Below are positions 1-64,000 of a DNA stretch of 64,000 nucleotides, one piece after another. Made by a program: the position numbers and the translations under genes. Within the stretch, counting starts at the first letter, position 1; each line of letters begins with the position of its first letter. Origin of the DNA: a virus; IMG/VR virus record IMGVR_UViG_3300044630_005137, positions 32,001 to 96,000 of that record. One strand, 5' to 3'. The notes under the pieces are model-generated. The model was not told where the DNA came from and did not search any database. It saw nothing but the letters and a program-made list of their open reading frames with translations.

Positions 1-231
1 CTTTCCTACAATAATAACTTCCATGCCCTTTTTAATTACAGACTTTGATTGCTCTGCAAGTGTGCGCCAAGCCTTTACTGTCCACCAAGAGGTGTTCTTA
101 TCTTCCCACTCACCAGTAGTATCATTCTTAACACGATCATTTGTTGCAACTCTAAAACGAAGACCATTAGATCCTACAGTTTCTGGTTCGCTGCCAACTC
201 TGCCTACGATTGTAATAATTGGATTAGCCAT
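1..231 (-). CDS. ssb: Single-stranded DNA-binding protein, OB-fold (5' part; runs off the window)
   Basis: Not in the ORF track. My translation from ATG at 231 is MANPIITIVGRVGSEPETVGSNGLRFRVATNDRVKNDTTGEWEDKNTSWWTVKAWRTLAEQSKSVIKKGMEVIIVGK, a classic SSB N-terminus (ITIVGR...FRVA...GEW.D..T.W..V.AW..LAE...KG..V.I.G). Confidence 0.9.
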   Translation of the reverse strand, partial: MANPIITIVGRVGSEPETVGSNGLRFRVATNDRVKNDTTGEWEDKNTSWWTVKAWRTLAEQSKSVIKKGMEVIIVGK

Positions 232-532
232 TTTTATTTTCCTCCCAAAATGTAATCAGTTCTTCTAAGACTGACCACTCTATGATTCCAAGACGGACCT
301 TGGAATCCCCTCCTATAATAATTTTAAGAGCAGGATGCATGTCCCTGCTTACCTTAAAAGTATCTGTACAGATTTTAGCCCATACATCTTTGTTTAAAGT
401 AAATGATGCTTTGGCCTCTTTGTAGTCTACTACAAAATTTTTCCATTTAGCATCACCTTTTTGATATTCACCGCGACCACTATTTTTTTGTGCCTTGGCG
501 CCATCTCGTTTTACTTCTGCTCTCTCCGACAT
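224..532 (-). CDS. Putative Holliday junction resolvase / PD-(D/E)xK nuclease
   Basis: SGRG...KGD...VDYKE resembles the small phage/archaeal Hjc-like nuclease motif. It lies beside recA and ssb. Confidence 0.55.
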   Translation of the reverse strand: MSERAEVKRDGAKAQKNSGRGEYQKGDAKWKNFVVDYKEAKASFTLNKDVWAKICTDTFKVSRDMHPALKIIIGGDSKVRLGIIEWSVLEELITFWEENKNG

Positions 533-723
533 TAATTAAGCTTATGCTTTGTTTCATGTCCATTAGAGCATGTCCAATACATTTCTAATGTAGCTTGATT
601 AAAATTATAAAATGGAGCAGACAACTCACATTTGCTACACGGTCTTTCTTGCTCTATTTTCTCAATCCTTTGATCTTGAACATCTTTAGGTTGAGAAGCA
701 AAAAATTCATTAAGATTTGGCAT
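532..723 (-). CDS. Small zinc-ribbon-like protein
   Basis: 63 aa with CSKC...CSNGH; overlaps both neighbouring genes. Confidence 0.6.
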   Translation of the reverse strand: MPNLNEFFASQPKDVQDQRIEKIEQERPCSKCELSAPFYNFNQATLEMYWTCSNGHETKHKLN

Positions 724-1714
724 TTATTTCTCCTATTAATTTGTCTACAACATCTGGATTTTCCTTTAAATATGCCACAGCCTTTGCACGTCCTTGAAAA
801 CGTTCTCCATTTACTGTATACCATGCTCCACCTTTTTCTATTATCCCGCACATTTCTGCAACGTCAAGGGTTTCTCCAACAAGATCTATGCCAAGTGACT
901 CTCCTTGATAGTAGAAGTCGTATTGGCCAGAGAGGTTAGGGGGACCGAGTTTGTTATAATCAACAATCCAGTTAACGGGCCTTCCAACTCTTTGTTCAAT
1001 AATCTTGTCGCCAACCTTAACACCTGCTTTAATAGCATTAGCCTCAGCCTCTGAAGACCAGAGCTTGATAACGGTAGAGGAGAAGAACTTAACAGCCATT
1101 CCTCCTGTTGGGATGTGGCTGGCATGCATAGATCCAAACTGATTTCTTTGCTGCGATATAAGAACGAGTAGCGTATTTTTGTTTGCATAATTTAACATTT
1201 TGACTGCGTGGGTCATGTCCTTAGCTTCTGCGCCAATTTGCTTTGTGTCTTGCAAATCCTTCATTTCATTTCCATCTTTTTCAAAGTATATGGCTGGAAG
1301 AAGTGCTGAGATTGAATCAACTACAATTAGATCTACACCAGCCTCCATAAGTTTTGTTGCAACATCCACCATGTCATTAACAGTTTTAGCTGGTGAGTAT
1401 ATCAATTCTTTTGAGTCAACTCCCAGTTTCTCTGCCCATTCTGGATCATAAGAATGCTCTGCATCAATCCAAGCACAAGTCTTTCCTTCTTTTTGTGCAA
1501 GTGCAATCATTTGTAGACAGAACGAAGATTTTCCTGCTGACTTGTTTCCCCAAACTAATATCTGTCGACCATAGGCAAAGCCGCCATTTAAAGCAAAGGT
1601 TAATCCTATGCTTGGTGTTGGCTGCTTGTCTACTTGAATATCAACTGCAGACTGTACCCTTGCTCTAGTCTTAGGGTCAAGCTTTGCTAAAATATCATTT
1701 AGGTTCATTTCCAT
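710..1714 (-). CDS. recA: RecA/UvsX-like recombinase
   Basis: Walker A GNKSAGKS, WIDAEH, IVVDSISAL, TGGMAVKF, KGGAWY and RFQGR motifs. Confidence 0.95.
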   Translation of the reverse strand: MEMNLNDILAKLDPKTRARVQSAVDIQVDKQPTPSIGLTFALNGGFAYGRQILVWGNKSAGKSSFCLQMIALAQKEGKTCAWIDAEHSYDPEWAEKLGVDSKELIYSPAKTVNDMVDVATKLMEAGVDLIVVDSISALLPAIYFEKDGNEMKDLQDTKQIGAEAKDMTHAVKMLNYANKNTLLVLISQQRNQFGSMHASHIPTGGMAVKFFSSTVIKLWSSEAEANAIKAGVKVGDKIIEQRVGRPVNWIVDYNKLGPPNLSGQYDFYYQGESLGIDLVGETLDVAEMCGIIEKGGAWYTVNGERFQGRAKAVAYLKENPDVVDKLIGEINAKS

Positions 1715-1718
1715 TTAT

Positions 1719-1943
1719 TTATTCGTTAGCCAATTCGTAGTCAGATTTAAATCCTAGTGGCTCTAGCTTAAATTCAAATGACAAGCCTTCATCATTATAT
1801 GTAACTGAAAGTTGCATATCATCATTGGTTGTCTTCATAAAGTCTTCCGTTGATATTTCAACAGAACCTATTTTACTTAATATAGCCACTAAAACCCTAG
1901 AGGCGTTCATTGTTTTAAATACATCTTCTGCATTATATGTCAT
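1719..1943 (-). CDS. Hypothetical protein
   Basis: 74 aa ORF with an ATGA overlap to the dnaE stop. Confidence 0.6.
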   Translation of the reverse strand: MTYNAEDVFKTMNASRVLVAILSKIGSVEISTEDFMKTTNDDMQLSVTYNDEGLSFEFKLEPLGFKSDYELANE

Positions 1944-4900
1944 TTTACTTCCTTAACCATAAGTGTTCCATCTTCTAAAGTTTTTAGAACTGGCTCGCAT
2001 ATCATTCCTTCTCGCATTTTTGCCAAAGAAATTGGATACATGCTTGAAAATACAATTGCTCTATTTAGATTCTTATCTTTATCTGACATTACAAGGTGAG
2101 CCATGGTTTTGCCAGCTTTTGTTTTATATGGAGTATAGCTTATCACAAACCTTTGATTTTCGTCAATGGGGTAAGACTTTGCATATAAATACTTTACAAA
2201 TGGATCATCTGAATCTTTGGTAATAGAATCTACATCTATATATCTAGATATTCGATTGTCTCCAACTAAAACAAAATACATTTTGTTTGTTTCTATTTTT
2301 GTCTGCTCGATATCAAACAGTCCAACAGATCCACTTTCATCGACTAACTCTATTCGTGACCAGCCATTCCCACGCTTTATACTTTTAGCCATCCCAAACA
2401 TAACAAAAGATCCTAGCTCTTCAAACTCATCAATAGGTCTAGCTTGTGCCTTTACTCTTGGCTCTAAGTTGGAGAGGTTAAAGGAAGGTATTCCTAAAAA
2501 CTCGTAATAAGACTCTGCTTCTTTACCGCTTCTAGGGTTATCATCAAAAGCAGCGCCCCCAATAGCATTAAGAGAATTAACGGCCCTAGAGTTAATGCCG
2601 CTACCCTTTTTGGATGCTTTGTCAACAAAATCTTTATAGTTTTCATAAGGTCTCTTTTCAATAATTTTATTTGCAATGCTGTCTGAAATAAATTTAACTT
2701 CAGCTAAACCAAATCTAATTGAATCTTTTTGTAGTGAAAAATTTACATCTGATTCATTTACATGTGGCAGCTTAACTTTAATCCCAAGCCTCTTAGCCTC
2801 AATCAAATAGCCTGTTCTGGCGTCTTTGTCCCCTTCATTTTTAAGGATCGAGAATAAAAATTCCAAAGGATAATAGCACTTAAGCCAAGCGGTATAATAA
2901 GAAAGCATAGAATAAGCGACAGCGTGACTACGATTGAATGAGTATCCAGCGTGAGCTTCGAATGTTTTCCAGAGATTGTCTGCTTCTTCTGCGCTGATAT
3001 GCTTTTTAGCGCCCTGAATAAATTTATCTTTGAATGGACTGAGTTCTTTTGCATCTTGCTTTTTACCAATAACCTTTCTAACCTTGTCAGCCTCTGACCA
3101 AGTCATTCCTCCTAGGTGTACGCATGCTTGCATAACCTGCTCTTGATATATAATCACCCCGTATGTATTTTCTGTAAAAGGTTTCATAATTGGATGGATA
3201 TAATTAACTGCTTCATTACCGTGCTTACGCTTGATGTAAGAGGCTCCAACTGTATTCATAGCTCCTGGTCTAACCAAAGCATTTGATGCAGCTAAGTCTT
3301 CAAATTTATCGACACGCATTTTTATAAGTAAGTTTGTATATGGTGTTGCTTCTGCCTGGAATATTCCCTTTGTGTATCCATCGTTAAAAATCTTATAAAC
3401 ATTCTCATCATCTAAAGCAATGTCATAAAGATTAATGTCTTTGTCATATCTACTCTTAATTGATTTTAAAGTATCAGAGATCACAGATAAAGTCTTAAGA
3501 CCTAGGGCATCTAGCTTAATAAGACCTATATCTGCAACCGTATCCATATCGTATGCCACGACTGGAATTCTTCCAGAGACTTCATCATTTGCATCAGCTC
3601 TGGACTCTATTGGTGCGTACTTTCTTAAATCATCTTTTGCAACTACAACACCTGCAGCATGGACTCCAACACTTCGAATCTTTCCACGAAGTCTTTCTGC
3701 AAGCCAAGTTACTTCTGGATACTTTGCTCTAAACTCTTTTGTATTTGGCGAATCCATAAAGTCTTCAAATGTATCAATCGATTTCATTGCACGATTAACA
3801 TCTGAAAGTGGAACCATGAATACACGAGCAGCATCTCTAATTACACCCTTATCTTTAAAATAAGTATATGTAGAAATAGAAGCAACGTGCTTAAACTTTT
3901 TCTTTAGATAATCCTTTACCTCTTTGCGACGTCGGTCTTCAAAGTCTGTATCTATATCTGGGAAGTCATTGCGCTCTGGGTTAATAAATCGGAAGAATAG
4001 AAGATCATATTTAATTGGATCCACATCTGTAATTCCAAGGGCATAGCAAACTAATGATCCAGCTGCAGAGCCACGTCCTGGGCCAACCATAATATTATTT
4101 GACTTAGCCCATGTAATCATATCTGCTACAACTAGGAAATATGAAGCAAATGCCTTATCTTTAATTATAGATAATTCTTCTGCAATTCTATCCAGGTAGA
4201 CCTGATCTTTGTCTAGGGATAGTCTTTTAAGGCCTTCTAAGGCCATATCAGACAGTTTCTTGTCAGCATTGGTCTTTGGGATAGGTAGCAGATCTAGCCC
4301 CTCATGGAAGTCATACTCGCCAATTTTATCAGCAATCTCCATTGTATTATCATATATATCTGTACGAGTAATGCCTGACTTATTAAAGTCCGCCTCAATT
4401 TCAGACCTACTCTGAATAAATAGATTATAGTCTTGAAATGATATTCTACGGTCTGGATATAAGTAATTAAATCTATCAATCATGTCTGGCATTTGTCTGG
4501 ACATTTCAAAGTCTGCATCTTTATCTGACTTAGGAGATGTTGATAGAATAAGCATTGCTTCTTCTAATACTCTATCTTCTTCTTTAGCAAAGTGAGCATC
4601 TCCTGTTGCCACCGCTTTTATCTTGAGTTGATCAGCCAGCTCCAAAAGCTTTGAGTTGATTTCTGTCGGGTTATGAGATTGGACCTCAACGTAAAAGTCT
4701 TCACCAAAAGTTTTCTTAAAGTCTTGAAGTACAAGTTTTGCTTCTGAGAATTCCTGGCGTTCAATAGCCTTACTAATAAGCCCGTTAAGGCATCCAGACA
4801 ATACAATAATACCTTCTGCATACTCTTTCAATACCTCTCTATCAATACGTGGCTTATGATAAAAGCCTTCTGTCCATGCAAGCTCCTGAAGGGTGTTGAT

Positions 4901-5209
4901 ATTCTCTAGACCCTTTTTATTCTTAGCTAAAAGAATAATATGGTTATAGGCCTGAATTGATTTATCTGTCTTTGAAGACCTATCAAATCTATCTGTTGGA
5001 GAAATGTATGCTTCCACTCCAAGAATTGGCTTGATTCCTTGCTCTTTACATGCAATTTGCATTTCACGGTGTGAAGATAATGTTCCGTGGTCAGTAATAG
5101 CCAGAGAAGTCTGACCAGCTTCTTTCGCAGCCTTTACAAGTTCGGCAGGAGAATTAAGCCCATCCATTAATGAATAGAAAGAATGCACATGCAAATGTGT
5201 AAAGTTCAA
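1940..5209 (-). CDS. dnaE: DNA polymerase III alpha subunit (family C)
   Basis: PHP domain (HLHVHS, TDHG, GVE, TGDAH), GPGRGSAAGS, PDIDTDF, KLDALGL, YQEQVM, YSFNRSH. Confidence 0.97.
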   Translation of the reverse strand: MNFTHLHVHSFYSLMDGLNSPAELVKAAKEAGQTSLAITDHGTLSSHREMQIACKEQGIKPILGVEAYISPTDRFDRSSKTDKSIQAYNHIILLAKNKKGLENINTLQELAWTEGFYHKPRIDREVLKEYAEGIIVLSGCLNGLISKAIERQEFSEAKLVLQDFKKTFGEDFYVEVQSHNPTEINSKLLELADQLKIKAVATGDAHFAKEEDRVLEEAMLILSTSPKSDKDADFEMSRQMPDMIDRFNYLYPDRRISFQDYNLFIQSRSEIEADFNKSGITRTDIYDNTMEIADKIGEYDFHEGLDLLPIPKTNADKKLSDMALEGLKRLSLDKDQVYLDRIAEELSIIKDKAFASYFLVVADMITWAKSNNIMVGPGRGSAAGSLVCYALGITDVDPIKYDLLFFRFINPERNDFPDIDTDFEDRRRKEVKDYLKKKFKHVASISTYTYFKDKGVIRDAARVFMVPLSDVNRAMKSIDTFEDFMDSPNTKEFRAKYPEVTWLAERLRGKIRSVGVHAAGVVVAKDDLRKYAPIESRADANDEVSGRIPVVAYDMDTVADIGLIKLDALGLKTLSVISDTLKSIKSRYDKDINLYDIALDDENVYKIFNDGYTKGIFQAEATPYTNLLIKMRVDKFEDLAASNALVRPGAMNTVGASYIKRKHGNEAVNYIHPIMKPFTENTYGVIIYQEQVMQACVHLGGMTWSEADKVRKVIGKKQDAKELSPFKDKFIQGAKKHISAEEADNLWKTFEAHAGYSFNRSHAVAYSMLSYYTAWLKCYYPLEFLFSILKNEGDKDARTGYLIEAKRLGIKVKLPHVNESDVNFSLQKDSIRFGLAEVKFISDSIANKIIEKRPYENYKDFVDKASKKGSGINSRAVNSLNAIGGAAFDDNPRSGKEAESYYEFLGIPSFNLSNLEPRVKAQARPIDEFEELGSFVMFGMAKSIKRGNGWSRIELVDESGSVGLFDIEQTKIETNKMYFVLVGDNRISRYIDVDSITKDSDDPFVKYLYAKSYPIDENQRFVISYTPYKTKAGKTMAHLVMSDKDKNLNRAIVFSSMYPISLAKMREGMICEPVLKTLEDGTLMVKEVK

Positions 5210-5234
5210 CTTAATTCTCCGCCTATACTCTCTC

Positions 5235-5909
5235 TTACCAGTCTACGCTGCTACTTGTTGAGGATGACTCTCGTTCTTCTGGAGATGACTCACCAGTATA
5301 GAATGCTTCCTGCTCTGCGTATGGAACGCTACGCACTGCTGTTTTTTCTAAATCAAACAGCTCAACAGCAGAAAAGTCGAATGGCTTTTCATCTTTAGCC
5401 AACGGTATAATTGTGTAGCTTGTGTCTGTCTTAAGACCACTACGCTTTACACGCCACATTAGATTTGTGATGCTTCCCATTTCATTTGCATATTCAATCA
5501 GTGTTGGTGTAATTGTTTTACCGCTTACTCCTTGAGAAAGAATTGCTACATATGGCTCAGTCTTTCCGTCATCAACTAGGACATTAATATATAGGCGCTT
5601 TCTTGCACCCCAGCCAGCCTTTGGATCTTTACGGTGCTGTTCTTGAGCCCAGTCACGGCCTTCATCTTCCATTGTGTCTAGTGCCTTACGGCGATAATCT
5701 TTAGGGTTTGTGTGCTCAATTGCAAAAAATCCGCAACCCATTTTTTCATTATAGTGTGGTGAATCTGGATCTAATTCTTGCAGAAAGCGAATCTTGACTG
5801 CTTCTCCGTCTTCAATCTTTAACCACTTTGCCTTGCTATCTTCTGAACTAGTATACGTAACCTTGTCCATTGCCTTTGTCATTCCTGACAAACCTTTTAC
5901 TATTCCCAT
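5235..5909 (-). CDS. Phage ssDNA-binding protein (gp32-like), putative
   Basis: W.K..DGE.VKIRFL N-terminus, RSG.KTDTSY.IIP, acidic Ser-rich tail ending in W; strong RBS (AAGGAG); lies between primase and polymerase. Confidence 0.6.
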   Translation of the reverse strand: MGIVKGLSGMTKAMDKVTYTSSEDSKAKWLKIEDGEAVKIRFLQELDPDSPHYNEKMGCGFFAIEHTNPKDYRRKALDTMEDEGRDWAQEQHRKDPKAGWGARKRLYINVLVDDGKTEPYVAILSQGVSGKTITPTLIEYANEMGSITNLMWRVKRSGLKTDTSYTIIPLAKDEKPFDFSAVELFDLEKTAVRSVPYAEQEAFYTGESSPEERESSSTSSSVDW

Positions 5910-5967
5910 TTTATTCTCCTTATGTATGTAACGGTATATATCCGTTTGTAATCACTTATATTATTGT

Positions 5968-6957
5968 TTAATTTTTATATTCGAAATTAGATATGGCATT
6001 TGTTATACAGGCTTTAATGTCTTCATCAGACATGTCACCTGCATCTTTTACACCCTCTGGATATATTCTACCATAAGAATGCGATGCCCACAAGATGTTT
6101 TTATTACTTAGTTTATATGCAATTGTTGAGCCTAAATCTCTTCCCGCCTTATCTGCATCAGTCATAATAATAACTGTATTGAAGTATCTATTTAACAGGT
6201 TAAGGTTTTGTCCAGATATGTGACCCCCCAGGGTGGCAACAACATTCGGGAAGCCAGCCTGATGAACACGAATCGCATCAAAGCTAGACTCTACAACTAT
6301 AACCCTATCTCCAATTTTTTTAGCACGATGGATATTAAACATAGTTTTGCTTCTTGGCAAGTCTTTGCTATTCTTAAATCTTTTATCAGAAATAGATCTC
6401 CCAACAACTCCGACTGGTATTCCATCTGGACTATGAACTGGGACAGTTATCATGTCCATGTTTTCAGAATACCCTAATGAGAAATGGTCAATTGATTGCA
6501 AATTAATACCACGTGATTTTAAGTACTCCTTTGCTTTATCATTTACAATTAATCCATTATATAAACTCTTTAATTTTTCTTCTGAAAATTCAACAAAGTC
6601 TGGCTTGTCTTCTAGAATATCCTTAAGCGATTCATCAAAGTTTTCTAGGGCCTGAGACTGTTTTGATTCAATATACCTCAAGGATTGAAACTCATTTTTA
6701 TTTAAAATCTTTTTTACTAGATCGCTCATTGTTCCAGATTCACCGCATGAAGGATTAAAACAAATATAAGCACCCTTTGTTTTACTTATGCTAAAGCTTG
6801 ATGTATGTCTGTTTGAATGGAATGGGCAATACGCAAGGAAGTCGTTGGATGTTTCTCCAACCATATCTATACCTAGACTTTGGACTATTGATTTTATGTG
6901 GGCAGAGGAGTATTCCGATGTATCAACTTTCCTTGTGTCATACCCTCTAATTGCCAT
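5968..6957 (-). CDS. dnaG: DNA primase (CHC2 zinc finger + TOPRIM)
   Basis: CPFH...CFNPSC zinc finger, VVESSFD, DADKAG and KDAGD. Start moved to ATG 6957 (MAIRGY), which follows AGGAAAGAAGAAGGC. Confidence 0.92.
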   Translation of the reverse strand: MAIRGYDTRKVDTSEYSSAHIKSIVQSLGIDMVGETSNDFLAYCPFHSNRHTSSFSISKTKGAYICFNPSCGESGTMSDLVKKILNKNEFQSLRYIESKQSQALENFDESLKDILEDKPDFVEFSEEKLKSLYNGLIVNDKAKEYLKSRGINLQSIDHFSLGYSENMDMITVPVHSPDGIPVGVVGRSISDKRFKNSKDLPRSKTMFNIHRAKKIGDRVIVVESSFDAIRVHQAGFPNVVATLGGHISGQNLNLLNRYFNTVIIMTDADKAGRDLGSTIAYKLSNKNILWASHSYGRIYPEGVKDAGDMSDEDIKACITNAISNFEYKN

Positions 6958-7184
6958 GCCTTCTTCTTTCCTACATAAACTCCATGGAGGGTCATTAAGA
7001 ACTTCCATGTTTGTCCGTCAAATTCTACCGAAAAAGCTGGGTCTATGTCAAGTGCCCTAGCGTATCCAGAATCTTTCATTTGTCCTACAAGCAAATCTTC
7101 GTATTGTTTTTTTATCCTGATCATATCAGAATCATCTAAAAACTCAACTCTTATTTGAAACCTTTTAATATTTTGATGAGTCAC
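6894..7184 (-). CDS. Hypothetical protein
   Basis: 96 aa ORF coupled to the helicase stop; overlaps the primase start by about 64 nt. Confidence 0.6.
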   Translation of the reverse strand: MTHQNIKRFQIRVEFLDDSDMIRIKKQYEDLLVGQMKDSGYARALDIDPAFSVEFDGQTWKFLMTLHGVYVGKKKAWQLEGMTQGKLIHRNTPLPT

Positions 7185-8416
7185 TTGCTCAACTCTGGCA
7201 AGTCTTCATAGATCGGAGTGATAACTCCTCTATTTATATCCCAGTCAAGGAAGAATCTAAAGTCATGTCCATGCCTATTCTTTCTAGACACAACCTCAAT
7301 TAAATCTGTATTGGCATGCTTATGAATAGCAATAGCCATATCAGCATCATACTCAATAGCCTTTGACCATGCAACTTGGCTCATCATTGGAGGTTCTTTT
7401 TGATCTGAAATATCATCTGCCGTAGCAGCGGTAATATCAATAATAGGAATTCCATTTGTTACAGCCAACAACTTAAAATCTCTTGAAATATTTCTATTTC
7501 TTTCAACTTCAGAATTGCTTCTCTTATTATCATTAAACAATTGATGGTAATCAAGAATAACTAAGTCTGGCTTATGCTGATCAATCTTTCCCTGAATAGT
7601 TGCTGGAGTTACTTCTCCTGCACCTTCATTTGAAACAAGAATGAAACTGTTTTTGCCTTCAGTTTTTTTCTTTCCCCATGTTTTAAAATCGTCAATGTTA
7701 ATGTCGCCCTTAGACAGGTCACTTGCTCTAAATAAACCAGAGCCAAGCATAGTATAAATTCTATCTCGCATATTCTCTGGTGCCATTTCAAGAGACACAA
7801 TCATAGGCTTAAAGCCTTGCTCCCAAGCTTTGCATGCAAGATACGATGTAAACCAAGTCTTACCACGTCCTGGCCAGCCAATTGCCACAATGAGGTGTCC
7901 TGGAGCCATTCCAGTTGGGTATGCCTTATCAATTGCATCAAACCCTGTTAGGATTCCTGGACTTCCACCCATCGCTAAAGATCTAGTTCTTACTGACTCA
8001 TAGTGTCTTTCTGCTGAATCTAAATCTGTTATATCTAGGTCTTTAACATTGTTTGTGTACCTACTCAAATTTGCAAGTTGCGATTGCATTGTTCCAAGCA
8101 CTCTAGATGGAGCATCTTCTTTTAAAGATGAACCAGCCTGCATAAGAATTGTCTTTAACTTATTGCCTACAAATTCATTCTTTAGTTTATCTAGATAATA
8201 TCCCGTCTCACCTTTTGTTTCAACTGGCTCAAAGTCTTTAAATTTATCTTGTAGGATTCCAGCCTCTGGTACTGCTCTAAACTTATAGTAGTATGACTTA
8301 AGGCCTTCCCAGATATCCTTATGGGATACAAACAGGTCGTCCGAATTGTCTGCAAGAATGGTGCTGATATCTTTGTTTTTACAAACTGCCGAAATGAGTT
8401 CTGCTTCTGTATTCAT
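7181..8416 (-). CDS. dnaB: Replicative helicase, DnaB family
   Basis: Walker A GWPGRGKT, SLEM, ILDY, IEYDAD and KNRHG motifs. Confidence 0.93.
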   Translation of the reverse strand: MNTEAELISAVCKNKDISTILADNSDDLFVSHKDIWEGLKSYYYKFRAVPEAGILQDKFKDFEPVETKGETGYYLDKLKNEFVGNKLKTILMQAGSSLKEDAPSRVLGTMQSQLANLSRYTNNVKDLDITDLDSAERHYESVRTRSLAMGGSPGILTGFDAIDKAYPTGMAPGHLIVAIGWPGRGKTWFTSYLACKAWEQGFKPMIVSLEMAPENMRDRIYTMLGSGLFRASDLSKGDINIDDFKTWGKKKTEGKNSFILVSNEGAGEVTPATIQGKIDQHKPDLVILDYHQLFNDNKRSNSEVERNRNISRDFKLLAVTNGIPIIDITAATADDISDQKEPPMMSQVAWSKAIEYDADMAIAIHKHANTDLIEVVSRKNRHGHDFRFFLDWDINRGVITPIYEDLPELSK

Positions 8417-8730
8417 TAGTTATCCTCAACCATTCTTTTAGTCTCCTGCAACAGACGGCTTCTGTTAATTTTATCTTCTTTAATCTGAATCATCATGTCC
8501 TCTATTCGATCAAAGTTGTTGTAAAAGAAATTAAGCGGGTGCCTATTCTTTCCAGTTTTAAAGTAATACTCTAACACATCTTTAGATCGATCAAACCCTA
8601 TGCTGTCTATTACATCTTGCATTGCCCACTTTTCCTTATACCTATTGATAGTTGGCTTTGTTTTATAAGCCTCCTCATATAGATTAGAATACAAAGAAAG
8701 TAGGATGTAGGGTTCTTTATTTACTGCCAC
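8416..8730 (-). CDS. Hypothetical protein (possible helicase-associated factor)
   Basis: 104 aa ORF, TAATG-coupled to dnaB. Confidence 0.6.
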   Translation of the reverse strand: MAVNKEPYILLSLYSNLYEEAYKTKPTINRYKEKWAMQDVIDSIGFDRSKDVLEYYFKTGKNRHPLNFFYNNFDRIEDMMIQIKEDKINRSRLLQETKRMVEDN

Positions 8731-8926
8731 GCAATTCCTCTTCTACTTCTTGTGTCTTTTGAATTAGCTTATCTTCAACAAACTTATATACTCTATCTGC
8801 TGCGGCATCAACTGTTTCGCCTTCTCTAACAAAATCGTCTACGCCAATACCAATCTTGATGCTTTCAAAATTACCCAGATTGCGTGTAAAAGATAAGTCT
8901 ACTCTAACTTGAGTTCCTTTTTCCAT
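8717..8926 (-). CDS. Hypothetical phage protein
   Basis: 69 aa; TRNLGNFESIKI motif of a common small phage family; overlapped on both sides. Confidence 0.65.
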   Translation of the reverse strand: MEKGTQVRVDLSFTRNLGNFESIKIGIGVDDFVREGETVDAAADRVYKFVEDKLIQKTQEVEEELRGSK

Positions 8927-9033
8927 TAGTGCTCAGCCTTTCTATGCCTGCTTAAACTGTCATGAGCAAAAATGCCCCAACGTAATTCTATTTCTTTTTT
9001 ACATATATCACATACCACTACTCTGCTTGACAT
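8926..9033 (-). CDS. 35-aa C2H2 zinc-finger microprotein
   Basis: Below the ORF-track cutoff. Translation MSSRVVVCDICKKEIELRWGIFAHDSLSRHRKAEH*; fills the gap exactly, with TAATG overlaps at both ends. Confidence 0.8.
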   Translation of the reverse strand: MSSRVVVCDICKKEIELRWGIFAHDSLSRHRKAEH

Positions 9034-9515
9034 TATTCTGCTTTCCATACTGGTACAAATTTTCCTTCAGTGGTCTTAGTATACAATATAGTGTTGTGTT
9101 TGAGAAGAGCTTTCATCTCATTTTTTGAAGGCATATTATTAGAGTATCCTGATTCTAATATAAACTCATGAATGTCCATAATGTCCGATTCGCTATACAT
9201 AAACTTATACCATGTGCTATCTGGATTACCTATTGGATATACTTTTTGAGGATATCTTATCTTCCCGTCCAAAATATAATCTTCTATTGTAACCTTATGC
9301 TTGCCAAGCATCTGGGCTACCTGACTAGTTGAATATGCATTCTCCATAGTTTTTAAAACTTGTGAATAAGAATATAGCAATCTTTTTTTATCTGGGTAGC
9401 ACCAGGCAACCATTTGATCTTTAGATCTTGAATGACTTAATACTTTATGTATCTTGTTATTTAAGAAGAAATACCGAATGCTTTTAGCTGACTGTTTTCT
9501 CTTTTTTCTATCCAT
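9033..9515 (-). CDS. Helix-turn-helix DNA-binding protein (MerR/excisionase-like)
   Basis: YSTSQVAQMLGKHKVTIEDYILDGKI is a MerR-type HTH signature. Confidence 0.7.
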   Translation of the reverse strand: MDRKKRKQSAKSIRYFFLNNKIHKVLSHSRSKDQMVAWCYPDKKRLLYSYSQVLKTMENAYSTSQVAQMLGKHKVTIEDYILDGKIRYPQKVYPIGNPDSTWYKFMYSESDIMDIHEFILESGYSNNMPSKNEMKALLKHNTILYTKTTEGKFVPVWKAE

Positions 9516-9649
9516 TTACCTAGTGCACTCGTATCCTTATTAATCATCCATCTTTTACCGCACATCATGCAGAAAAGCTCTACGTGTAGTTTTTGCGAAA
9601 ACACTCTATCAACAAAAACTCTTCCTTGACACTTATTGCATTTCATCAT
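9461..9649 (-). CDS. Zinc-ribbon protein
   Basis: CNKCQG...CMMCG. Confidence 0.7.
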   Translation of the reverse strand: MMKCNKCQGRVFVDRVFSQKLHVELFCMMCGKRWMINKDTSALGKWIEKRENSQLKAFGISS

Positions 9650-10446
9650 AGTGTAAATAGCTTCCCATCAACAACACATGAGTAATCTGGAGCCACATGT
9701 ATCATCTGAATATGTGGATAATCATTTACAATATGTGCAATAGCAAAACCTTTTTGCCAATCGTGGTGCTGCATATATTTCATTCCTGGACCTTTTTCAT
9801 CACACATGTGGCCAAGCTCATAACCACGAAGAGTTTCTCCTTCTCCGCCATTTCTTAGTTCGTATGTTACAAGGTGGGAGGCAATTCTGTGCGAGTGTCC
9901 TCTAATTAAAGATACCTGCAGGTCTTCCATGTCTTTACGAACAGATCCAGTTGCTGCAATTGAAAGTCCATGGTGAACATGTATATCTCCAAAGCGGCGC
10001 TTAGGTAATTCATTATAATGAATATACTCGTAACCCAATGAGTCTAAGCCCCACAATGCTTCTGGAGTAACTTCATTAATATAATCAGGAAGCTTTGCGT
10101 CTACATAATTAAAAATTCTAACATCATGGTTGCCTAAAGCAGAAAATAATTGTGCTTCTGGTAGCATCTCTCGTGTTTTTGTGTAAAAATCTCTAGCGCC
10201 TTTTGCTTCATGACGCATCATTGGAACAATCAGGTCTCTACTATCAGTCTTGTGAAGGTTTAAAAACTCTGCTGATCTTCCTTCTGTGTACTTGCTATAA
10301 CATGCTTGGTCATCTGTATCTCCAAGATAATCTACAACATCTGGTTTAAACCACTTCATGACTTTGAACCAAAGTGCTATCATCTTATCATCCTGATATG
10401 GAAATTGTTGGTCGGATGAAATCATCCACTTTAAATCGTTAGTCAT
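9646..10446 (-). CDS. Calcineurin-like metallophosphoesterase
   Basis: SDQQ, LGD, GNHD, HHG and GHSH motifs. Confidence 0.85.
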   Translation of the reverse strand: MTNDLKWMISSDQQFPYQDDKMIALWFKVMKWFKPDVVDYLGDTDDQACYSKYTEGRSAEFLNLHKTDSRDLIVPMMRHEAKGARDFYTKTREMLPEAQLFSALGNHDVRIFNYVDAKLPDYINEVTPEALWGLDSLGYEYIHYNELPKRRFGDIHVHHGLSIAATGSVRKDMEDLQVSLIRGHSHRIASHLVTYELRNGGEGETLRGYELGHMCDEKGPGMKYMQHHDWQKGFAIAHIVNDYPHIQMIHVAPDYSCVVDGKLFTL

Positions 10447-10465
10447 TAAAACCCTTAATATATAT

Positions 10466-10491
10466 ATTAAGCCACGATATCGTGGCTTAAT
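10466..10491. promoter_or_regulatory. Perfect 26-bp palindrome (operator or RNA hairpin) in the replication-operon leader
   Basis: ATTAAGCCACGATATCGTGGCTTAAT equals its own reverse complement; lies between the promoter at 10501-10528 and the ATG at 10446. Confidence 0.7.
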
Positions 10492-10500
10492 GTTATAGTA

Positions 10501-10528
10501 ATTGTAACATATTGGTGCAGTGTGTCAA
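10501..10528 (-). promoter_or_regulatory. Sigma70/SigA-type promoter for the replication module
   Basis: Minus strand TTGACA-16 nt-TACAAT with an extended -10 TG (TGTTACAAT). Confidence 0.75.
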
Positions 10529-10536
10529 TAGCAATT

Positions 10537-10974
10537 CTATGAAGATGAATCTGAAACAGGCTTTCTACCAGCGCTTAGCCAATGAAATTCAACTTTTCCA
10601 GCTATACCTGTACTAGAATAAACATGCAGCGTTGTAGTTCCACCTGAAGTTCCAGTACCAGTAATAGAATACCTAAGATCATTTTTTGATGGGTCCTGAA
10701 ATCTTGGTGTTGCAACTACAAATACTGCTTCGTATTCTGGCTCCCACGCAAGTGGTATGTTTCTTGAGTTTGATTTACCCTTACCTATGCCATTGTCAAA
10801 GCTAACAAAGCCCGCTCTTAAGTGCATCACGGCAAGTTTTGAAACATCGCCTGCGGTAGCCTTACTCAAGTCATAAGACTCATCAGATCTCATCTTGATG
10901 GCATCTATCTGATTTTGTAGGTTCTCTAATTTTTTTGGATCTACTGGCTCTCCGTCTGCAAACGTTTCACCCAT
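10537..10974 (-). CDS. Putative virion/tail-tip accessory protein
   Basis: Start moved to ATG 10974 (MGETFADGEPVDPKKL), which follows GGGGGA; beta-rich C-terminal domain. Confidence 0.55.
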   Translation of the reverse strand: MGETFADGEPVDPKKLENLQNQIDAIKMRSDESYDLSKATAGDVSKLAVMHLRAGFVSFDNGIGKGKSNSRNIPLAWEPEYEAVFVVATPRFQDPSKNDLRYSITGTGTSGGTTTLHVYSSTGIAGKVEFHWLSAGRKPVSDSSS

Positions 10975-10975
10975 A

Positions 10976-11164
10976 TTATGAATCCCCCATCTTTGCTGCA
11001 ATTTCTTCTGAATAAGAATCTAAAGCTTTTTGCTTATCATCTGATTGATTAGATAGAACTGTTAGCTCTGCTCTTAGCATTGCAATTTGTAACTCATAAT
11101 TAGCAGCAAGCTGGCCAATTCTTTCTTGCATAGCAGATATTACTAGCTGAGATTTTTCTTCCAT
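10976..11164 (-). CDS. Small coiled-coil protein
   Basis: 62 aa heptad-rich ORF. Confidence 0.6.
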   Translation of the reverse strand: MEEKSQLVISAMQERIGQLAANYELQIAMLRAELTVLSNQSDDKQKALDSYSEEIAAKMGDS

Positions 11165-11173
11165 TTGTTTACC

Positions 11174-11392
11174 TTATTCTGCGATTAATGTTAATTCTGC
11201 GGCGAGAACAACTAGCTTTGCATTTATATCTGCAAGCTGTGTATTTAGATCAGCAATTGTTGTTGTGTTTGGTGTGGACACAGCATTTTCAACCTTCAAA
11301 GATACCTGAACATTATACTTTGCATATTCTAGTGATCTTGAATGCTGATTTATTACTGCTTCTTTTTCTTCATTTGTTAATTCATATGTCAT
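11174..11392 (-). CDS. Small coiled-coil protein
   Basis: 72 aa; strong RBS AAAGGAGG; extended -10 element upstream. Confidence 0.7.
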   Translation of the reverse strand: MTYELTNEEKEAVINQHSRSLEYAKYNVQVSLKVENAVSTPNTTTIADLNTQLADINAKLVVLAAELTLIAE

Positions 11393-11409
11393 TTTGTGCC
11401 TCCTTTCAT

Positions 11410-11418
11410 ATTATACCA
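11410..11418 (-). promoter_or_regulatory. Extended -10 promoter TGGTATAAT
   Basis: One of 11 intergenic TGnTAnAAT copies I found upstream of minus-strand genes. Confidence 0.65.
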
Positions 11419-11473
11419 TTATCATATACCATTTAGCAATATGATCAAAATTTAATTACAGATTAACTATTTA

Positions 11474-14400
11474 TTAAGATGGCCCTATTGCAGATGTGAA
11501 AGCCCCATTAGACCAGCCGCTAACCCCAGCAGAATTCCTTGCTCTAATAAACCAATAATATTGATTAGATATTGGAGCAGTAAATACTTCTGATGTGATA
11601 AGAGGCTGTCCAGGTTGTGGATAATCTATAGTCGCTGAGCTTGAAGGTTTTGTTGCACTTGTTCCCCAATACAACTCATAGCTAGTTGCTCCAGATACTG
11701 CATTCCAGGAAAGCTGTGTATTAGAACCAGATAGGTAAGCTGTTAAACCTGTTGGAACTGCTGGTGTTGTAGACGGGAAGTGTGGTGGGAAGAACGGTGG
11801 GAAGTGTGGTGGGAAGAACGGTGGGAAGAACGGTGGGAAGTGTGGTGGGAAGAACGGTGGGAAGTGTGGTGGGAAGAACGGTGGGAAGAACGGTGGGAAG
11901 TGTGGTGGGAAGAACGGTGGGAAGTGTGGTGGGAAGAACGGTGGGAAGAACGGTGGGAAGTGTGGTGGGAAGAACGGTGGTGTATTTGCAGCTGTTGCAG
12001 TAATAGTATTTGTTGAAGAAACATAAGAAGATGTACCAGAAGAGTTAGTTGCTCTGGCAAAAGATCTGAATATATTTTCTGGCGAAATTGCATCATTTGA
12101 TGTAATTGTATAAGAAGCAGATGTTGTTCCAGTTGCAACAACTGTACTTAAATCTGTTGGTATAGTAGGATAAAGCGCAGTTGTAATAATTGTTTCATAC
12201 GAAGTTGGCGTTGGAGACCATCCAGAAGTTGCTGCGGATATAATACTTCCAACGGTTGATGTTCCAGTTAAAGTAACCGATCCTCCAGAAGGTATTGCCA
12301 CTGTTGGATTTTGAACTGTAAACGTTGCAGTTGCTGTTCCGTTAGGAGAAATTCCATTTGATGCTGTTACAAAAAGTCTCCAGGAAAGTGCTGTGGTCCC
12401 TTGAGCTACAGTTGGAGAAAATGTAGATCCTGTCGCAACTTCTTGCCAAGACCCATTGCTTAAAAATCTCTGCCAAGAATATGCATAAGTTATAGTTTGA
12501 GATCCACTCCATCCTGAAGTTGATGCAGTAAATGTTGTGGATCCGTATGTTCCGCTAGCTGGGCTAACCGATGCTGAGCCTCCAGTTGGTGCAAGTGCTG
12601 GGGGTACGTATGGCGTAGAGGTAATAATATTTGAAGAATATGTTGGTGAGGTTCCACCTGAATTTGAAGCATATGCAAATGCAATAAACCGATCTGGAGT
12701 ACCAGAAGCTTCAGAGTCTGTAATTGTATGTGAAACTTGAGTAGATGCAGACGAAGTGACTAGTGTGCTTGACTGTGTTGGGTTTGCACCAGTTGCCTTT
12801 CTTATTTCAATGTAAGATGAGGTTGGAGAATTTGTAAATGAAGAAGTTGCAGTTATTTGAGTACGTGCTTGAACTGTACCAGATGGAGAAATAGATACAG
12901 AACCTACTGGTGCAGATACTGGAGCAGAAACGGTTACGTCATTTGAATTAGCTGGTGTTGATCCCCCACCATTAATTGCTGTAACAACGCATCTTAATGT
13001 GTTTCCGTACAAGGAAACAAAATTTGCAGGTGGAGTATACGTACTTTGATTATTTGTGCCAGGTGCAGCTGGGTATATAACGCTTGTCTCCCTGTATCTC
13101 CATGAATACGTGTATCCAGTTGGGCTTCCACTCCATGAACCATTTGTCGTTGAGTATTGAGTAGAACCTGCAGTACCAGAACTAGGGGTTACCTCTGGTG
13201 CAGAAATAAGTGATGGTGCATTTACAAGACCAACAGTAATAGTATTTGAATCAACCGTTCCTTGATCATTTGATGCTCTTATAAAAACAGTATAGTCGTA
13301 TCCAGCTGTTAATCCAGTAATTGTTGAAGGAGATGTTGTAACCTGTTTAGATGTAGGTCCTAAGATTGATGATGTTCTTAGGTAGTATATAACATCACTG
13401 CCTCCAGTATTTTTTGTTCCTCCGTATATAATACTTGGAGTAAAAGTTGTTGCAATAGATGTTGAAGATGATTTTGTTGCAGTCAAAAGGCTAGGTGCTT
13501 CTGCTTTTGTGTTTATGTACGCTCCTGGTGCTGGTGAAACTTCACTAACAGAATATCCCTGTGCATTGTGTGCAAAAACTTTTGCCCTAATTGTATATGA
13601 ATCTGGAAATGGGCCAGCCGTCATTGATGTTGCTGCCCAAGTATCTGATAGAGTGTACCATGTACTTAAATCATAATCATAAGCATACTGAACCCTATAG
13701 TAATCTATCGCAGATCCTCCATTGTTTAATGGAGCTTCCCAGGATATAGATATCTGACCTTCACCATAACTTCTGAAAGCAACGTTTTGTATTGAAACAT
13801 TTCTTGCTGGCCCAGGAGCAGTTAATATAACTTGTGTAGTTACTGATCCAGTTATTGAATCTCCAGGAGAAGATGAATTAAATGGTGTGATTCTATAGTA
13901 ATATGTTGTATTACTAGGAAATGGTCCTACTGGTGTAAATGTTCTAGAAGATGTAAGTGTTGCAATTGTTCCATAATTTATAGTTGATCCATATTCAATT
14001 TCAACCGATGTTGTGTTTGCTCCAAATACGACCCCAATAGACCAGCTTGATGTAGTTGAAGATGTTGTTATTGTTGGATCAGAAGGTTTATATTTAAGCA
14101 CAGGAACAGATGTTGATGTATAAACTCCAGCGCTTGTTGCATAAATATTTCTTGCATAAACGATACCAGATAAGGTGTTTGATGTCTCGGTTAAAAAAGT
14201 GTAATCCCAATAGCTATTAGATATCCACCCACTGTTAACATAGCTATTCGCACCTTGATTATTTACTTCATATTGAAAATAATATTCAGTTGGTAAATTC
14301 GTAAATGATGGAGCTGTAATTCTATATGTAGATCCAGGACGCCCTGCAGGCCCCGCCTGTAAAGATAGTACTGCAGATACAGGAGTTGCTACTGGCGTTC

Positions 14401-15943
14401 TATCTGTTATGTCTAAAATAAATCCATCTGAATATTCATCTCCTTCGTTATTGGTAGCTTTTATTTTTAGCTCATAAGATTTATTTGCCGTAAGTCCCGT
14501 AATTGTAGTTGGAGATGTTGTAATCAGTTTATTAAATTGGCCTGTGTCTGATGTGGCGTAAAGACGGTAGGTTGTTACAGACCCGCCATCTCCCTTATTG
14601 CCACCATAGTCCCACAGTGGGTCAAAGTATACAGAGATTGAGGTATTAGAAGCTTTTGTTGCATTAAGAATTACTGGTTTTTCCGCTTTAGTAGATGTAA
14701 GAATTTCGTTTGAAGTTACGCTTGTTAGGGTATAGCCAGCTGAGTTATGAGACCAAATCTTATGAGTAACAAAATACCCTCCATAATTTGCTGCATATGG
14801 GGAGCTAGTAATACTTGTATTTGGCCATGTATCAGACAAAGTGTTCCATGTTACTCCGCCATAATTTCCAGAAGAATTAACGTAAGCATACTGAACTCTA
14901 TAGTAATCAACTGCTTGAGGGTCTAAAAGTGGAGGGCTCCATGTTACAGTAATCTCTGCATTATTATAAGGTCTTCCCGAAGTTTGTGTTGCTACAACAT
15001 TTCTTACTGGTCCTGGCAAAGAAACTCCTGTTGTAAAATCTACTCTCATAAAATCTTGTGTAGGATTGGCTGTTGATGACCAACCATCTTGACATATAAC
15101 TGTAATTTCTGCAGTATACGTTACTCCAGTTTCTAAAAGAGTTGGTTCGTTTATAGTTATAGTTTGCTGATTAATTAACACATCATCGTCATATATAAGC
15201 TCATCAGTTTCATAATCATAAATTCTAATTGTTTGTTTAAATAAATCTTCAACTGGTGAATCTACAACATTTCCATCTAATGTCCAAGAAAACTTAGCTC
15301 CATATGAAGTCTCATTACTTACAGTAAATGTATTTATTATTGGGCCATGCGTCATTCTTGGCATTATTGCTTCTGTTATATATGTACCTTCAAGATTTTG
15401 TGCATTTGTTGCAACATGCTTAGTTCTATATGAGTATCCTTGCCTAACTCTTGATTTTGGTATAGTATATCTATTAGAGGCAAGTGGTGGGAATTGATCT
15501 AAACCATCTGAGGATAAGTATTCATCATAATTTTTTATGTGTGTCTGTATCGCAGACCATGATCCGCCTGGAGGCTTTTCTTGTATTTGAATATTAAAGT
15601 TAATTGGCTCTTCCGCCCAGTATCCACGAGTTGTATACAGCTTAGTATTTGGCTGGAGCATAGGGTTGTCTGGGTCTGTATTAACTGCAACAAGGTACGG
15701 GTATGGAACTAATGGTGCTGGTACAGATAAGGAAGTAAATATTAAATCCCATAGTCCTGCGCCAGCATACCTCCAAGCAGTTTTTATTCTTAGCCAACCA
15801 TCTACAATCCATGGATTTGAGCTCGATGCAGAAGATATGGTATCCGAAATAGAAGCCTTTCTCCATATGCTTTGAATTTTGATCCAGCCATTAATATTAT
15901 GAGAACCGTTATCTACTGCACTTGCTTTTCTCCACCAAGACAT
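11474..15943 (-). CDS. Large tail-tip/fibre protein with multiple Fn3/Ig-like domains and a PP(F/H)F repeat linker
   Basis: Fn3 signatures (PGPVRNV...W.PP...DYYRVQY...HNSAG; duplicated unit; TGLTA..Y...A.N..G); 17 tetrapeptide repeats before the last Fn3; last large gene of the tail-tip block. Confidence 0.8.
11777..11980 (-). repeat. 12-bp coding tandem repeat, 17 x PP(F/H)F, with 60-bp higher-order period
   Basis: Units CCACCGTTCTTC (PPFF) and CCACCACACTTC (PPHF) in the order (F H F F H)x3 + F H. Confidence 0.97.
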
Positions 15944-18900
15944 TAAGCTTTCCTACTTAATACTATGTCTCCAACAGAAAACGCTTTAGTTCCTTGCTCT
16001 TTTCCAGGGAATGAAGGAATATCGCCTCTAGTTAGTGCGTTTCCAGGATAATTATTTCCAGCATAAAAGAATGCTCTGCCAACTGTCAATGTTCCGTCCG
16101 CAGCCTGTACTATTGTTGGATCTCCAGCAGTTCCATCTCCATTATCTTGGACATTCATCTTAATTCTAAATTTAGATATAGCTTCGGCACCTGGATTAAA
16201 TGTTAATGTAGATCCATCATAAGTAATCATTCCTCCTGCTAGTCTAAAAGACCCCGCTGGTTTTGTTATTCCGTTTACAGATGGCAACATTTTGCTTGCA
16301 CCTAATATAAAATCATTTGAAAAACTTTCTCCTGTTCCTAAAAATATATTAGATGCAACTAAATCTGTTTGAACATTAAAGGTTCCATTTGGATTTTGTG
16401 TAGTAGGTGTTGCATAAGTTATTTTTCCTCCTGCTAATCTAAATGCTCCAGTAGAAGATATGTAATCAACGCCTCCTGGGTTTCCGCTTCCTTCACCAGG
16501 GTAAGTTGTGTTCCAAACTGCAGGGTCCATAAAATAATGATTTGATCCAACTATGTTTCCACCAATAATAGATCCCTGGAGGCCATCAAGTTTTACTTTT
16601 GGAGTAGCATTTGGATTTTCATCAGAGTCCATAAAAGACTGTATGGATGGTCCATTTATCTTCCATCCGCTAGTTATCTTTTTGCTTGTTGTATTATATA
16701 ATCCAAAATACCCAGCGCGGGCTTGGATTACTCCATATATTGTTGCTTCCTTTGCAATTAAAGAACCACCATATGTTACTGAGAAATTAGGACCAGGTGT
16801 TCCTGTTCTACTTCCGCCTGCCCAAATAGCAATATCTGATAAAGTTGTTGTATTATAAAAGCCAATATCTTCTCCATTATTAATTGAATTAGCATCAATA
16901 GTCCATCCGCCGATGCTTCCCTTCTTGGCTATAATTCCGTTAATAGGATCTAGTTGTGCGTAAACACCATTTGTTGTATTTGTTACTTGGATACCAGCCC
17001 CAACTGTGGCTCCAAGGCTTTGTGAAGATAATGTTCCTACCTCTATCTTTCCACCTGTTGTACCAGGAACGGTAACTCTTAACTGACCAGCCACTAGAGT
17101 ATCCTGTCCATTAACTTTAATGGTTCCACCAATATCCATTGATCCCAAAATACCAGATGAAGCTTTTATTGTTCCACTAAGCTCTGCATCTATAGCTTTG
17201 ACTAGTCCGTTTGTATTAACTTCAAAATTAGATCCAACTTTTATAGTTCCGCCTAAAACATTTATATTTCTTGCTATAACAGATCCATCTGGCTTTACAG
17301 AAAATTTTGCATCTTGATTAGCATTAACAGAATATCCTCCAGGTACTCCTGCGCCCGCCCAAAAAGAATAAGTACCACTAGGAGATAAACCAGTAAATGT
17401 TCCAGCGACTGCTCCAACGTTTGCTATAGCGTTACCAGTATTTTCAATTTTACTAGTAGATATAATCCAATCTGCTATCTTAGCTTTTTGTGTAATAAAT
17501 GTAGCAGGCGTTAGGTTTGGATATGCAGGATCATACTTTCCAATAATTTGGGTTGTTGGATTTGTTCCATTTAAATCGTTATCGTCATACAAGAATAAAC
17601 CACGTTTGTTTATTAACATTCTTGCTCCAGATAAAACTGGATCATCATTTTCATCTAGCGTTCCCGCAAATATAGAACCCTCTGTTTTTATCTTGATTGG
17701 ATTTTCAATTAAAGAAAGTGCTCCTACATCAATTGGGGTTACTGCATGTGCGATAGATAGTGCTGATATACCTTCTTCGCAATTCCATAGTCCCTTTACC
17801 CAAACTTCAGTACCAGCATTTAGGTCATCATAAATTGCTACGGGGCTTGAATTTGAAGAGCCAACTTGTGAATATGTACCATTTTCAGATGAGCTTTGAT
17901 AGATTATAATTCCAGTAGCAGCTGCATTAAAATTTGAAGAAACAGTATATCCATTAGCTGCTGGAGTAACAGATATTGTTGTAATAATTCCAGTAAGTGG
18001 GTTTGGTTTTACTTGAGTTGCTATATTAGATATGGCAACCTGTGTTGTATTTTCATTTCTATATATATCTAAATCAGTTACGTAGCCGCCTGAAAAAGAG
18101 CTTGGGCTTTCTCCGAAAGATTCAATAAGTTTAGCTCTGGTAATTTTAACTGAGGTAGAAGCAGAAGCTGCTGCAGAAACTGGATACTCAAAGGATCTGG
18201 TTTTTGTTCCAGATGTTAGGTGCACCTTTACATATGATGGAAGATTAATTGCTGGCATAGTAAATGAAACATCTAGGTCTCTTACGTTCCATGCTGCTAA
18301 TGGATTTATAACTGGGTCTGGTGGAATGTCATCAAAAACTATCTGGTCGTAGGCTTTTGCCTCAACAATAGCCGAGTCAACAGACTGGCAACCAGAATCC
18401 GACAAATGATTTAATTTAACATATACAGTATTCAATGTGTATAAAGTTATAGATGCTGGTCCAAAGCCTGTGTATCTACGAACCCAATTATATGGAGATG
18501 CTGTTTCTGAAACATAAACTCTAGTTTCTCTATATGTTCCAAGCTTGGTTGCTGGGTCTTGCCATGAAACAATTATTCCGCTATCAGCGCTTATAACAGT
18601 TGGTGTAGCTGTTGCAGATACACATACTGGATCAGTATAAACTGGTATAACAAATGGGCAATCATCAGATGAACCGTCTCCATATATACTTGTTATCTTT
18701 CCAGTTATTGTTGTTTGAAATACTCCGCCAAAGTTAGCCATGTTATTTGCTTGGCTAAGCGTATAACTATATTCATTAACGCCAGATTTTGCAGCGAAAG
18801 GAATAAAGATTGGCTCTTCACCAGCTGCCGTTAAGGTAAGTTGAAAAAGTTTTATCCTGTTGTCACGAGTTACATTGTCTGCTAAAAATGGTTTCTCCCA

Positions 18901-19149
18901 GGAAACCTTTAAGTCTGCAGTTGCATCATTCCATACTGCAACAACATTGATTGGGCATGTTCTTCTTGGTCCAGGAGTTCTAAAGTTAAACCTATCAGAA
19001 AATTCGCTTGTTCCAGAAGACTTGTCACTAAATATCCATGCTATTTGAAGGGCGTAGTCAGTACTACAATCTAAGTCTGGGATTACAACATCCCAGTAAT
19101 CTCCATCTTGCTTTTGAGTTATTCCTAGATCTTCATATTGTTCTGACAT
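15943..19149 (-). CDS. Minor tail protein (central fibre/host-specificity-like)
   Basis: Ig/Fn3-like N-terminal half and beta-helix-like G.IGGW.I / FSV..DGS..A repeats typical of siphovirus tail-tip proteins. Confidence 0.7.
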   Translation of the reverse strand: MSEQYEDLGITQKQDGDYWDVVIPDLDCSTDYALQIAWIFSDKSSGTSEFSDRFNFRTPGPRRTCPINVVAVWNDATADLKVSWEKPFLADNVTRDNRIKLFQLTLTAAGEEPIFIPFAAKSGVNEYSYTLSQANNMANFGGVFQTTITGKITSIYGDGSSDDCPFVIPVYTDPVCVSATATPTVISADSGIIVSWQDPATKLGTYRETRVYVSETASPYNWVRRYTGFGPASITLYTLNTVYVKLNHLSDSGCQSVDSAIVEAKAYDQIVFDDIPPDPVINPLAAWNVRDLDVSFTMPAINLPSYVKVHLTSGTKTRSFEYPVSAAASASTSVKITRAKLIESFGESPSSFSGGYVTDLDIYRNENTTQVAISNIATQVKPNPLTGIITTISVTPAANGYTVSSNFNAAATGIIIYQSSSENGTYSQVGSSNSSPVAIYDDLNAGTEVWVKGLWNCEEGISALSIAHAVTPIDVGALSLIENPIKIKTEGSIFAGTLDENDDPVLSGARMLINKRGLFLYDDNDLNGTNPTTQIIGKYDPAYPNLTPATFITQKAKIADWIISTSKIENTGNAIANVGAVAGTFTGLSPSGTYSFWAGAGVPGGYSVNANQDAKFSVKPDGSVIARNINVLGGTIKVGSNFEVNTNGLVKAIDAELSGTIKASSGILGSMDIGGTIKVNGQDTLVAGQLRVTVPGTTGGKIEVGTLSSQSLGATVGAGIQVTNTTNGVYAQLDPINGIIAKKGSIGGWTIDANSINNGEDIGFYNTTTLSDIAIWAGGSRTGTPGPNFSVTYGGSLIAKEATIYGVIQARAGYFGLYNTTSKKITSGWKINGPSIQSFMDSDENPNATPKVKLDGLQGSIIGGNIVGSNHYFMDPAVWNTTYPGEGSGNPGGVDYISSTGAFRLAGGKITYATPTTQNPNGTFNVQTDLVASNIFLGTGESFSNDFILGASKMLPSVNGITKPAGSFRLAGGMITYDGSTLTFNPGAEAISKFRIKMNVQDNGDGTAGDPTIVQAADGTLTVGRAFFYAGNNYPGNALTRGDIPSFPGKEQGTKAFSVGDIVLSRKA

Positions 19150-19150
19150 A

Positions 19151-20011
19151 CTAAACTCCGAACGATAGGTCTAGTTTAAATTCTATTGATGCTTCTCTTC
19201 CAATTACTTTGATCATGGTTGAATCTAAAATAGATCTAGCAATTAATCCGTATGCTGGATCAAAGGTGTCCTCATCATTGATTCTAAGACCATCCATTGA
19301 TACAGATGTTTGAGCAGTTGTTGGTGTAACAACAATACCTAGCTTAACAACACTTTGTGGATTAAATGTTCCTGTTGATACTCCAGTAGACATATTTAAA
19401 TTCTTTATATTATATCCAAGTGAATGTCCAGTAAATGTGAATTGCAAGTAATCCGTATCTGAGCTATACAACTTAACCTTTAATGATGAAAGATTTGCAT
19501 CGTTTACCTTATAAGAAAATGATAATGTATCTGATGGATTGTATCCAGATACATCCATTGTTCCAAGATCATATGTGTATTCTTTTGGCAACGCCGCATT
19601 TGATGTAAATATTAATGAGCTATCTCCAACTCTATAATCAGTTTGATCTAATGCTGGCTCTGGGCTCCATTTGTATGGCAATTCAAAATCAGACAAGAAC
19701 TTGCTATCATATAAATTTCTTGTATAAGATTGCCCAGAGTATATTCCAATCTCATTAATTTTGCCTGCAATGTTTGTAGGAAGTGTAGCTGAATATATGA
19801 CTGTATACTTTACTGGTGATACAGATGTGTCTATATCTATTCCGCCTTGTCTAATTGGAACTCTATAAAATTCAAATCCTAATCTTGAGTTTGTATCAGA
19901 TAAAGCATACTCGGCATTTGTTGAAATTCCTAATGCCATCTCTTTTGAACTAAAAGAGGAATTGCCAGCAACAAAGTTGGTTAAGAATCTTTTTCCAAAC
20001 TTAGTTATCAT
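19151..20011 (-). CDS. Tail/baseplate structural protein
   Basis: N-terminal MITKFGKRFL...ALG...L.FEFYRVP...INEIGIY resembles tail-collar/baseplate N-domains. Confidence 0.55.
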   Translation of the reverse strand: MITKFGKRFLTNFVAGNSSFSSKEMALGISTNAEYALSDTNSRLGFEFYRVPIRQGGIDIDTSVSPVKYTVIYSATLPTNIAGKINEIGIYSGQSYTRNLYDSKFLSDFELPYKWSPEPALDQTDYRVGDSSLIFTSNAALPKEYTYDLGTMDVSGYNPSDTLSFSYKVNDANLSSLKVKLYSSDTDYLQFTFTGHSLGYNIKNLNMSTGVSTGTFNPQSVVKLGIVVTPTTAQTSVSMDGLRINDEDTFDPAYGLIARSILDSTMIKVIGREASIEFKLDLSFGV

Positions 20012-20346
20012 TCTGTTCCCCCTTGAGCATCTGCTATTGTTATTGCATAAAGGAAGCCATCTATTGCTTCTTCACTTGAATTATAAATTCTAAACTTTGC
20101 TTTTGCTCTTTGCATTCCAGATGAATCTTCATACAACTCAAAACCTTTTAGAACTATGTCCGAAAGCTGTGGCCTTTTGCCTTCCTTTGGGTCTGGATCT
20201 CCACCGTTGTCGCCCTCTGAATTTCCAGTTGAAAATGGAAATGGCCTGGAAAGTGTTCTTGTTTCTCCGACCTTACCCTTCCATACTGTAGCAAGGCGTG
20301 GGTCATCGTCAAATATGACCGCAATTTTTCCTACTTCAATTCCCAT
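20008..20346 (-). CDS. Hypothetical virion-module protein (likely leaderless mRNA)
   Basis: 112 aa; TGGTATAAT ends 6 nt upstream of the ATG; no RBS. Confidence 0.6.
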   Translation of the reverse strand: MGIEVGKIAVIFDDDPRLATVWKGKVGETRTLSRPFPFSTGNSEGDNGGDPDPKEGKRPQLSDIVLKGFELYEDSSGMQRAKAKFRIYNSSEEAIDGFLYAITIADAQGGTE

Positions 20347-20352
20347 TTATTT

Positions 20353-20361
20353 ATTATACCA
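20353..20361 (-). promoter_or_regulatory. Extended -10 promoter TGGTATAAT
   Basis: Motif copy 6 nt upstream of ATG 20346. Confidence 0.65.
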
Positions 20362-20369
20362 TTACGTTA

Positions 20370-23300
20370 TTAGATTGCTCTACACGAAATTGAGGTACTT
20401 AGCCCCTCCCTATACTCTAAAGTACATTTAGTTATTACATACTTATTGCTAGACTGAGTCATTCCTAATATCGGATAATTTATGCTAACAATATCCCCAG
20501 CAGATAAAATTGGATTTCCAAAGACTGTCATATCAACAAATCTACCTTTATTTAAAGAGTTTGATTTAATCCAATTTGCAAGCTTTTCTGCGTCCTGTTC
20601 ATTTTGAATCCATGAGGAATCAAATATTACAGACTCTTTATTTTTAGGGTCATCTGACTGATCTGTATTATAATCTATGGCGGAGGATCTACTAATACTA
20701 TTTCCAAGTATATAGAAGGTTGTATAATTACTATCGTGTAAAACAACTGAAGTAGAGGTGTTGTTTAAAACGTATGCCTCAGCTGTAAATGGCTGCAACC
20801 TTTTATCAAGTACTGTGACGTAAGGATTATTGGGAGTTCTAACCATAATAGGCAGGGCTGGCCTGTCGTCATAAGGAACTTTTATTTTTCTTATTTCTCT
20901 TGCAGTTGTTCCAAACTCCATAAGGCCCACCTCCTGTTCAGGAGTAGTGTCCGCATCATTATAAATTATATCTCCATATAACATAGAAATTGTATCGTCA
21001 GAATAATTTCCATTGTGCCTGTATGACTGCAAACTACTATTTTTTTTATAAAGATCTTCATTGATACTTTTCCCGTATAAGAAATCAAAGAAGGCAATTC
21101 CCTGCCCACAATGCAGCGCTAAATTTTTTGTTATACCAATTGGTGGGATATATTGATTAAAAGAATCATTTCCCTGATCAACTGCTACTATCTTAAACCC
21201 ATTAATAAAAACAGTAATTGTATTTTTAACTAATTGCCCCGACGTGGTTTGCGCCTTAACAAGCACGTCTATGCTGTAAGAACTACCTGCCATTATTCCA
21301 CTCAGCTTTGTTGAATCAGATTGTTGACTATCTTTTAAAACAGTAAGTTTATTATTTTGAATCTTGACAATCATTATATCTTTTTCTAATTTTGCAAAAG
21401 CTGATGTACGAACTATTACATAATAACCATTTTTGCCAGTTGAGTCTAGGCAAAATCCTATGCCTCCAACCTGTTCTGGGCTCATAGCCTGACTATCAAA
21501 AAACATTCTAGTACCGCAAGCCATGTATAAAGATCCTGTATTAATTGAATTAAATGGCTTCAACACCAAGCTATACATTTTTTTATCTCTGTCTAAATTT
21601 GATACCATAAGAAAGCTTTTGGACAGTGTATCAAATTTTGAATTTGCTGGTGCAGTTATATACCCTTCACGAACTTTTAATTGTGCAACATCTGGAGTCG
21701 CTAACGTAACTGTGTACCTGTTAAATTTATTCGCATCTGTTTCGCCTGGATTATTAATGTAAGAGGATAAACTTTTTTTGTGATTCTTTTTAGATGTTTT
21801 AAAAGCTTCCCTTGTTTTAATATTATACTCCCCAGTTGGATAAAAATTTTTATATCCTGGTTTTGCCAAAGCTTGATACTTCCAAAAATCTGACTGGGTT
21901 TTCATTAGAACTCTAACTGGAGGCTTGTCACGTGCTGGAGTAAAAGAGTAATCTTTTTCTGCGGGAACATATTGATACCAAAGTCCGTCGTACTCAATGA
22001 TCTCGTCATTAATTAAAACGTATCCGCTAAAAGCATCAAGGACCTTGTCAATTCTTGCTGAATTTATTGTGTTTGGAGTTAGCTTAAATGTTGTACTATT
22101 GTCATTAATATCTTCATCAAGTTTTCCAGCTCCAAGAAAAGAATCTGCTGAAGTCCAAAGTGGCGAGCTAGAATTACTATTTACAGCAACAGATGCCGAA
22201 GAGTATCTAACTGTAACTTGATTTGCAGAAAATATTTCTCTAGATGATAAATCAATTATATTTGGGGCATAGTCAAGAACATTTGCAGTTTTAACTTCTT
22301 CGCTTGTAAACACCCATTTAGGAGCAATTGTGTTGTCGTATATAACATTTCTGCTGTAAAAATTTAAAACATTATTTTCATCTACAAATGCATTCATTTG
22401 AATATCTCTGCATAGCTCTTGCAATGTTTCCCAAACCGTTTTGTCTCCGTCACACCACCAGTAAAGTAAAGATGTAATTGAATCATCATCAGCTTTTCCA
22501 TCGGTCATTTTTATATTAAATTTATATGTGGAAAAACCAATCGAGTCAAGTATTCTTTTTATTACTGAAGTTACTGGTGAATCTTGAACTAATAATTGTG
22601 GGCACATAGTATCTTGTAATATTTTTGCTGCATCAGTTGCATCAATAGATACGTCTCCAAACTCAGAAATTGTCCAGGAGTTAGCATAAAATACACCTTG
22701 TTTTATTTGTTCTAGCGATACGCCTTCTCCAAGATATACGTATGGTTCTATGATGGTGTTTTTAAATAGATAAACCTTAGTATCGTCTATAATGGGATCT
22801 TTTATGTTATATTCTAAAATTGATCTAGATGTAGGAGAATGAGGTTTAAACAAAGCTAAGCTCAAGTAGTTTGCTGTAATCACTCCAACTGGAACAATTG
22901 AATTATCATCTGCTGTTGTTTCTTTATTAACAGAAAATGATACTATGTCTGAGTCTATTGGTTTTACCCATCTTGGACTAAATTCGATTACCCCTAATAG
23001 TTTACCCGCTTTTGAATTAACTGCAGTTAATGTTATCTTCTTTAAATATTCCGTTGTTGTATATGTAGGAGGCTTGCTTGTTGACCATCCAGTTCCATTA
23101 TAATATATTATTGCTTCCCCGTTAACAAGTGTGGTTCCAGTGACAGATATAGTTGTATTATCTGCCCTAACCCCAGTTATGGTCCATGAAGTTGGGCTGG
23201 AGTGATTAGTTTCAAACCTTGCAATAATTTTATTTGCAGGAACTAGCTTTACTGTAGTCTTTGCTTCATCTAAAAAATATTCTAAAGAAACACTAATGTC

Positions 23301-23681
23301 TTCATCTTTAGGTGCCAGCCAATATTTATACACCATGCTTGGGCCAGGATAATATAGTCTTGGCTTGTCTCCAATAGCTACGTCTCTAGGCTTTTCATAA
23401 AAACTCTGGTCTGGTGTGTCTGTCTGCTTGCCAGTTATAGGATCTTTTGTATAAACTAAATATTTAATTCCTGGGGCTAGAGGTCTAAATGGCTTATAGA
23501 TTGTATCGATTGGAAATAGTTTTTTATATGCATCTGTATAAGTATGTTTTGCAGCTGTAGATGTTGCTTTTATATATTCAACCATAGAGTTTAAGTTATA
23601 CTCCATTGTTGCACCTGCTGAAGTTTTTATAGATGACCCCTTTTTAAGCAAGTCTTTATTTGAAGCGTTTATGGATATCAT
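20370..23681 (-). CDS. Minor tail / baseplate hub protein
   Basis: 1103 aa, second gene after the tape measure; TVWETLQELC...FVDENNVLNFY and C-terminal GNP.L..GDIV.I hub-like motifs. Confidence 0.65.
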   Translation of the reverse strand: MISINASNKDLLKKGSSIKTSAGATMEYNLNSMVEYIKATSTAAKHTYTDAYKKLFPIDTIYKPFRPLAPGIKYLVYTKDPITGKQTDTPDQSFYEKPRDVAIGDKPRLYYPGPSMVYKYWLAPKDEDISVSLEYFLDEAKTTVKLVPANKIIARFETNHSSPTSWTITGVRADNTTISVTGTTLVNGEAIIYYNGTGWSTSKPPTYTTTEYLKKITLTAVNSKAGKLLGVIEFSPRWVKPIDSDIVSFSVNKETTADDNSIVPVGVITANYLSLALFKPHSPTSRSILEYNIKDPIIDDTKVYLFKNTIIEPYVYLGEGVSLEQIKQGVFYANSWTISEFGDVSIDATDAAKILQDTMCPQLLVQDSPVTSVIKRILDSIGFSTYKFNIKMTDGKADDDSITSLLYWWCDGDKTVWETLQELCRDIQMNAFVDENNVLNFYSRNVIYDNTIAPKWVFTSEEVKTANVLDYAPNIIDLSSREIFSANQVTVRYSSASVAVNSNSSSPLWTSADSFLGAGKLDEDINDNSTTFKLTPNTINSARIDKVLDAFSGYVLINDEIIEYDGLWYQYVPAEKDYSFTPARDKPPVRVLMKTQSDFWKYQALAKPGYKNFYPTGEYNIKTREAFKTSKKNHKKSLSSYINNPGETDANKFNRYTVTLATPDVAQLKVREGYITAPANSKFDTLSKSFLMVSNLDRDKKMYSLVLKPFNSINTGSLYMACGTRMFFDSQAMSPEQVGGIGFCLDSTGKNGYYVIVRTSAFAKLEKDIMIVKIQNNKLTVLKDSQQSDSTKLSGIMAGSSYSIDVLVKAQTTSGQLVKNTITVFINGFKIVAVDQGNDSFNQYIPPIGITKNLALHCGQGIAFFDFLYGKSINEDLYKKNSSLQSYRHNGNYSDDTISMLYGDIIYNDADTTPEQEVGLMEFGTTAREIRKIKVPYDDRPALPIMVRTPNNPYVTVLDKRLQPFTAEAYVLNNTSTSVVLHDSNYTTFYILGNSISRSSAIDYNTDQSDDPKNKESVIFDSSWIQNEQDAEKLANWIKSNSLNKGRFVDMTVFGNPILSAGDIVSINYPILGMTQSSNKYVITKCTLEYREGLSTSISCRAI

Positions 23682-24283
23682 ACTTGCTCCAGGCTTATGT
23701 TAACACTCCAAAAGGGTTGTATGCCTCTTTTTATTACAGTAAAGTCGCATGAGGTAAACATCATATTGTAAGTATATTTATTTGCCAAGAGGCCAGATGA
23801 TTCCTCTATCATATCTACTGGAAATACTGTTGGGTTTAATTTAATTAAAAATGCACCTTGACCAGCTGCGCTTTCATAAAAAGTTTTTAAATCTTCTGCT
23901 CCCCATCCACCATCAACTGTTTCATTTCTAAATGACGGTATCATTGCCCAAGATATGGATAGGTTTAGTTTATCAGCAATAAAATACTTTCTTAATGTTC
24001 CATTTGACATTCTTTGGCTATTTTCAATTCTATTTGTACTTATAGAAAGAGGATCTCTATTGTGCTCTGTAACTCTTCTAAATTTTGTTGCAGTTGTTTT
24101 ATCGCTAGTTGCAAGACCGTTTTTAGCTGCTGTATGAAAATCATATATATTTCCTGGTGCTGGAATATTTACTCCCTTATAATCAAAAGTGTTGTTAGCT
24201 GTATCAATTGCAAGTGGGTCGGGTGCTTGTATATAGAGAATTGATCCCTTTGATAAATTTTGAAACAATGGGCTCTGTGTCAT
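23678..24283 (-). CDS. Distal tail protein-like (Dit position)
   Basis: Directly follows the tape measure; RMSNGTLRKY...W...SVNISLEQV pattern. Confidence 0.6.
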   Translation of the reverse strand: MTQSPLFQNLSKGSILYIQAPDPLAIDTANNTFDYKGVNIPAPGNIYDFHTAAKNGLATSDKTTATKFRRVTEHNRDPLSISTNRIENSQRMSNGTLRKYFIADKLNLSISWAMIPSFRNETVDGGWGAEDLKTFYESAAGQGAFLIKLNPTVFPVDMIEESSGLLANKYTYNMMFTSCDFTVIKRGIQPFWSVNISLEQV

Positions 24284-27200
24284 TATCCATTACCTACTCT
24301 TCTATTTACTCCCGCTGCCATTTCTTTTAATCTCATTTCTTTATGTATTTGAGTTGCAACATCTTGTGCTGTTACATTAGTTCCATTTAATTCTACACTA
24401 ATATTATATACTGAACCTGATACAGCCGCCGATGCATTTGGATTAAATGGGTTCATATTGGCTGGAATTACTGCTTCATTTTTATGAAGCATTGCCAGCA
24501 TATTTGCAGGAACCATATTGATTCCATTTTCAAACATTGGAACACCTAGATTTGAAAGAGAATTAACCATTCCACCATTTGCAAATTTTGGTCTAATTGA
24601 ACCAAACTCAAGCAATTTTTTAAAAGTATTATTAATAGCATCCATGAATGGAAGGTTCCTGCTATGTAAATCCGTTTTCATTAATCGGGATAAATCATGT
24701 GGGTAAATTCCTTGGGGCAAAGCCGCGCCTCTAACTACAGAGTAGAATTCATCTGCAGTGTTAGCTCTTTGTGGTCCAGGTGTTCCCCTCTTGTCCCCTC
24801 TTACAGTAAATTTTTTGCCCCCAACTGCAATTCTTTGTCCTCCGCCAAGTAATTCTACTAATTCTGGGGGTAAGGTTGATGTAAATTCATCATACATTCC
24901 ACCAATAGAAAGTGGTGTCGGAACTTGTTCTGGGAGTACGTCTATCTTATAAAGACCAGCATTGCTTCCACCCATCCAGTTTCCTGCTTTATCTCCTGTA
25001 AGGTTTAAATGAGCATCGCTAGCATAGTGTGCTGCCATTTTTGAAGACAAACTCCAGTATCCACCAAGCTTGCTATGTGCTTCGGTAGCTTTATACATTG
25101 CAAGGGGTTGATTTGGATCTAGTCCGTGGGCTGCGGCGTATGCTTTATTTGCAGCTTTAGAAAACTCCGTGGTGACTGTTTCTGCAGTTTCAGCTCTGCT
25201 AATTTGTCCTTTACCCATTAAGCCTAGCATTGTCATAAAATATTCTTTTGACACGTCTTTAATTGCTGGGTCTCCGTTTTTGTTTAATATTTCCCACGCT
25301 TCTCCCCAATAATAATTGTAAGCTCTAGACAAATCTGTTCCTGGCGGACTAAAAAATGTAGTTGGGGCATCAGTTAGTGCACGATCTCCAGATAAAACCA
25401 TCTCTGGAATAGAAGCTCCCCTTGCTTCAGCATACTCCATTGCTTTTTTCTGTAAGTTTCTAATAATTGTTTTACTTGCTTTAGAGGATTTCATTGATGA
25501 GACAGCAGGTCCGCCAGCACCAGTTGTAGCATTTGCCAAACGTGCAGAGTTTGCTACACCAGTAGCTCCCATTCCAACTCTTGCGCCGAGACCAAATCCC
25601 ATAAAATTAAATGGCAGCAATGATGCAGATAAGTTATCTCCCTCTCTGCTTTGGCCAGTAGCTTTTCTTAAAGCAGCAACTGCTCCAAGTGGGTCTGAGG
25701 CCATCCATGAAGTAAGTGGTGATCTAGAAAGAATTGCTTGAGCTTCATCTTGTGATTCAGTTAATCCAGATACATATCTTTGTAGCCAATTTTGTTTTTT
25801 AGATGTTGGCTCTCCATACTTATGCTTATGTCCTACTGGACCACCTTTGTGGAATCGCTTAGCGTTCATTTCAATAATCTTGGCTCGCATTGCGGTCTTA
25901 GATAAATCGTTAAGGATTTGGCTTGCTACCTCACTTGCAGAACCCATGCCAGCATCTACGTACTTATACTTATCGTGTCTACTATAGCCTATAGTTCCAT
26001 CGCTACCTAGCCACGAGTATGCAGGACCGTCAGAAACTTTTATTGGCTTAGTAAGTTTAGCAGCAGTCTTTGCTGCCCCTCCGTAGTTCCTAGCCATTTC
26101 GTATGCGTACTTAGCATAGGCAGTAGTACCTTTACGAGGTGCTTGTATTAGTGTATTTGTAAGAGCGTCATGAGGATGTGGATGGACATAGCCACCGTCG
26201 TGCATACCAACCGTAAATCCTCCGCCGCCGCCTAACAATCCGCCAGACCATGCAGATGCGCCAGAGCCAATTAGTGGAGGAGTATACTTGTCTATACCCA
26301 TTCCTGGAGACTTGAATTTCTTTCTCTTCTTAGGCCAAGAAGGAATGCCTGGTCCGCCACCTTCGCCAAAGGCTTGAACCATTCCTCCACCTGCAAACTT
26401 TTTAGGGATATTTATCCTACTGCCTTTGTAAACTGTATTGCCTAAAAGATAATCAGGATTTAATTCAGCAAGTACTTTTGAATCAATATTAAGACTTTTT
26501 GCAATTTGTGATAAAGTTTGATCTTTTTCTACCACATGAGTTGTTCGTTGATTTACAGCTGCAGATATAGCATCTTCAATTGCTGTAAGTGGAGAAGGCA
26601 TAAAGTTGGGTCTTGCATAGGCTACTAGGGCATTGTCCCCTACAGATTCTTTTGTTAAGTAATACCCACTTTGGCTAACTCTGTCTCTTATATTTCCATC
26701 AACAGTAGATATACTAAATTGTTCTACGCCGCTATAACTCTTTTCTCTTTTAACTTCAGTTGCAATTGCGGCATGTCTTATTCTATTCGTATCAGAATCA
26801 GAACTTTGCTGAGCCCAATTTAAATACATAATGTCGCCAGGCTTTGGAGGATTTTTTAAAATCCTAGCCCAGCCAGCTTTTGCTTTATCCTGTTTAGATT
26901 TTTCTCTTTTTGCTTGATAGGCATGATATTTTTTATAATACTCATCCGCAGCTTTTTCATACCTTTCAATATCTTTTGGATTCCCATAGTATTTTCCAGT
27001 ATCATAATTTACTCCAACGTTAAAGTCAGAAGCTCTTGGCGATTCGCCTACATCATCCGAAGCAGATCGATCATCTATTTTTGTTGGTATTGTTGTAGCA
27101 ACATCTACAAGCTGACCTAATCCTGCAAAACTTTTAGCACCGTCTGCTGTATAAAAAGTATCTGGTATTTTAACGCCAGACATGTGTGCGGCCCACTGAA

Positions 27201-30200
27201 CAAATGTTCCACACCATGCAAATGCTTTTGCTCCAAGGTCTTTTATGCTATTGAGCCATCTTGAATATTTTGTTATATTATTACCCTCTGCGCCATATGT
27301 TTTGCCCATTACTTCTTCTTCAGTTCCAAGTTGAGAAATTGCTGTATCTATAAATCTTTTAGCAGTACCAAGTGGTGATTTAACATCTTTTAATGTTGGA
27401 TCTTTACCTATTTCTTTTAGTAATGCTTGTCCGCCAGTTGAAAATTTTTGAACTTGGCCTCCATTTGCAAACCGACCAGCATTTATATCATCCATTGCTT
27501 TTACGCCATACTTTGCAACAGAAGATGCCTTGATCACATATTCTCCATGTGAAAGCATCGCTGGAATAGAGTCTGATGTTGCAGTTCCTGGACCTCTAAC
27601 CTTACCTCCGCTAGCATATGTTGGACTGATATCTCTTTGGTACTGAATACTTCCATCATTTAAAACTAAGAATTGTTTTTTAACTCCATTAGCTTCTTCT
27701 AAAGTAAATTGTTGTCCTGGTTTATATCCCTTTTTTGCTGCAAAGTACTTTACTGCGCTTCTATCATTAAATAATGGTGTGTTCCAATCAATATATTTTT
27801 TACCTACCGCGTCCTTTGCGGTTCCAGCATTTATTGGATCTTTATAAGTTCCGCCACCACGAATTGCTGCAACTATTTCTTCGGTCATTTTCTTTATTGA
27901 GTACCCCTTGCCACCAGTAATCTGATCAGCAAACTTTGTTACTGCGGCAACATCTCTATCAAATATAGAAAGTGTGTCTTTATTTACAGATACTCTTGGA
28001 ACTATTCCTGCAGTGCCAGCGTCTGGCAATCCAGCAGGTTTAGATTCTACATATACTTTCTTTACAGTTCCATCTTTATTAAAATATTCAGCAAAGGCTG
28101 ATCTTATGTCCTTTGCAGTTTGGCTATTTCCAGTTCCTGCCACACCAATTTGTTTAAGCAAATTATCAAGTCTGCCCAGAAGTTGTACCTCTGAATCTCT
28201 TTTTGCTTTGCTATCTGGTAACAGATTATTTGTTATTCTTAGTGTAGTTATCTCATCATAAGTATCTTTAAAGCCTTTAATTAGATCTGCAATTTTAGTT
28301 GCGCTTGCTGCGCCATCTTGCGCTCCCTCGAACTTTTGGGCTGCTGCATCGGCTTTTGCTTGTTTTGCATCTATTTTCTTTTGCTCAATAGCCTTTAGTC
28401 TAGCTGCTTCGTCCTCTATTGCTTTTTGAGTTAGGTCAAACTGTCTATTACTAGTAAGTTGATCTATTTCTATTCTTGCTCTAGCTGCGCCAGCCTGATC
28501 TCCACGAGATATAGCGTCTGCATATTCTATTTGAAGCTTTTGTAATTCTAACGCATAGTTTGATGCATCTTGAGTTGCTCTTAAAGACTCTAATTTTTTA
28601 TTTTTTTCATCTTCAATAAGACTAATTTTTTTAGCAATTAATTTTAATTCTTCTTGAATATTTTTCTGTGTGGCAGCAGCAGCTTTTTGTGATGCGGCGG
28701 AAGTAGCTGCAATTGATTTTTGTAGCTTATTTAATATCTTTCCAACAGATCCATATGTGCTTCCGTCCCCAGCGGCTTTAGTTAATCCATCAATTCCTTC
28801 TCCAACTGCTGCAGTAAATCCAGCTAGCTTTATAGCTAATTCGCCATCAAGGTACTTAAGGTCTAGACCGATTCCAGAAGTAGATAGTTTTATTTTTGCT
28901 AAAATTGATTTTATTGAATCAAATTTATTTGTAATTTTTGCTAACTCTGGACTCATATCTTGTATTACTTTAAAAGTTTCTTCTCCTATTGCAGCATTAA
29001 AATTAGGAACATCTTTTTCTAGATTTGCTAAAGATATTTGATATGCCTCATACTCATCAATGACTTCACCAGTTGCATTCTTTGTTCCAATAAGTGCTTT
29101 AGTACTAGAGTCAAATGTACTTATAACACTTTCAAGACCAGATATAACACCCTTCTTGTATGCATTAGTATCTGCAAAAGCATTGGCATATCTATCAATT
29201 AGGCCAATGAATGTTAAATCTACGCCTCTTTCAAATAAGTTATTTTCTTCCTTCCATTGCTTAGTAAACCACATTGGTTGTTTTGCAAGATTATACTCAA
29301 AAGATCCCTTTGACCAACCAGTTTTTGGTTCAGGCTTTAATGTTTCTAGTAAATTTTTAACAGCAAACTCAGCCGCTGTGGCTTTATCTGTAATTGCACC
29401 AAATCCGCTATTGGCCAACAATTCATAAGATTTTGTGGCTTTCTCGCTATTAGCAATTGCTCCGTAAATCATTCTATTTGCTTGCTCTACACTCAAGCCT
29501 CCTGCAATAAATTGTGCTTTTTGGTTGTTTATTAAAGTTTGAAGCTCTCCAGTGCTTGAAGTTCTATTAATTGATTCAATTAAATCTTTAAGAGCCGCGC
29601 CTTCTTCTTTTGCTTTCTTCATGTCTTCTACTGATTGTGGTATACCAGGCATTCCTATGGAGCTGCTTCTTCCTCCTTGTGCCGCAGCATTTGCCAATTT
29701 TTGTTTTTCAATATACTCTGTAAGGTAGTTATTAAGATTAAAGTATGATATTCCAGCTTGTTCAGCACCGTCTTTAGTAATGCCCAAAGACATTGCGGCA
29801 TCCTGTTGAGCATTATTATATTTCTTCCAAACATCAAAGCCAATTAAAAGAACTGATATGACTACACCAACACCTTTAAGAATTTTAATATATTTACCTA
29901 ATTGTGCTCCTAACTTAGATATTGCATCTTTAAAGCCTTTAGCAGCTTTAATTGCAGCCATAGTTGCACTAGTGGTTGTTTTTATTTTGTTTCCAACTGT
30001 TAACCATGGGACCATAGGGATTATAGTTGATGCGGCCATAATACCTAATCCAGCATTCATTCCAGACATTTCCATGCCAAGCATATTAACTTTTTCCTGC
30101 TGCATCATGTACATTCCGCCCATGTTGCCAGCCATACCGATACCCATCTGGGCACCCATTCCCATTCCGCCTCTTATTTTGGTATCAAGCCCTGCTGCTT

Positions 30201-33200
30201 GTGCAGACTTTTTATCATGGATATATCCGTCGGCGTCCATGTACTCACGTTTTCTGTAGCCCAAGGTTCCAACTTTACGGCTCTTTGTTCCATCTTGCCC
30301 AGTCTCTTTCCAATCGCCAACCATTCCAGGACCAGACATAGATATTGGCATAATTTGGCCAGGTCCCATTAGATAGTTTGCACCTGGATATGCAGCCGAA
30401 TAGCTTCTAGCTTGATGTCTTAATATACCGTCCTTAATATCTCTTGTATTTGTTTTTACCCAATTAGAAAGGAATGAAGCATTTAGTCTTGCAGATGCTA
30501 CTTGGGATTTTGCAAAATCTCTATATGCGCTATTAATGTGAGTTGCTGATGTTGCAATTCCATATCTTAAACCTACTGTGCCGACCTTAATTGATTTAGT
30601 TAAAGAATCAAACGCTCTAGTTACTCCTGCTGGTAGCTGACCTATTTGAGAAAGCTTTAAGGTATCTATAATCTGTTGAGATTGACCAGTTGCTACTGAA
30701 CCAAAAGCGTTACCAGCAACTCCAGATCCTCCAACATAAGGAACTCGGATGACCTGCATTTGAGGGTTTCCTGAAGATGTGTATCCAGATCCAGATGGAG
30801 GATTATAAGATGCAGTTCTTGCTGCTCTTAATCTATCATCTTCAGCTCTTTTTGCTGGGTTTCCTGATCTCTGTGACCCTTTTTTATTCTTAGCGCCATA
30901 TGCATATCTTCCTGATCTAACTGGGCCTCCGCCGATTGGGCCACCACTATTTCTTTTAGCTGCAACATGAACTGCATGCAGCGGACCAAAATCAGTTGCA
31001 TCATCCATTCCATTTTCAAATCTTTGTAGCAATTTGATATATGGGGCTCTGTCTTCTCTCGGCAACGTTGCAACAAACTTAATAAGTTTTGGATGCATCT
31101 TTTTCATTGCGGCTTTTATTTTTCTGTTATACTGCTTAGATGTCATTCCTGCAGCAATTGGTGCTGTGTTTACTGCAAAGTCTTTCCTGGCTCCGCCTTT
31201 AACTCCAAGCAGATTTATCATAGCTTGATCTATCATAGAAGGAAGAGACTCTGCGTGTGCGGTATTGCGTGAAGCTTTAGGGAATACTCCTGCTGCTCCG
31301 ACATCTGCCAAAACATTTCCATAAACATTGCTTGGAGATAAATCCTTATTATTCATAACTAAAGATGCAATTGTTTGTCTAATCATTTCATCTTCGGTAA
31401 AGACTGTTCCTCCAGTAGTAAACCTTTTATCAAACGGTGACTCAACACCGAGCAACTTTGATTTGCCACTTGGGTCTAATGGATTTGATATTGTTTTAAT
31501 TGTTTGCTCAGGAGCATCAAGCCCAAACACTTCTCTAGCCATTCTAGTTCCGTATACCTCAGCTTTAGCAGATATTTCATTTGGAACACCCTTAAAGAAC
31601 TTAAGTCTACCTTCGGAGTCTCTGTATAATCCAGAAACACCAGGTATTGGATAACTCATTCCAGAGCTTGGTGAAACCATGTGTCCATATTTAACGGGAG
31701 GCAAATCTTTAAACGATCCAGTTGCTGTAGCCCTTGACATTTCACGAGATTGCTCTAAAATATCAAGTTGCTTACCTGGCGGTAATAATTTTAACAATGG
31801 GGATATGCTAGTCCCTCTATCTCTGCCCGCTACTGCTTCTTTAATCCACGGGTACTTAATCATATCGGCTTCACGCTTTTTAGCATATTGAGCTTGCTGA
31901 GCCAATCTAATAGACTCTAGTCTTGCAGAGAGTGGAGGAACCACTCCGTATGAAAATCTACCTGGAGATACAGATCCACCTGGAATCATACCTCCCATGT
32001 TAAGTTTAGCAAGTACTGGTGTCATTATAGGAGGTCTTCCTCTAGGGATTAACATCCATCTCTTTCTTTCCATAACGGCTTCAAGGAACATCTGAAGATC
32101 GTTTCTTTGCTTTGGTGTTGCTCTTACAACTGAACCAGATGCAATTTGTTCTTTAGTTTTAAACAAATTATTTTCTTCAAGCGCTGTAGCAATATCATCT
32201 ACTGTTGTCATCTTGTGCATTCCAACAGATTTAAGTGCTATCTGAAAATTCTTTCTAGCATCTTCTCCGCTCAAGTGAAGTATGTCTGGAGATATTCCTA
32301 TATCTTGAAGTCTAGCCATTATGCTGTTAATACCGTTTGGAATTACTGCGGCAACTCCCATGTGACCGCTAGTGGCATACCCAACATTTCCATGACGTGT
32401 AATATGGCCTCTAGCATGCAAGCCTTCTATATAAGGCATGCCCTTTGAATTCTTAAGATCAGTAGGAGTAACCCCTTCAATCAAATCAAATACATCTTTA
32501 AACTTTCGATTCTTAAGCATAGCGGATCTTACATTATTTAGTTCATAGTTTAGGGCTGTGCTTCCGCCAGTGCTTCTAGTATTTGTAGGATCATTTAGCT
32601 TTAATCCAGGGAATTTAAGATTACCATTAGCATCTTTAGCTCCTTCTAAACCTTGAACCTGTTTAATTCTTATGTCTATAAACTTCTCAATAGATCCGCC
32701 TGATTTTCCTATAGCTTTATCAAAGTTACTAGTTGCAATATTAATAGCTTTATCAATAGGCATTTTAGCTTTGCCTGCTAATTCAGCAGCATCTAACATG
32801 ATCATTCTTACTCTAATGTCGTCTGCGTATCTTGGGTTATTAATAAATCTTAGATATTCTCTTAGCCTTCTCTTATAATAGGCTTTATTTTCTACTTGTG
32901 GAGTTTTGCCTGTCTTCTTTCCATATCCAGTAACTCCATTCATTATCTGCCCGCCGAAATTGTAACCGCTATTTGCGGCATCTACAGCTGCATACAGTTC
33001 AGGCATTCTTTGAATCTTAGGACCAAACACTACTTCCCGTGGTGTGAGTGCTGCTGTTATCTCTCCACCATTTTCATATGTAGCAGAAGCCATTGCAACA
33101 AGCGGTGCATTTGCTGGGTCCATAGATGCTGATTGGTTTAATACGTATCCACCAACTGGAACACTTCCAAGTCTATCGTCATAGTTAATAGAAGATGGAC

Positions 33201-35955
33201 CAGAAACCATAGTCTTGCCTGGGCCAAATGATTCAATGTCTCCACCAGTATTAAACTTAGGCATTCTTGTTGTCTGCATGCTATACGGAGCACCAAACGT
33301 TCTGATTCCACGCAGTCTACCAAACTCGGTCATTACAGCTGCGTTATTTTTTTTCTTATAAAGATCTCTTAATGTAAATTGACCATTTGCATCAACAACT
33401 GGTTGATCCATCATTGGGGCTCTTGTTAAATCAAGGCTTCTTCCACGTCCTGCAGCGTACATACTTACAGCAGCGCCCATGTCTGCTTCTATCTGTGCAT
33501 TTAAAGCAATAATTCTTGCCTTTGCTTGATCAACTGTTATTTCTGCACTTCTCATTTGCTGAACTATTAATCCAGACTGTGTAGCTGCACTATCTGCAAA
33601 TCTTTGAGTTATAGGAAGAATGTCATCAAATGTGTCAAGGAGTTCTCTACTGACTGTTCCGCCCATCATAATTGTTTTCTTTAATGCTGCAATTTCTTGC
33701 TCTGTTTGCATTCCAAGTGTTGCCATTAATGCATGGAACTTGGCTGCTTCTCCTGGAACAATTCCTGTAGATATTCCCTTTACGCTTGTTAGACCTTCAA
33801 TGTTAGGTAGTCTATCATGCATATACATTTGAGGAGTTCTTGATATTCCTCTATTTACTGGTATTGCTCCTGGTACCCCGCCAAATATTGTTGCTGGCTT
33901 ATTTGGGTCTCTAGGATTAATATGAGACATTGCTCTTGTGTTAGGATCTCCTACATAAGGATCGTTAGGGTCAACAACTCTTCTTCCATGAGCAGGAGCA
34001 ACAATTGTATTTCCAGCAACAGTAGAGACTCCTGCGTTTACTGGAACTGCACCCTTCATTGATGCTGCTTGAAGATTTTGATAATCTAAAACAAGTTTTT
34101 GAAGTGCATTGTGAAGAACTTGAGCCGCAGCTGCATCAGAATAAAATGCATTCTCGACTAGCTCTGCTGCTTTTTGTGCGGCAATAATTTCTGGAGTAAG
34201 CATCTTCCAGCCATTTGCTTTCATAAAGAATGCTCTTAGCTGGACAACACCCTTAGTTATATATCCAAAGAAGTTTGCGAGTAAACCAGTTAACATAATA
34301 AGTGGTCCAACTAATGCTGTAAATCCAGCAAGGAAGGTCAATCCTTTTTTAATTGGGTCTGGCAATTTAGTAAAGAAATCTAAGATTTTTGTTGCTGCGC
34401 TTATAAGCTTAGTTGCAACTCCAAGAAATTCCTGTCCTACATCTGCAAGCTCTGCTTTTAGTCCTTCTATGGCTCTCTTGTATTTACCAGATGCAGACTC
34501 TGTAACCATTTTTAATTCTCGGCTTGCTATATCTGCTAAATCTCCAGTACTTGCTTTCATCAATTCTAAAACTTGAAGCGTCTGGCTACCCTGTTTACCT
34601 AGATTATTAAGCAATGCGCTCATTCTTGCAAACTGGAACTTTCCAAACATTTGCTCCATTGCTCTTGCTTTACTTAGTGGGTCAAGGGAGTCTAAAGCTT
34701 TTTGCAGATCCATCAATAAACCAGTAGTGTCTCCAGTATTTTTTGCAACCATGCCCATAACATCTATGCCAAAATCTGACATCATCCCTACGGTTTGTTT
34801 TGTTGGGTTAATAAGAGATGCTAAACCAGACTTCAAAGCGTTGGCACCTTCTGAAGCGCTAACACCACCTTCACGCATTGCAGTTAGATATAGGGCTAAG
34901 TCTTTAACATCTCCACCTAGCTGCTGAATCACTGGACCAGCTTTTGGAATTGCTTCTACTAGGTCATTAAGAGTTGTTGATGTCTGGTTTTCAACTGCGT
35001 TTAGAAAGTTAATAGATTCTGTTAGCTCTTGAGTATTTTGCTTAAAAGCTGTTTGAATTGATAATGTTGCTTTCATTGCATCTTGTCTATCAACTTCACC
35101 CAGAATAGCAAGTCTTGTTGTTTCTGCAATTGATCCTAGAAGTTCGTTTCCAGTTTGTCCTGTTGCTGCAATATCAGCACCTAATGCAATAGTATCCTTA
35201 AATGATGCACCCATTGTTTTAGATAATGTTTTTGCAGTCTCAACAACTTCTTCTCTAATTGCTTTTAAATCTGAAGCAGATGTAGCTGCAAGACCACCGT
35301 AAACTTTTGTTAATCTTACAAGCTCTTGGTCTGCTTCTTTAAATGCTTTACCAGCTGCTGCTCCAAACATTGTGATTGGCACAGTAAGTCCTACAGTAAG
35401 CTGTCTACCAGCCCACTGAGTATTCTTACCCCAGTTAATTAAAGATCCTGCTCCCTCAGACAATGCACGATTCATAATCTGCATTTCCATTCGAGCTAGT
35501 TTTCCACTATTTGCTACAGCATCTAATCCTCTAGGAATCATTACGTTATACTGCATTAACCCCTGAGCATTTCTACCTAGTGGTTGCAGTACTGAATTTT
35601 GAAGCATTACCTGTTCTTTGGCAAGCTCCCTGATCATACCCTTTTGAGTAGTAGTATGCTCTCTAAATGTAGAAAAATAATTTTTAAGCTTTAATCTACC
35701 AGCATCTAAGTTCTTACCGAACTTGTCTACATCAGAATTAAGGTTTACAAAGTGACTGGAGAACTGTCCGCTTCCAGTTAATGTATCTCTAAATAAATTG
35801 TTTGCTAATTTTGTTGAAGAAGAAATTGCTTTGTTTGATGCAAGAAGCTCTCTTTGTAATTGTTGGAGACTAGAACTAGCCCTGTGTACTTCAGACACAA
35901 GGCTAGACAAGTCGGCTTTGGCGACTATACTGGTTACAATTTGTTCGTCAGCCAC
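24283..35955 (-). CDS. Tape measure protein, 3890 aa, with CHAP, LysM, kinase-like and other cargo domains
   Basis: TP901-type core (GRQLTVGLTVPI...LAMREGG..ASEGANALKSGL), hydrophobic segments, GPGTATSDSIPAMLSHGEYVI and MLHKNEAVIP motifs; follows the tail chaperones. Confidence 0.93.
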   Translation of the reverse strand: MADEQIVTSIVAKADLSSLVSEVHRASSSLQQLQRELLASNKAISSSTKLANNLFRDTLTGSGQFSSHFVNLNSDVDKFGKNLDAGRLKLKNYFSTFREHTTTQKGMIRELAKEQVMLQNSVLQPLGRNAQGLMQYNVMIPRGLDAVANSGKLARMEMQIMNRALSEGAGSLINWGKNTQWAGRQLTVGLTVPITMFGAAAGKAFKEADQELVRLTKVYGGLAATSASDLKAIREEVVETAKTLSKTMGASFKDTIALGADIAATGQTGNELLGSIAETTRLAILGEVDRQDAMKATLSIQTAFKQNTQELTESINFLNAVENQTSTTLNDLVEAIPKAGPVIQQLGGDVKDLALYLTAMREGGVSASEGANALKSGLASLINPTKQTVGMMSDFGIDVMGMVAKNTGDTTGLLMDLQKALDSLDPLSKARAMEQMFGKFQFARMSALLNNLGKQGSQTLQVLELMKASTGDLADIASRELKMVTESASGKYKRAIEGLKAELADVGQEFLGVATKLISAATKILDFFTKLPDPIKKGLTFLAGFTALVGPLIMLTGLLANFFGYITKGVVQLRAFFMKANGWKMLTPEIIAAQKAAELVENAFYSDAAAAQVLHNALQKLVLDYQNLQAASMKGAVPVNAGVSTVAGNTIVAPAHGRRVVDPNDPYVGDPNTRAMSHINPRDPNKPATIFGGVPGAIPVNRGISRTPQMYMHDRLPNIEGLTSVKGISTGIVPGEAAKFHALMATLGMQTEQEIAALKKTIMMGGTVSRELLDTFDDILPITQRFADSAATQSGLIVQQMRSAEITVDQAKARIIALNAQIEADMGAAVSMYAAGRGRSLDLTRAPMMDQPVVDANGQFTLRDLYKKKNNAAVMTEFGRLRGIRTFGAPYSMQTTRMPKFNTGGDIESFGPGKTMVSGPSSINYDDRLGSVPVGGYVLNQSASMDPANAPLVAMASATYENGGEITAALTPREVVFGPKIQRMPELYAAVDAANSGYNFGGQIMNGVTGYGKKTGKTPQVENKAYYKRRLREYLRFINNPRYADDIRVRMIMLDAAELAGKAKMPIDKAINIATSNFDKAIGKSGGSIEKFIDIRIKQVQGLEGAKDANGNLKFPGLKLNDPTNTRSTGGSTALNYELNNVRSAMLKNRKFKDVFDLIEGVTPTDLKNSKGMPYIEGLHARGHITRHGNVGYATSGHMGVAAVIPNGINSIMARLQDIGISPDILHLSGEDARKNFQIALKSVGMHKMTTVDDIATALEENNLFKTKEQIASGSVVRATPKQRNDLQMFLEAVMERKRWMLIPRGRPPIMTPVLAKLNMGGMIPGGSVSPGRFSYGVVPPLSARLESIRLAQQAQYAKKREADMIKYPWIKEAVAGRDRGTSISPLLKLLPPGKQLDILEQSREMSRATATGSFKDLPPVKYGHMVSPSSGMSYPIPGVSGLYRDSEGRLKFFKGVPNEISAKAEVYGTRMAREVFGLDAPEQTIKTISNPLDPSGKSKLLGVESPFDKRFTTGGTVFTEDEMIRQTIASLVMNNKDLSPSNVYGNVLADVGAAGVFPKASRNTAHAESLPSMIDQAMINLLGVKGGARKDFAVNTAPIAAGMTSKQYNRKIKAAMKKMHPKLIKFVATLPREDRAPYIKLLQRFENGMDDATDFGPLHAVHVAAKRNSGGPIGGGPVRSGRYAYGAKNKKGSQRSGNPAKRAEDDRLRAARTASYNPPSGSGYTSSGNPQMQVIRVPYVGGSGVAGNAFGSVATGQSQQIIDTLKLSQIGQLPAGVTRAFDSLTKSIKVGTVGLRYGIATSATHINSAYRDFAKSQVASARLNASFLSNWVKTNTRDIKDGILRHQARSYSAAYPGANYLMGPGQIMPISMSGPGMVGDWKETGQDGTKSRKVGTLGYRKREYMDADGYIHDKKSAQAAGLDTKIRGGMGMGAQMGIGMAGNMGGMYMMQQEKVNMLGMEMSGMNAGLGIMAASTIIPMVPWLTVGNKIKTTTSATMAAIKAAKGFKDAISKLGAQLGKYIKILKGVGVVISVLLIGFDVWKKYNNAQQDAAMSLGITKDGAEQAGISYFNLNNYLTEYIEKQKLANAAAQGGRSSSIGMPGIPQSVEDMKKAKEEGAALKDLIESINRTSSTGELQTLINNQKAQFIAGGLSVEQANRMIYGAIANSEKATKSYELLANSGFGAITDKATAAEFAVKNLLETLKPEPKTGWSKGSFEYNLAKQPMWFTKQWKEENNLFERGVDLTFIGLIDRYANAFADTNAYKKGVISGLESVISTFDSSTKALIGTKNATGEVIDEYEAYQISLANLEKDVPNFNAAIGEETFKVIQDMSPELAKITNKFDSIKSILAKIKLSTSGIGLDLKYLDGELAIKLAGFTAAVGEGIDGLTKAAGDGSTYGSVGKILNKLQKSIAATSAASQKAAAATQKNIQEELKLIAKKISLIEDEKNKKLESLRATQDASNYALELQKLQIEYADAISRGDQAGAARARIEIDQLTSNRQFDLTQKAIEDEAARLKAIEQKKIDAKQAKADAAAQKFEGAQDGAASATKIADLIKGFKDTYDEITTLRITNNLLPDSKAKRDSEVQLLGRLDNLLKQIGVAGTGNSQTAKDIRSAFAEYFNKDGTVKKVYVESKPAGLPDAGTAGIVPRVSVNKDTLSIFDRDVAAVTKFADQITGGKGYSIKKMTEEIVAAIRGGGTYKDPINAGTAKDAVGKKYIDWNTPLFNDRSAVKYFAAKKGYKPGQQFTLEEANGVKKQFLVLNDGSIQYQRDISPTYASGGKVRGPGTATSDSIPAMLSHGEYVIKASSVAKYGVKAMDDINAGRFANGGQVQKFSTGGQALLKEIGKDPTLKDVKSPLGTAKRFIDTAISQLGTEEEVMGKTYGAEGNNITKYSRWLNSIKDLGAKAFAWCGTFVQWAAHMSGVKIPDTFYTADGAKSFAGLGQLVDVATTIPTKIDDRSASDDVGESPRASDFNVGVNYDTGKYYGNPKDIERYEKAADEYYKKYHAYQAKREKSKQDKAKAGWARILKNPPKPGDIMYLNWAQQSSDSDTNRIRHAAIATEVKREKSYSGVEQFSISTVDGNIRDRVSQSGYYLTKESVGDNALVAYARPNFMPSPLTAIEDAISAAVNQRTTHVVEKDQTLSQIAKSLNIDSKVLAELNPDYLLGNTVYKGSRINIPKKFAGGGMVQAFGEGGGPGIPSWPKKRKKFKSPGMGIDKYTPPLIGSGASAWSGGLLGGGGGFTVGMHDGGYVHPHPHDALTNTLIQAPRKGTTAYAKYAYEMARNYGGAAKTAAKLTKPIKVSDGPAYSWLGSDGTIGYSRHDKYKYVDAGMGSASEVASQILNDLSKTAMRAKIIEMNAKRFHKGGPVGHKHKYGEPTSKKQNWLQRYVSGLTESQDEAQAILSRSPLTSWMASDPLGAVAALRKATGQSREGDNLSASLLPFNFMGFGLGARVGMGATGVANSARLANATTGAGGPAVSSMKSSKASKTIIRNLQKKAMEYAEARGASIPEMVLSGDRALTDAPTTFFSPPGTDLSRAYNYYWGEAWEILNKNGDPAIKDVSKEYFMTMLGLMGKGQISRAETAETVTTEFSKAANKAYAAAHGLDPNQPLAMYKATEAHSKLGGYWSLSSKMAAHYASDAHLNLTGDKAGNWMGGSNAGLYKIDVLPEQVPTPLSIGGMYDEFTSTLPPELVELLGGGQRIAVGGKKFTVRGDKRGTPGPQRANTADEFYSVVRGAALPQGIYPHDLSRLMKTDLHSRNLPFMDAINNTFKKLLEFGSIRPKFANGGMVNSLSNLGVPMFENGINMVPANMLAMLHKNEAVIPANMNPFNPNASAAVSGSVYNISVELNGTNVTAQDVATQIHKEMRLKEMAAGVNRRVGNG
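26400..27400 (-). other. CHAP amidase + LysM module inside the tape measure protein
   Basis: A.SQLG..E...NN.TKY...AWCGTFVQW (Cys at about 27212), PKPGDI...RHAAI (His at about 26774), TVDGN; then HVVEKDQTLSQIAKSLNIDSKVLAELNP (LysM). Confidence 0.8.
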
Positions 35956-36332
35956 TAATTACTCCTAGAATATCCTAACCCTGCTCCAATTCCAAATCCA
36001 GCTTGCGCCGCTAAGGGCCCTTGTAAACCAACAACATCATCTGGTGATGCATTTATTCCAAGTGCTCTTCTTTGGATATCTTCAAAGGTAGAACCTTTTT
36101 TTTCTTCTTCTACATCATCATCTAATTGTATCCCTTTTAGTGATGCTGCAAACTTTCTTTGGTTGTGCTCTCTTTCATTTATCGCTGTAATTGTTTGAAT
36201 CAATTCTGGCAGTGATAAAGTTTCTTCTAGTTCTTCGTAATTCTTCCAGTGACCCAGAAGAAAAACTTGACCCTCTAAAGCGGCTAAATCTAGTTCTGGC
36301 CAGCCAGTACCGCTGCCGCTATCAGGTTTGGG
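35955..36332 (-). CDS. Tail assembly chaperone, -1 frameshift extension (gpGT-like part)
   Basis: The -1 frame is open from the slippery site: PDSGSGTGWPELDLAALEGQVFLLGHWKNYEELEETLSLPELIQTITAINE...; it includes the 82-aa track ORF. Confidence 0.8.
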   Translation of the reverse strand, partial: PKPDSGSGTGWPELDLAALEGQVFLLGHWKNYEELEETLSLPELIQTITAINEREHNQRKFAASLKGIQLDDDVEEEKKGSTFEDIQRRALGINASPDDVVGLQGPLAAQAGFGIGAGLGYSRSN

Positions 36333-36622
36333 TCGTCCATCTTAATTCCTCCGCAAACTTCAAGGATGCGGTTAATTGTTGGAACATCTAATGCTTCTTC
36401 AAGCTTCTCTATGTCTTTAACAAGATCAGGTAGTTGAACTTCCAATGCTACTCCGCATGCTTCAACTAAAATTCCAAGTGTTGCAGCTTCGTCTTCTGCG
36501 TCTTGTACTTTCTTAATTACTTCCATAAACTTTCTTAGTTGTTTGATTGAGAGAGGCTTAAGCTTTACATTAGCTCCGCTTTGTAGCTGAATCTCTTCTA
36601 CATCATATACTGTTGTTGCCAT
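36290..36622 (-). CDS. Tail assembly chaperone (gpG-like)
   Basis: Lies between tail tube and tape measure; RBS AAGGAGG; C CCA AAC slippery heptamer near the 3' end. Confidence 0.85.
   Translation of the reverse strand: MATTVYDVEEIQLQSGANVKLKPLSIKQLRKFMEVIKKVQDAEDEAATLGILVEACGVALEVQLPDLVKDIEKLEEALDVPTINRILEVCGGIKMDDPNLIAAAVLAGQN
36326..36332 (-). promoter_or_regulatory. Programmed -1 frameshift slippery site C CCA AAC
   Basis: X XXY YYZ heptamer in the correct frame (GAC CCA AAC). Confidence 0.8.
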
Positions 36623-36650
36623 TTTATCCTCCTTAAGGATTGTCTAAATT

Positions 36651-36659
36651 ATTATAGCA
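36651..36659 (-). promoter_or_regulatory. Extended -10 promoter TGCTATAAT
   Basis: Motif copy just downstream of the tail-tube terminator. Confidence 0.65.
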
Positions 36660-36682
36660 TAACCATTATACGGATACAACAG

Positions 36683-36710
36683 CAAAGCCCCCAATTTCTT
36701 GGGGGCTTTG
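36683..36710 (-). terminator. Intrinsic terminator-like hairpin after the tail tube gene
   Basis: CAAAGCCCCCAA-4 nt loop-TTGGGGGCTTTG, a perfect 12-bp stem. Confidence 0.75.
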
Positions 36711-36729
36711 ATATTAATTATTAATATAA

Positions 36730-37491
36730 TTAAATTGCTAGAACGCGGTCAATAATCTTACCGTACTCTGAACCAATATGGTCTGAATTACCAGATGGTA
36801 GAAGACGGAATGTTACTGGGAATGTTGTTGCTGCTGTACGAGCCAAAGAGAACTGTGACTGTTCTACAGACAAAACACGACGTGCATAGTATACACGCTC
36901 AGTTGATACTGCTTCTGATGTTGGAGCCTGTCCAATTGCAATTAGCTGACGCTCTGTTGGAGCTGCACCTAGTGCACCTGCTTCCAAACCTAGTGTGTCA
37001 ACTGCTGTTAGATCAGAGCCTGTTGATGTAAGTGTTGATCCCTTTTGACCAAATACTGCAAGAACGTTCTCTAGAGTACCTTCTGCCATTTCTGTTGAGA
37101 TCTGAACCATCATTGCAGACTTAAACAGCTTAGCTGTATCTAGCAACTGATCAACAGTTACTGAGTCAAATGTTGGCTGGTAGCTGATCTGAAGACCATT
37201 ATTTGTGTAACCTACGTTGCGGTAAGCTCCACCAATTGCTGGTGTTGATTCTGTAGGTGTTGCTGTTTGAGTAGCACCTGTTGTTGTTAAAACTTTGTTT
37301 AGTGTTGTAGTATAAGACTCTCCTTGTAAGAATGCTGGTACAAAACGATTCTTTGATGCAACGAAAGCGTTTGCGACGCCTGCATCCATGCTTGAATCAT
37401 AACCTCCTACTGTTGAATCTTCTACTGACAAAAATAGTGGTGATGCGCCAACAAGAATATTCTTAGCGTCACCTGTATTTTGATATGCCAT
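36730..37491 (-). CDS. Major tail (tube) protein
   Basis: NILVGA.PLF...VGYTNNGLQISYQP...VDQLLD...STEMAEGTLEN; start at ATG 37491 after AGGAGG; followed by a terminator and the chaperones. Confidence 0.85.
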   Translation of the reverse strand: MAYQNTGDAKNILVGASPLFLSVEDSTVGGYDSSMDAGVANAFVASKNRFVPAFLQGESYTTTLNKVLTTTGATQTATPTESTPAIGGAYRNVGYTNNGLQISYQPTFDSVTVDQLLDTAKLFKSAMMVQISTEMAEGTLENVLAVFGQKGSTLTSTGSDLTAVDTLGLEAGALGAAPTERQLIAIGQAPTSEAVSTERVYYARRVLSVEQSQFSLARTAATTFPVTFRLLPSGNSDHIGSEYGKIIDRVLAI

Positions 37492-37594
37492 AATTGTATT
37501 TCCTCCTGATTTCATATGAAATTGATATATCTATTTGGCTGGCTAGGCCCTTTCCTCTGTTCTAATTTTACTCTACTACATTATAAAAGGCAAA

Positions 37595-38104
37595 TCAGGA
37601 AAATCTGCCTTTACCATCTGTTATTCTAGAGTATTTTACCTCTAATATTACATCTGCTCCATAGAATCCTTGTATCTCTTCTGATGGGGCTGTAGATGAT
37701 ATGTCTGCTATATGGATGCTATGAAACTTAAATTTATTAGATAGCCCCGCCCATTTATTAACATCCCTTGCAGACTCATCCATTCTTCTAAACTCATCAG
37801 TTAGGAAGTTTCTTATTTCAACAATATCAAGCAGATCTGGTGAATATAGGGTCAATAGGATTTGTTCGCAACATATCATCCAGTTATTCTCATAAGACGT
37901 TCCTATCTTATCATAGACTATGTGCTTCTTCCCGCTCAAAAATTGATTCATTTCTGGCTGTTGCTGTACTGGAACAATTGGAACAAGGGTTTCATTAAGG
38001 TTGTCGGAGTAGTAGTCATCTGCATCAAATATGCTGACGGCTGTAAGTCTACTCCATAAGAATTTTCTTATTTCAAACATAGCATCTAATTTGTAATTAG
38101 CCAT
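37595..38104 (-). CDS. Tail terminator/completion protein (putative)
   Basis: Position immediately before the tail tube, and size. Confidence 0.55.
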   Translation of the reverse strand: MANYKLDAMFEIRKFLWSRLTAVSIFDADDYYSDNLNETLVPIVPVQQQPEMNQFLSGKKHIVYDKIGTSYENNWMICCEQILLTLYSPDLLDIVEIRNFLTDEFRRMDESARDVNKWAGLSNKFKFHSIHIADISSTAPSEEIQGFYGADVILEVKYSRITDGKGRFS

Positions 38105-38888
38105 TTGCTAACCTCGCAAATGCTGCTGATGTTGCGGCGTCGGCTTCATTTGCTAACTGATTTGCAGAGAAGCTGTACTTAACCGTCTTAACTTGTGCTG
38201 GAACTCCTAGAGCTCTAGATAATGATGAATTAAAAAGTCTTTGGAATCCCGATTTTTTTATAGACATATTAACTAGCTGACCAGTAAAGAAATATCTGTA
38301 AGCAGAAAAGAAAGAATTTTTAACTCCTGCCCCGCCTGGCTTTCTGACAGTAACAGATTCTCCCTTTGGCATAAAAACTGTATATCCATCTACATCAAAC
38401 ACTAGTCTTTCTGAGAACCTAGGTGCAATAACTACAGTCTTTCCATCTTCCATAACGGAGGCTTTTTTTACAAATACGTGTTTGTTATTAGAATTTTCAG
38501 ATGGTACAAATGACTTAGAATCAATTAGTTCATAGTTAACCTTTAAAGATAGGCCATCGGCTGGAAGCTTTTTTAGTTTAAATAGTCTAGCTTCATCTTC
38601 TCCAATTCTACCCCATTCATAAACATGATGAAAAGACTTTGGAGATGTTCTTGATTTTGCATCTACATAATCTCCAAAATCAACTTGAAGCTGATCAAAT
38701 ATTACATTTCTAAATGCAGATTGAAATTGTGCATTTGATGCTAATTTTGCCATGACATTTGTTTTGTAAAACAGTGCAGCAGATATCTGTGCAACTGTAC
38801 TGTCTTTTATTGCACCACTGGCTGGCCTATTAGACATTAAGTTAACTAATCCGCTTGCTGCTCTAATTGCTAAAATTTCAGATGCCAA
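38097..38888 (-). CDS. Neck/tail-completion protein (putative)
   Basis: Position in the head-tail block; likely TTG start at 38888 after GGAG. Confidence 0.5.
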   Translation of the reverse strand: MASEILAIRAASGLVNLMSNRPASGAIKDSTVAQISAALFYKTNVMAKLASNAQFQSAFRNVIFDQLQVDFGDYVDAKSRTSPKSFHHVYEWGRIGEDEARLFKLKKLPADGLSLKVNYELIDSKSFVPSENSNNKHVFVKKASVMEDGKTVVIAPRFSERLVFDVDGYTVFMPKGESVTVRKPGGAGVKNSFFSAYRYFFTGQLVNMSIKKSGFQRLFNSSLSRALGVPAQVKTVKYSFSANQLANEADAATSAAFARLANG

Positions 38889-39303
38889 TTTGCTGATTCT
38901 CCGCTCTTTGTAGTGATGAGTTATATCCAACTACATTTCCAAATGGTTCTGCTATTGGAGTTGTTCCTACAACATCAAAGACTGTGTCTGTATCATTTGG
39001 GTAATTTAGCTCATACCAAATCGGTTTGCCATTTACATCAACAATATTCTTAACTTTATCTCTAGCAGTTAGTCTTTCAGATGTTCTAACTTCTATATAC
39101 TGGTTGTTTGAATATTTATTTGAAAACTTTTGGCTATCATTTGACCTATTTCGGCTTTCTGTAATTACTCCTCTAGCGTAGCAATCTATTGTTTTAATAT
39201 AAGAAAACTCTCTAATCATTGCACCAGTGTTTGGGTCTTGCCGTTCAGATTGACGATAGACATCCATTTTCATGGTCATTAAACCATCAACTATTTCAAA
39301 CAT
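38878..39303 (-). CDS. Head closure (stopper) protein
   Basis: MDVYRQ...QDPNTGA..REF...IDCYARG pattern; follows the adaptor. Confidence 0.6.
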   Translation of the reverse strand: MFEIVDGLMTMKMDVYRQSERQDPNTGAMIREFSYIKTIDCYARGVITESRNRSNDSQKFSNKYSNNQYIEVRTSERLTARDKVKNIVDVNGKPIWYELNYPNDTDTVFDVVGTTPIAEPFGNVVGYNSSLQRAENQQIGI

Positions 39304-40286
39304 TACACCAATACCATTTGTGTTATAACATAATCTGCTAGAAGTTTATCTGCGTAAGAAGATCCAGTTCCACCAAAGGCCTCTGAAGAATATTCAAAAT
39401 CCCAGTCTGTTGTAGATATCTTTTTAACATATCTTTCTCTCCATATACGATCTTTTGCAAAATACATCTTCATTAGTTCAACTGCTGCATCTCTAATTTC
39501 ATTTGGAATATAATCCCAACCAAATCTAGCATAAACCTTATAAGACTTTGATCTTCTAAAAATATTTGGAGATGAATCATTAATAGAGGGAGGAACCATT
39601 CCATTTGCAATATATACATCATCATTGATGCCAGCAAAATGATTGGCTCTTATTCCAAATCCACTTACTGTATTTTCAACAGTTATGCCTAAGTTATTAA
39701 TACCATTGATATTGTCTATAAGCAATTCATCATTGGCATATAGAGTATGTAGCCTATTTATTTTTTTAGGCATTGAAAGTGTATCTGAATCACTTCCTAT
39801 TGTAAAGAAGCTATCATCATGCAAATAAAACTTTTGTCCTGTGTGCCCTTCAATTATATTTCTAGCATATCTTTCAGCTAGCTTTAATTCCTGGAATGTT
39901 TTATGATTTGGATCATTTGCATCTGAACCAAGACCCATCTCTTGAGCTGCCTCTTGAATATCAACGTATGGAGTAACAATATCTAGGTAGGTTGTAGTTG
40001 AGTATGCAACTGAGTTGAACTGCCAATCCCATACTAACTTAAACTTTCTATTTCTTGTTGCATTCTGGACTGGCAGATAAACACTAAACGATCCTTGATC
40101 AACTTCGCTTGCTTCTGCTGTTACAGTTGCAATAATTGATGAAGGATTAATCTGTGGAGAAACAAGCGGATCGCCAGTTATGTCATAAAATTTTACAACT
40201 ACTGATGATGTTGGCGTTATAGCTTCACCTTTTACGTAAAGTTTTGTTGTTGCTGCCGTGCTTGTGTTTATGTATATCTCTGCCAT
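39303..40286 (-). CDS. Head-to-tail adaptor with N-terminal Ig-like domain
   Basis: PYVD...AR.IIEG.TGQKF...V.ARFGW..IP.EIR.AA..L...AD.LL..Y adaptor pattern. Confidence 0.7.
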   Translation of the reverse strand: MAEIYINTSTAATTKLYVKGEAITPTSSVVVKFYDITGDPLVSPQINPSSIIATVTAEASEVDQGSFSVYLPVQNATRNRKFKLVWDWQFNSVAYSTTTYLDIVTPYVDIQEAAQEMGLGSDANDPNHKTFQELKLAERYARNIIEGHTGQKFYLHDDSFFTIGSDSDTLSMPKKINRLHTLYANDELLIDNINGINNLGITVENTVSGFGIRANHFAGINDDVYIANGMVPPSINDSSPNIFRRSKSYKVYARFGWDYIPNEIRDAAVELMKMYFAKDRIWRERYVKKISTTDWDFEYSSEAFGGTGSSYADKLLADYVITQMVLV

Positions 40287-40295
40287 GTGTTAGGC

Positions 40296-40694
40296 TTAGT
40301 TGTAGTACTCCTGTACTTCTCTAGGTGTAGCCAATCTAAACCCTTCCTCCTTATCAAAAATTTCTTGAGCCAAATCTGGCTTCATTGCTACAAATGGGTG
40401 CTCAATCGTAAATGTAAATCCAAGTGCATCATATCTGTAGTTTGGTCGATCCATCTTTACAAGAACCATATCTTCATCAAGCTTTTGATTTGGATCTAGT
40501 CTAGGAAGAATTTCATCTGCATCTTCTTTTGCGTTCTCTATGTTTTTAAGTGTGCCTTGGTATACTGACCAAGTTACTCCTTCTTCTGTTAGGGCTGCAA
40601 TAACATCTGCTTTATTTTTTAGGCCATCAACATCAACTGCGAAGTCCGCTGCTAATGTCTTTAGTTCCTTGACCTTAAGTGTGTCAAATGACAT
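40296..40694 (-). CDS. Protein with Rho-N/HeH-like domain after the capsid gene
   Basis: LKVKELKTLAADFAVDVDGLKNKADVIAAL; start at ATG 40694 after AAGGAG. Confidence 0.6.
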   Translation of the reverse strand: MSFDTLKVKELKTLAADFAVDVDGLKNKADVIAALTEEGVTWSVYQGTLKNIENAKEDADEILPRLDPNQKLDEDMVLVKMDRPNYRYDALGFTFTIEHPFVAMKPDLAQEIFDKEEGFRLATPREVQEYYN

Positions 40695-40721
40695 ATATAT
40701 ACTCCTTTGGTATGTATACAA

Positions 40722-40730
40722 ATTATAGCA
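40722..40730 (-). promoter_or_regulatory. Extended -10 promoter TGCTATAAT
   Basis: Motif copy just downstream of the capsid terminator. Confidence 0.65.
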
Positions 40731-40745
40731 CTATAAAATTAAAAT

Positions 40746-40777
40746 GAAAAGCCCCCAAAATTAATTGGGGGCCTTTC
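40746..40777 (-). terminator. Intrinsic terminator after the major capsid gene
   Basis: Minus strand GAAAGGCCCCCAA-loop-TTGGGGGCTTTTC followed by ATTTT. Confidence 0.8.
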
Positions 40778-40797
40778 GGTAGTTATTTCTTATTTAA

Positions 40798-41847
40798 TTA
40801 AGAAGCAACCTTAACGTCTTTTACGACTACCCATGCATCTGCCTGCTCAATTTGGGTACCCACGCGAGTATACATTGTATATTCGATTGAGTCCTTCTTT
40901 GGCCAGAAGAAGCGGTAAACAGTTACATCACGCTTGATACCAATAACAACGTTATTTGGGAATGTCAAGTGGACGTCTCCGTGCTCTCCTGTTGGTGTTG
41001 CATATGATCCTACCTGAGTTTCCTTAAGTAGTGGAACTTCAACAATTGGAATACCAAATGCAAATGGTGCAACATATCCTGCTGGACCACCTAGACCACC
41101 CTGGTCTCCACGGATGATGCTTGAAGCAATATCCTGTGGGTTAACGTTCTGGATGTTCTGTGAAGTTGAATACAAGTAATCTTGTATAAGGTTTGAGCCT
41201 GCAAGGAAGCGTAGGTCTGGACGACGTTGCTTGTACTTACGTGGCATTGCCTTTAGAGCCTTGTTGAAGATGTCACGAGACACTGCTGCGCCCGCTCCAG
41301 CTACTACACGACCATTTGTCTTTGCAATCTTGACAATACCATCAAATGCCTTGTAAAGGTTATCTGAAGATAGTGCTGTGTTACCGTTAAGGACTACGTC
41401 CTCTAGGTCGTTACCAGCCTGTGTTGCCATAAGTCTTGCAATGTGATCTTCTAGGTCAGCGCCTTCAATATTGTCTTCTAGAGACTCAGTTGAAAGTTCC
41501 CAATCTAGGCGAAGCTTCTTTGTTGTGAGAGAAATCTTTGAGAACTGTACGGCTGAATTTGTGCCAGTGTTCTCTGCTTCGGATGCAAGCTTCATAAGCT
41601 TCTCTCCGACGCCGATACGATCAATCTCTGTAGTGTCAGCTCTCATTCGAACTGTACGTGCTACTTTACCGATTACTGTTGCATCGAACATGTAATCTAG
41701 GAATCTTGCGGATTGCTCAGGATTGAGCAAGCCTCCCTTACCCTCGGAACCTACGTGAATTCCGTCTGTAGGGGATGCAGCGCCAGTCATTCCACCTGTT
41801 AGTGTTGTGCCTGCTTCTGCTGCTTTTGCTAATAGTTCATTACTCAT
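40798..41847 (-). CDS. Major capsid protein (HK97 fold)
   Basis: GGLLNPEQSARF, L.TKKLRL.WE.S.E.LEDNIEG, DLED..LNG; follows the protease and precedes a terminator. Confidence 0.92.
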   Translation of the reverse strand: MSNELLAKAAEAGTTLTGGMTGAASPTDGIHVGSEGKGGLLNPEQSARFLDYMFDATVIGKVARTVRMRADTTEIDRIGVGEKLMKLASEAENTGTNSAVQFSKISLTTKKLRLDWELSTESLEDNIEGADLEDHIARLMATQAGNDLEDVVLNGNTALSSDNLYKAFDGIVKIAKTNGRVVAGAGAAVSRDIFNKALKAMPRKYKQRRPDLRFLAGSNLIQDYLYSTSQNIQNVNPQDIASSIIRGDQGGLGGPAGYVAPFAFGIPIVEVPLLKETQVGSYATPTGEHGDVHLTFPNNVVIGIKRDVTVYRFFWPKKDSIEYTMYTRVGTQIEQADAWVVVKDVKVAS

Positions 41848-41864
41848 TAGTTTTCACCATACCC

Positions 41865-43181
41865 TTATTTTGTTAATTCGCTAACGGAACCGAGGAAAGT
41901 GCCGTTCCATTTTGATTTTTTGATTGTTACTCCTGTTGACCCGCCAAGGTCAGAGGACTTCTTGATTGCAGTGTCTGATTCTACTGCGTCTACTCTTTTT
42001 TCAACTGTGTCCATTATAGACTTAATTGAATCAACTGCTGTTGAGAGTTCTGTGTGCTTTTCTGCTAATTCTGAAATTCTCAAATCGACATTCTTGCTAA
42101 AAGCTTCGACTGTCTCCTTGATTGTTGAAACCTGAGCAGCGTTTGCCTCAGAGGCCTTTTCCAAAGTCTCTGAGAAGAAACCCTTAAGGTCGCCTAGCAT
42201 TTTAACAAAGTCAGGTGACTCCTGAGCTGTTAGTTCTGCTGATTTTTCCAGAACTTCGGCAGAAGTTACTTCAGCTACAATTTCAGCAGAATCTTGTTCT
42301 ACTGGGGCAACTTCTTCAATAATTTCTGCAGGTGCTTCTGGAGCTACTGCTTCTTCTACTACTGGAGTTGCTTCTGTTACATTAAGCTTTTCCACTTCAT
42401 TTCCTCCTTCTGCAATTGCCGTATTTATATTTTGTGTTTCAGGCAATGTTTGCAATCTTGATCTACGTGAATCAAGAATCTTCTCTATTTCTTTTCCTTT
42501 GTTTACGTCGTTTGATTCTACCCACCCAATAAGCTCTGTCTTTTTGCCAGTAACTGGAGATAGGTATTCTGATTCTGTTGACATAAAAACAGAATCGCTG
42601 TCTGCACAATAAAAAATATTTTCCATTTTAACATCTGCTGCGATGCCTTTAAAAATCATTTGTCCGTTTACTTTTTCAATAGAAAAAATGTTACATAGTT
42701 CGTTTGCTGGTGAATCAACGATTGATAGTTCAACTAGTGCATAATCTTTAATAAATCTTACTGATGCTCCTGTTGATTTGTTTACTTCGTTATCTGATTC
42801 AAGAATCTTTCCGCCAATTGAGAATCCAGTGAGAGTTCCGTCTAAAACTTTCTCCCATGTATCCTGAGCGCCTTTTGAAATGTATGCATCAACGTAAACT
42901 CCGTTGTAAAATTCTTTTGTTATTGGGTCGTAAAAAGTTTCTGGTCTGAATGAAGCAACCTTGCCAACTGCAAGTGGCTGATGCATTTCTCTTAGGTTTC
43001 CTCTGAAACTTTCAAATGCTTTCATACTTGCTTCTTGTGTAACGACGTCACCAGTCTGATCCAGGTTGTCTAATGTTGCAAAACCCGAGACTGTTCTTTT
43101 TTCTCTATTGACCTTTGTAAATGGAACTGATAAATTAATAGCATTTCCATTAGAAGACCAATGTGACTTTTCTATGATCAT
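41865..43181 (-). CDS. Prohead maturation protease fused to scaffold
   Basis: V.GFAT...D..GDVV, REMH, GFSIGG and ELSIVDSPAN (HK97-type protease); acidic/coiled-coil C-terminus. Confidence 0.9.
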   Translation of the reverse strand: MIIEKSHWSSNGNAINLSVPFTKVNREKRTVSGFATLDNLDQTGDVVTQEASMKAFESFRGNLREMHQPLAVGKVASFRPETFYDPITKEFYNGVYVDAYISKGAQDTWEKVLDGTLTGFSIGGKILESDNEVNKSTGASVRFIKDYALVELSIVDSPANELCNIFSIEKVNGQMIFKGIAADVKMENIFYCADSDSVFMSTESEYLSPVTGKKTELIGWVESNDVNKGKEIEKILDSRRSRLQTLPETQNINTAIAEGGNEVEKLNVTEATPVVEEAVAPEAPAEIIEEVAPVEQDSAEIVAEVTSAEVLEKSAELTAQESPDFVKMLGDLKGFFSETLEKASEANAAQVSTIKETVEAFSKNVDLRISELAEKHTELSTAVDSIKSIMDTVEKRVDAVESDTAIKKSSDLGGSTGVTIKKSKWNGTFLGSVSELTK

Positions 43182-43237
43182 ATGTTATATATTATAGAGA
43201 TTGTTGTATCAAAAGGCAAATAACCAGTTGAGTAGGA

Positions 43238-44818
43238 CTAGTTGACTTGTCTTCCATCTCCCTTTGCATTTCTGCCCTCCCCAGATTTATCTGGTGAATT
43301 AGCAGATCTTTCTTGATCACGGGTTCTGCTTTGGGTTGCTTGGGCTTTAATTTCTGCGGCTTGGGCTGCAAGATCGACTGGTACGTCCCCGCCTTCTCTT
43401 GGGACCATGCCCATTCTAACTCTAATTTCATTTGGAGTTATTACCTGGAATCTAAGATATCTTTCATCTATTTTAGACTGTGTGTCCGCATCAGTTAAAC
43501 TTAATTCATTAAATTTAAGTTCTAGGGCATCAGTCATTTCCTGGATTATTTTATTTAATTTCTTTTCTAGGTTTTCCTGTGCTGGTCTGCAAACCTGCTC
43601 TTTAAATGTCTTATCTGCGTCTCTAGCAGCAGCTAAATTAATTCCTGCTGGTGTGCCAATTTTATTAATTGGGACTCTGTGAGCCATCAATATTTCATCT
43701 CGATTTGAATTTCTGTACTTTTCAAAAGAGCCTTCTTGTGCCCCTGCTTCAATTGGCTCCATTTTAAATTCAGTTTTTGAATCTGATGAGTCTGGTGGGA
43801 GTGGAATATACAGGGATCTATGATTTTTTCCTTTAAGCCCAACCTGAAAAAATTCAAGCAATTTACGCTCTGACTCTGGGGAAAGCTTTGCCCCCTTTAC
43901 TGTAATAATATATCTTGGTACCGCTTTATTTTCAAAGTAGTCCAGATTATACTTACCAGCAAATTCATTGCCTGCCATAGCATTTTGTGCAGCAATAATA
44001 TCTGGGATTCCATAATAATTATTTTTTGGAGTGTACTTCTTTAAATGAATAATTTCATTAGGTCTATCCTCTTGGCCAGCAATTGGGTTTACGGTTTCTG
44101 TGTCTCCGAAGTTTCTAAAGAATACTGCCTTACCATATAGAAGCTGTATAAAACCGTCTCTGAGGCGCCTCACACGCATTGTCTTTGAAGGTATATGACC
44201 GATGTACCCTATCTTGCCAGTCGTTGTTCTACCGACCTCCAGATAGCCATTACCAGTAGCCTCTATGTCAGTGTAGAATTTTATAAGTGTTTCTTTAAAT
44301 GTTTCATCTTCGTTGCAATCTTCTAGCCAACGATGTAGGTCTTGCTTAATTCTATTTAGCTTTTTACGTGCTCTTTCTAATTGCTTTTCATCTTCGATAT
44401 CTTCAAGAGTGTCTGTAGTTTTTTTTGATTCAATAAAGTCAAATCCTAAACCTACAATATTAGCAACCTTTGCATTTATTGCTGCGTAGTTGTAAGGTGA
44501 AATTTCATAAATTGTTGAAAGATAGTCTAAGTTGTATTCTGGTTGAATTAAGTCAAATGTTGCGTACCCGCTAACTGCCTGTTGATGTTGAAGTTGCTGG
44601 CTTACAGAACCATCTTTTCCAGTAAAAGCTTTTTGCAAGTCTCTCGATACTTTTCTTCTAAATGAAGCTCCAAGGCCTGAAAGCTTTAATACTTCTTCTG
44701 CATCTATATCAAACAGGTCGTCAGACTTTTGAGTCGTAGGGTTATTAAATCTTACCCAGTCTGCTGCATTTGAAATGTCAATATTTTCGCTAAAAATTTC
44801 GTCTTTAGATTCAATCAT
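43238..44818 (-). CDS. Portal protein
   Basis: TGNGYLEV.R, NEIIH.K, YYG.PD, YFEN.AVP, AHRVP, ITPNEIR motifs. Confidence 0.93.
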   Translation of the reverse strand: MIESKDEIFSENIDISNAADWVRFNNPTTQKSDDLFDIDAEEVLKLSGLGASFRRKVSRDLQKAFTGKDGSVSQQLQHQQAVSGYATFDLIQPEYNLDYLSTIYEISPYNYAAINAKVANIVGLGFDFIESKKTTDTLEDIEDEKQLERARKKLNRIKQDLHRWLEDCNEDETFKETLIKFYTDIEATGNGYLEVGRTTTGKIGYIGHIPSKTMRVRRLRDGFIQLLYGKAVFFRNFGDTETVNPIAGQEDRPNEIIHLKKYTPKNNYYGIPDIIAAQNAMAGNEFAGKYNLDYFENKAVPRYIITVKGAKLSPESERKLLEFFQVGLKGKNHRSLYIPLPPDSSDSKTEFKMEPIEAGAQEGSFEKYRNSNRDEILMAHRVPINKIGTPAGINLAAARDADKTFKEQVCRPAQENLEKKLNKIIQEMTDALELKFNELSLTDADTQSKIDERYLRFQVITPNEIRVRMGMVPREGGDVPVDLAAQAAEIKAQATQSRTRDQERSANSPDKSGEGRNAKGDGRQVN

Positions 44819-45159
44819 TTTTGAGGACCCCTAAGTTTAGCCATCTCTTCCTTGTGAACTCCTATGTCCAACGGATCTGGGGTAAGACCCCATCTTAATC
44901 TTTGCTTCTGGTATTCAAACTCTTCTTCATCAATTTGTCGGCTTCCTTCAATAAATTTAGGCTGGCCTTCTTCAATTCCATAATGAGCAACCGCTTTTGC
45001 TAACAAATCAATTCTTTCTTTATTGCCCAGCATTGATTGTATAGACAAGAAGTTGTTGTCTTCGTCGCCAATCCATCTGCCGTCAGGCATCTCCCAGACA
45101 TAGACTCCTAATCTAGTCTCGCCAGATTTCATTTGAGCGTTAATTCTTTTTATGTCCAT
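44815..45159 (-). CDS. Hypothetical protein upstream of the portal
   Basis: 114 aa; ATGA-coupled to the portal; extended -10 element 8 nt upstream. Confidence 0.65.
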   Translation of the reverse strand: MDIKRINAQMKSGETRLGVYVWEMPDGRWIGDEDNNFLSIQSMLGNKERIDLLAKAVAHYGIEEGQPKFIEGSRQIDEEEFEYQKQRLRWGLTPDPLDIGVHKEEMAKLRGPQK

Positions 45160-45167
45160 AGTTAATT

Positions 45168-45176
45168 ATTTTACCA
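45168..45176 (-). promoter_or_regulatory. Extended -10 promoter TGGTAAAAT
   Basis: Motif copy upstream of the head operon. Confidence 0.65.
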
Positions 45177-45222
45177 TTCTTATATCCATAAGTCCAGCTT
45201 TTTGTCACTCAACCTGACAAAA

Positions 45223-46986
45223 TTATATAATCTGGAACACAACCCTGTCTCTAGAGTAGGTTGAGACTGAGTCTTCTGTCATGCTCATTGACGAACCCCT
45301 CCCAACAGATAAAGTTTTGCCTGTGTAAAGGTCATAATGCTCCTGGTGGCTAACTAATGGGTCTGAGTATAGGGCAATATTCTGATAAAGGTTATCATCA
45401 AGCACACCAGATCTCACTCCTAATAGTTGCTTTCCGTTAAACCAAATTTGTCCACTTATTACAGAATCTGTTTTTATAAGTATATAATTGGGCTCATCTA
45501 TATATAAGTATGAGGATATGTTTGTTGCTGAAGATGCATCTTGCCCATTTATATAGATATTACTAATGTTGGATTTTGATATCACCCCGCCTGCCGCCCA
45601 GGAGAGTGAGGTCTCTGTAGATCCAGGTTTGTTGAATATCAAATGTCCGCTAGACAATGATTTTGGAGTAAATATCATTTCAATATTTCTAACATCATTT
45701 GATGAGTTTATAAAAAATGCTGAAGACTTTGGTCTTATTCCATTATCATAATTTCTAGTTCTAACTGGATATTTATTATTTGATATGTCAAAATCCCAGA
45801 TAGTTCCAGTAGTGGGCTGTGATGTAGACAAGATGCCGCTACCGTTGTGAGAAAACATTTTCTTTTCAGAATGAAAATAAATTTTTAAATAATATAGCTC
45901 TGGAATGTATCTGTCTGAATTAGTTGATGAAAAAACTACTTTAAAATACAATATTTTTTGTGAAGAAAAGCTAGAGCCCTGTGTAAATCCTGGTATAGAT
46001 GATCCATTTACACATATAGTCCATGGGCCAGTCTCGGATGTTTCTGATACATATACCGAAACCCCTTTTGATGCCATCCATTCTATTTTTGAAGATACAT
46101 ATTCATTTGTAATATTTAATACTAAATCTTCTACAAATTCTCCAGTAGTAAATCCTGAATTTAAATACAAACTATTGTTAATTGAGTTGTAAGCCAATGC
46201 CTCATTGTCGTATATAAGATCTTTCCATAATATTTGAACGGGATAAACATATCTGGTCTTTATATCTTGATATCTTTCTGCGCCCCTAAATAGCTCTCCC
46301 AGATCTGGTCCTGGGATTTGCTCATCATTAATTAAAAATAAATTATTGTAGTGAGATAATATTGAATTTGCAGAAAGAGCATATCTATAAACCGCTGGGC
46401 AATCAATTAAAAAATATTGATCTCCTGTGGCTGGGCCACATGACAAGGTTATGCTTGTGTTTGTAAAAGATATTGATATCGTCTTATTTGCAACTAGCAA
46501 TCCGTCTACATACAAACTCATTGAGTCTACTGAATATACACCAACAACATGAATTACTCTATTTGAATTAGGAACAGAGTAATCAACTCTTTCATTTTCT
46601 AATTTAAACACTACATTGCCATTATCCCAATACAAACCAATGCCGTCAGAATCTGCAAATATTGGAGTTACTGATGTTAATGTTTTTGGATGAAACCATG
46701 CCTCGAGGGTAAAATCTTTATCAGAGGTTGAAACGGTTGCAAATCCTCCAGTACCAGTGGTGCCAGAAAAATCTTTTGAAATAGCAAACTGTATTGATTT
46801 AGAGCTATCTATTTTATTTGTGTGTGTGCCACCATCAACTATTGGCATTCCAGATATTCCAATTCCACCTACATACGATCCGTTATTTCCACATCCAGAA
46901 CTATCATAGGCTACAGACCCAGATGTCTCATCTAGCTTCCATAAGCCAGTAGGAGAATCTTTTATTACATCAAGGTAGTAGGACAT
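45223..46986 (-). CDS. LamG/concanavalin-A-like virion protein
   Basis: DSP.GLWKLDETSG..A.DSSG, FTLEAWF, HVVGVY, LYVDG, AVY.YALS...I..HY. Confidence 0.8.
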   Translation of the reverse strand: MSYYLDVIKDSPTGLWKLDETSGSVAYDSSGCGNNGSYVGGIGISGMPIVDGGTHTNKIDSSKSIQFAISKDFSGTTGTGGFATVSTSDKDFTLEAWFHPKTLTSVTPIFADSDGIGLYWDNGNVVFKLENERVDYSVPNSNRVIHVVGVYSVDSMSLYVDGLLVANKTISISFTNTSITLSCGPATGDQYFLIDCPAVYRYALSANSILSHYNNLFLINDEQIPGPDLGELFRGAERYQDIKTRYVYPVQILWKDLIYDNEALAYNSINNSLYLNSGFTTGEFVEDLVLNITNEYVSSKIEWMASKGVSVYVSETSETGPWTICVNGSSIPGFTQGSSFSSQKILYFKVVFSSTNSDRYIPELYYLKIYFHSEKKMFSHNGSGILSTSQPTTGTIWDFDISNNKYPVRTRNYDNGIRPKSSAFFINSSNDVRNIEMIFTPKSLSSGHLIFNKPGSTETSLSWAAGGVISKSNISNIYINGQDASSATNISSYLYIDEPNYILIKTDSVISGQIWFNGKQLLGVRSGVLDDNLYQNIALYSDPLVSHQEHYDLYTGKTLSVGRGSSMSMTEDSVSTYSRDRVVFQII

Positions 46987-46992
46987 ATTTTA

Positions 46993-47001
46993 ATTATATC
47001 A
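46993..47001 (-). promoter_or_regulatory. Extended -10 promoter TGATATAAT (leaderless)
   Basis: 6 nt upstream of ATG 46986; no RBS. Confidence 0.65.
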
Positions 47002-47012
47002 GAGGGTATTAG

Positions 47013-47558
47013 TTAAACCCAATGACCTATTGCAATGTATCTAGAATTACCATAAGCTGGATCTGCAGATACCTGCATTTCTGATGGGGCTATAATTATG
47101 CTGCCCGCTTCAGGCTTAAACTTAGGCTTTCCAGGTATTAAAATCTCTCCATTTGAAAAAGAATCATTAATGTACATTCTGGCCGTATACTTTCCATTTG
47201 CCCCGCAGTTGTTCTTTACTTGGCCCTCATCATGCTTTCTTACAAAGTACTTCGTGCTTAAGTTAACCTGCTCTTCTATGTTATTAAACAGCCTATATTG
47301 ACTAAAGCAATGATGAAATGTGGCTTTTAGATTATTAATTATAAAAAGACTACGAGTATCTACGGTTTCTGTTTCATTTGAGAAATCAGAAGATATTCTT
47401 TTTTCATAACCATATTCTGTATCGTGCCACTTACTAATTAAGTTGGTTGTATTGTTTTCGCTTTCTTCAAGGAAGCTTATATAATTCCCAATCTCTTGAA
47501 GACAATATGTAAAATAAAATGTCTTTGGTGCAATTTCTTGAAAAACGTACATTGCCAT
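47013..47558 (-). CDS. Degenerate P4H-like 2OG-Fe(II) oxygenase lacking iron ligands
   Basis: Keeps MYINDSFSNGEI, KPEAGSIII.PS and SRY, but has no HxD and no distal His. Confidence 0.7.
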   Translation of the reverse strand: MAMYVFQEIAPKTFYFTYCLQEIGNYISFLEESENNTTNLISKWHDTEYGYEKRISSDFSNETETVDTRSLFIINNLKATFHHCFSQYRLFNNIEEQVNLSTKYFVRKHDEGQVKNNCGANGKYTARMYINDSFSNGEILIPGKPKFKPEAGSIIIAPSEMQVSADPAYGNSRYIAIGHWV

Positions 47559-47570
47559 AATTAACTCTTT

Positions 47571-48287
47571 CTAGTTTGGAATAAAAACGCCATCTACGAA
47601 TTTACCAGTGTTAAGCCAAAACGAAGGAACCATATATTTAGATCCGCCTTTTATAAGGTGTGCTGTATGACTATATGGATCTGTTGAAGGAAAGATTATT
47701 ACGCTTCCAGCCTTCGGCTTAACGTGAAACATAATTCTATCATGATTAAGTGGGCTATCAAAATCTTCTGCAGCGGCATCATCTGTAGAAGTCAATACTC
47801 CATCTTTTACATTAAAAGATATTTCTCCGCCTTCGTAATCATCATTTAAATACATTACCATAGAATACCTAAGTCTTCTATCCCCCTCTTGCTGATCAAA
47901 GTGGGATCCCATAAAAGTTCCAGGCATGTATTTTTTAATTGCTGTATCTGTCATTAAAATTATCTCAGCATCATCACCGATTTTTGAAGCATAATCTTCA
48001 CAGACATTTTTCATACCATCAAATATCTCATTGAAAATATAGTTGCAATCATCTATAACATCTTCGGATATATTTTTTTCTATATCTTCAGAAGACAAAC
48101 ACTTTATTCTTTTGTGTGATCCATAAATGTACATTTGTCCACTACATGCACCCCACTCTTCCCAGGGGGTGATGAAGCTTGAGTATTTATCAGATTCTGT
48201 TGATTCGATTAAATCAACAAGCTTTTTAGGCTCCTTTATAACATCAGTGTAGTAATACACCTTATCAAATAATTCTTCGCTTTTCAT
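47571..48287 (-). CDS. Prolyl-4-hydroxylase-like 2OG-Fe(II) oxygenase
   Basis: HFD...YLNDDYEGGE...KPKAGS..IFPS...SHTA...GSKY. Confidence 0.9.
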   Translation of the reverse strand: MKSEELFDKVYYYTDVIKEPKKLVDLIESTESDKYSSFITPWEEWGACSGQMYIYGSHKRIKCLSSEDIEKNISEDVIDDCNYIFNEIFDGMKNVCEDYASKIGDDAEIILMTDTAIKKYMPGTFMGSHFDQQEGDRRLRYSMVMYLNDDYEGGEISFNVKDGVLTSTDDAAAEDFDSPLNHDRIMFHVKPKAGSVIIFPSTDPYSHTAHLIKGGSKYMVPSFWLNTGKFVDGVFIPN

Positions 48288-48316
48288 ACTTCCTCCTACT
48301 TATAACTTTTGTAATA

Positions 48317-48325
48317 ATTGTACCA
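48317..48325 (-). promoter_or_regulatory. Extended -10 promoter TGGTACAAT, internal to the oxygenase cassette
   Basis: Motif copy upstream of the RBS AGGAGG of 47571-48287. Confidence 0.6.
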
Positions 48326-48332
48326 GATATTG

Positions 48333-49142
48333 TTACTTAAATAAATCTTCTTTATCTGGGTAAACAAACTCTGGCTCCCAATTGGGATCTTGCTTAAACA
48401 AAACATCTTCTCCAGTTGGATCTATCCAAAACATCGGAAGCATGTATTTCCATCCTGATTTTACTTCATGCGCTGTATGACTAAATGGTGAGGGTGATGG
48501 GAATATAACTATGCTACCAGCTTCTGGTTTAATATAGAAGTCGTACAATCCCTCATTAGCAGGATGCATAAGGTCACCCTGCAAAGAAAGTTCTGTGGCA
48601 GTCAAAACTCCTTCTTTTATAGAAAAAGAAAGCTCTCCGCCTTCATAGTCATCATTTGGCCAAACTACTAAAGAATAAAGAAGCCTTGTGTCACCTTCTT
48701 GAGAGTCGTGATGAACTCCCATATAGTTGCCAGCCCTATATCTATGAACACCAAACTGTTCTAATAGGGTAAGTTCTTTATCTATGCCTTGTTCTTTTTT
48801 ATAATCTTCACATACATATCTTATGGCATTAAATAATGGGTCTCTTATTTTAATAAACATTTCTTTTGTTTCTTCAGAAACGTCTTTATCTATGTTATAT
48901 ACATTATTTAATAAACATAATTTTTTATATCCATAAACATATGGGTGCCCCATAGATCTGTTTTCGTCTACATCCCACTGATTCCACGGTGTTAATACAG
49001 GGTATATATCAGGATTATTTTCAGAATCATTTACAAGATCTAGCCATTCTTTTACATTAGGAATAGCATTTCTATAATAATAAACTTGCGGGTGAAGCTC
49101 TTCTCTAATCATTCCGTTTTCTAATACAGTCGTTTTTATCAT
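48333..49142 (-). CDS. Prolyl-4-hydroxylase-like 2OG-Fe(II) oxygenase
   Basis: HHD...NDDYEGGEL...KPEAGS..IFPS...SHTA...GWKY. Confidence 0.9.
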   Translation of the reverse strand: MIKTTVLENGMIREELHPQVYYYRNAIPNVKEWLDLVNDSENNPDIYPVLTPWNQWDVDENRSMGHPYVYGYKKLCLLNNVYNIDKDVSEETKEMFIKIRDPLFNAIRYVCEDYKKEQGIDKELTLLEQFGVHRYRAGNYMGVHHDSQEGDTRLLYSLVVWPNDDYEGGELSFSIKEGVLTATELSLQGDLMHPANEGLYDFYIKPEAGSIVIFPSPSPFSHTAHEVKSGWKYMLPMFWIDPTGEDVLFKQDPNWEPEFVYPDKEDLFK

Positions 49143-49891
49143 TCTATCTCCAATGCTACTTCTTTTTTAGCAGTTTGATCTGGTCCAGGCTTTAGTCTTT
49201 CACCTCTTGCTTTAAGTTCTGCCCAAAGCTCTGCGTCCTCTGCCTGTCTTTTTCTTTGATCTGCTATATCGGTTTCCCACATAGCCTGCTTTTCTTCGCT
49301 ATAAACAGCCTCTTCATTATCCCAAAATGATCCTATAGTTATTCTTGTTCCTTTAGTAATCATTTGTACTTCATGTATATTGTGATGACCTCCAGCAAAT
49401 GCTGCTAGCATTCCAGTTTTTGGCTGCAAAGAAATATCATGATCTCTAAAGTTTAAAACGCCACCTTCAAAATCATCATTTAAATAAAGAAATGCTGCCC
49501 ACTTGCTTCTTTCAAAAGAATTATACTCTGGTGAGTCTATTGGTGTATTGTCTGAATGATAACCAGCGTATGCTCCCTCTACCCATTTTTGTGCATGATA
49601 GCTAACTAGTCTAACTTTATCACCTCTACATATCTCTGTAGCTTCCTGTATTTTATCTTGAAGTGTAATAAAAAAATCAGGCGATAAACCAAACTTTTCT
49701 TTATCTTCATCGTCTGGCAAGTTAGATGCAAATGAGTCATAAAATGATATTGGTGCCCACGGAAGAGTTCCTTTTTCTACAGAATGTTCCCAGTATTTAA
49801 TAACTTTTTCGCAATCTTCTGGACTAAGAAAGTTTTCAAAAAACACTATGTCTTCTTTAATTCTATTTTGATTTTCTAAATTAAATGTCAT
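49139..49891 (-). CDS. Prolyl-hydroxylase-like 2OG-Fe(II) oxygenase
   Basis: HSD...YLNDDFEGG.L...HEV...GTR. Confidence 0.9.
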   Translation of the reverse strand: MTFNLENQNRIKEDIVFFENFLSPEDCEKVIKYWEHSVEKGTLPWAPISFYDSFASNLPDDEDKEKFGLSPDFFITLQDKIQEATEICRGDKVRLVSYHAQKWVEGAYAGYHSDNTPIDSPEYNSFERSKWAAFLYLNDDFEGGVLNFRDHDISLQPKTGMLAAFAGGHHNIHEVQMITKGTRITIGSFWDNEEAVYSEEKQAMWETDIADQRKRQAEDAELWAELKARGERLKPGPDQTAKKEVALEIE

Positions 49892-50735
49892 TTAAATTAA
49901 TCCTTTCTAGCTTTTTAAGTTCATCATAGTTTATTGTTTGATAAGCTCCAGACTTTCTTTCTTCTTTAGTTCTGGCAATTTCCATTTCTTTCCATATCTC
50001 TTTACCATAAAGCTTTTCGTTTTCTAGCCATTCTTTCGAGCCAGGATAAAATCTTACCCAATGATTTCTTACAAAATATTTAGGTGTGCCCTTTACCTTT
50101 TCAACTCCATGCATATAGAATTGACCAGCATCAGAAAGGAAATCTGGGTCTCCTGCTGGGAACAAAAGTACATCACCCTTTTCTGGCTTGTAATAGAATG
50201 TTTTGTTGTCTACCAAGAATGTCAGGCCACCGCCTTCGTAATCTCCATTTAAATACATTGTACATGTAAATGTAAACTTGTATCCTCTAAAGTCATGATA
50301 ATCTCTCTGATAGTCTGTGTGTACATGCATAGCGAGATCGGACTCTTCTATACCGCCTTCAACTTCATACTTGCATATAGAAGGACCCATTCTTTTCCAT
50401 AGTTGAGTTAGAGATCCTTCTTCTTCATTAAAAACTTCAGCATCACGATCAATTGGTACACCAAATGTTTCTGCATACTGATTTGTTGTTTTATCAAATA
50501 CTTCAATTAGCTCTTCCCAGCAAAGTCTTTCTAGTGATGTTCTTTCAGAAGATTCAACAGAGTTGTCAAACTGATCCGCCTCTTTGCCAAAAGTATACCA
50601 ACCATGCCAATTTAAAGCAGATCCTTCTGGGTTCTTTTCAGAATCCATAATTGTTTTTGTTAACAAATCAATATCTTTCCAGGGATTTTTGAATACCCAT
50701 ATTTTTGGGTATATCTCTCTATATTTAAGTGTCAT
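49881..50735 (-). CDS. Prolyl-4-hydroxylase-like 2OG-Fe(II) oxygenase
   Basis: HTD...YLNGDYEGG.L...KPEKGD..LFP...HGV...PKY. Confidence 0.9.
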   Translation of the reverse strand: MTLKYREIYPKIWVFKNPWKDIDLLTKTIMDSEKNPEGSALNWHGWYTFGKEADQFDNSVESSERTSLERLCWEELIEVFDKTTNQYAETFGVPIDRDAEVFNEEEGSLTQLWKRMGPSICKYEVEGGIEESDLAMHVHTDYQRDYHDFRGYKFTFTCTMYLNGDYEGGGLTFLVDNKTFYYKPEKGDVLLFPAGDPDFLSDAGQFYMHGVEKVKGTPKYFVRNHWVRFYPGSKEWLENEKLYGKEIWKEMEIARTKEERKSGAYQTINYDELKKLERINLNDI

Positions 50736-51421
50736 GGCTTTATATCACCAGTATGCTCAAGTATCTGCCAAAAGAATGGTGACGTATATCTTCCTCCAGA
50801 AATAATTGGTCTAACTCCGTGAATATAACCTTTATCACCTGGGAAAAAGTATGCTGATCCGCCAACGGGTTTAAATTCTATTCCTTGAACAGGGAAAAAC
50901 AATTCTCCTCCTTCGTAATCATCGTTAAAATAAAATAATGAAGCGATATCGTAATGAGGAAAATCATTAGGTGTACCTGCGTCTGGGCCTTCATGCAGCT
51001 CTTTGTCTGCATGAGGATCTTGTCTTGATCCTACAGGCCATCTAACAATTGCTGGTCCTGTAGCCTGAACCTTTACATTAAAAAACTTTTCTACCTCTAC
51101 TTGCAGTCTTGATATAAGATTATCAACAACATATACAATATCTGGATCTGCGGAAATTTCCATAGATTTACGTGTGCAAACTCTATCGAACCATGCGTTT
51201 GCATCATAGATTACTGTACCATTTTCATTTACGTGAGAATCAGTAATATCCCATGTTTTATTGGTTTTTGCAAAGTTGGTGAGTCTTGTTCTTTCTTGGT
51301 CTGTTAAAAAGTTTTTTAGCTCTACAATATTTTCTGGACCTGTGCCAAAAAAGCCAGATGGTGTTATGGACCCTAGAGATCTGTAGTCATGAGTGTTATT
51401 AGTATTTAATCTTTGTTCCAT
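50732..51421 (-). CDS. Prolyl-hydroxylase-like 2OG-Fe(II) oxygenase
   Basis: HAD...YFNDDYEGGEL...HGV...GRY; start moved to ATG 51421 (MEQRL). Confidence 0.9.
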   Translation of the reverse strand: MEQRLNTNNTHDYRSLGSITPSGFFGTGPENIVELKNFLTDQERTRLTNFAKTNKTWDITDSHVNENGTVIYDANAWFDRVCTRKSMEISADPDIVYVVDNLISRLQVEVEKFFNVKVQATGPAIVRWPVGSRQDPHADKELHEGPDAGTPNDFPHYDIASLFYFNDDYEGGELFFPVQGIEFKPVGGSAYFFPGDKGYIHGVRPIISGGRYTSPFFWQILEHTGDIKP

Positions 51422-51422
51422 A

Positions 51423-52142
51423 TTATTTATACTTCCTTCTTGTCCAAAATCTTTTTTTATAGACTCCACCTTCTGGTGTTCTAAAAATTTCTGATGTTTC
51501 CATTGCTTTTTGCATAATATCAATTGGCTTATGAAATATCAACTCTGATTCCCAGTCTTCCCTTTTAAATGGTATTATCTGCAAATATGGTGTTCCTGCA
51601 GGTACAATCCCAGCAAATCCATTTTTTATAAAAAATGGTATTAATCCAGATGTTGTAACCTTATCACTGTCTATTATACCACCGACTGTAAGCCAAGGTA
51701 AGTCAAAATGATTTATCGGCTGTATGTATAAGGAGCTATATCCTTCTGGAAGCTGTGGAGCCCAATTGGCATACCAATGAAAATGATTTTTTTCATAACC
51801 AGGAGGAACTTGAAATCCAGTAGACTCTGGTCTTTCTCCTACAAAATCATCAAATTTTAAAGGCACCTTTGCTTTTATCCTATTGTTTTTTTCATAAAAT
51901 TCTATGTCGCATGGGGTTACAAGTGTATATCCAGATGTAAATGTATCTAGCATGGCTGGACATGCTTTAAAGTTTAGCATTTTGCCGCCGTCTTTATTTG
52001 CATTAGAAACTGGATTCCCATAAAAATCTTTTATATATATGTCAGCATCTTGCCACCACTTAGGAATAACTCTTGCAGCTGGGCATGGAGCGGTTTCGAC
52101 ATCATTGTAATGCTTGTTTGAATGAAATATTATTTTGTTCAT
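51423..52142 (-). CDS. Uncharacterised dUTPase-fold-like protein (DUF6065-related)
   Basis: KACPA..D....GY....PCDI, GIIDSD and GTP..QIIPFKRE resemble dUTPase-like beta-clip motifs. Confidence 0.55.
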   Translation of the reverse strand: MNKIIFHSNKHYNDVETAPCPAARVIPKWWQDADIYIKDFYGNPVSNANKDGGKMLNFKACPAMLDTFTSGYTLVTPCDIEFYEKNNRIKAKVPLKFDDFVGERPESTGFQVPPGYEKNHFHWYANWAPQLPEGYSSLYIQPINHFDLPWLTVGGIIDSDKVTTSGLIPFFIKNGFAGIVPAGTPYLQIIPFKREDWESELIFHKPIDIMQKAMETSEIFRTPEGGVYKKRFWTRRKYK

Positions 52143-52873
52143 TGGGGTATTCCACAGCCTTCTGGTCCAGTTAAAGAAGTTTCATCATTTTTTAATCGTA
52201 ACGATTTTACTTCATGAGATCCTATTTTATTGTTTTTATGGTCTACAGCATTTCTGTAAAAATCAGTCCACTTTCCAGATTTATTAATATCGCTAACAAT
52301 TTTGCCATAGTCTTCTTTTGGAAAAAAATCTATTGGTAAATCCTTATATCCTTTTATTGTTGCTACTGAATTGTTTAAATTAGATAAAGATATTGGGATA
52401 ATTGATGCAACTGGAGTATTTGCTGGAATAGTAATAACTTCATTGGCCTTTGTTATTCTCCATGCAATTGGAAAAGTGCCTTTAAAAAACGAAGTGCTTA
52501 TTAGTGTTGTAAAAGGCCAAACACCATCTATTGGCCAGTTTGGTGTTGGCATTGCTAGCATGCTTACATTTTCTTCAGTTTTTATAACTAAATTTGTATT
52601 AAAGCTAATTGTTGCATTGGCTCTTGATGTTGAAACGTAATCCTTACCTTTTAAAACTTTAACGTGAGTGTCTGTTGAATCTGATATGCCGTCCCAAATA
52701 AATTCAATATCTACTGGAAAAGAAACTCCCCATCCCAAGGTATTTGAAAGGCTTACTGGAAAACAATGATAGGCATGCTTATCAGATGTTTCATCCATCC
52801 ATTCTCTTTTTACTCCTAGAGGCTGAATATCTGCTGATTGATTTGGATAAACTTTGTATACATCAAAGTTCAT
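52139..52873 (-). CDS. DUF6065-like protein
   Basis: REWMD.T..KHAY.C.P....N..GW motif, recognised from memory as DUF6065. Confidence 0.65.
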   Translation of the reverse strand: MNFDVYKVYPNQSADIQPLGVKREWMDETSDKHAYHCFPVSLSNTLGWGVSFPVDIEFIWDGISDSTDTHVKVLKGKDYVSTSRANATISFNTNLVIKTEENVSMLAMPTPNWPIDGVWPFTTLISTSFFKGTFPIAWRITKANEVITIPANTPVASIIPISLSNLNNSVATIKGYKDLPIDFFPKEDYGKIVSDINKSGKWTDFYRNAVDHKNNKIGSHEVKSLRLKNDETSLTGPEGCGIPQ

Positions 52874-53514
52874 CAGTACCCATCTTTCATTGATTTATCA
52901 GACATAAACTGTCTATAAAAAGACTCTGTATGAGTTGCATCGTTATAATCTGTCATAGTAACAATTGAATATTTTAGTCCAGATTTTACTGGAAGGGCGG
53001 CATGAGAGAACAAATATGTAGATGGGAATATATACAGATCTCCAGCCTTTGGCTTAATAGTTAAATCCAGTTTATCAAATCTTAATCCGCCTTCTTCATA
53101 ATCATCATTAATATAAGCAACCATTGATACTGTTGATATATATGACCAACCATGATCTGAATGATAAGAGAAATGTTGACCTTCTCCATATTTAATAAAA
53201 TTCATTGCTTCCCAATATTTTAATTCAATATTGTAAAAAGAAGAATAATCATTTAATGCAATTGCCTGTGCATCATAAACATCTTGCCAAATTGCATCTA
53301 CTTCTTGATTGTATTTATCAGGAATATGGTTTTCAAATTTTTTCCATTTAAAGTCTACACAGTCTCTATAGTCAGGCATTTTTTCTCTATATCCGACGGT
53401 TGCTTCTTTCCAAGTATGCATTCCTTTAGAATCAAGTATTGCACTTTCAAGCCTGTTGATTATATCCATTTCTGGAGTAATTACATTTCTATAAACCCAA
53501 AGTCCTGGGAACAA
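52873..53514 (-). CDS. Prolyl-4-hydroxylase-like 2OG-Fe(II) oxygenase (start uncertain)
   Basis: HSD...YINDDYEEGGL...KPKAGD..IFPS...SHAA.PV..GLKY. Confidence 0.9.
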   Translation of the reverse strand: MFPGLWVYRNVITPEMDIINRLESAILDSKGMHTWKEATVGYREKMPDYRDCVDFKWKKFENHIPDKYNQEVDAIWQDVYDAQAIALNDYSSFYNIELKYWEAMNFIKYGEGQHFSYHSDHGWSYISTVSMVAYINDDYEEGGLRFDKLDLTIKPKAGDLYIFPSTYLFSHAALPVKSGLKYSIVTMTDYNDATHTESFYRQFMSDKSMKDGY

Positions 53515-53521
53515 CTCTTCT

Positions 53522-53764
53522 TTATTGTAAATTTTCTTTTCCCCATTTTCCTACAGGACATTCAGCTTCGGCAAGTTGAACTTTGATTGGCATAATACAA
53601 TTACATTTTGAACATTGTGTAGTTTTTAAATAAAATTCGCAGCCTTTACAAATACTTAATCTATTTTCAGCAATCTTATTGTCTGAAACATGCCTATTGG
53701 GATCAAATATGTGCCATGGGCGTGTGTCACCTACGGCTTTTTTCCATTCTTCCCATTTAGACAT
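53522..53764 (-). CDS. Small Cys-rich protein (DUF6171-like)
   Basis: RLSICKGC...QCSKCNC.M..K......CP.GKW; start at ATG 53764, TAATG-coupled to the upstream gene. Confidence 0.7.
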   Translation of the reverse strand: MSKWEEWKKAVGDTRPWHIFDPNRHVSDNKIAENRLSICKGCEFYLKTTQCSKCNCIMPIKVQLAEAECPVGKWGKENLQ

Positions 53765-54252
53765 TATGCTGTGTAGGTAAAGTTTGTGCCGTCCCAAATG
53801 TAACCAACTGTTACGCTTGCGTCTTGATCTATTTTTTTCAATGTTACATTTCCAGAAAATGCAGCTTCAAACTTTTCATCAAGTATGCTGCCTTTGATTG
53901 GAGCCATCATAAAAAATACTTTATTGTTGCATAACAAAGTATATCCAGAAAGAATTGATGTTCCATCTATAGAAGAATATCTTACCCCAGACTCCCCTTC
54001 AGTTCCTATAAATTCTTCTGGAATAGGATTTGGCAATGTAAAATTTAATCCATCCCATGTACTACCAATTAATAATCCAGGCTTTTCATTTGCTGCTTGG
54101 CCAACAATAGTGTAACCAGAGTTTAGGGCTTCATCAATCCTGCTAACTCTTTCTAAAGATTCTGGCGTTTCGTCTGAAACTCTAATAACATGAAAAACTT
54201 CATAGTTGTTATTATCAATTTCAACTAACATAGCGTATTTATGTACAGTCAT
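53764..54252 (-). CDS. Protein with two internal IG.xWDGxxF units (fibre-associated hypothetical)
   Basis: LIGSTWDGLNF and TVGYIWDGTNF end two similar halves; RBS AAGGAG. Confidence 0.65.
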   Translation of the reverse strand: MTVHKYAMLVEIDNNNYEVFHVIRVSDETPESLERVSRIDEALNSGYTIVGQAANEKPGLLIGSTWDGLNFTLPNPIPEEFIGTEGESGVRYSSIDGTSILSGYTLLCNNKVFFMMAPIKGSILDEKFEAAFSGNVTLKKIDQDASVTVGYIWDGTNFTYTA

Positions 54253-54279
54253 TTAATCTCCTTAATTATTATATAGTAC

Positions 54280-54309
54280 ATTTTACTATATATTTAATAT
54301 TATTGTCAA
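54280..54309 (-). promoter_or_regulatory. Sigma70/SigA-type promoter heading the oxygenase cassette
   Basis: TTGACA-18 nt-TAAAAT, with a second TATAAT at 54268-54273. Confidence 0.65.
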
Positions 54310-54321
54310 TAGCGGTACTAT

Positions 54322-55395
54322 TTAGAACTCGCATTGACATCCTCCAGTATAGAATCCAGACCATCCTGATCCGTATACTGCGGCACAGTTTCCACCGCAA
54401 CCTCCGCCAACAAAGTGTGGTGGGAAGAATGGTGGGAAGAATGGTGGGAAGTGTGGTGGGAAGAACGGTGGGAAGTGTGGTGGGAAGAACGGTGGGAAGA
54501 ACGGTGGGAAGAATGGTGGGAAGAACGGTGGGAAATGTGGAGGGAAGAACGGTGGGAAGTGTGGTGGGAAGAACGGTGGGAAGAACGGTGGGAAGAACGG
54601 TGGGAAGAACGGTGGGAAGTGTGGTGGGAAGAACGGTGGGAAGTGTGGTGGGAAGAACGGTGGGAAGAATGGTGGGAAGTGTGGTGGGAAGAACGGTGGG
54701 AAGTGTGGTGGGAAGAACGGTGGGAAGAACGGTGGGAAGTGTGGTGGGAAGAACGGTGGGAAGAACGGTGGGAAGTGTGGAGGTGTAAATGTTTCTACAG
54801 TTCCAGTTGTTGTACCTAAAGATTGTCCATTTGCATTTGATGCGTAAACAGTATAAGTTTCAGAGTTTGGAGATGCTGTATCAAATGGAGATGTTGCTGC
54901 TGAGGATAAAGATCCCCGAATACTAGAAGTAATTTGAAAAGTAGTTATTGCGCTTCCACCAGTAGCATTTGCAGAAAAAGTAATTCTGTCATTTCCAGAA
55001 GCTGGGACTGGGCTTGGCCCAGGGGTACTTGTTGAAACAGTTGCACTTGGAGCTTGTGGAACTGTGGTGGCAGTTATTGATCCAGATGTTGTTGCTTGAG
55101 ATGAGCCAGCAGCGTTAGAGGCAACAACTGTAAATGTATATGCCGTTGCACTTAATAATCCTGTAAAGGTATAACTAGTACTAGAAGTAGTTTGTGTTGT
55201 TGTTGCTGGGGTTGATGTAATGGTATAAAGTGTTGCTGGGGGTGATGCGGCTGGCAAAGACCATGTAAGAGATGCTGCGCCATTATTATATGCCCGCCCA
55301 GTACCCACATTTGTTGCAGTTAAGGAAGTAACTGCACTTGGTTCTAAGAAATTATCCTGTGCTGAGGATTTTCTACCTATTTTCTTATTTGCCAT
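54322..55395 (-). CDS. Fn3-domain protein with 31 x PP(F/H)F repeats and a Cys/Gly-rich C-terminal peptide
   Basis: Two Fn3-like domains ([20 protein letters not shown]; TVYASNANG), the repeat, then [29 protein letters not shown]. Confidence 0.85.
54412..54783 (-). repeat. 12-bp coding tandem repeat, 31 x PP(F/H)F
   Basis: 372 bp, built from the same two DNA units as 11777-11980 with a few synonymous variants. Confidence 0.97.
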
Positions 55396-55423
55396 TTATT
55401 TAGCCCCTATCTTTATTTTTTAA

Positions 55424-58006
55424 TTATGCTGTCAAGTCTCCAGCTAGCAACCAAGTATTTATCGCTACCTTGGTAAGTGTTGCTGATGAATGTGTTGTTC
55501 TTAGTGTTAATCCTGGTGTGCGAAGAATTGTAACTGTACCATCTGCTGCTACAAAGTTTGCGCCAGTTCCTGATGCTTGGTAAAAATCAATTGATGTACC
55601 AATTGGGAAGGCTGTTGTTGCATTTGTTGGTATTGTAATTGCTCGTGCACCTGCAATTGGGATAAGCTGATCTCTTAGAGCAAGGCCACCTGTTGATAGG
55701 TTATATGCTGCTGAGATTTCAGTTCCAATTGTTGTAAGTGATGGGACACCAGCTTTTGTTTGAGTTCCATCTGTAAATGCTACTCCTGCTGCGGCAACTG
55801 TCACTGTACCAGTAAATGTTGGTGAGGCAAGTGGTGCTTTTAGGCCAAGACTTGTTGTTACAGATGTAGCAAAGTTTGCGTCATCTCCAAGTGCTGCAGC
55901 AAGTTCATCAAGTGTGTTAAGTGCTGCTGGAGCAGATGCAATTACTGCATTTACTTGTGCTGTTGCATCTGCAATTGCTTCTGCCTTAGCAGTTGCAATT
56001 GCTGAAGCCTGTGCTGTAGATACTGGTTTTGCTGTATCAGCTGTATTGTCAACAGATCCAAGCCCAACCATAGTTTTTGTAATTCCTGATACTGTACCAG
56101 TAAATGTTGGTGAGGCAATTGGGGCTTTTGCAGCAAGATCGGATGTGAGGCCTGAAATCTTAGACTGGGCAATTCCTGCTGAAGCGTTAATATCTCCATC
56201 TACGATTGTTCCGTTTGCAATCTTAGCTGAAGTTACTGCGCCATCTGCAATCTTTGATTCAGTAACTGAATCAACTGCAAGTTCTGAGCTAGTTACCGAT
56301 GCTGCAATAATTTCTGCAGTTCCAACTGAATCATCTGACATCATTGATTGAGTAATTGTATTTGCAGGAAGTGTTACTGTTCCTGTAAATGTTGGGGAAG
56401 CAAGTGGTGCTTTGGTATCAATTTGAGTCTGAATAGATGATGTTACTCCATCAAGGTAACCAATTTCAACATCTGAAACGTTGGCAACAACTGGCTGCTT
56501 AGTATTTAATTGAGTTTGAATTGCTGATGTTACTCCATCAAGGTAGCCAATTTCAACATCTGAAACGTTAGCTACAACTGCCTGCTTGGCATCTAGTTGT
56601 ATTTGAAGACCAGAAGTTACTCCGTTTAGGTAACCTATTTCTAGGTTGCTAACATCACCGATTGAGGTTGATCCTGGAAGTGTTACATTTCCAGTAAATG
56701 TTGGTGCTGCAAGTGGTGCGTAAGTTGAAGCAGCTGTTGCTGATGCTAACTTAGCATCAATTTGCCCCTGAATACCAGAGGTTACTCCGTTAACATATGC
56801 CAACTCAACGTTGCTGACATCACCGATTGAGGTTGTTGCTGGAAGAGTTACTGTGCCAGTTAGTGTCGGTGAAGCAAGTGGTGCGTAAGTTGAAGCAGCA
56901 ATTGTAGTTTCCAGCTTTGCATCAATTTGTCCCTGAATACCAGATGTTACTCCGTTTAGATACCCTATTTCTAGGTTGCTAACATCACCGATTGAAGTTG
57001 ATCCTGGAAGTGTTACTGTGCCAGTTAGTGTCGGTGAAGCAAGTGGTGCTTTAGCATCTAGCTGTACTTGAACACCAGAAGTTACTCCGTTTATGTATCC
57101 TAACTCAACGTTGCTGACATCACCGATTGAGGTTGTTGCTGGAAGAGTTACGTTTCCAGTGAATGTTGGTGATGCTAATGGAGCCTTTAAGCTAAGAGCA
57201 GTTGTAACAGTTCCTGCAAAATTTGCGTCATCATTAAGAGCTGCTGCTAATTCGTTTAATGTATTAAGCGATTCTGGTGAAGCAGATGTAAGTATACTTA
57301 CAGCTGCATCCGCATAAGCTTCAGCTTGAGTTTTTGCTGTTGCGATTGCTGTAGCAGTTGCGGTTGAAACAGGCTTATTTAAATCAGTTGTATTGTCAAC
57401 ATTTGCAAGGCCCACATCTGACTTAGTAATTCCAGTAGGGGTATTTATTACTGGAGATGTAAGAGTCTTATTTGTAAGAGTTTGTGATCCTGTTGTAGTT
57501 GCAAGGATGCTTGTATCCGCAATACCGTGAACAGATGTTGTATCTGCTTCATGTGTTGCAATTGCGGCTGAGATGGCTTCTGTTGCTGAAATAACTTTCC
57601 AGTTACCATCAGTGCTTGCAGGTGATGCAGACAAAACATATGTTGTTCCAGTATCTGACTGAATTGCAATGTCTCCAGATTCTGCTGTTAATGCTAATCT
57701 TGCTGCCTGGTTTGCAACAGCACTAACTGTTACTTTGGCAAGTGGGGGAAGTTGTGCTGAAGGGATAAATCCTGATGAATCCAGTGAAGCAACACCATTT
57801 GCAACACCTTTTGTACTTAAAAGAATATAATCGTCTACTGTTTGTGAGAGAGCATAACTTAGTGAGTTCCAAGCAGTGCTTCCATCTCCAAATTTAAATG
57901 TATTAGTATCTGTTTCAATACCAATTTCTCCAGCTGCTAGGGTTGGATTTGCTGCGACCCATTGAGCTTCTGTGCCTCTTCTTAACTGCAATCTTACTGT
58001 TGCCAT
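55424..58006 (-). CDS. Tail fibre protein (Mtd_N/hyaluronidase-type N-terminus, repeated shaft)
   Basis: RLQLRRGT.AQW.AANP.LA.GEIG.ETDT..FKFGDG; KAPLASPTFTG and SNVE.GY..GVTS..Q.Q.D repeats; C-terminus ...TWLLAGDL. Confidence 0.85.
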   Translation of the reverse strand: MATVRLQLRRGTEAQWVAANPTLAAGEIGIETDTNTFKFGDGSTAWNSLSYALSQTVDDYILLSTKGVANGVASLDSSGFIPSAQLPPLAKVTVSAVANQAARLALTAESGDIAIQSDTGTTYVLSASPASTDGNWKVISATEAISAAIATHEADTTSVHGIADTSILATTTGSQTLTNKTLTSPVINTPTGITKSDVGLANVDNTTDLNKPVSTATATAIATAKTQAEAYADAAVSILTSASPESLNTLNELAAALNDDANFAGTVTTALSLKAPLASPTFTGNVTLPATTSIGDVSNVELGYINGVTSGVQVQLDAKAPLASPTLTGTVTLPGSTSIGDVSNLEIGYLNGVTSGIQGQIDAKLETTIAASTYAPLASPTLTGTVTLPATTSIGDVSNVELAYVNGVTSGIQGQIDAKLASATAASTYAPLAAPTFTGNVTLPGSTSIGDVSNLEIGYLNGVTSGLQIQLDAKQAVVANVSDVEIGYLDGVTSAIQTQLNTKQPVVANVSDVEIGYLDGVTSSIQTQIDTKAPLASPTFTGTVTLPANTITQSMMSDDSVGTAEIIAASVTSSELAVDSVTESKIADGAVTSAKIANGTIVDGDINASAGIAQSKISGLTSDLAAKAPIASPTFTGTVSGITKTMVGLGSVDNTADTAKPVSTAQASAIATAKAEAIADATAQVNAVIASAPAALNTLDELAAALGDDANFATSVTTSLGLKAPLASPTFTGTVTVAAAGVAFTDGTQTKAGVPSLTTIGTEISAAYNLSTGGLALRDQLIPIAGARAITIPTNATTAFPIGTSIDFYQASGTGANFVAADGTVTILRTPGLTLRTTHSSATLTKVAINTWLLAGDLTA

Positions 58007-58041
58007 TTTATTACCCCTTATATATTTTATTTATACTGCTT

Positions 58042-58050
58042 ATTGTATCA
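58042..58050 (-). promoter_or_regulatory. Extended -10 promoter TGATACAAT
   Basis: Motif copy upstream of the tail fibre and PP(F/H)F genes. Confidence 0.6.
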
Positions 58051-58059
58051 TTTATTGCT

Positions 58060-58425
58060 TTAAGATATAGATCCAGAGTCAAAAACCATTGAAACGTCAG
58101 CATCTGTAGATGATGGGGATCCACCATCTACAAACTTGCTTGTTCCATCAGGAGTAACTCCATTTGCCTGAACTGTGTATATTGGCTGTCCGTTATAGTC
58201 AATGGCTAGACCAATATCCATAAAAGTAACCTGTGTACTTGTATCTGGAATATCTGAATTAAAAGCTATTGGAACCCATGTTCCATTTAGCTGTATTTGT
58301 AGCTTGTTTGTTGCTGTATCAAATCTAAGGGGTGTTGTTCCTAAAACGACGTTAGACCCAAATGTGGCAGTGCCTGCTACATTGAGTCCATTTTTTACTT
58401 TAAAATTCTTATTATCTGTTGCCAT
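58060..58425 (-). CDS. Small virion fibre-associated protein
   Basis: Shares the N-terminal MAT.NKNF..KNGL with the 574-aa fibre. Confidence 0.65.
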   Translation of the reverse strand: MATDNKNFKVKNGLNVAGTATFGSNVVLGTTPLRFDTATNKLQIQLNGTWVPIAFNSDIPDTSTQVTFMDIGLAIDYNGQPIYTVQANGVTPDGTSKFVDGGSPSSTDADVSMVFDSGSIS

Positions 58426-58448
58426 TTAAGTTCACATATCCCCTAAGT

Positions 58449-58484
58449 GTTTTGGTGGGGGATTTTTAAGGAATCCCCCAAAAC
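58449..58484 (-). terminator. Hairpin (terminator-like) after the Ala-rich fibre gene
   Basis: TGGGGGATT / AATCCCCCA stem with flanking GTTTT/AAAAC. Confidence 0.55.
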
Positions 58485-58494
58485 CTTTATTTAA

Positions 58495-60219
58495 TTATTT
58501 AATTAGTGTTCCAACAACGACAACTTCAGTGTTAGCGTTTGCTGGGGTTACTCTAATTCTTACATCTGATCCAGAGTAATCTGCTGTTACTGCAGCTAAT
58601 TCTGTTCCGTTTGAATATGTAATTCCATATTCAGAAACTGCTACATTGTTTGCAGTATCAAGTGTTACTACTAAGTCTGAGACCTGAGTATGCACACCAT
58701 TCTTTACTTTAACTACAAACTTAGCGCTTCTGTAGTCTGCTGCTACCCATGAGATAGCTGTTGTTTCTGCTGCCACTGCAATGTTTCCAGTTGTTGCTGC
58801 AACCTGCTTAGCAACAGAGTTGTAATTAATTGCTGTAAATGATGTAGTTCCATTTTGCTGAGCAGTATTAGCTGCTGCTGCGGTTGCTTCTGCTGCTGCC
58901 TGAGCTGCGTTAGCCTTAGTTGTTGCATCTGATGCGGCTGTTGAAACTGCTGTTGCTACGTTTGCTGTAGTTGCTAGAAGTGAAGTATCTGCAATACCGT
59001 GAATGTTTGTTGTATCTGCACTATGTGCTGAAAGAGCAGAGGCTGCGGTTGCTTCTGCTGCTGCTTGAGCTGCGTTAGCCTTTGAAGTAGCATCTGTTGC
59101 TGCTGCTGAGATAGCTGCTGCTTGGGCTGCGTTAGCCTTTGAAGTTGCATCTGCTGCTGCGGTTGCTTCTGCTGCTGCTTGAGCTGCGTCTGCTTCACCC
59201 TTAGCAAATGCTGTAGTTGCAATTTGAGTTGTATTGGTATCTGCTGCTGCAGTTGGTGCAGTAGGTGTGCCAGTAAGCGCTGGGGAGGCAAGTGGTGCCT
59301 TTGTTCCAAGAGCTGTTGTAATAGTTGTTGTGTAATTAGCATCATCATTTATTGCTGCTGCTAATTCATTTAATGTGTTAAGAAGTGATGGTGCTCCATC
59401 AACAAGGCCATCTACTGCGGTTGCAATTGCTGTGCCAGCTGCTGTTGCGGCTGCTGAGATAGCGGCTGCTTGTGCTGCGTTGGCCTTAGTTGTTGCGTCT
59501 GCTGCTGCTGCTGAGATAGCTGCTGCTTGAGCTGCGTTAGCCTTAGTTGTTGCGTCTGCTGCTGCGGTTGCTTCTGCTGCTGCTTGTGCTGCGTTAGCCT
59601 TTGTAGTAGCATCTGTCGCTGCTGCTGTAGTTGCTGCTGACTGGGCTGCGTTAGCCTTAGTTGTAGCATCTGATGCTGCTGCTGAGATTGCTGCTGCTTG
59701 TGCTGCGTTAGCCTTAGTTGTAGCGTCTGCTGCTGCGGTTGAAACTGAAGCTGCGTCGCCTGAAACTCTAAGTGCTGCTTCTGCTGCTACCTTAGTTGTT
59801 GCATCTGTTGCTGCTGCTGTAGTTGCTGCTGACTGTGCTGCTGCTGCTGAGCCTGCTGCATCGTATGCTGCGGCTGTTGCTGAAAGTGCACGAGCATCTG
59901 TAAAATATTTGTTTGCTGCATTTTCTGCAAGATCCGCTGTGTCATGATTTGAAAGACTTGAAACTGTACCTGTTACATCACCAGTAAGATTACCAACAAA
60001 TGTAGCAGTAATTGTTCCTGCAGCAAAGTTGCCATTGGCATCGCGTTTTACTACGGTATTTGCTGTATTGGCTGAAGTTGCTGTACCACCAATAAGACCA
60101 ACAATGTAGTCTTGGTCTGCTTGGGCCTTGGTTAATACACCAAAACCGTTAACGGTAGCTGTGCCACCCTCAACGATAAGACCATTTTTAATTCTAAAGT
60201 TTTTGTTTACTGTTGCCAT
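58495..60219 (-). CDS. Ala/Thr-rich fibre protein with 19-residue repeats
   Basis: About nine xDAT(T/S)KANAAQ units; LNTLNELAAA.NDDAN and KAPLASP fibre modules; C-terminal YRSAKFVV domain. Confidence 0.8.
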   Translation of the reverse strand: MATVNKNFRIKNGLIVEGGTATVNGFGVLTKAQADQDYIVGLIGGTATSANTANTVVKRDANGNFAAGTITATFVGNLTGDVTGTVSSLSNHDTADLAENAANKYFTDARALSATAAAYDAAGSAAAAQSAATTAAATDATTKVAAEAALRVSGDAASVSTAAADATTKANAAQAAAISAAASDATTKANAAQSAATTAAATDATTKANAAQAAAEATAAADATTKANAAQAAAISAAAADATTKANAAQAAAISAAATAAGTAIATAVDGLVDGAPSLLNTLNELAAAINDDANYTTTITTALGTKAPLASPALTGTPTAPTAAADTNTTQIATTAFAKGEADAAQAAAEATAAADATSKANAAQAAAISAAATDATSKANAAQAAAEATAASALSAHSADTTNIHGIADTSLLATTANVATAVSTAASDATTKANAAQAAAEATAAAANTAQQNGTTSFTAINYNSVAKQVAATTGNIAVAAETTAISWVAADYRSAKFVVKVKNGVHTQVSDLVVTLDTANNVAVSEYGITYSNGTELAAVTADYSGSDVRIRVTPANANTEVVVVGTLIK

Positions 60220-60246
60220 TGATATGACTCCCTTTTACTGCTTTTT

Positions 60247-60798
60247 TTATGCTTTTAGTGCTGTTCTAAAATATCTTACTTTTATTGATCCTGAAACAGG
60301 TGTTACGCATAGACTTATTATACCGCTATTTTCTTCAAAAGTAACTGTAGCTAGTGATAAATCTGTGTTTGATACTATGTCTGATTCTGATATGTAAACA
60401 TTGGTTCCATCGTTAAGCAAAACAATAGTTGAAGTATGTGTTAGATTTCCAACAGACTTATCAATCTGCAATGTATATCTAACTGTCTTATACACTGTCT
60501 TGGAAAATGAGTCTATAGTTGTTTTATTTTCTATGCCGTCTATAGTAAGATCGTTGTTTCCGTCCAAACCTAGTATCTCTGAAGCATTTTCTGCATCTAG
60601 AGTTGCTAGGTTTGCCTGAAGCTGACTTACTTTATAGTCTATAGAGTTTACATCTGTTGATCCGTTGACACCAAGTTTGTTTTCAATTGCCTCAATTGCA
60701 TCATTGACGTTACCATGCAGCGTTGCATGGCCTTCCATTGATTCGGTAGCGGCAGGATTTGTAAGGTTATCTTTTGATGTTGGGTAGCTAGTTGCCAA
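60247..60798 (-). CDS. Virion structural protein
   Basis: MATSYPTS.D...H...H...NDAI.AIE.KLG N-terminus; C-terminal domain similar to that of 58495-60219. Confidence 0.65.
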   Translation of the reverse strand: MATSYPTSKDNLTNPAATESMEGHATLHGNVNDAIEAIENKLGVNGSTDVNSIDYKVSQLQANLATLDAENASEILGLDGNNDLTIDGIENKTTIDSFSKTVYKTVRYTLQIDKSVGNLTHTSTIVLLNDGTNVYISESDIVSNTDLSLATVTFEENSGIISLCVTPVSGSIKVRYFRTALKA

Positions 60799-61165
60799 TT
60801 TGTCCTCCGTCCAACAGTGTTAATTCTGTATAGCTTGCATTTGCGTACGATGATGTTGGAGTGCCACCGTCTAGACCAATTATAGCAGGATTAGTTTCTA
60901 AAACGCTTGCATTATTGTTAACATCTTCAGAAAAGTTTATTGTTTCTTGAAGATTAACTGTATGTACATTTCCATCATAAGAGTGAGTGTGCATATAAAA
61001 TGGAGCGGGATCAGAAGAGCCAGGAGTTAAGTCAACCCACACTGCACCGTTGTAAATCTTAATGTTTTTACTTGTTACATTAAAATAAACATCTCCAGTT
61101 GATCCGCTCAAAGGATCTTCTGCAAGTGTAAGGAGATTTAATAATGACTTGAACTTTTTGGCCAT
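60788..61165 (-). CDS. Small virion structural protein
   Basis: DP.....GDVYFN....IKIYNG..W fibre motif; LDGG repeats. Confidence 0.6.
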   Translation of the reverse strand: MAKKFKSLLNLLTLAEDPLSGSTGDVYFNVTSKNIKIYNGAVWVDLTPGSSDPAPFYMHTHSYDGNVHTVNLQETINFSEDVNNNASVLETNPAIIGLDGGTPTSSYANASYTELTLLDGGQIGN

Positions 61166-61174
61166 TTGAAATCC

Positions 61175-62455
61175 TTATCCTATTACAACTACTCTATATT
61201 CTCCAGATGCTGGTGCAACTGCAAATTTGATAGTTACAACTGAATCTGATGTATGCTCAACATCTGCCTCTATTTGTGCATATGGTGAAGCAACTTCATA
61301 AATAGCAGTCACTATATCTTTTGTACCCAAATTGTGAGTTACTGTATAAGATGTTGCTGATGTGTTAAGGGTTGTCTTATACTTTCTTGTTATCTCATGA
61401 TAATTTGTGCCGTCATTTGTTAATGTCCATTGGTCTGCCGCCTCATTCCATAAAACTTCTACATCTGCAGAGGTTCCACGGTTTACCTTAAGACCAGCAT
61501 CTGCTGATGGAGCTCCAGTAACATTTGTATTAAGAACAACTTTATTGTCAACAATATTAACTTCTGTTGTGCTTATAGAGTTAATAGATCCTTGAACATC
61601 AAGGTTTCCGCCAATGCTTAAGTTACCAGTAACTGTTACATCATCTGGCAAGCCAATAGTTACTGCTGCTGATTCTGATCCAGATCCTGAAACTGTAATT
61701 TCTCCAGATGTTCCAGCAATTGTTGAAACATAGCTTCCAGTCGTGTCAGTACCAAGAGCAACTGAGTTTGGCTCAATTGTTGTTGATATTGTAACATCGC
61801 CCAAATTGGTCATTGTTGCAGAACCAGTTACATCTCCTGAAAGTGTAATTACTGGATCTTTATTAAGAGATACCGCTCCTGCTGTAACTGTAAAATCTGT
61901 TGAGCTAAATGAAGCAACACCCTTATTTGTGTATGTTGCATCTTCTGCAGATACTGTAATTGTGTTATTTGTTACCGCTACGTCAATTCCCTCTCCGCCA
62001 GCTACTGTAATAGTATCTGTAAGAAGGTCAACTGTATCTGTTCCTGTATCTCCAGCAACTGAAAGATTAGTTGCTACGTTTACTGTTCCAGCTGCAGTCA
62101 AACGACCTTGAGCGTCAACTGTAAATGTAGGAATTGCTGTTGTTGATCCGTATGATCCAGCAGTTACTGCTGTATCATTAAGCTTTAATGTTGTTGTGCC
62201 TGCGGTATCGTCGTATGTTGCGGTTAAAGCTGTTCCTGCTAATACGGACGAACCAATAATGTCTTGAATTACTTCTGTAGAACCAGATGCAGGTGTCCAC
62301 TCTGTTCCATTGTAGAAGTAAAGAATGTTTGTGCCAGTATTGTAGTATATTTGACCAGATACTGGATTTGAAGGCGCTGAGCCTAAGTTTTGTATTCTAG
62401 CATTGAGCAACTCATTCTTGTTGAGATCAACGCTAACTAAAAATTTTCTTGCCAT
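61175..62455 (-). CDS. Tail fibre-like structural protein
   Basis: APSNPVSGQIYYN...YNGTEW, VTAGSYG...TVDAQGRLTAA, LSGDVTGS, VTHNLGT.D. Confidence 0.75.
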   Translation of the reverse strand: MARKFLVSVDLNKNELLNARIQNLGSAPSNPVSGQIYYNTGTNILYFYNGTEWTPASGSTEVIQDIIGSSVLAGTALTATYDDTAGTTTLKLNDTAVTAGSYGSTTAIPTFTVDAQGRLTAAGTVNVATNLSVAGDTGTDTVDLLTDTITVAGGEGIDVAVTNNTITVSAEDATYTNKGVASFSSTDFTVTAGAVSLNKDPVITLSGDVTGSATMTNLGDVTISTTIEPNSVALGTDTTGSYVSTIAGTSGEITVSGSGSESAAVTIGLPDDVTVTGNLSIGGNLDVQGSINSISTTEVNIVDNKVVLNTNVTGAPSADAGLKVNRGTSADVEVLWNEAADQWTLTNDGTNYHEITRKYKTTLNTSATSYTVTHNLGTKDIVTAIYEVASPYAQIEADVEHTSDSVVTIKFAVAPASGEYRVVVIG

Positions 62456-62466
62456 TTGCTATCTCC

Positions 62467-62907
62467 TTATGACAGGTATGCTGTCCCTGAAAATGGTTGA
62501 GCCATAGTCAGTGTTAATTGATTAGTACTATTGTAGTCTATTCCAGTTTCCAAAATATCTCCTGCACTAGATTTGACGGTAACGTTTGGTTGGTATCCAA
62601 GACCGTGACTAATGACAACAGAATATACTCCTAACGCTGGTCCAGTAACTTGAGCAAGTTCCCAAGCATAGGCCAGAGTGTTATTTGTTAAGAATATCTT
62701 ATTCGATCCTGACCAAGATGAGTCAGAAATTTTTGGACCGTGAAAAGCTGCAGATGTTGTATCAAAATAAAAATCTCCAGTAAGGCCTAAATTTGCTGCT
62801 GGGTCTCCAGAACCATTTAGGATTGTTCTTCCTCTTACTCCTTGCGGGCCTGGGGAAGATACTATAACTTTATTTATTTGCTCTTTAACAACTACGGACT
62901 CAACCAT
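62467..62907 (-). CDS. Virion structural protein
   Basis: PGPQG.RG, G.P....G..GDFY.D, I.HGLG..PNVTV. Confidence 0.65.
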   Translation of the reverse strand: MVESVVVKEQINKVIVSSPGPQGVRGRTILNGSGDPAANLGLTGDFYFDTTSAAFHGPKISDSSWSGSNKIFLTNNTLAYAWELAQVTGPALGVYSVVISHGLGYQPNVTVKSSAGDILETGIDYNSTNQLTLTMAQPFSGTAYLS

Positions 62908-63254
62908 TATATAGTTACCGATCTATTTAGGGTAATAAACCCTTCAAGGAGCTTTATTTTATTCGCATTAGAATCTACGACCATAATGTCATATACTGAC
63001 TTTGGATAAAAGAGTTTGTTTGTTTGTGTTGGTGTAAGGGTTACAGTTAATTTACCAAGGTAACCATTTATTACAATGCCGCCACTTGGAGATGTTAAAG
63101 TTACTGCTAACTTAGTTCCACCTTTTACGTCACGTACCTGCATTTTTGCAGATGCGCCAGTTAGATCAATCGCATTCTCATTTTCGTCTTTATATTCTAC
63201 TACAAAGCTGAATGTTGCATTTTGATCTACTTCGAAATTCTTTTGTCCTGCCAT
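62907..63254 (-). CDS. Ig-like baseplate/fibre attachment protein
   Basis: DQ.ATF......DLTG.SA.MQVR...YDI.......KLLEG pattern. Confidence 0.65.
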   Translation of the reverse strand: MAGQKNFEVDQNATFSFVVEYKDENENAIDLTGASAKMQVRDVKGGTKLAVTLTSPSGGIVINGYLGKLTVTLTPTQTNKLFYPKSVYDIMVVDSNANKIKLLEGFITLNRSVTI

Positions 63255-63276
63255 TTGCCATAGTCTCCTAAATAGG

Positions 63277-63310
63277 AATACTCCTGTACTAATTTTAGCA
63301 CAGGAGTATT
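63277..63310. promoter_or_regulatory. Long hairpin containing an extended -10 promoter (TGCTAAAAT, 63292-63300)
   Basis: AATACTCCTGT / ACAGGAGTATT arms, extendable inward through a G-U pair; may act as both terminator and promoter. Confidence 0.6.
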
Positions 63311-63325
63311 TCTAATTGACTGTTT

Positions 63326-63559
63326 TTACTTTTTAGTGAAACCAAACGATGCTTCGTTCGGATTAAGTGCTTTCAAAATTACGGGTGCTGTGGCAGCAAA
63401 TCCGCCCAATAGTAGGTCTCTTGGACTAGTGTTGCCAGTCATATATAGAGCAATTGCTGCTCCTAGAAAATGACGTCCATAACTTGCTAGTGCTGCTAGA
63501 ATTTTCTCTTGCATTGTAACCTTTCCATCTCCATTAAGATCTTCTTTAGCTTTTGCCAT
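63326..63559 (-). CDS. Holin-like membrane protein with an EF-hand-like loop
   Basis: 77 aa, two hydrophobic helices, LNPN...FG tail; DLNGDGKVTMQE near the N-terminus. Confidence 0.55.
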   Translation of the reverse strand: MAKAKEDLNGDGKVTMQEKILAALASYGRHFLGAAIALYMTGNTSPRDLLLGGFAATAPVILKALNPNEASFGFTKK

Positions 63560-63622
63560 TTTTGATCCTCCTTATTTCTAAGCGGGAAGCCTAGGAATTT
63601 TGAGCCTTAGCCCAATTCTATA

Positions 63623-63631
63623 ATTGTACCA
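63623..63631 (-). promoter_or_regulatory. Extended -10 promoter TGGTACAAT
   Basis: Motif copy immediately after the RNR stop codon. Confidence 0.6.
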
Positions 63632-64000
63632 CTATGCGCTAATATCTACCAATTCGCAATTACCATCAGAGCTACATGCAAGCGTTGCATTTGTAGAAGT
63701 ACCATCTTCTAGCTCGTAGAAAGATAAATCTTCCCATCTAATGCTTTTAGGCATCTTTGATACCAGATCTTCATATTCTTCTTTTGAAACCTCTTGGTAT
63801 GGGGCTTGCTTGTAAGAGTGATCAGAGTATGGAAGAAAAGAAATTCCAGAAAGATCGTCAAAGTTTTTATATACCCAGGAACCCACTTCCATCCACTCTT
63901 CGTCTTTTACAGATACTGTAATTGATGGCTTATGATCGCACCAAGCCTTTTGGTATATCATCCAAAGCTCAAGGTGCTCTATGGCTGTAAGGTCTTTTCT
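63632..64000 (-). CDS. nrdJ: Class II (B12-dependent) ribonucleotide reductase, C-terminal fragment
   Basis: WCDHKPSITVS, SGISFLP, Y.QAPYQE and terminal ACSSDGNCE Cys pair; the frame is open to the window edge. Confidence 0.85.
   Translation of the reverse strand, partial: RKDLTAIEHLELWMIYQKAWCDHKPSITVSVKDEEWMEVGSWVYKNFDDLSGISFLPYSDHSYKQAPYQEVSKEEYEDLVSKMPKSIRWEDLSFYELEDGTSTNATLACSSDGNCELVDISA

Follow-up and report, generated by a model that had tools for sequence, protein, structure and literature searches.

A PP(F/H)F-Repeat Protein Gene Co-Inherited with a Cassette of Prolyl-Hydroxylase-like Oxygenases in Phage Genomes

Described Systems with Related Features

The closest described system is the dioxygenase array (gp41-gp54) of the Synechococcus phage Syn9. 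In this cyanophage, ten tandem dioxygenases are encoded with a pair of Trp halogenases and with a dUTPase-fold protein holding a conserved Cys, an array that was proposed to carry out secondary-metabolite synthesis (Iyer, Abhiman, de Souza and Aravind 2010, Nucleic Acids Res, PMC2938197). The locus described here, located in a 64,000-nucleotide stretch of viral DNA (the window), resembles Syn9 in that a phage carries a tandem series of many diverged classical 2OG-Fe(II) dioxygenases and, encoded with them, a dUTPase-fold protein that has a conserved Cys (here DUF6065, whose Cys37 is nearly invariant in the alignment). In both, the array comes directly after the tail-fibre genes, and the genome described here also encodes a Trp halogenase homologous to Syn9 gp41/42 (E 7e-53). 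However, no Pro/Phe tract protein is encoded in or near the Syn9 array, which holds the halogenases and a JmjC member inside it, while their counterparts here lie elsewhere in the genome or are weak matches. The two also differ in that the Syn9 proposal concerned metabolite synthesis and not virion modification. A phmmer comparison of the window's oxygenases and DUF6065 proteins with the Syn9 proteins revealed no similarity at E <= 0.01.

In the chlorovirus PBCV-1, the substrates of a P4H are reportedly the virus's own Pro-rich repeat proteins, as described by Eriksson et al. in 1999. The likeness lies in a virus that encodes both a P4H and short Pro-rich tandem-repeat proteins serving as substrates, and also in structure, as the model of one cassette oxygenase (ox52873) superimposes on PBCV-1 vCPH (PDB 5c5t) with Z 17.9 and an rmsd of 2.5 Å over 160 residues. 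Contrary to PBCV-1, with its single enzyme, PAPK-type repeats and eukaryotic host, the present system comprises six or seven paralogues plus DUF6065, aromatic PPxF repeats and a bacterial host.

The pathway that hydroxylates and then glycosylates cytoplasmic Skp1 in Dictyostelium and Toxoplasma modifies one proline of one protein, in contrast to the polymer considered here. It shares with this locus the PHD-type fold (PhyA, PDB 6t8m, Z 16.9 against the ox52873 model) and a PF11397 glycosyltransferase (E 2e-19 in this genome), the family of the Skp1-hydroxyproline GlcNAc-transferase Gnt1, but the PF11397 gene lies ~60 kb from the cassette here, and three complete genomes with the cassette lack it. 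Finally, the Mimivirus collagen lysyl hydroxylase/glycosyltransferase L230 (PDB 6ax6, Z 14.5 against the same model) and the animal collagen P4H and LH enzymes offer a parallel, viral in the case of L230, for the hydroxylation of repetitive fibre proteins, although Gly-X-Y repeats are absent here and the enzymes carry no fused glycosyltransferase.

The Tract Protein

The features of the locus, all on the minus strand, are the following:

11474..15943, minus: second tract protein in the tail-gene region, 1489 aa, 17 x PP(F/H)F
43238..46986, minus: downstream context, LamG-domain protein, small protein and portal (PF04860)
47013..47558, minus: degenerate oxygenase paralogue, 181 aa (BLASTP against ox47571, E 2e-8)
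47571..48287, minus: ox47571, oxygenase, 238 aa (PF13640; alignment)
48333..49142, minus: ox48333, oxygenase, 269 aa (PF13640; alignment)
49139..49891, minus: ox49139, oxygenase, 250 aa (PF13640; alignment)
49881..50735, minus: ox49881, oxygenase, 284 aa (PF13640; HxD...H motif)
50732..51523, minus: ox50732, oxygenase (PF13640; HxD...H motif)
51423..52142, minus: DUF6065 paralogue, 239 aa (phrog_7084, E 7.9e-31)
52139..52873, minus: DUF6065 protein, 244 aa (PF19541, E 2.4e-33)
52873..53514, minus: ox52873, oxygenase, 213 aa (PF13640, E 3.7e-12)
53522..53797, minus: DUF6171-like six-Cys protein, 91 aa (PF19668, E 8.7e-6; phrog_13558, E 3.6e-14)
53764..54252, minus: small protein with two WDG motifs, 162 aa (phrog_14370, E 5.7e-7)
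54322..55395, minus: Fn3 protein with PP(F/H)F tract and Cys-rich tail, 357 aa, proposed substrate or adhesin-like protein
54412..54783, minus: tract-coding DNA, 31 x PP(F/H)F, residues 205-328 of the Fn3 protein
55424..58006, minus: Mtd_N tail-fibre protein, 860 aa, encoded immediately before the tract gene (PF18454, E 5.7e-16)

The 357-aa protein holds one Fn3 domain (Pfam PF00041, E 3.5e-9), and its residues 205-328 are made up of exactly 31 units, 20 PPFF and 11 PPHF, amounting to 124 amino acids of which 62 are Pro (50%), 51 are Phe and 11 are His. Behind them the protein ends in a 29-aa tail that has four Cys. The Fn3 domain and the 31 half-Pro repeat units are exactly what the original prediction had described from the open reading frames, and Tandem Repeats Finder places the DNA repeat array at 54413-54780. 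The second protein with the same repeat, which had been predicted 42 kb away, is the 1489-aa one, whose 17 units occupy residues 1322-1389 (DNA 11777-11980) ahead of a final segment of about 100 aa; the tract DNA of both genes is 98% identical over 206 bp. Across phages with 95-99% identical DUF6065 the number of units ranges from 24 to 36, while the N-terminal motif of the protein ([11 protein letters not shown]) is kept across relatives. We find the tract ([12 protein letters not shown]) encoded at more than 115 IMG/VR loci, and because this same coding pattern appears in so many independent stretches, the tract is neither a chance feature nor an assembly artefact.

A perfectly repeated short unit adjoining many tailoring-type enzymes could suggest a multi-core RiPP-like precursor, an alternative raised originally, in which the tract would be cut into short Pro/Phe peptides and tailored by the oxygenases. 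We consider this very improbable, as the proteins that carry the tract are large and of structural type, with the tract placed between their folded domains or behind them (fused behind Fn3 or PASTA domains, internal in the 1489-aa protein), cleavage motifs between units are absent, and the cassette genes have no Pfam match to a peptidase, cyclase or transporter family. In many relatives, moreover, what closes the tract is a Cys-rich tail or a self-processing Hint domain, both of them traits of large proteins.

The Oxygenase Cassette and Its Surroundings

The cassette follows on the same strand as the tract gene with intergenic gaps of -101 to +69 nt, and its composition agrees in open reading frames and domains with what had been proposed: a WDG protein, a Cys-rich protein, six intact oxygenases and a degenerate one, and two DUF6065-like proteins. 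The two-WDG-motif protein has no Pfam match and its gene is found in only some relatives. The DUF6171-like protein scores 26.5 bits in Pfam, just below the 27-bit cut-off, and its gene goes with tract proteins that have a Cys-rich tail at their end (21 of 22).

All six intact oxygenases exceed the PF13640 gathering score, and the alignment shows in each of them the HxD...H motif and a Lys or Arg about 10 residues past the distal His, the 2OG-binding position being Arg in ox49139. The top scorer against both PF13640 and phrog_61 is ox52873, whose H118, D120, H171 and K181 are invariant across 19 orthologues. To judge from its orthologues, ox50732 probably starts at the ATG at 51421, which yields 229 aa. 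The degenerate paralogue, 23% identical to ox47571, lacks both metal-binding motifs (HxD and the distal His) and has no Pfam match. Five more oxygenases are encoded outside the cassette, in non-structural regions of the genome.

The DUF6065 gene shares 1 nt with the end of ox52873. Both the DUF6065 protein and its paralogue (21% identity in the alignment) match phrog_7084, and for the DUF6065 model (pLDDT 77) Foldseek finds trimeric dUTPases, with a TM of 0.6-0.74 on the target at ~10% identity.

Upstream, the 860-aa fibre protein contains repeated APLASPTFTG-type units and matches many tail-fibre PHROGs. On the other side, the trio formed by LamG, small protein and portal is kept also in cassette-less Streptomyces phages.

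Co-Inheritance of Tract and Oxygenases

Nearly all tract loci with enough DNA repeat the order of fibre, tract gene, oxygenases and DUF6065, and most related loci have a 52873-like gene behind the tract gene. In the reverse test, almost all of the best 80 DUF6065 loci carry a Pro/aromatic tract gene just upstream of the ox52873 counterpart, which persists even with drifted units such as FFAPPG, FFSPPL and FCPFFPN; a PPDFTPA unit appears in the portal-selected locus L266. The prolines are single in the FCPFFPN/FCPAFCP variant. The link is also kept in a second, deeply diverged lineage (portal 24% identical, DUF6065 23-30% identical), where a PASTA-like domain replaces Fn3 as the fusion partner of the tract.

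Among 46 distinct portal relatives, selected regardless of cassette or tract, 15 hold both cassette and tract, 17 hold neither, one holds oxygenases only and none the tract only. The cassette state changes at least eight times on the portal tree, and at least four times on well-supported branches of an earlier tree of 38 portals. Independent concordant pairs number only 3-4 (sign test p 0.125-0.25), and joint gain or loss of the adjacent tract gene and cassette can be the exchange of one DNA block. Five cassette-less relatives, searched over their whole records (289 kb in total), contain no oxygenase or tract, while this genome and four complete cassette-bearing ones hold 7-14 oxygenase matches and 1-2 tract genes each. 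Where the tract lacks a neighbouring oxygenase, 19 of 25 records encode oxygenases elsewhere, and the six that have a tract but no oxygenase are at most 38% complete; none of the complete genomes examined has a tract without oxygenases. The tract-enzyme link is real at the genomic level, and the co-occurrence of PPxF genes with these oxygenases and DUF6065, which the original prediction had set as a test, is borne out as a conserved, co-inherited unit.

This link could nevertheless be physical and not functional, in a hypervariable fibre-region island where a tandem array of the Syn9 type serves to produce or tailor a small molecule, a glycan or a free peptide, or else acts on host proteins by modifying them. 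We regard this as somewhat unlikely. It would fit the chemistry proposed for Syn9 and its tract-free array, the five oxygenases outside the cassette, and the further content of this genome, which besides the Trp halogenase includes an SDR, two glycosyltransferases and a weak JmjC/cupin match. It would also fit loci in which oxygenases and DUF6065 paralogues are joined to SDR, epimerase or methylase-like genes: the fragment records L152, L153, L157 and L169, which form one sub-lineage, show no tract in the available sequence and carry a similar cassette with an SDR among small non-structural genes, and L349 and L237, where an aromatic tract is lacking, have one or two oxygenases and DUF6065 paralogues alongside sugar or methyl-transfer genes. 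However, the lack of a tract-only genome among the complete ones examined argues against this explanation, as does an adjacency that outlasts swaps of the N-terminal domain and of the repeat unit, even at 24% portal identity. In addition, the Trp halogenase and glycosyltransferase lie 58-60 kb from the cassette and do not share its distribution.

Predicted Fold and Likely Substrate

The closest matches of the ox52873 model are protein prolyl hydroxylases (Z 16-20), namely Trichoplax PHD (19.8), Pseudomonas PPHD (19.3) and CrP4H (16.1), besides vCPH and PhyA with the values given above, whereas AlkB-type and small-molecule enzymes reach Z 12-15, which again speaks against a small-molecule array. 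Sequence matches to the Bacillus anthracis P4H and to LH3 have E values of 2e-4 to 6e-3. The enzymes had been called P4H-like, and they are indeed P4H/PHD-like by motif and, for ox52873, also by predicted fold.

A fold suggesting protein substrates would also suit modification of other virion proteins, such as the Mtd_N fibre with its Pro-containing tandem units, the tract protein being merely a component of the same module. A homologous fibre gene does precede the tract gene in most loci, but L234, L235 and L249 have Mtd_N-type fibre homologues and neither oxygenases nor tracts, and the tract, unlike the fibre, is not seen without oxygenases, so we consider this possibility improbable.

In related phages, tract and enzymes are almost always present together or absent together, which makes the repeat the likeliest substrate of the phage oxygenases. 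As the model of one oxygenase most resembles protein prolyl hydroxylases, the best reading is that the cassette oxygenases hydroxylate the tract, which we hold tentatively and at a little below even probability. On its side can be counted adjacency, the reverse test, deep conservation, joint gain and loss, the whole records, the tract records with oxygenases elsewhere, the enzyme type and the packing of tract gene and cassette on one strand with overlaps or short gaps; on the other side stand the exchange of a single DNA block as a source of joint gain and loss, the few independent pairs, the oxygenases of the non-structural regions, the L152-type, L349 and L237 loci, the tract-free Syn9 array and the single-proline variant.

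Proposed Mechanism

According to this reading of tract hydroxylation, the locus would be an accessory module in the fibre region of uncultured actinobacterial phages. It would comprise one or two adhesin-like proteins, whose N-terminal binding domain is of the Fn3 or PASTA type and which carry a hydrophobic tandem tract of PPxF type nearer the C-terminus, and a set of several P4H/PHD-like Fe(II)/2-oxoglutarate oxygenases whose genes accompany the tract gene and include among them those of the dUTPase-fold DUF6065 proteins. Late in infection, the oxygenases would hydroxylate tract residues, proline being the most likely target, and the diverged paralogues may serve different positions or registers, or different tract-bearing proteins. 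In this way, an otherwise insoluble (PPFF)n polymer would become a soluble, stiff and extended spacer presenting the binding domain on the virion.

Two further elements of the original prediction find no support. The extensin/HRGP-like glycosylated stalk, and with it an obligate Hyp-glycosylation step, is not supported by the PF11397 gene, missing as described from three complete genomes with the cassette and represented by distant homologues in two cassette-less relatives. The specialisation of paralogues for Pro1, Pro2, His or Phe is not supported by relatives with His-free repeats of the FFAPPG/FFSPPL type, which keep the same enzyme set, with 52873-, 50732-, 49881-, 49139- and 47571-like genes.

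Tract Proteins and Their Repeats

Hydroxylation of the PP(F/H)F tract, most likely of its prolines, is the reading best supported by the sequence comparisons and the structural models, and it is put forward here tentatively. The genes concerned are the following.

11474-15943, 1489-aa protein carrying the second tract
47013-53514, minus strand, cassette of oxygenases and DUF6065 proteins (intact oxygenases ox52873, ox50732, ox49881, ox49139, ox48333 and ox47571, named by coordinate)
47013-47558, minus strand, degenerate oxygenase copy
51423-52142, minus strand, DUF6065 paralogue
52139-52873, minus strand, DUF6065 protein
53522-53797, DUF6171-like protein
53764-54252, WDG protein
54322-55395, minus strand, 357-aa Fn3 protein carrying the first tract

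The Fn3 protein with 31 PP(F/H)F units that had been read from the sequence alone was recovered as described. Its 357 aa comprise an Fn3 domain, a tract of 20 PPFF and 11 PPHF units (62 Pro, 51 Phe and 11 His) and a 29-residue tail holding four Cys. The same repeat had been claimed for a second virion protein, and the 1489-aa product of 11474-15943 indeed holds 17 units, encoded by DNA that shares 98% identity with that of the first tract over 206 bp; the two tract loci of this genome may thus recombine with each other. Among phages with DUF6065 proteins 92–99% identical, the number of units is 24, 30, 31, 33 or 36 (54412-54783 compared with the related loci L025, L048, L029 and L043), so that the tract expands and contracts fast. 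Orthologues of the 1489-aa protein, meant for a comparison of tract presence with oxygenase absence, were found in only two relatives.

The end of the tract proteins varies. In a number of related loci (L168, L170, L173, L174, L176, L179, L183-L186, L189, L156 and L266), the tract is directly followed by a Hint/bacterial intein-like domain, which makes up the C-terminal ~150–170 aa; the window protein has none and carries the Cys-rich tail instead. Cys1 of this domain is invariant in 13 sequences, a profile search against the PDB returned inteins and the BIL domain 2lwy only (E 4e-6 to 7e-6), and the Pfam matches fall below the cut-off. A Hint domain with an invariant first Cys would imply that the tract undergoes self-cleavage or thioester chemistry where it ends on the C-terminal side. 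As for the Cys-rich tail (54322-54411 in the window), a gene for the six-Cys protein DUF6171 (53522-53797) follows within 1.5 kb at 21 of the 22 deduplicated related loci with such a tail, at 11 of the 52 with a short tail and at 1 of the 31 with another ending, counts that ignore relatedness; this suggests that the Cys-rich tail and DUF6171 act together. One of the Hint proteins (L266:5949-7133) is encoded inside a cassette and is composed of PASTA, Fn3, (PPDFTPA)5 and Hint. Its unit contains DFTP, the motif in which PhyA hydroxylates a proline of Dictyostelium Skp1, a parallel that serves here as a lead only.

The original prediction had also considered a RiPP-like multi-core precursor. None of the cassette genes matched a peptidase or transporter family in Pfam, and the tract is carried in multidomain proteins of 150–1489 aa.

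Oxygenases and DUF6065 Proteins of the Cassette

Six intact HxD...H oxygenases and a degenerate one had been predicted, and both counts were confirmed. All six intact proteins pass the PF13640 gathering score (28.4–47.5 bits, with a cut-off of 27 bits), while the seventh (47013-47558) has no PF13640 match and is a clear paralogue (E 2e-8) in which both metal-binding motifs have been lost. The HxD...H motif and a basic 2OG-binding Lys/Arg located ~10 residues past the distal His are found in all six and are absent from the degenerate copy. In ox52873, to which the other intact paralogues are 22–26% identical, residues H118, D120, H171 and K181 are invariant across 19 orthologues. By sequence, this protein is weakly similar to the Bacillus anthracis P4H and to the collagen lysyl hydroxylase LH3. 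NCBIfam yielded sub-threshold PRK05467 (PiuC-like) matches and nothing else. With its listed TTG start, another oxygenase, 50732-51523, shares 101 nt with the upstream gene; the ATG at 51421 is probably the true start, since the orthologues have 229 aa. Five more P4H-like genes lie in non-structural regions of the genome, which is a caveat to tract hydroxylation.

The predicted structure of ox52873, the sole paralogue modelled (pLDDT 82.5), is a double-stranded beta-helix whose top matches are protein prolyl hydroxylases, with an rmsd of 2.3–3.0 Å over 156–183 residues. The modelled fold fits a protein-proline substrate, without proving one.

Table. Structure matches to the ox52873 model.
Match: Z score
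Trichoplax PHD: 19.8
Pseudomonas PPHD (EF-Tu hydroxylase): 19.3
PBCV-1 vCPH: 17.9
Dictyostelium PhyA: 16.9
PHD2: 16.9
Chlamydomonas P4H: 16.1
AlkB-like and small-molecule enzymes: 12–15

The two proteins predicted to be DUF6065-like with a dUTPase fold were also upheld. The product of 52139-52873 belongs to PF19541 (116 bits against a cut-off of 26.6, E 2.4e-33), the paralogue at 51423-52142 is tied to DUF6065 via phrog_7084 alone, and the AlphaFold model of DUF6065 (pLDDT 77) matches trimeric dUTPases. Its Cys37 is nearly invariant. A search of the ESM Atlas with DUF6065 returned its own family only, mostly viral, and one strict pattern run over 185,579 prokaryote genomes gave only three loci, all in metagenome-assembled genomes, a result that carries no information.

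The cassette genes lie on one strand, overlapping or at most 69 nt apart, and the reading frames of ox52873, DUF6065 and its paralogue overlap by 1 and 4 nt. The complex prediction for the translationally coupled neighbours ox52873 and DUF6065 scored 0.00, which has no bearing either way on their binding. A promoter and terminator scan gave the same site counts as in shuffled sequence; a promoter-like near-consensus site (TTGACA, 18 nt spacer, TAAAAT) is present at 54280-54309 (minus strand), within the 69 nt that separate the tract gene from the cassette.

Association of the Tract with the Enzymes across Phages

More than 115 stretches of IMG/VR match the tract pattern, which was back-translated from [12 protein letters not shown]. 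Where the DNA suffices, the common order is fibre gene, tract gene, optional WDG and DUF6171 genes, ox52873, DUF6065, further oxygenases, LamG and portal. In a second order, the fibre gene is followed by a short tract protein, an ox50732-like gene, an ox52873-like gene and DUF6065. Most tract loci without adjoining enzymes lie at the end of a contig or represent the second such gene of these phages. In the reverse search, for which the best 80 of at least 585 DUF6065 relatives were taken, a Pro/aromatic tract gene was found just upstream of ox52873 in nearly all of those 80 loci that reach that far. The expectation that PPxF-repeat genes co-occur with, and neighbour, the oxygenases and DUF6065 was therefore borne out in both directions.

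The phages with the second order, exemplified by a complete 140-kb genome with terminal repeats, are distant, their portal being only 24% and their DUF6065 23–30% identical to those of the window. In this lineage, the fusion partner of the PPFF/PPHF tract is a PASTA-like or another small domain in place of Fn3. As the N-terminal domain differs between lineages, it is the tract, and not one orthologous protein, that stays beside the oxygenases. By sequence comparison, the genomic association of tract and enzymes is strong and broad; a literature search on PPFF/PPHF repeats and hydroxyproline in phage fibres returned nothing relevant, and the association is undescribed there.

The repeat units of relatives include [25 protein letters not shown], FCPFFPN, PPDFTPA and a short PVTP version, and all share Pro, as a rule with one or two aromatic residues after it. 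Repeats of the FFxPPx class have no His, and genes like 52873, 50732, 49881, 49139 and 47571 are still present beside them. An unchanged enzyme set next to such repeats argues against the paralogue specialised for His that had been proposed. At L351:1386-4840, the island upstream of LamG encodes a PVTP tract that is free of aromatic residues and ends in a Cys tail, along with DUF6171 and one oxygenase.

Joint Gain and Loss of Tract and Cassette

Relatives chosen by portal similarity alone (74–100% identity) fall into two classes. In the first, the cassette lies upstream of LamG and the tract gene is present wherever the DNA reaches; in the second, unrelated Gly-rich fibre genes occupy the cassette's place and there is no tract.

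Table. Occurrence of cassette and tract among 46 distinct portals.
Cassette and tract: 15
Neither: 17
Oxygenases without aromatic tract (L349): 1
Tract without oxygenases: 0

The 46-portal tree requires 8 changes of the cassette state; an earlier 38-portal tree required 6, of which 4 or more fall on well-supported branches. Phylogenetically independent pairs number only 3–4, all concordant (sign test p 0.125–0.25). Since the tract gene and the cassette are adjacent, exchange of one block alone could yield this co-variation. Over whole records, this genome and four complete cassette-bearing genomes each hold 7–14 oxygenase matches and 1–2 tract genes, and five cassette-less relatives (35–72% complete, 289 kb together) contain no oxygenase match and no tract. 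Where a tract locus has no nearby oxygenase, oxygenases are encoded elsewhere in 19 of 25 records, the remaining records being at most 38% complete. As a candidate substrate, the tract is preferable to the Mtd_N fibre encoded upstream of the tract gene, because fibres of this type are present without oxygenases in L234, L235 and L249.

Other arrangements were also observed and count as caveats. Islands upstream of LamG at L349:900-7850 and L237:2000-7500 contain DUF6065 paralogues, one or two oxygenases and no aromatic tract, together with an SDR or epimerase and a glycosyltransferase-like or methylase-like gene. In L152, L153, L157 and L169, a related cassette (oxygenases, DUF6065 55–60% identical, SDR) lies among small early-type repeated 'NWNLRYA'-type genes, not fibre genes; these records are 5–38% complete, so that tract absence there carries no meaning.

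Comparison with the Syn9 Array and with Glycosylated Proteins

Catalogues of multi-copy 2OG-Fe(II) oxygenase genes in aquatic phages, cyanophages included, go back to 2010 at least; the roles proposed for these genes are DNA repair, control of 2OG levels or metabolite synthesis (PMC3037559, PMC2938197). In cyanophage Syn9, Iyer et al. 2010 (PMC2938197) described ten tandem dioxygenases along with a dUTPase-fold protein that has a conserved Cys and a pair of Trp halogenases, and proposed metabolite synthesis. A Syn9-type role, directed at small molecules or at the host, is the main rival of tract hydroxylation, and we regard it as the less likely of the two. Both arrays consist of several diverged classical 2OG dioxygenases in tandem (six intact ones in the cassette), both hold a dUTPase-fold protein with a conserved Cys (for DUF6065, Cys37 in a predicted fold), and the Syn9 genome confirms that its array comes after the fibre genes. 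However, the cassette differs from the Syn9 array in having neither a Trp halogenase nor a JmjC (MINA-like) member. No Pro/Phe tract is found inside the Syn9 array, and phmmer detected no similarity of the window oxygenases and DUF6065 to Syn9 proteins. Elsewhere in this genome there is a Trp halogenase homologous to Syn9 gp41/42 (genome 22132-23655; PF04820, E 2e-103) and a weak JmjC/cupin match (genome 2141-2680).

The extensin/HRGP-like glycosylation of the tract originally envisaged found no support. This genome encodes a PF11397 glycosyltransferase, of the family of the Skp1-hydroxyproline GlcNAc-transferase. The gene is missing from G015, G017 and G005, which are complete and carry the cassette; the cassette-less G010 and G013 have distant homologues, and co-distribution with the cassette was not found for the halogenase, SDR, GT2 or PF11397 genes. 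A Hyp-directed glycosyltransferase travelling with the hydroxylases, in an HRGP/extensin-like or PhyA-Gnt1-like manner, is not borne out by this distribution. The Trp halogenase, PF11397 and SDR genes lie side by side at genome 22132-25535 (L320:2132-5535, outside the window), beside a putative terminase.

Possible Role of the Cassette

To our knowledge, no substrate is known for the multi-copy 2OG-Fe(II) oxygenases of phages. The polypeptide encoded next to the cassette is genetically linked to it, is inherited with it, would be chemically plausible as its substrate and is easily synthesised as (PPFF)n or (PPHF)n, which makes the question of the phage-oxygenase substrate directly testable. 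If confirmed, tract hydroxylation would be the first case that we are aware of in which a structural protein of a bacteriophage is hydroxylated, on proline or another residue; it would also bring to light a new kind of repeat polymer and suggest a role for DUF6065. A broader and more speculative proposal is that the P4H-like arrays of many aquatic phages serve virion tailoring. Among the actinophages related to this one, several paralogues would jointly hydroxylate the genetically encoded hydrophobic PPxF polymer into a new modified fibre stalk or adhesin, with DUF6065 as a non-catalytic or novel catalytic partner, and the polymer would be held at its C-terminal end by Hint domains or by Cys-rich tails together with DUF6171.

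Phage Identity and Genomic Setting

The source record spans 106 kb, is estimated to be 91% complete and has a GC content of ~38%. Its portal is 56.7% identical to those of Streptomyces cluster BE siphoviruses such as Genie2, a WhiB protein is encoded in the genome (PF02467, E 8e-12), and PASTA domains are fused to the tract in relatives; judged from these three lines of sequence evidence, the phage is actinobacterial. Cultured relatives, reached via the portal only, are the Streptomyces cluster BE phages, which do not carry the cassette. In Genie2, the LamG-like protein, the small protein and the portal are conserved as a trio, and nothing upstream of this trio resembles the cassette, so that the block of fibre, tract and oxygenases is an insertion limited to uncultured low-GC relatives. 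Searches of 50,697 phage records with the block (megablast) and with DUF6065 (tblastn) gave no match. The position of the tape measure gene is occupied by an ORF of 3890 aa at 24283-35955.
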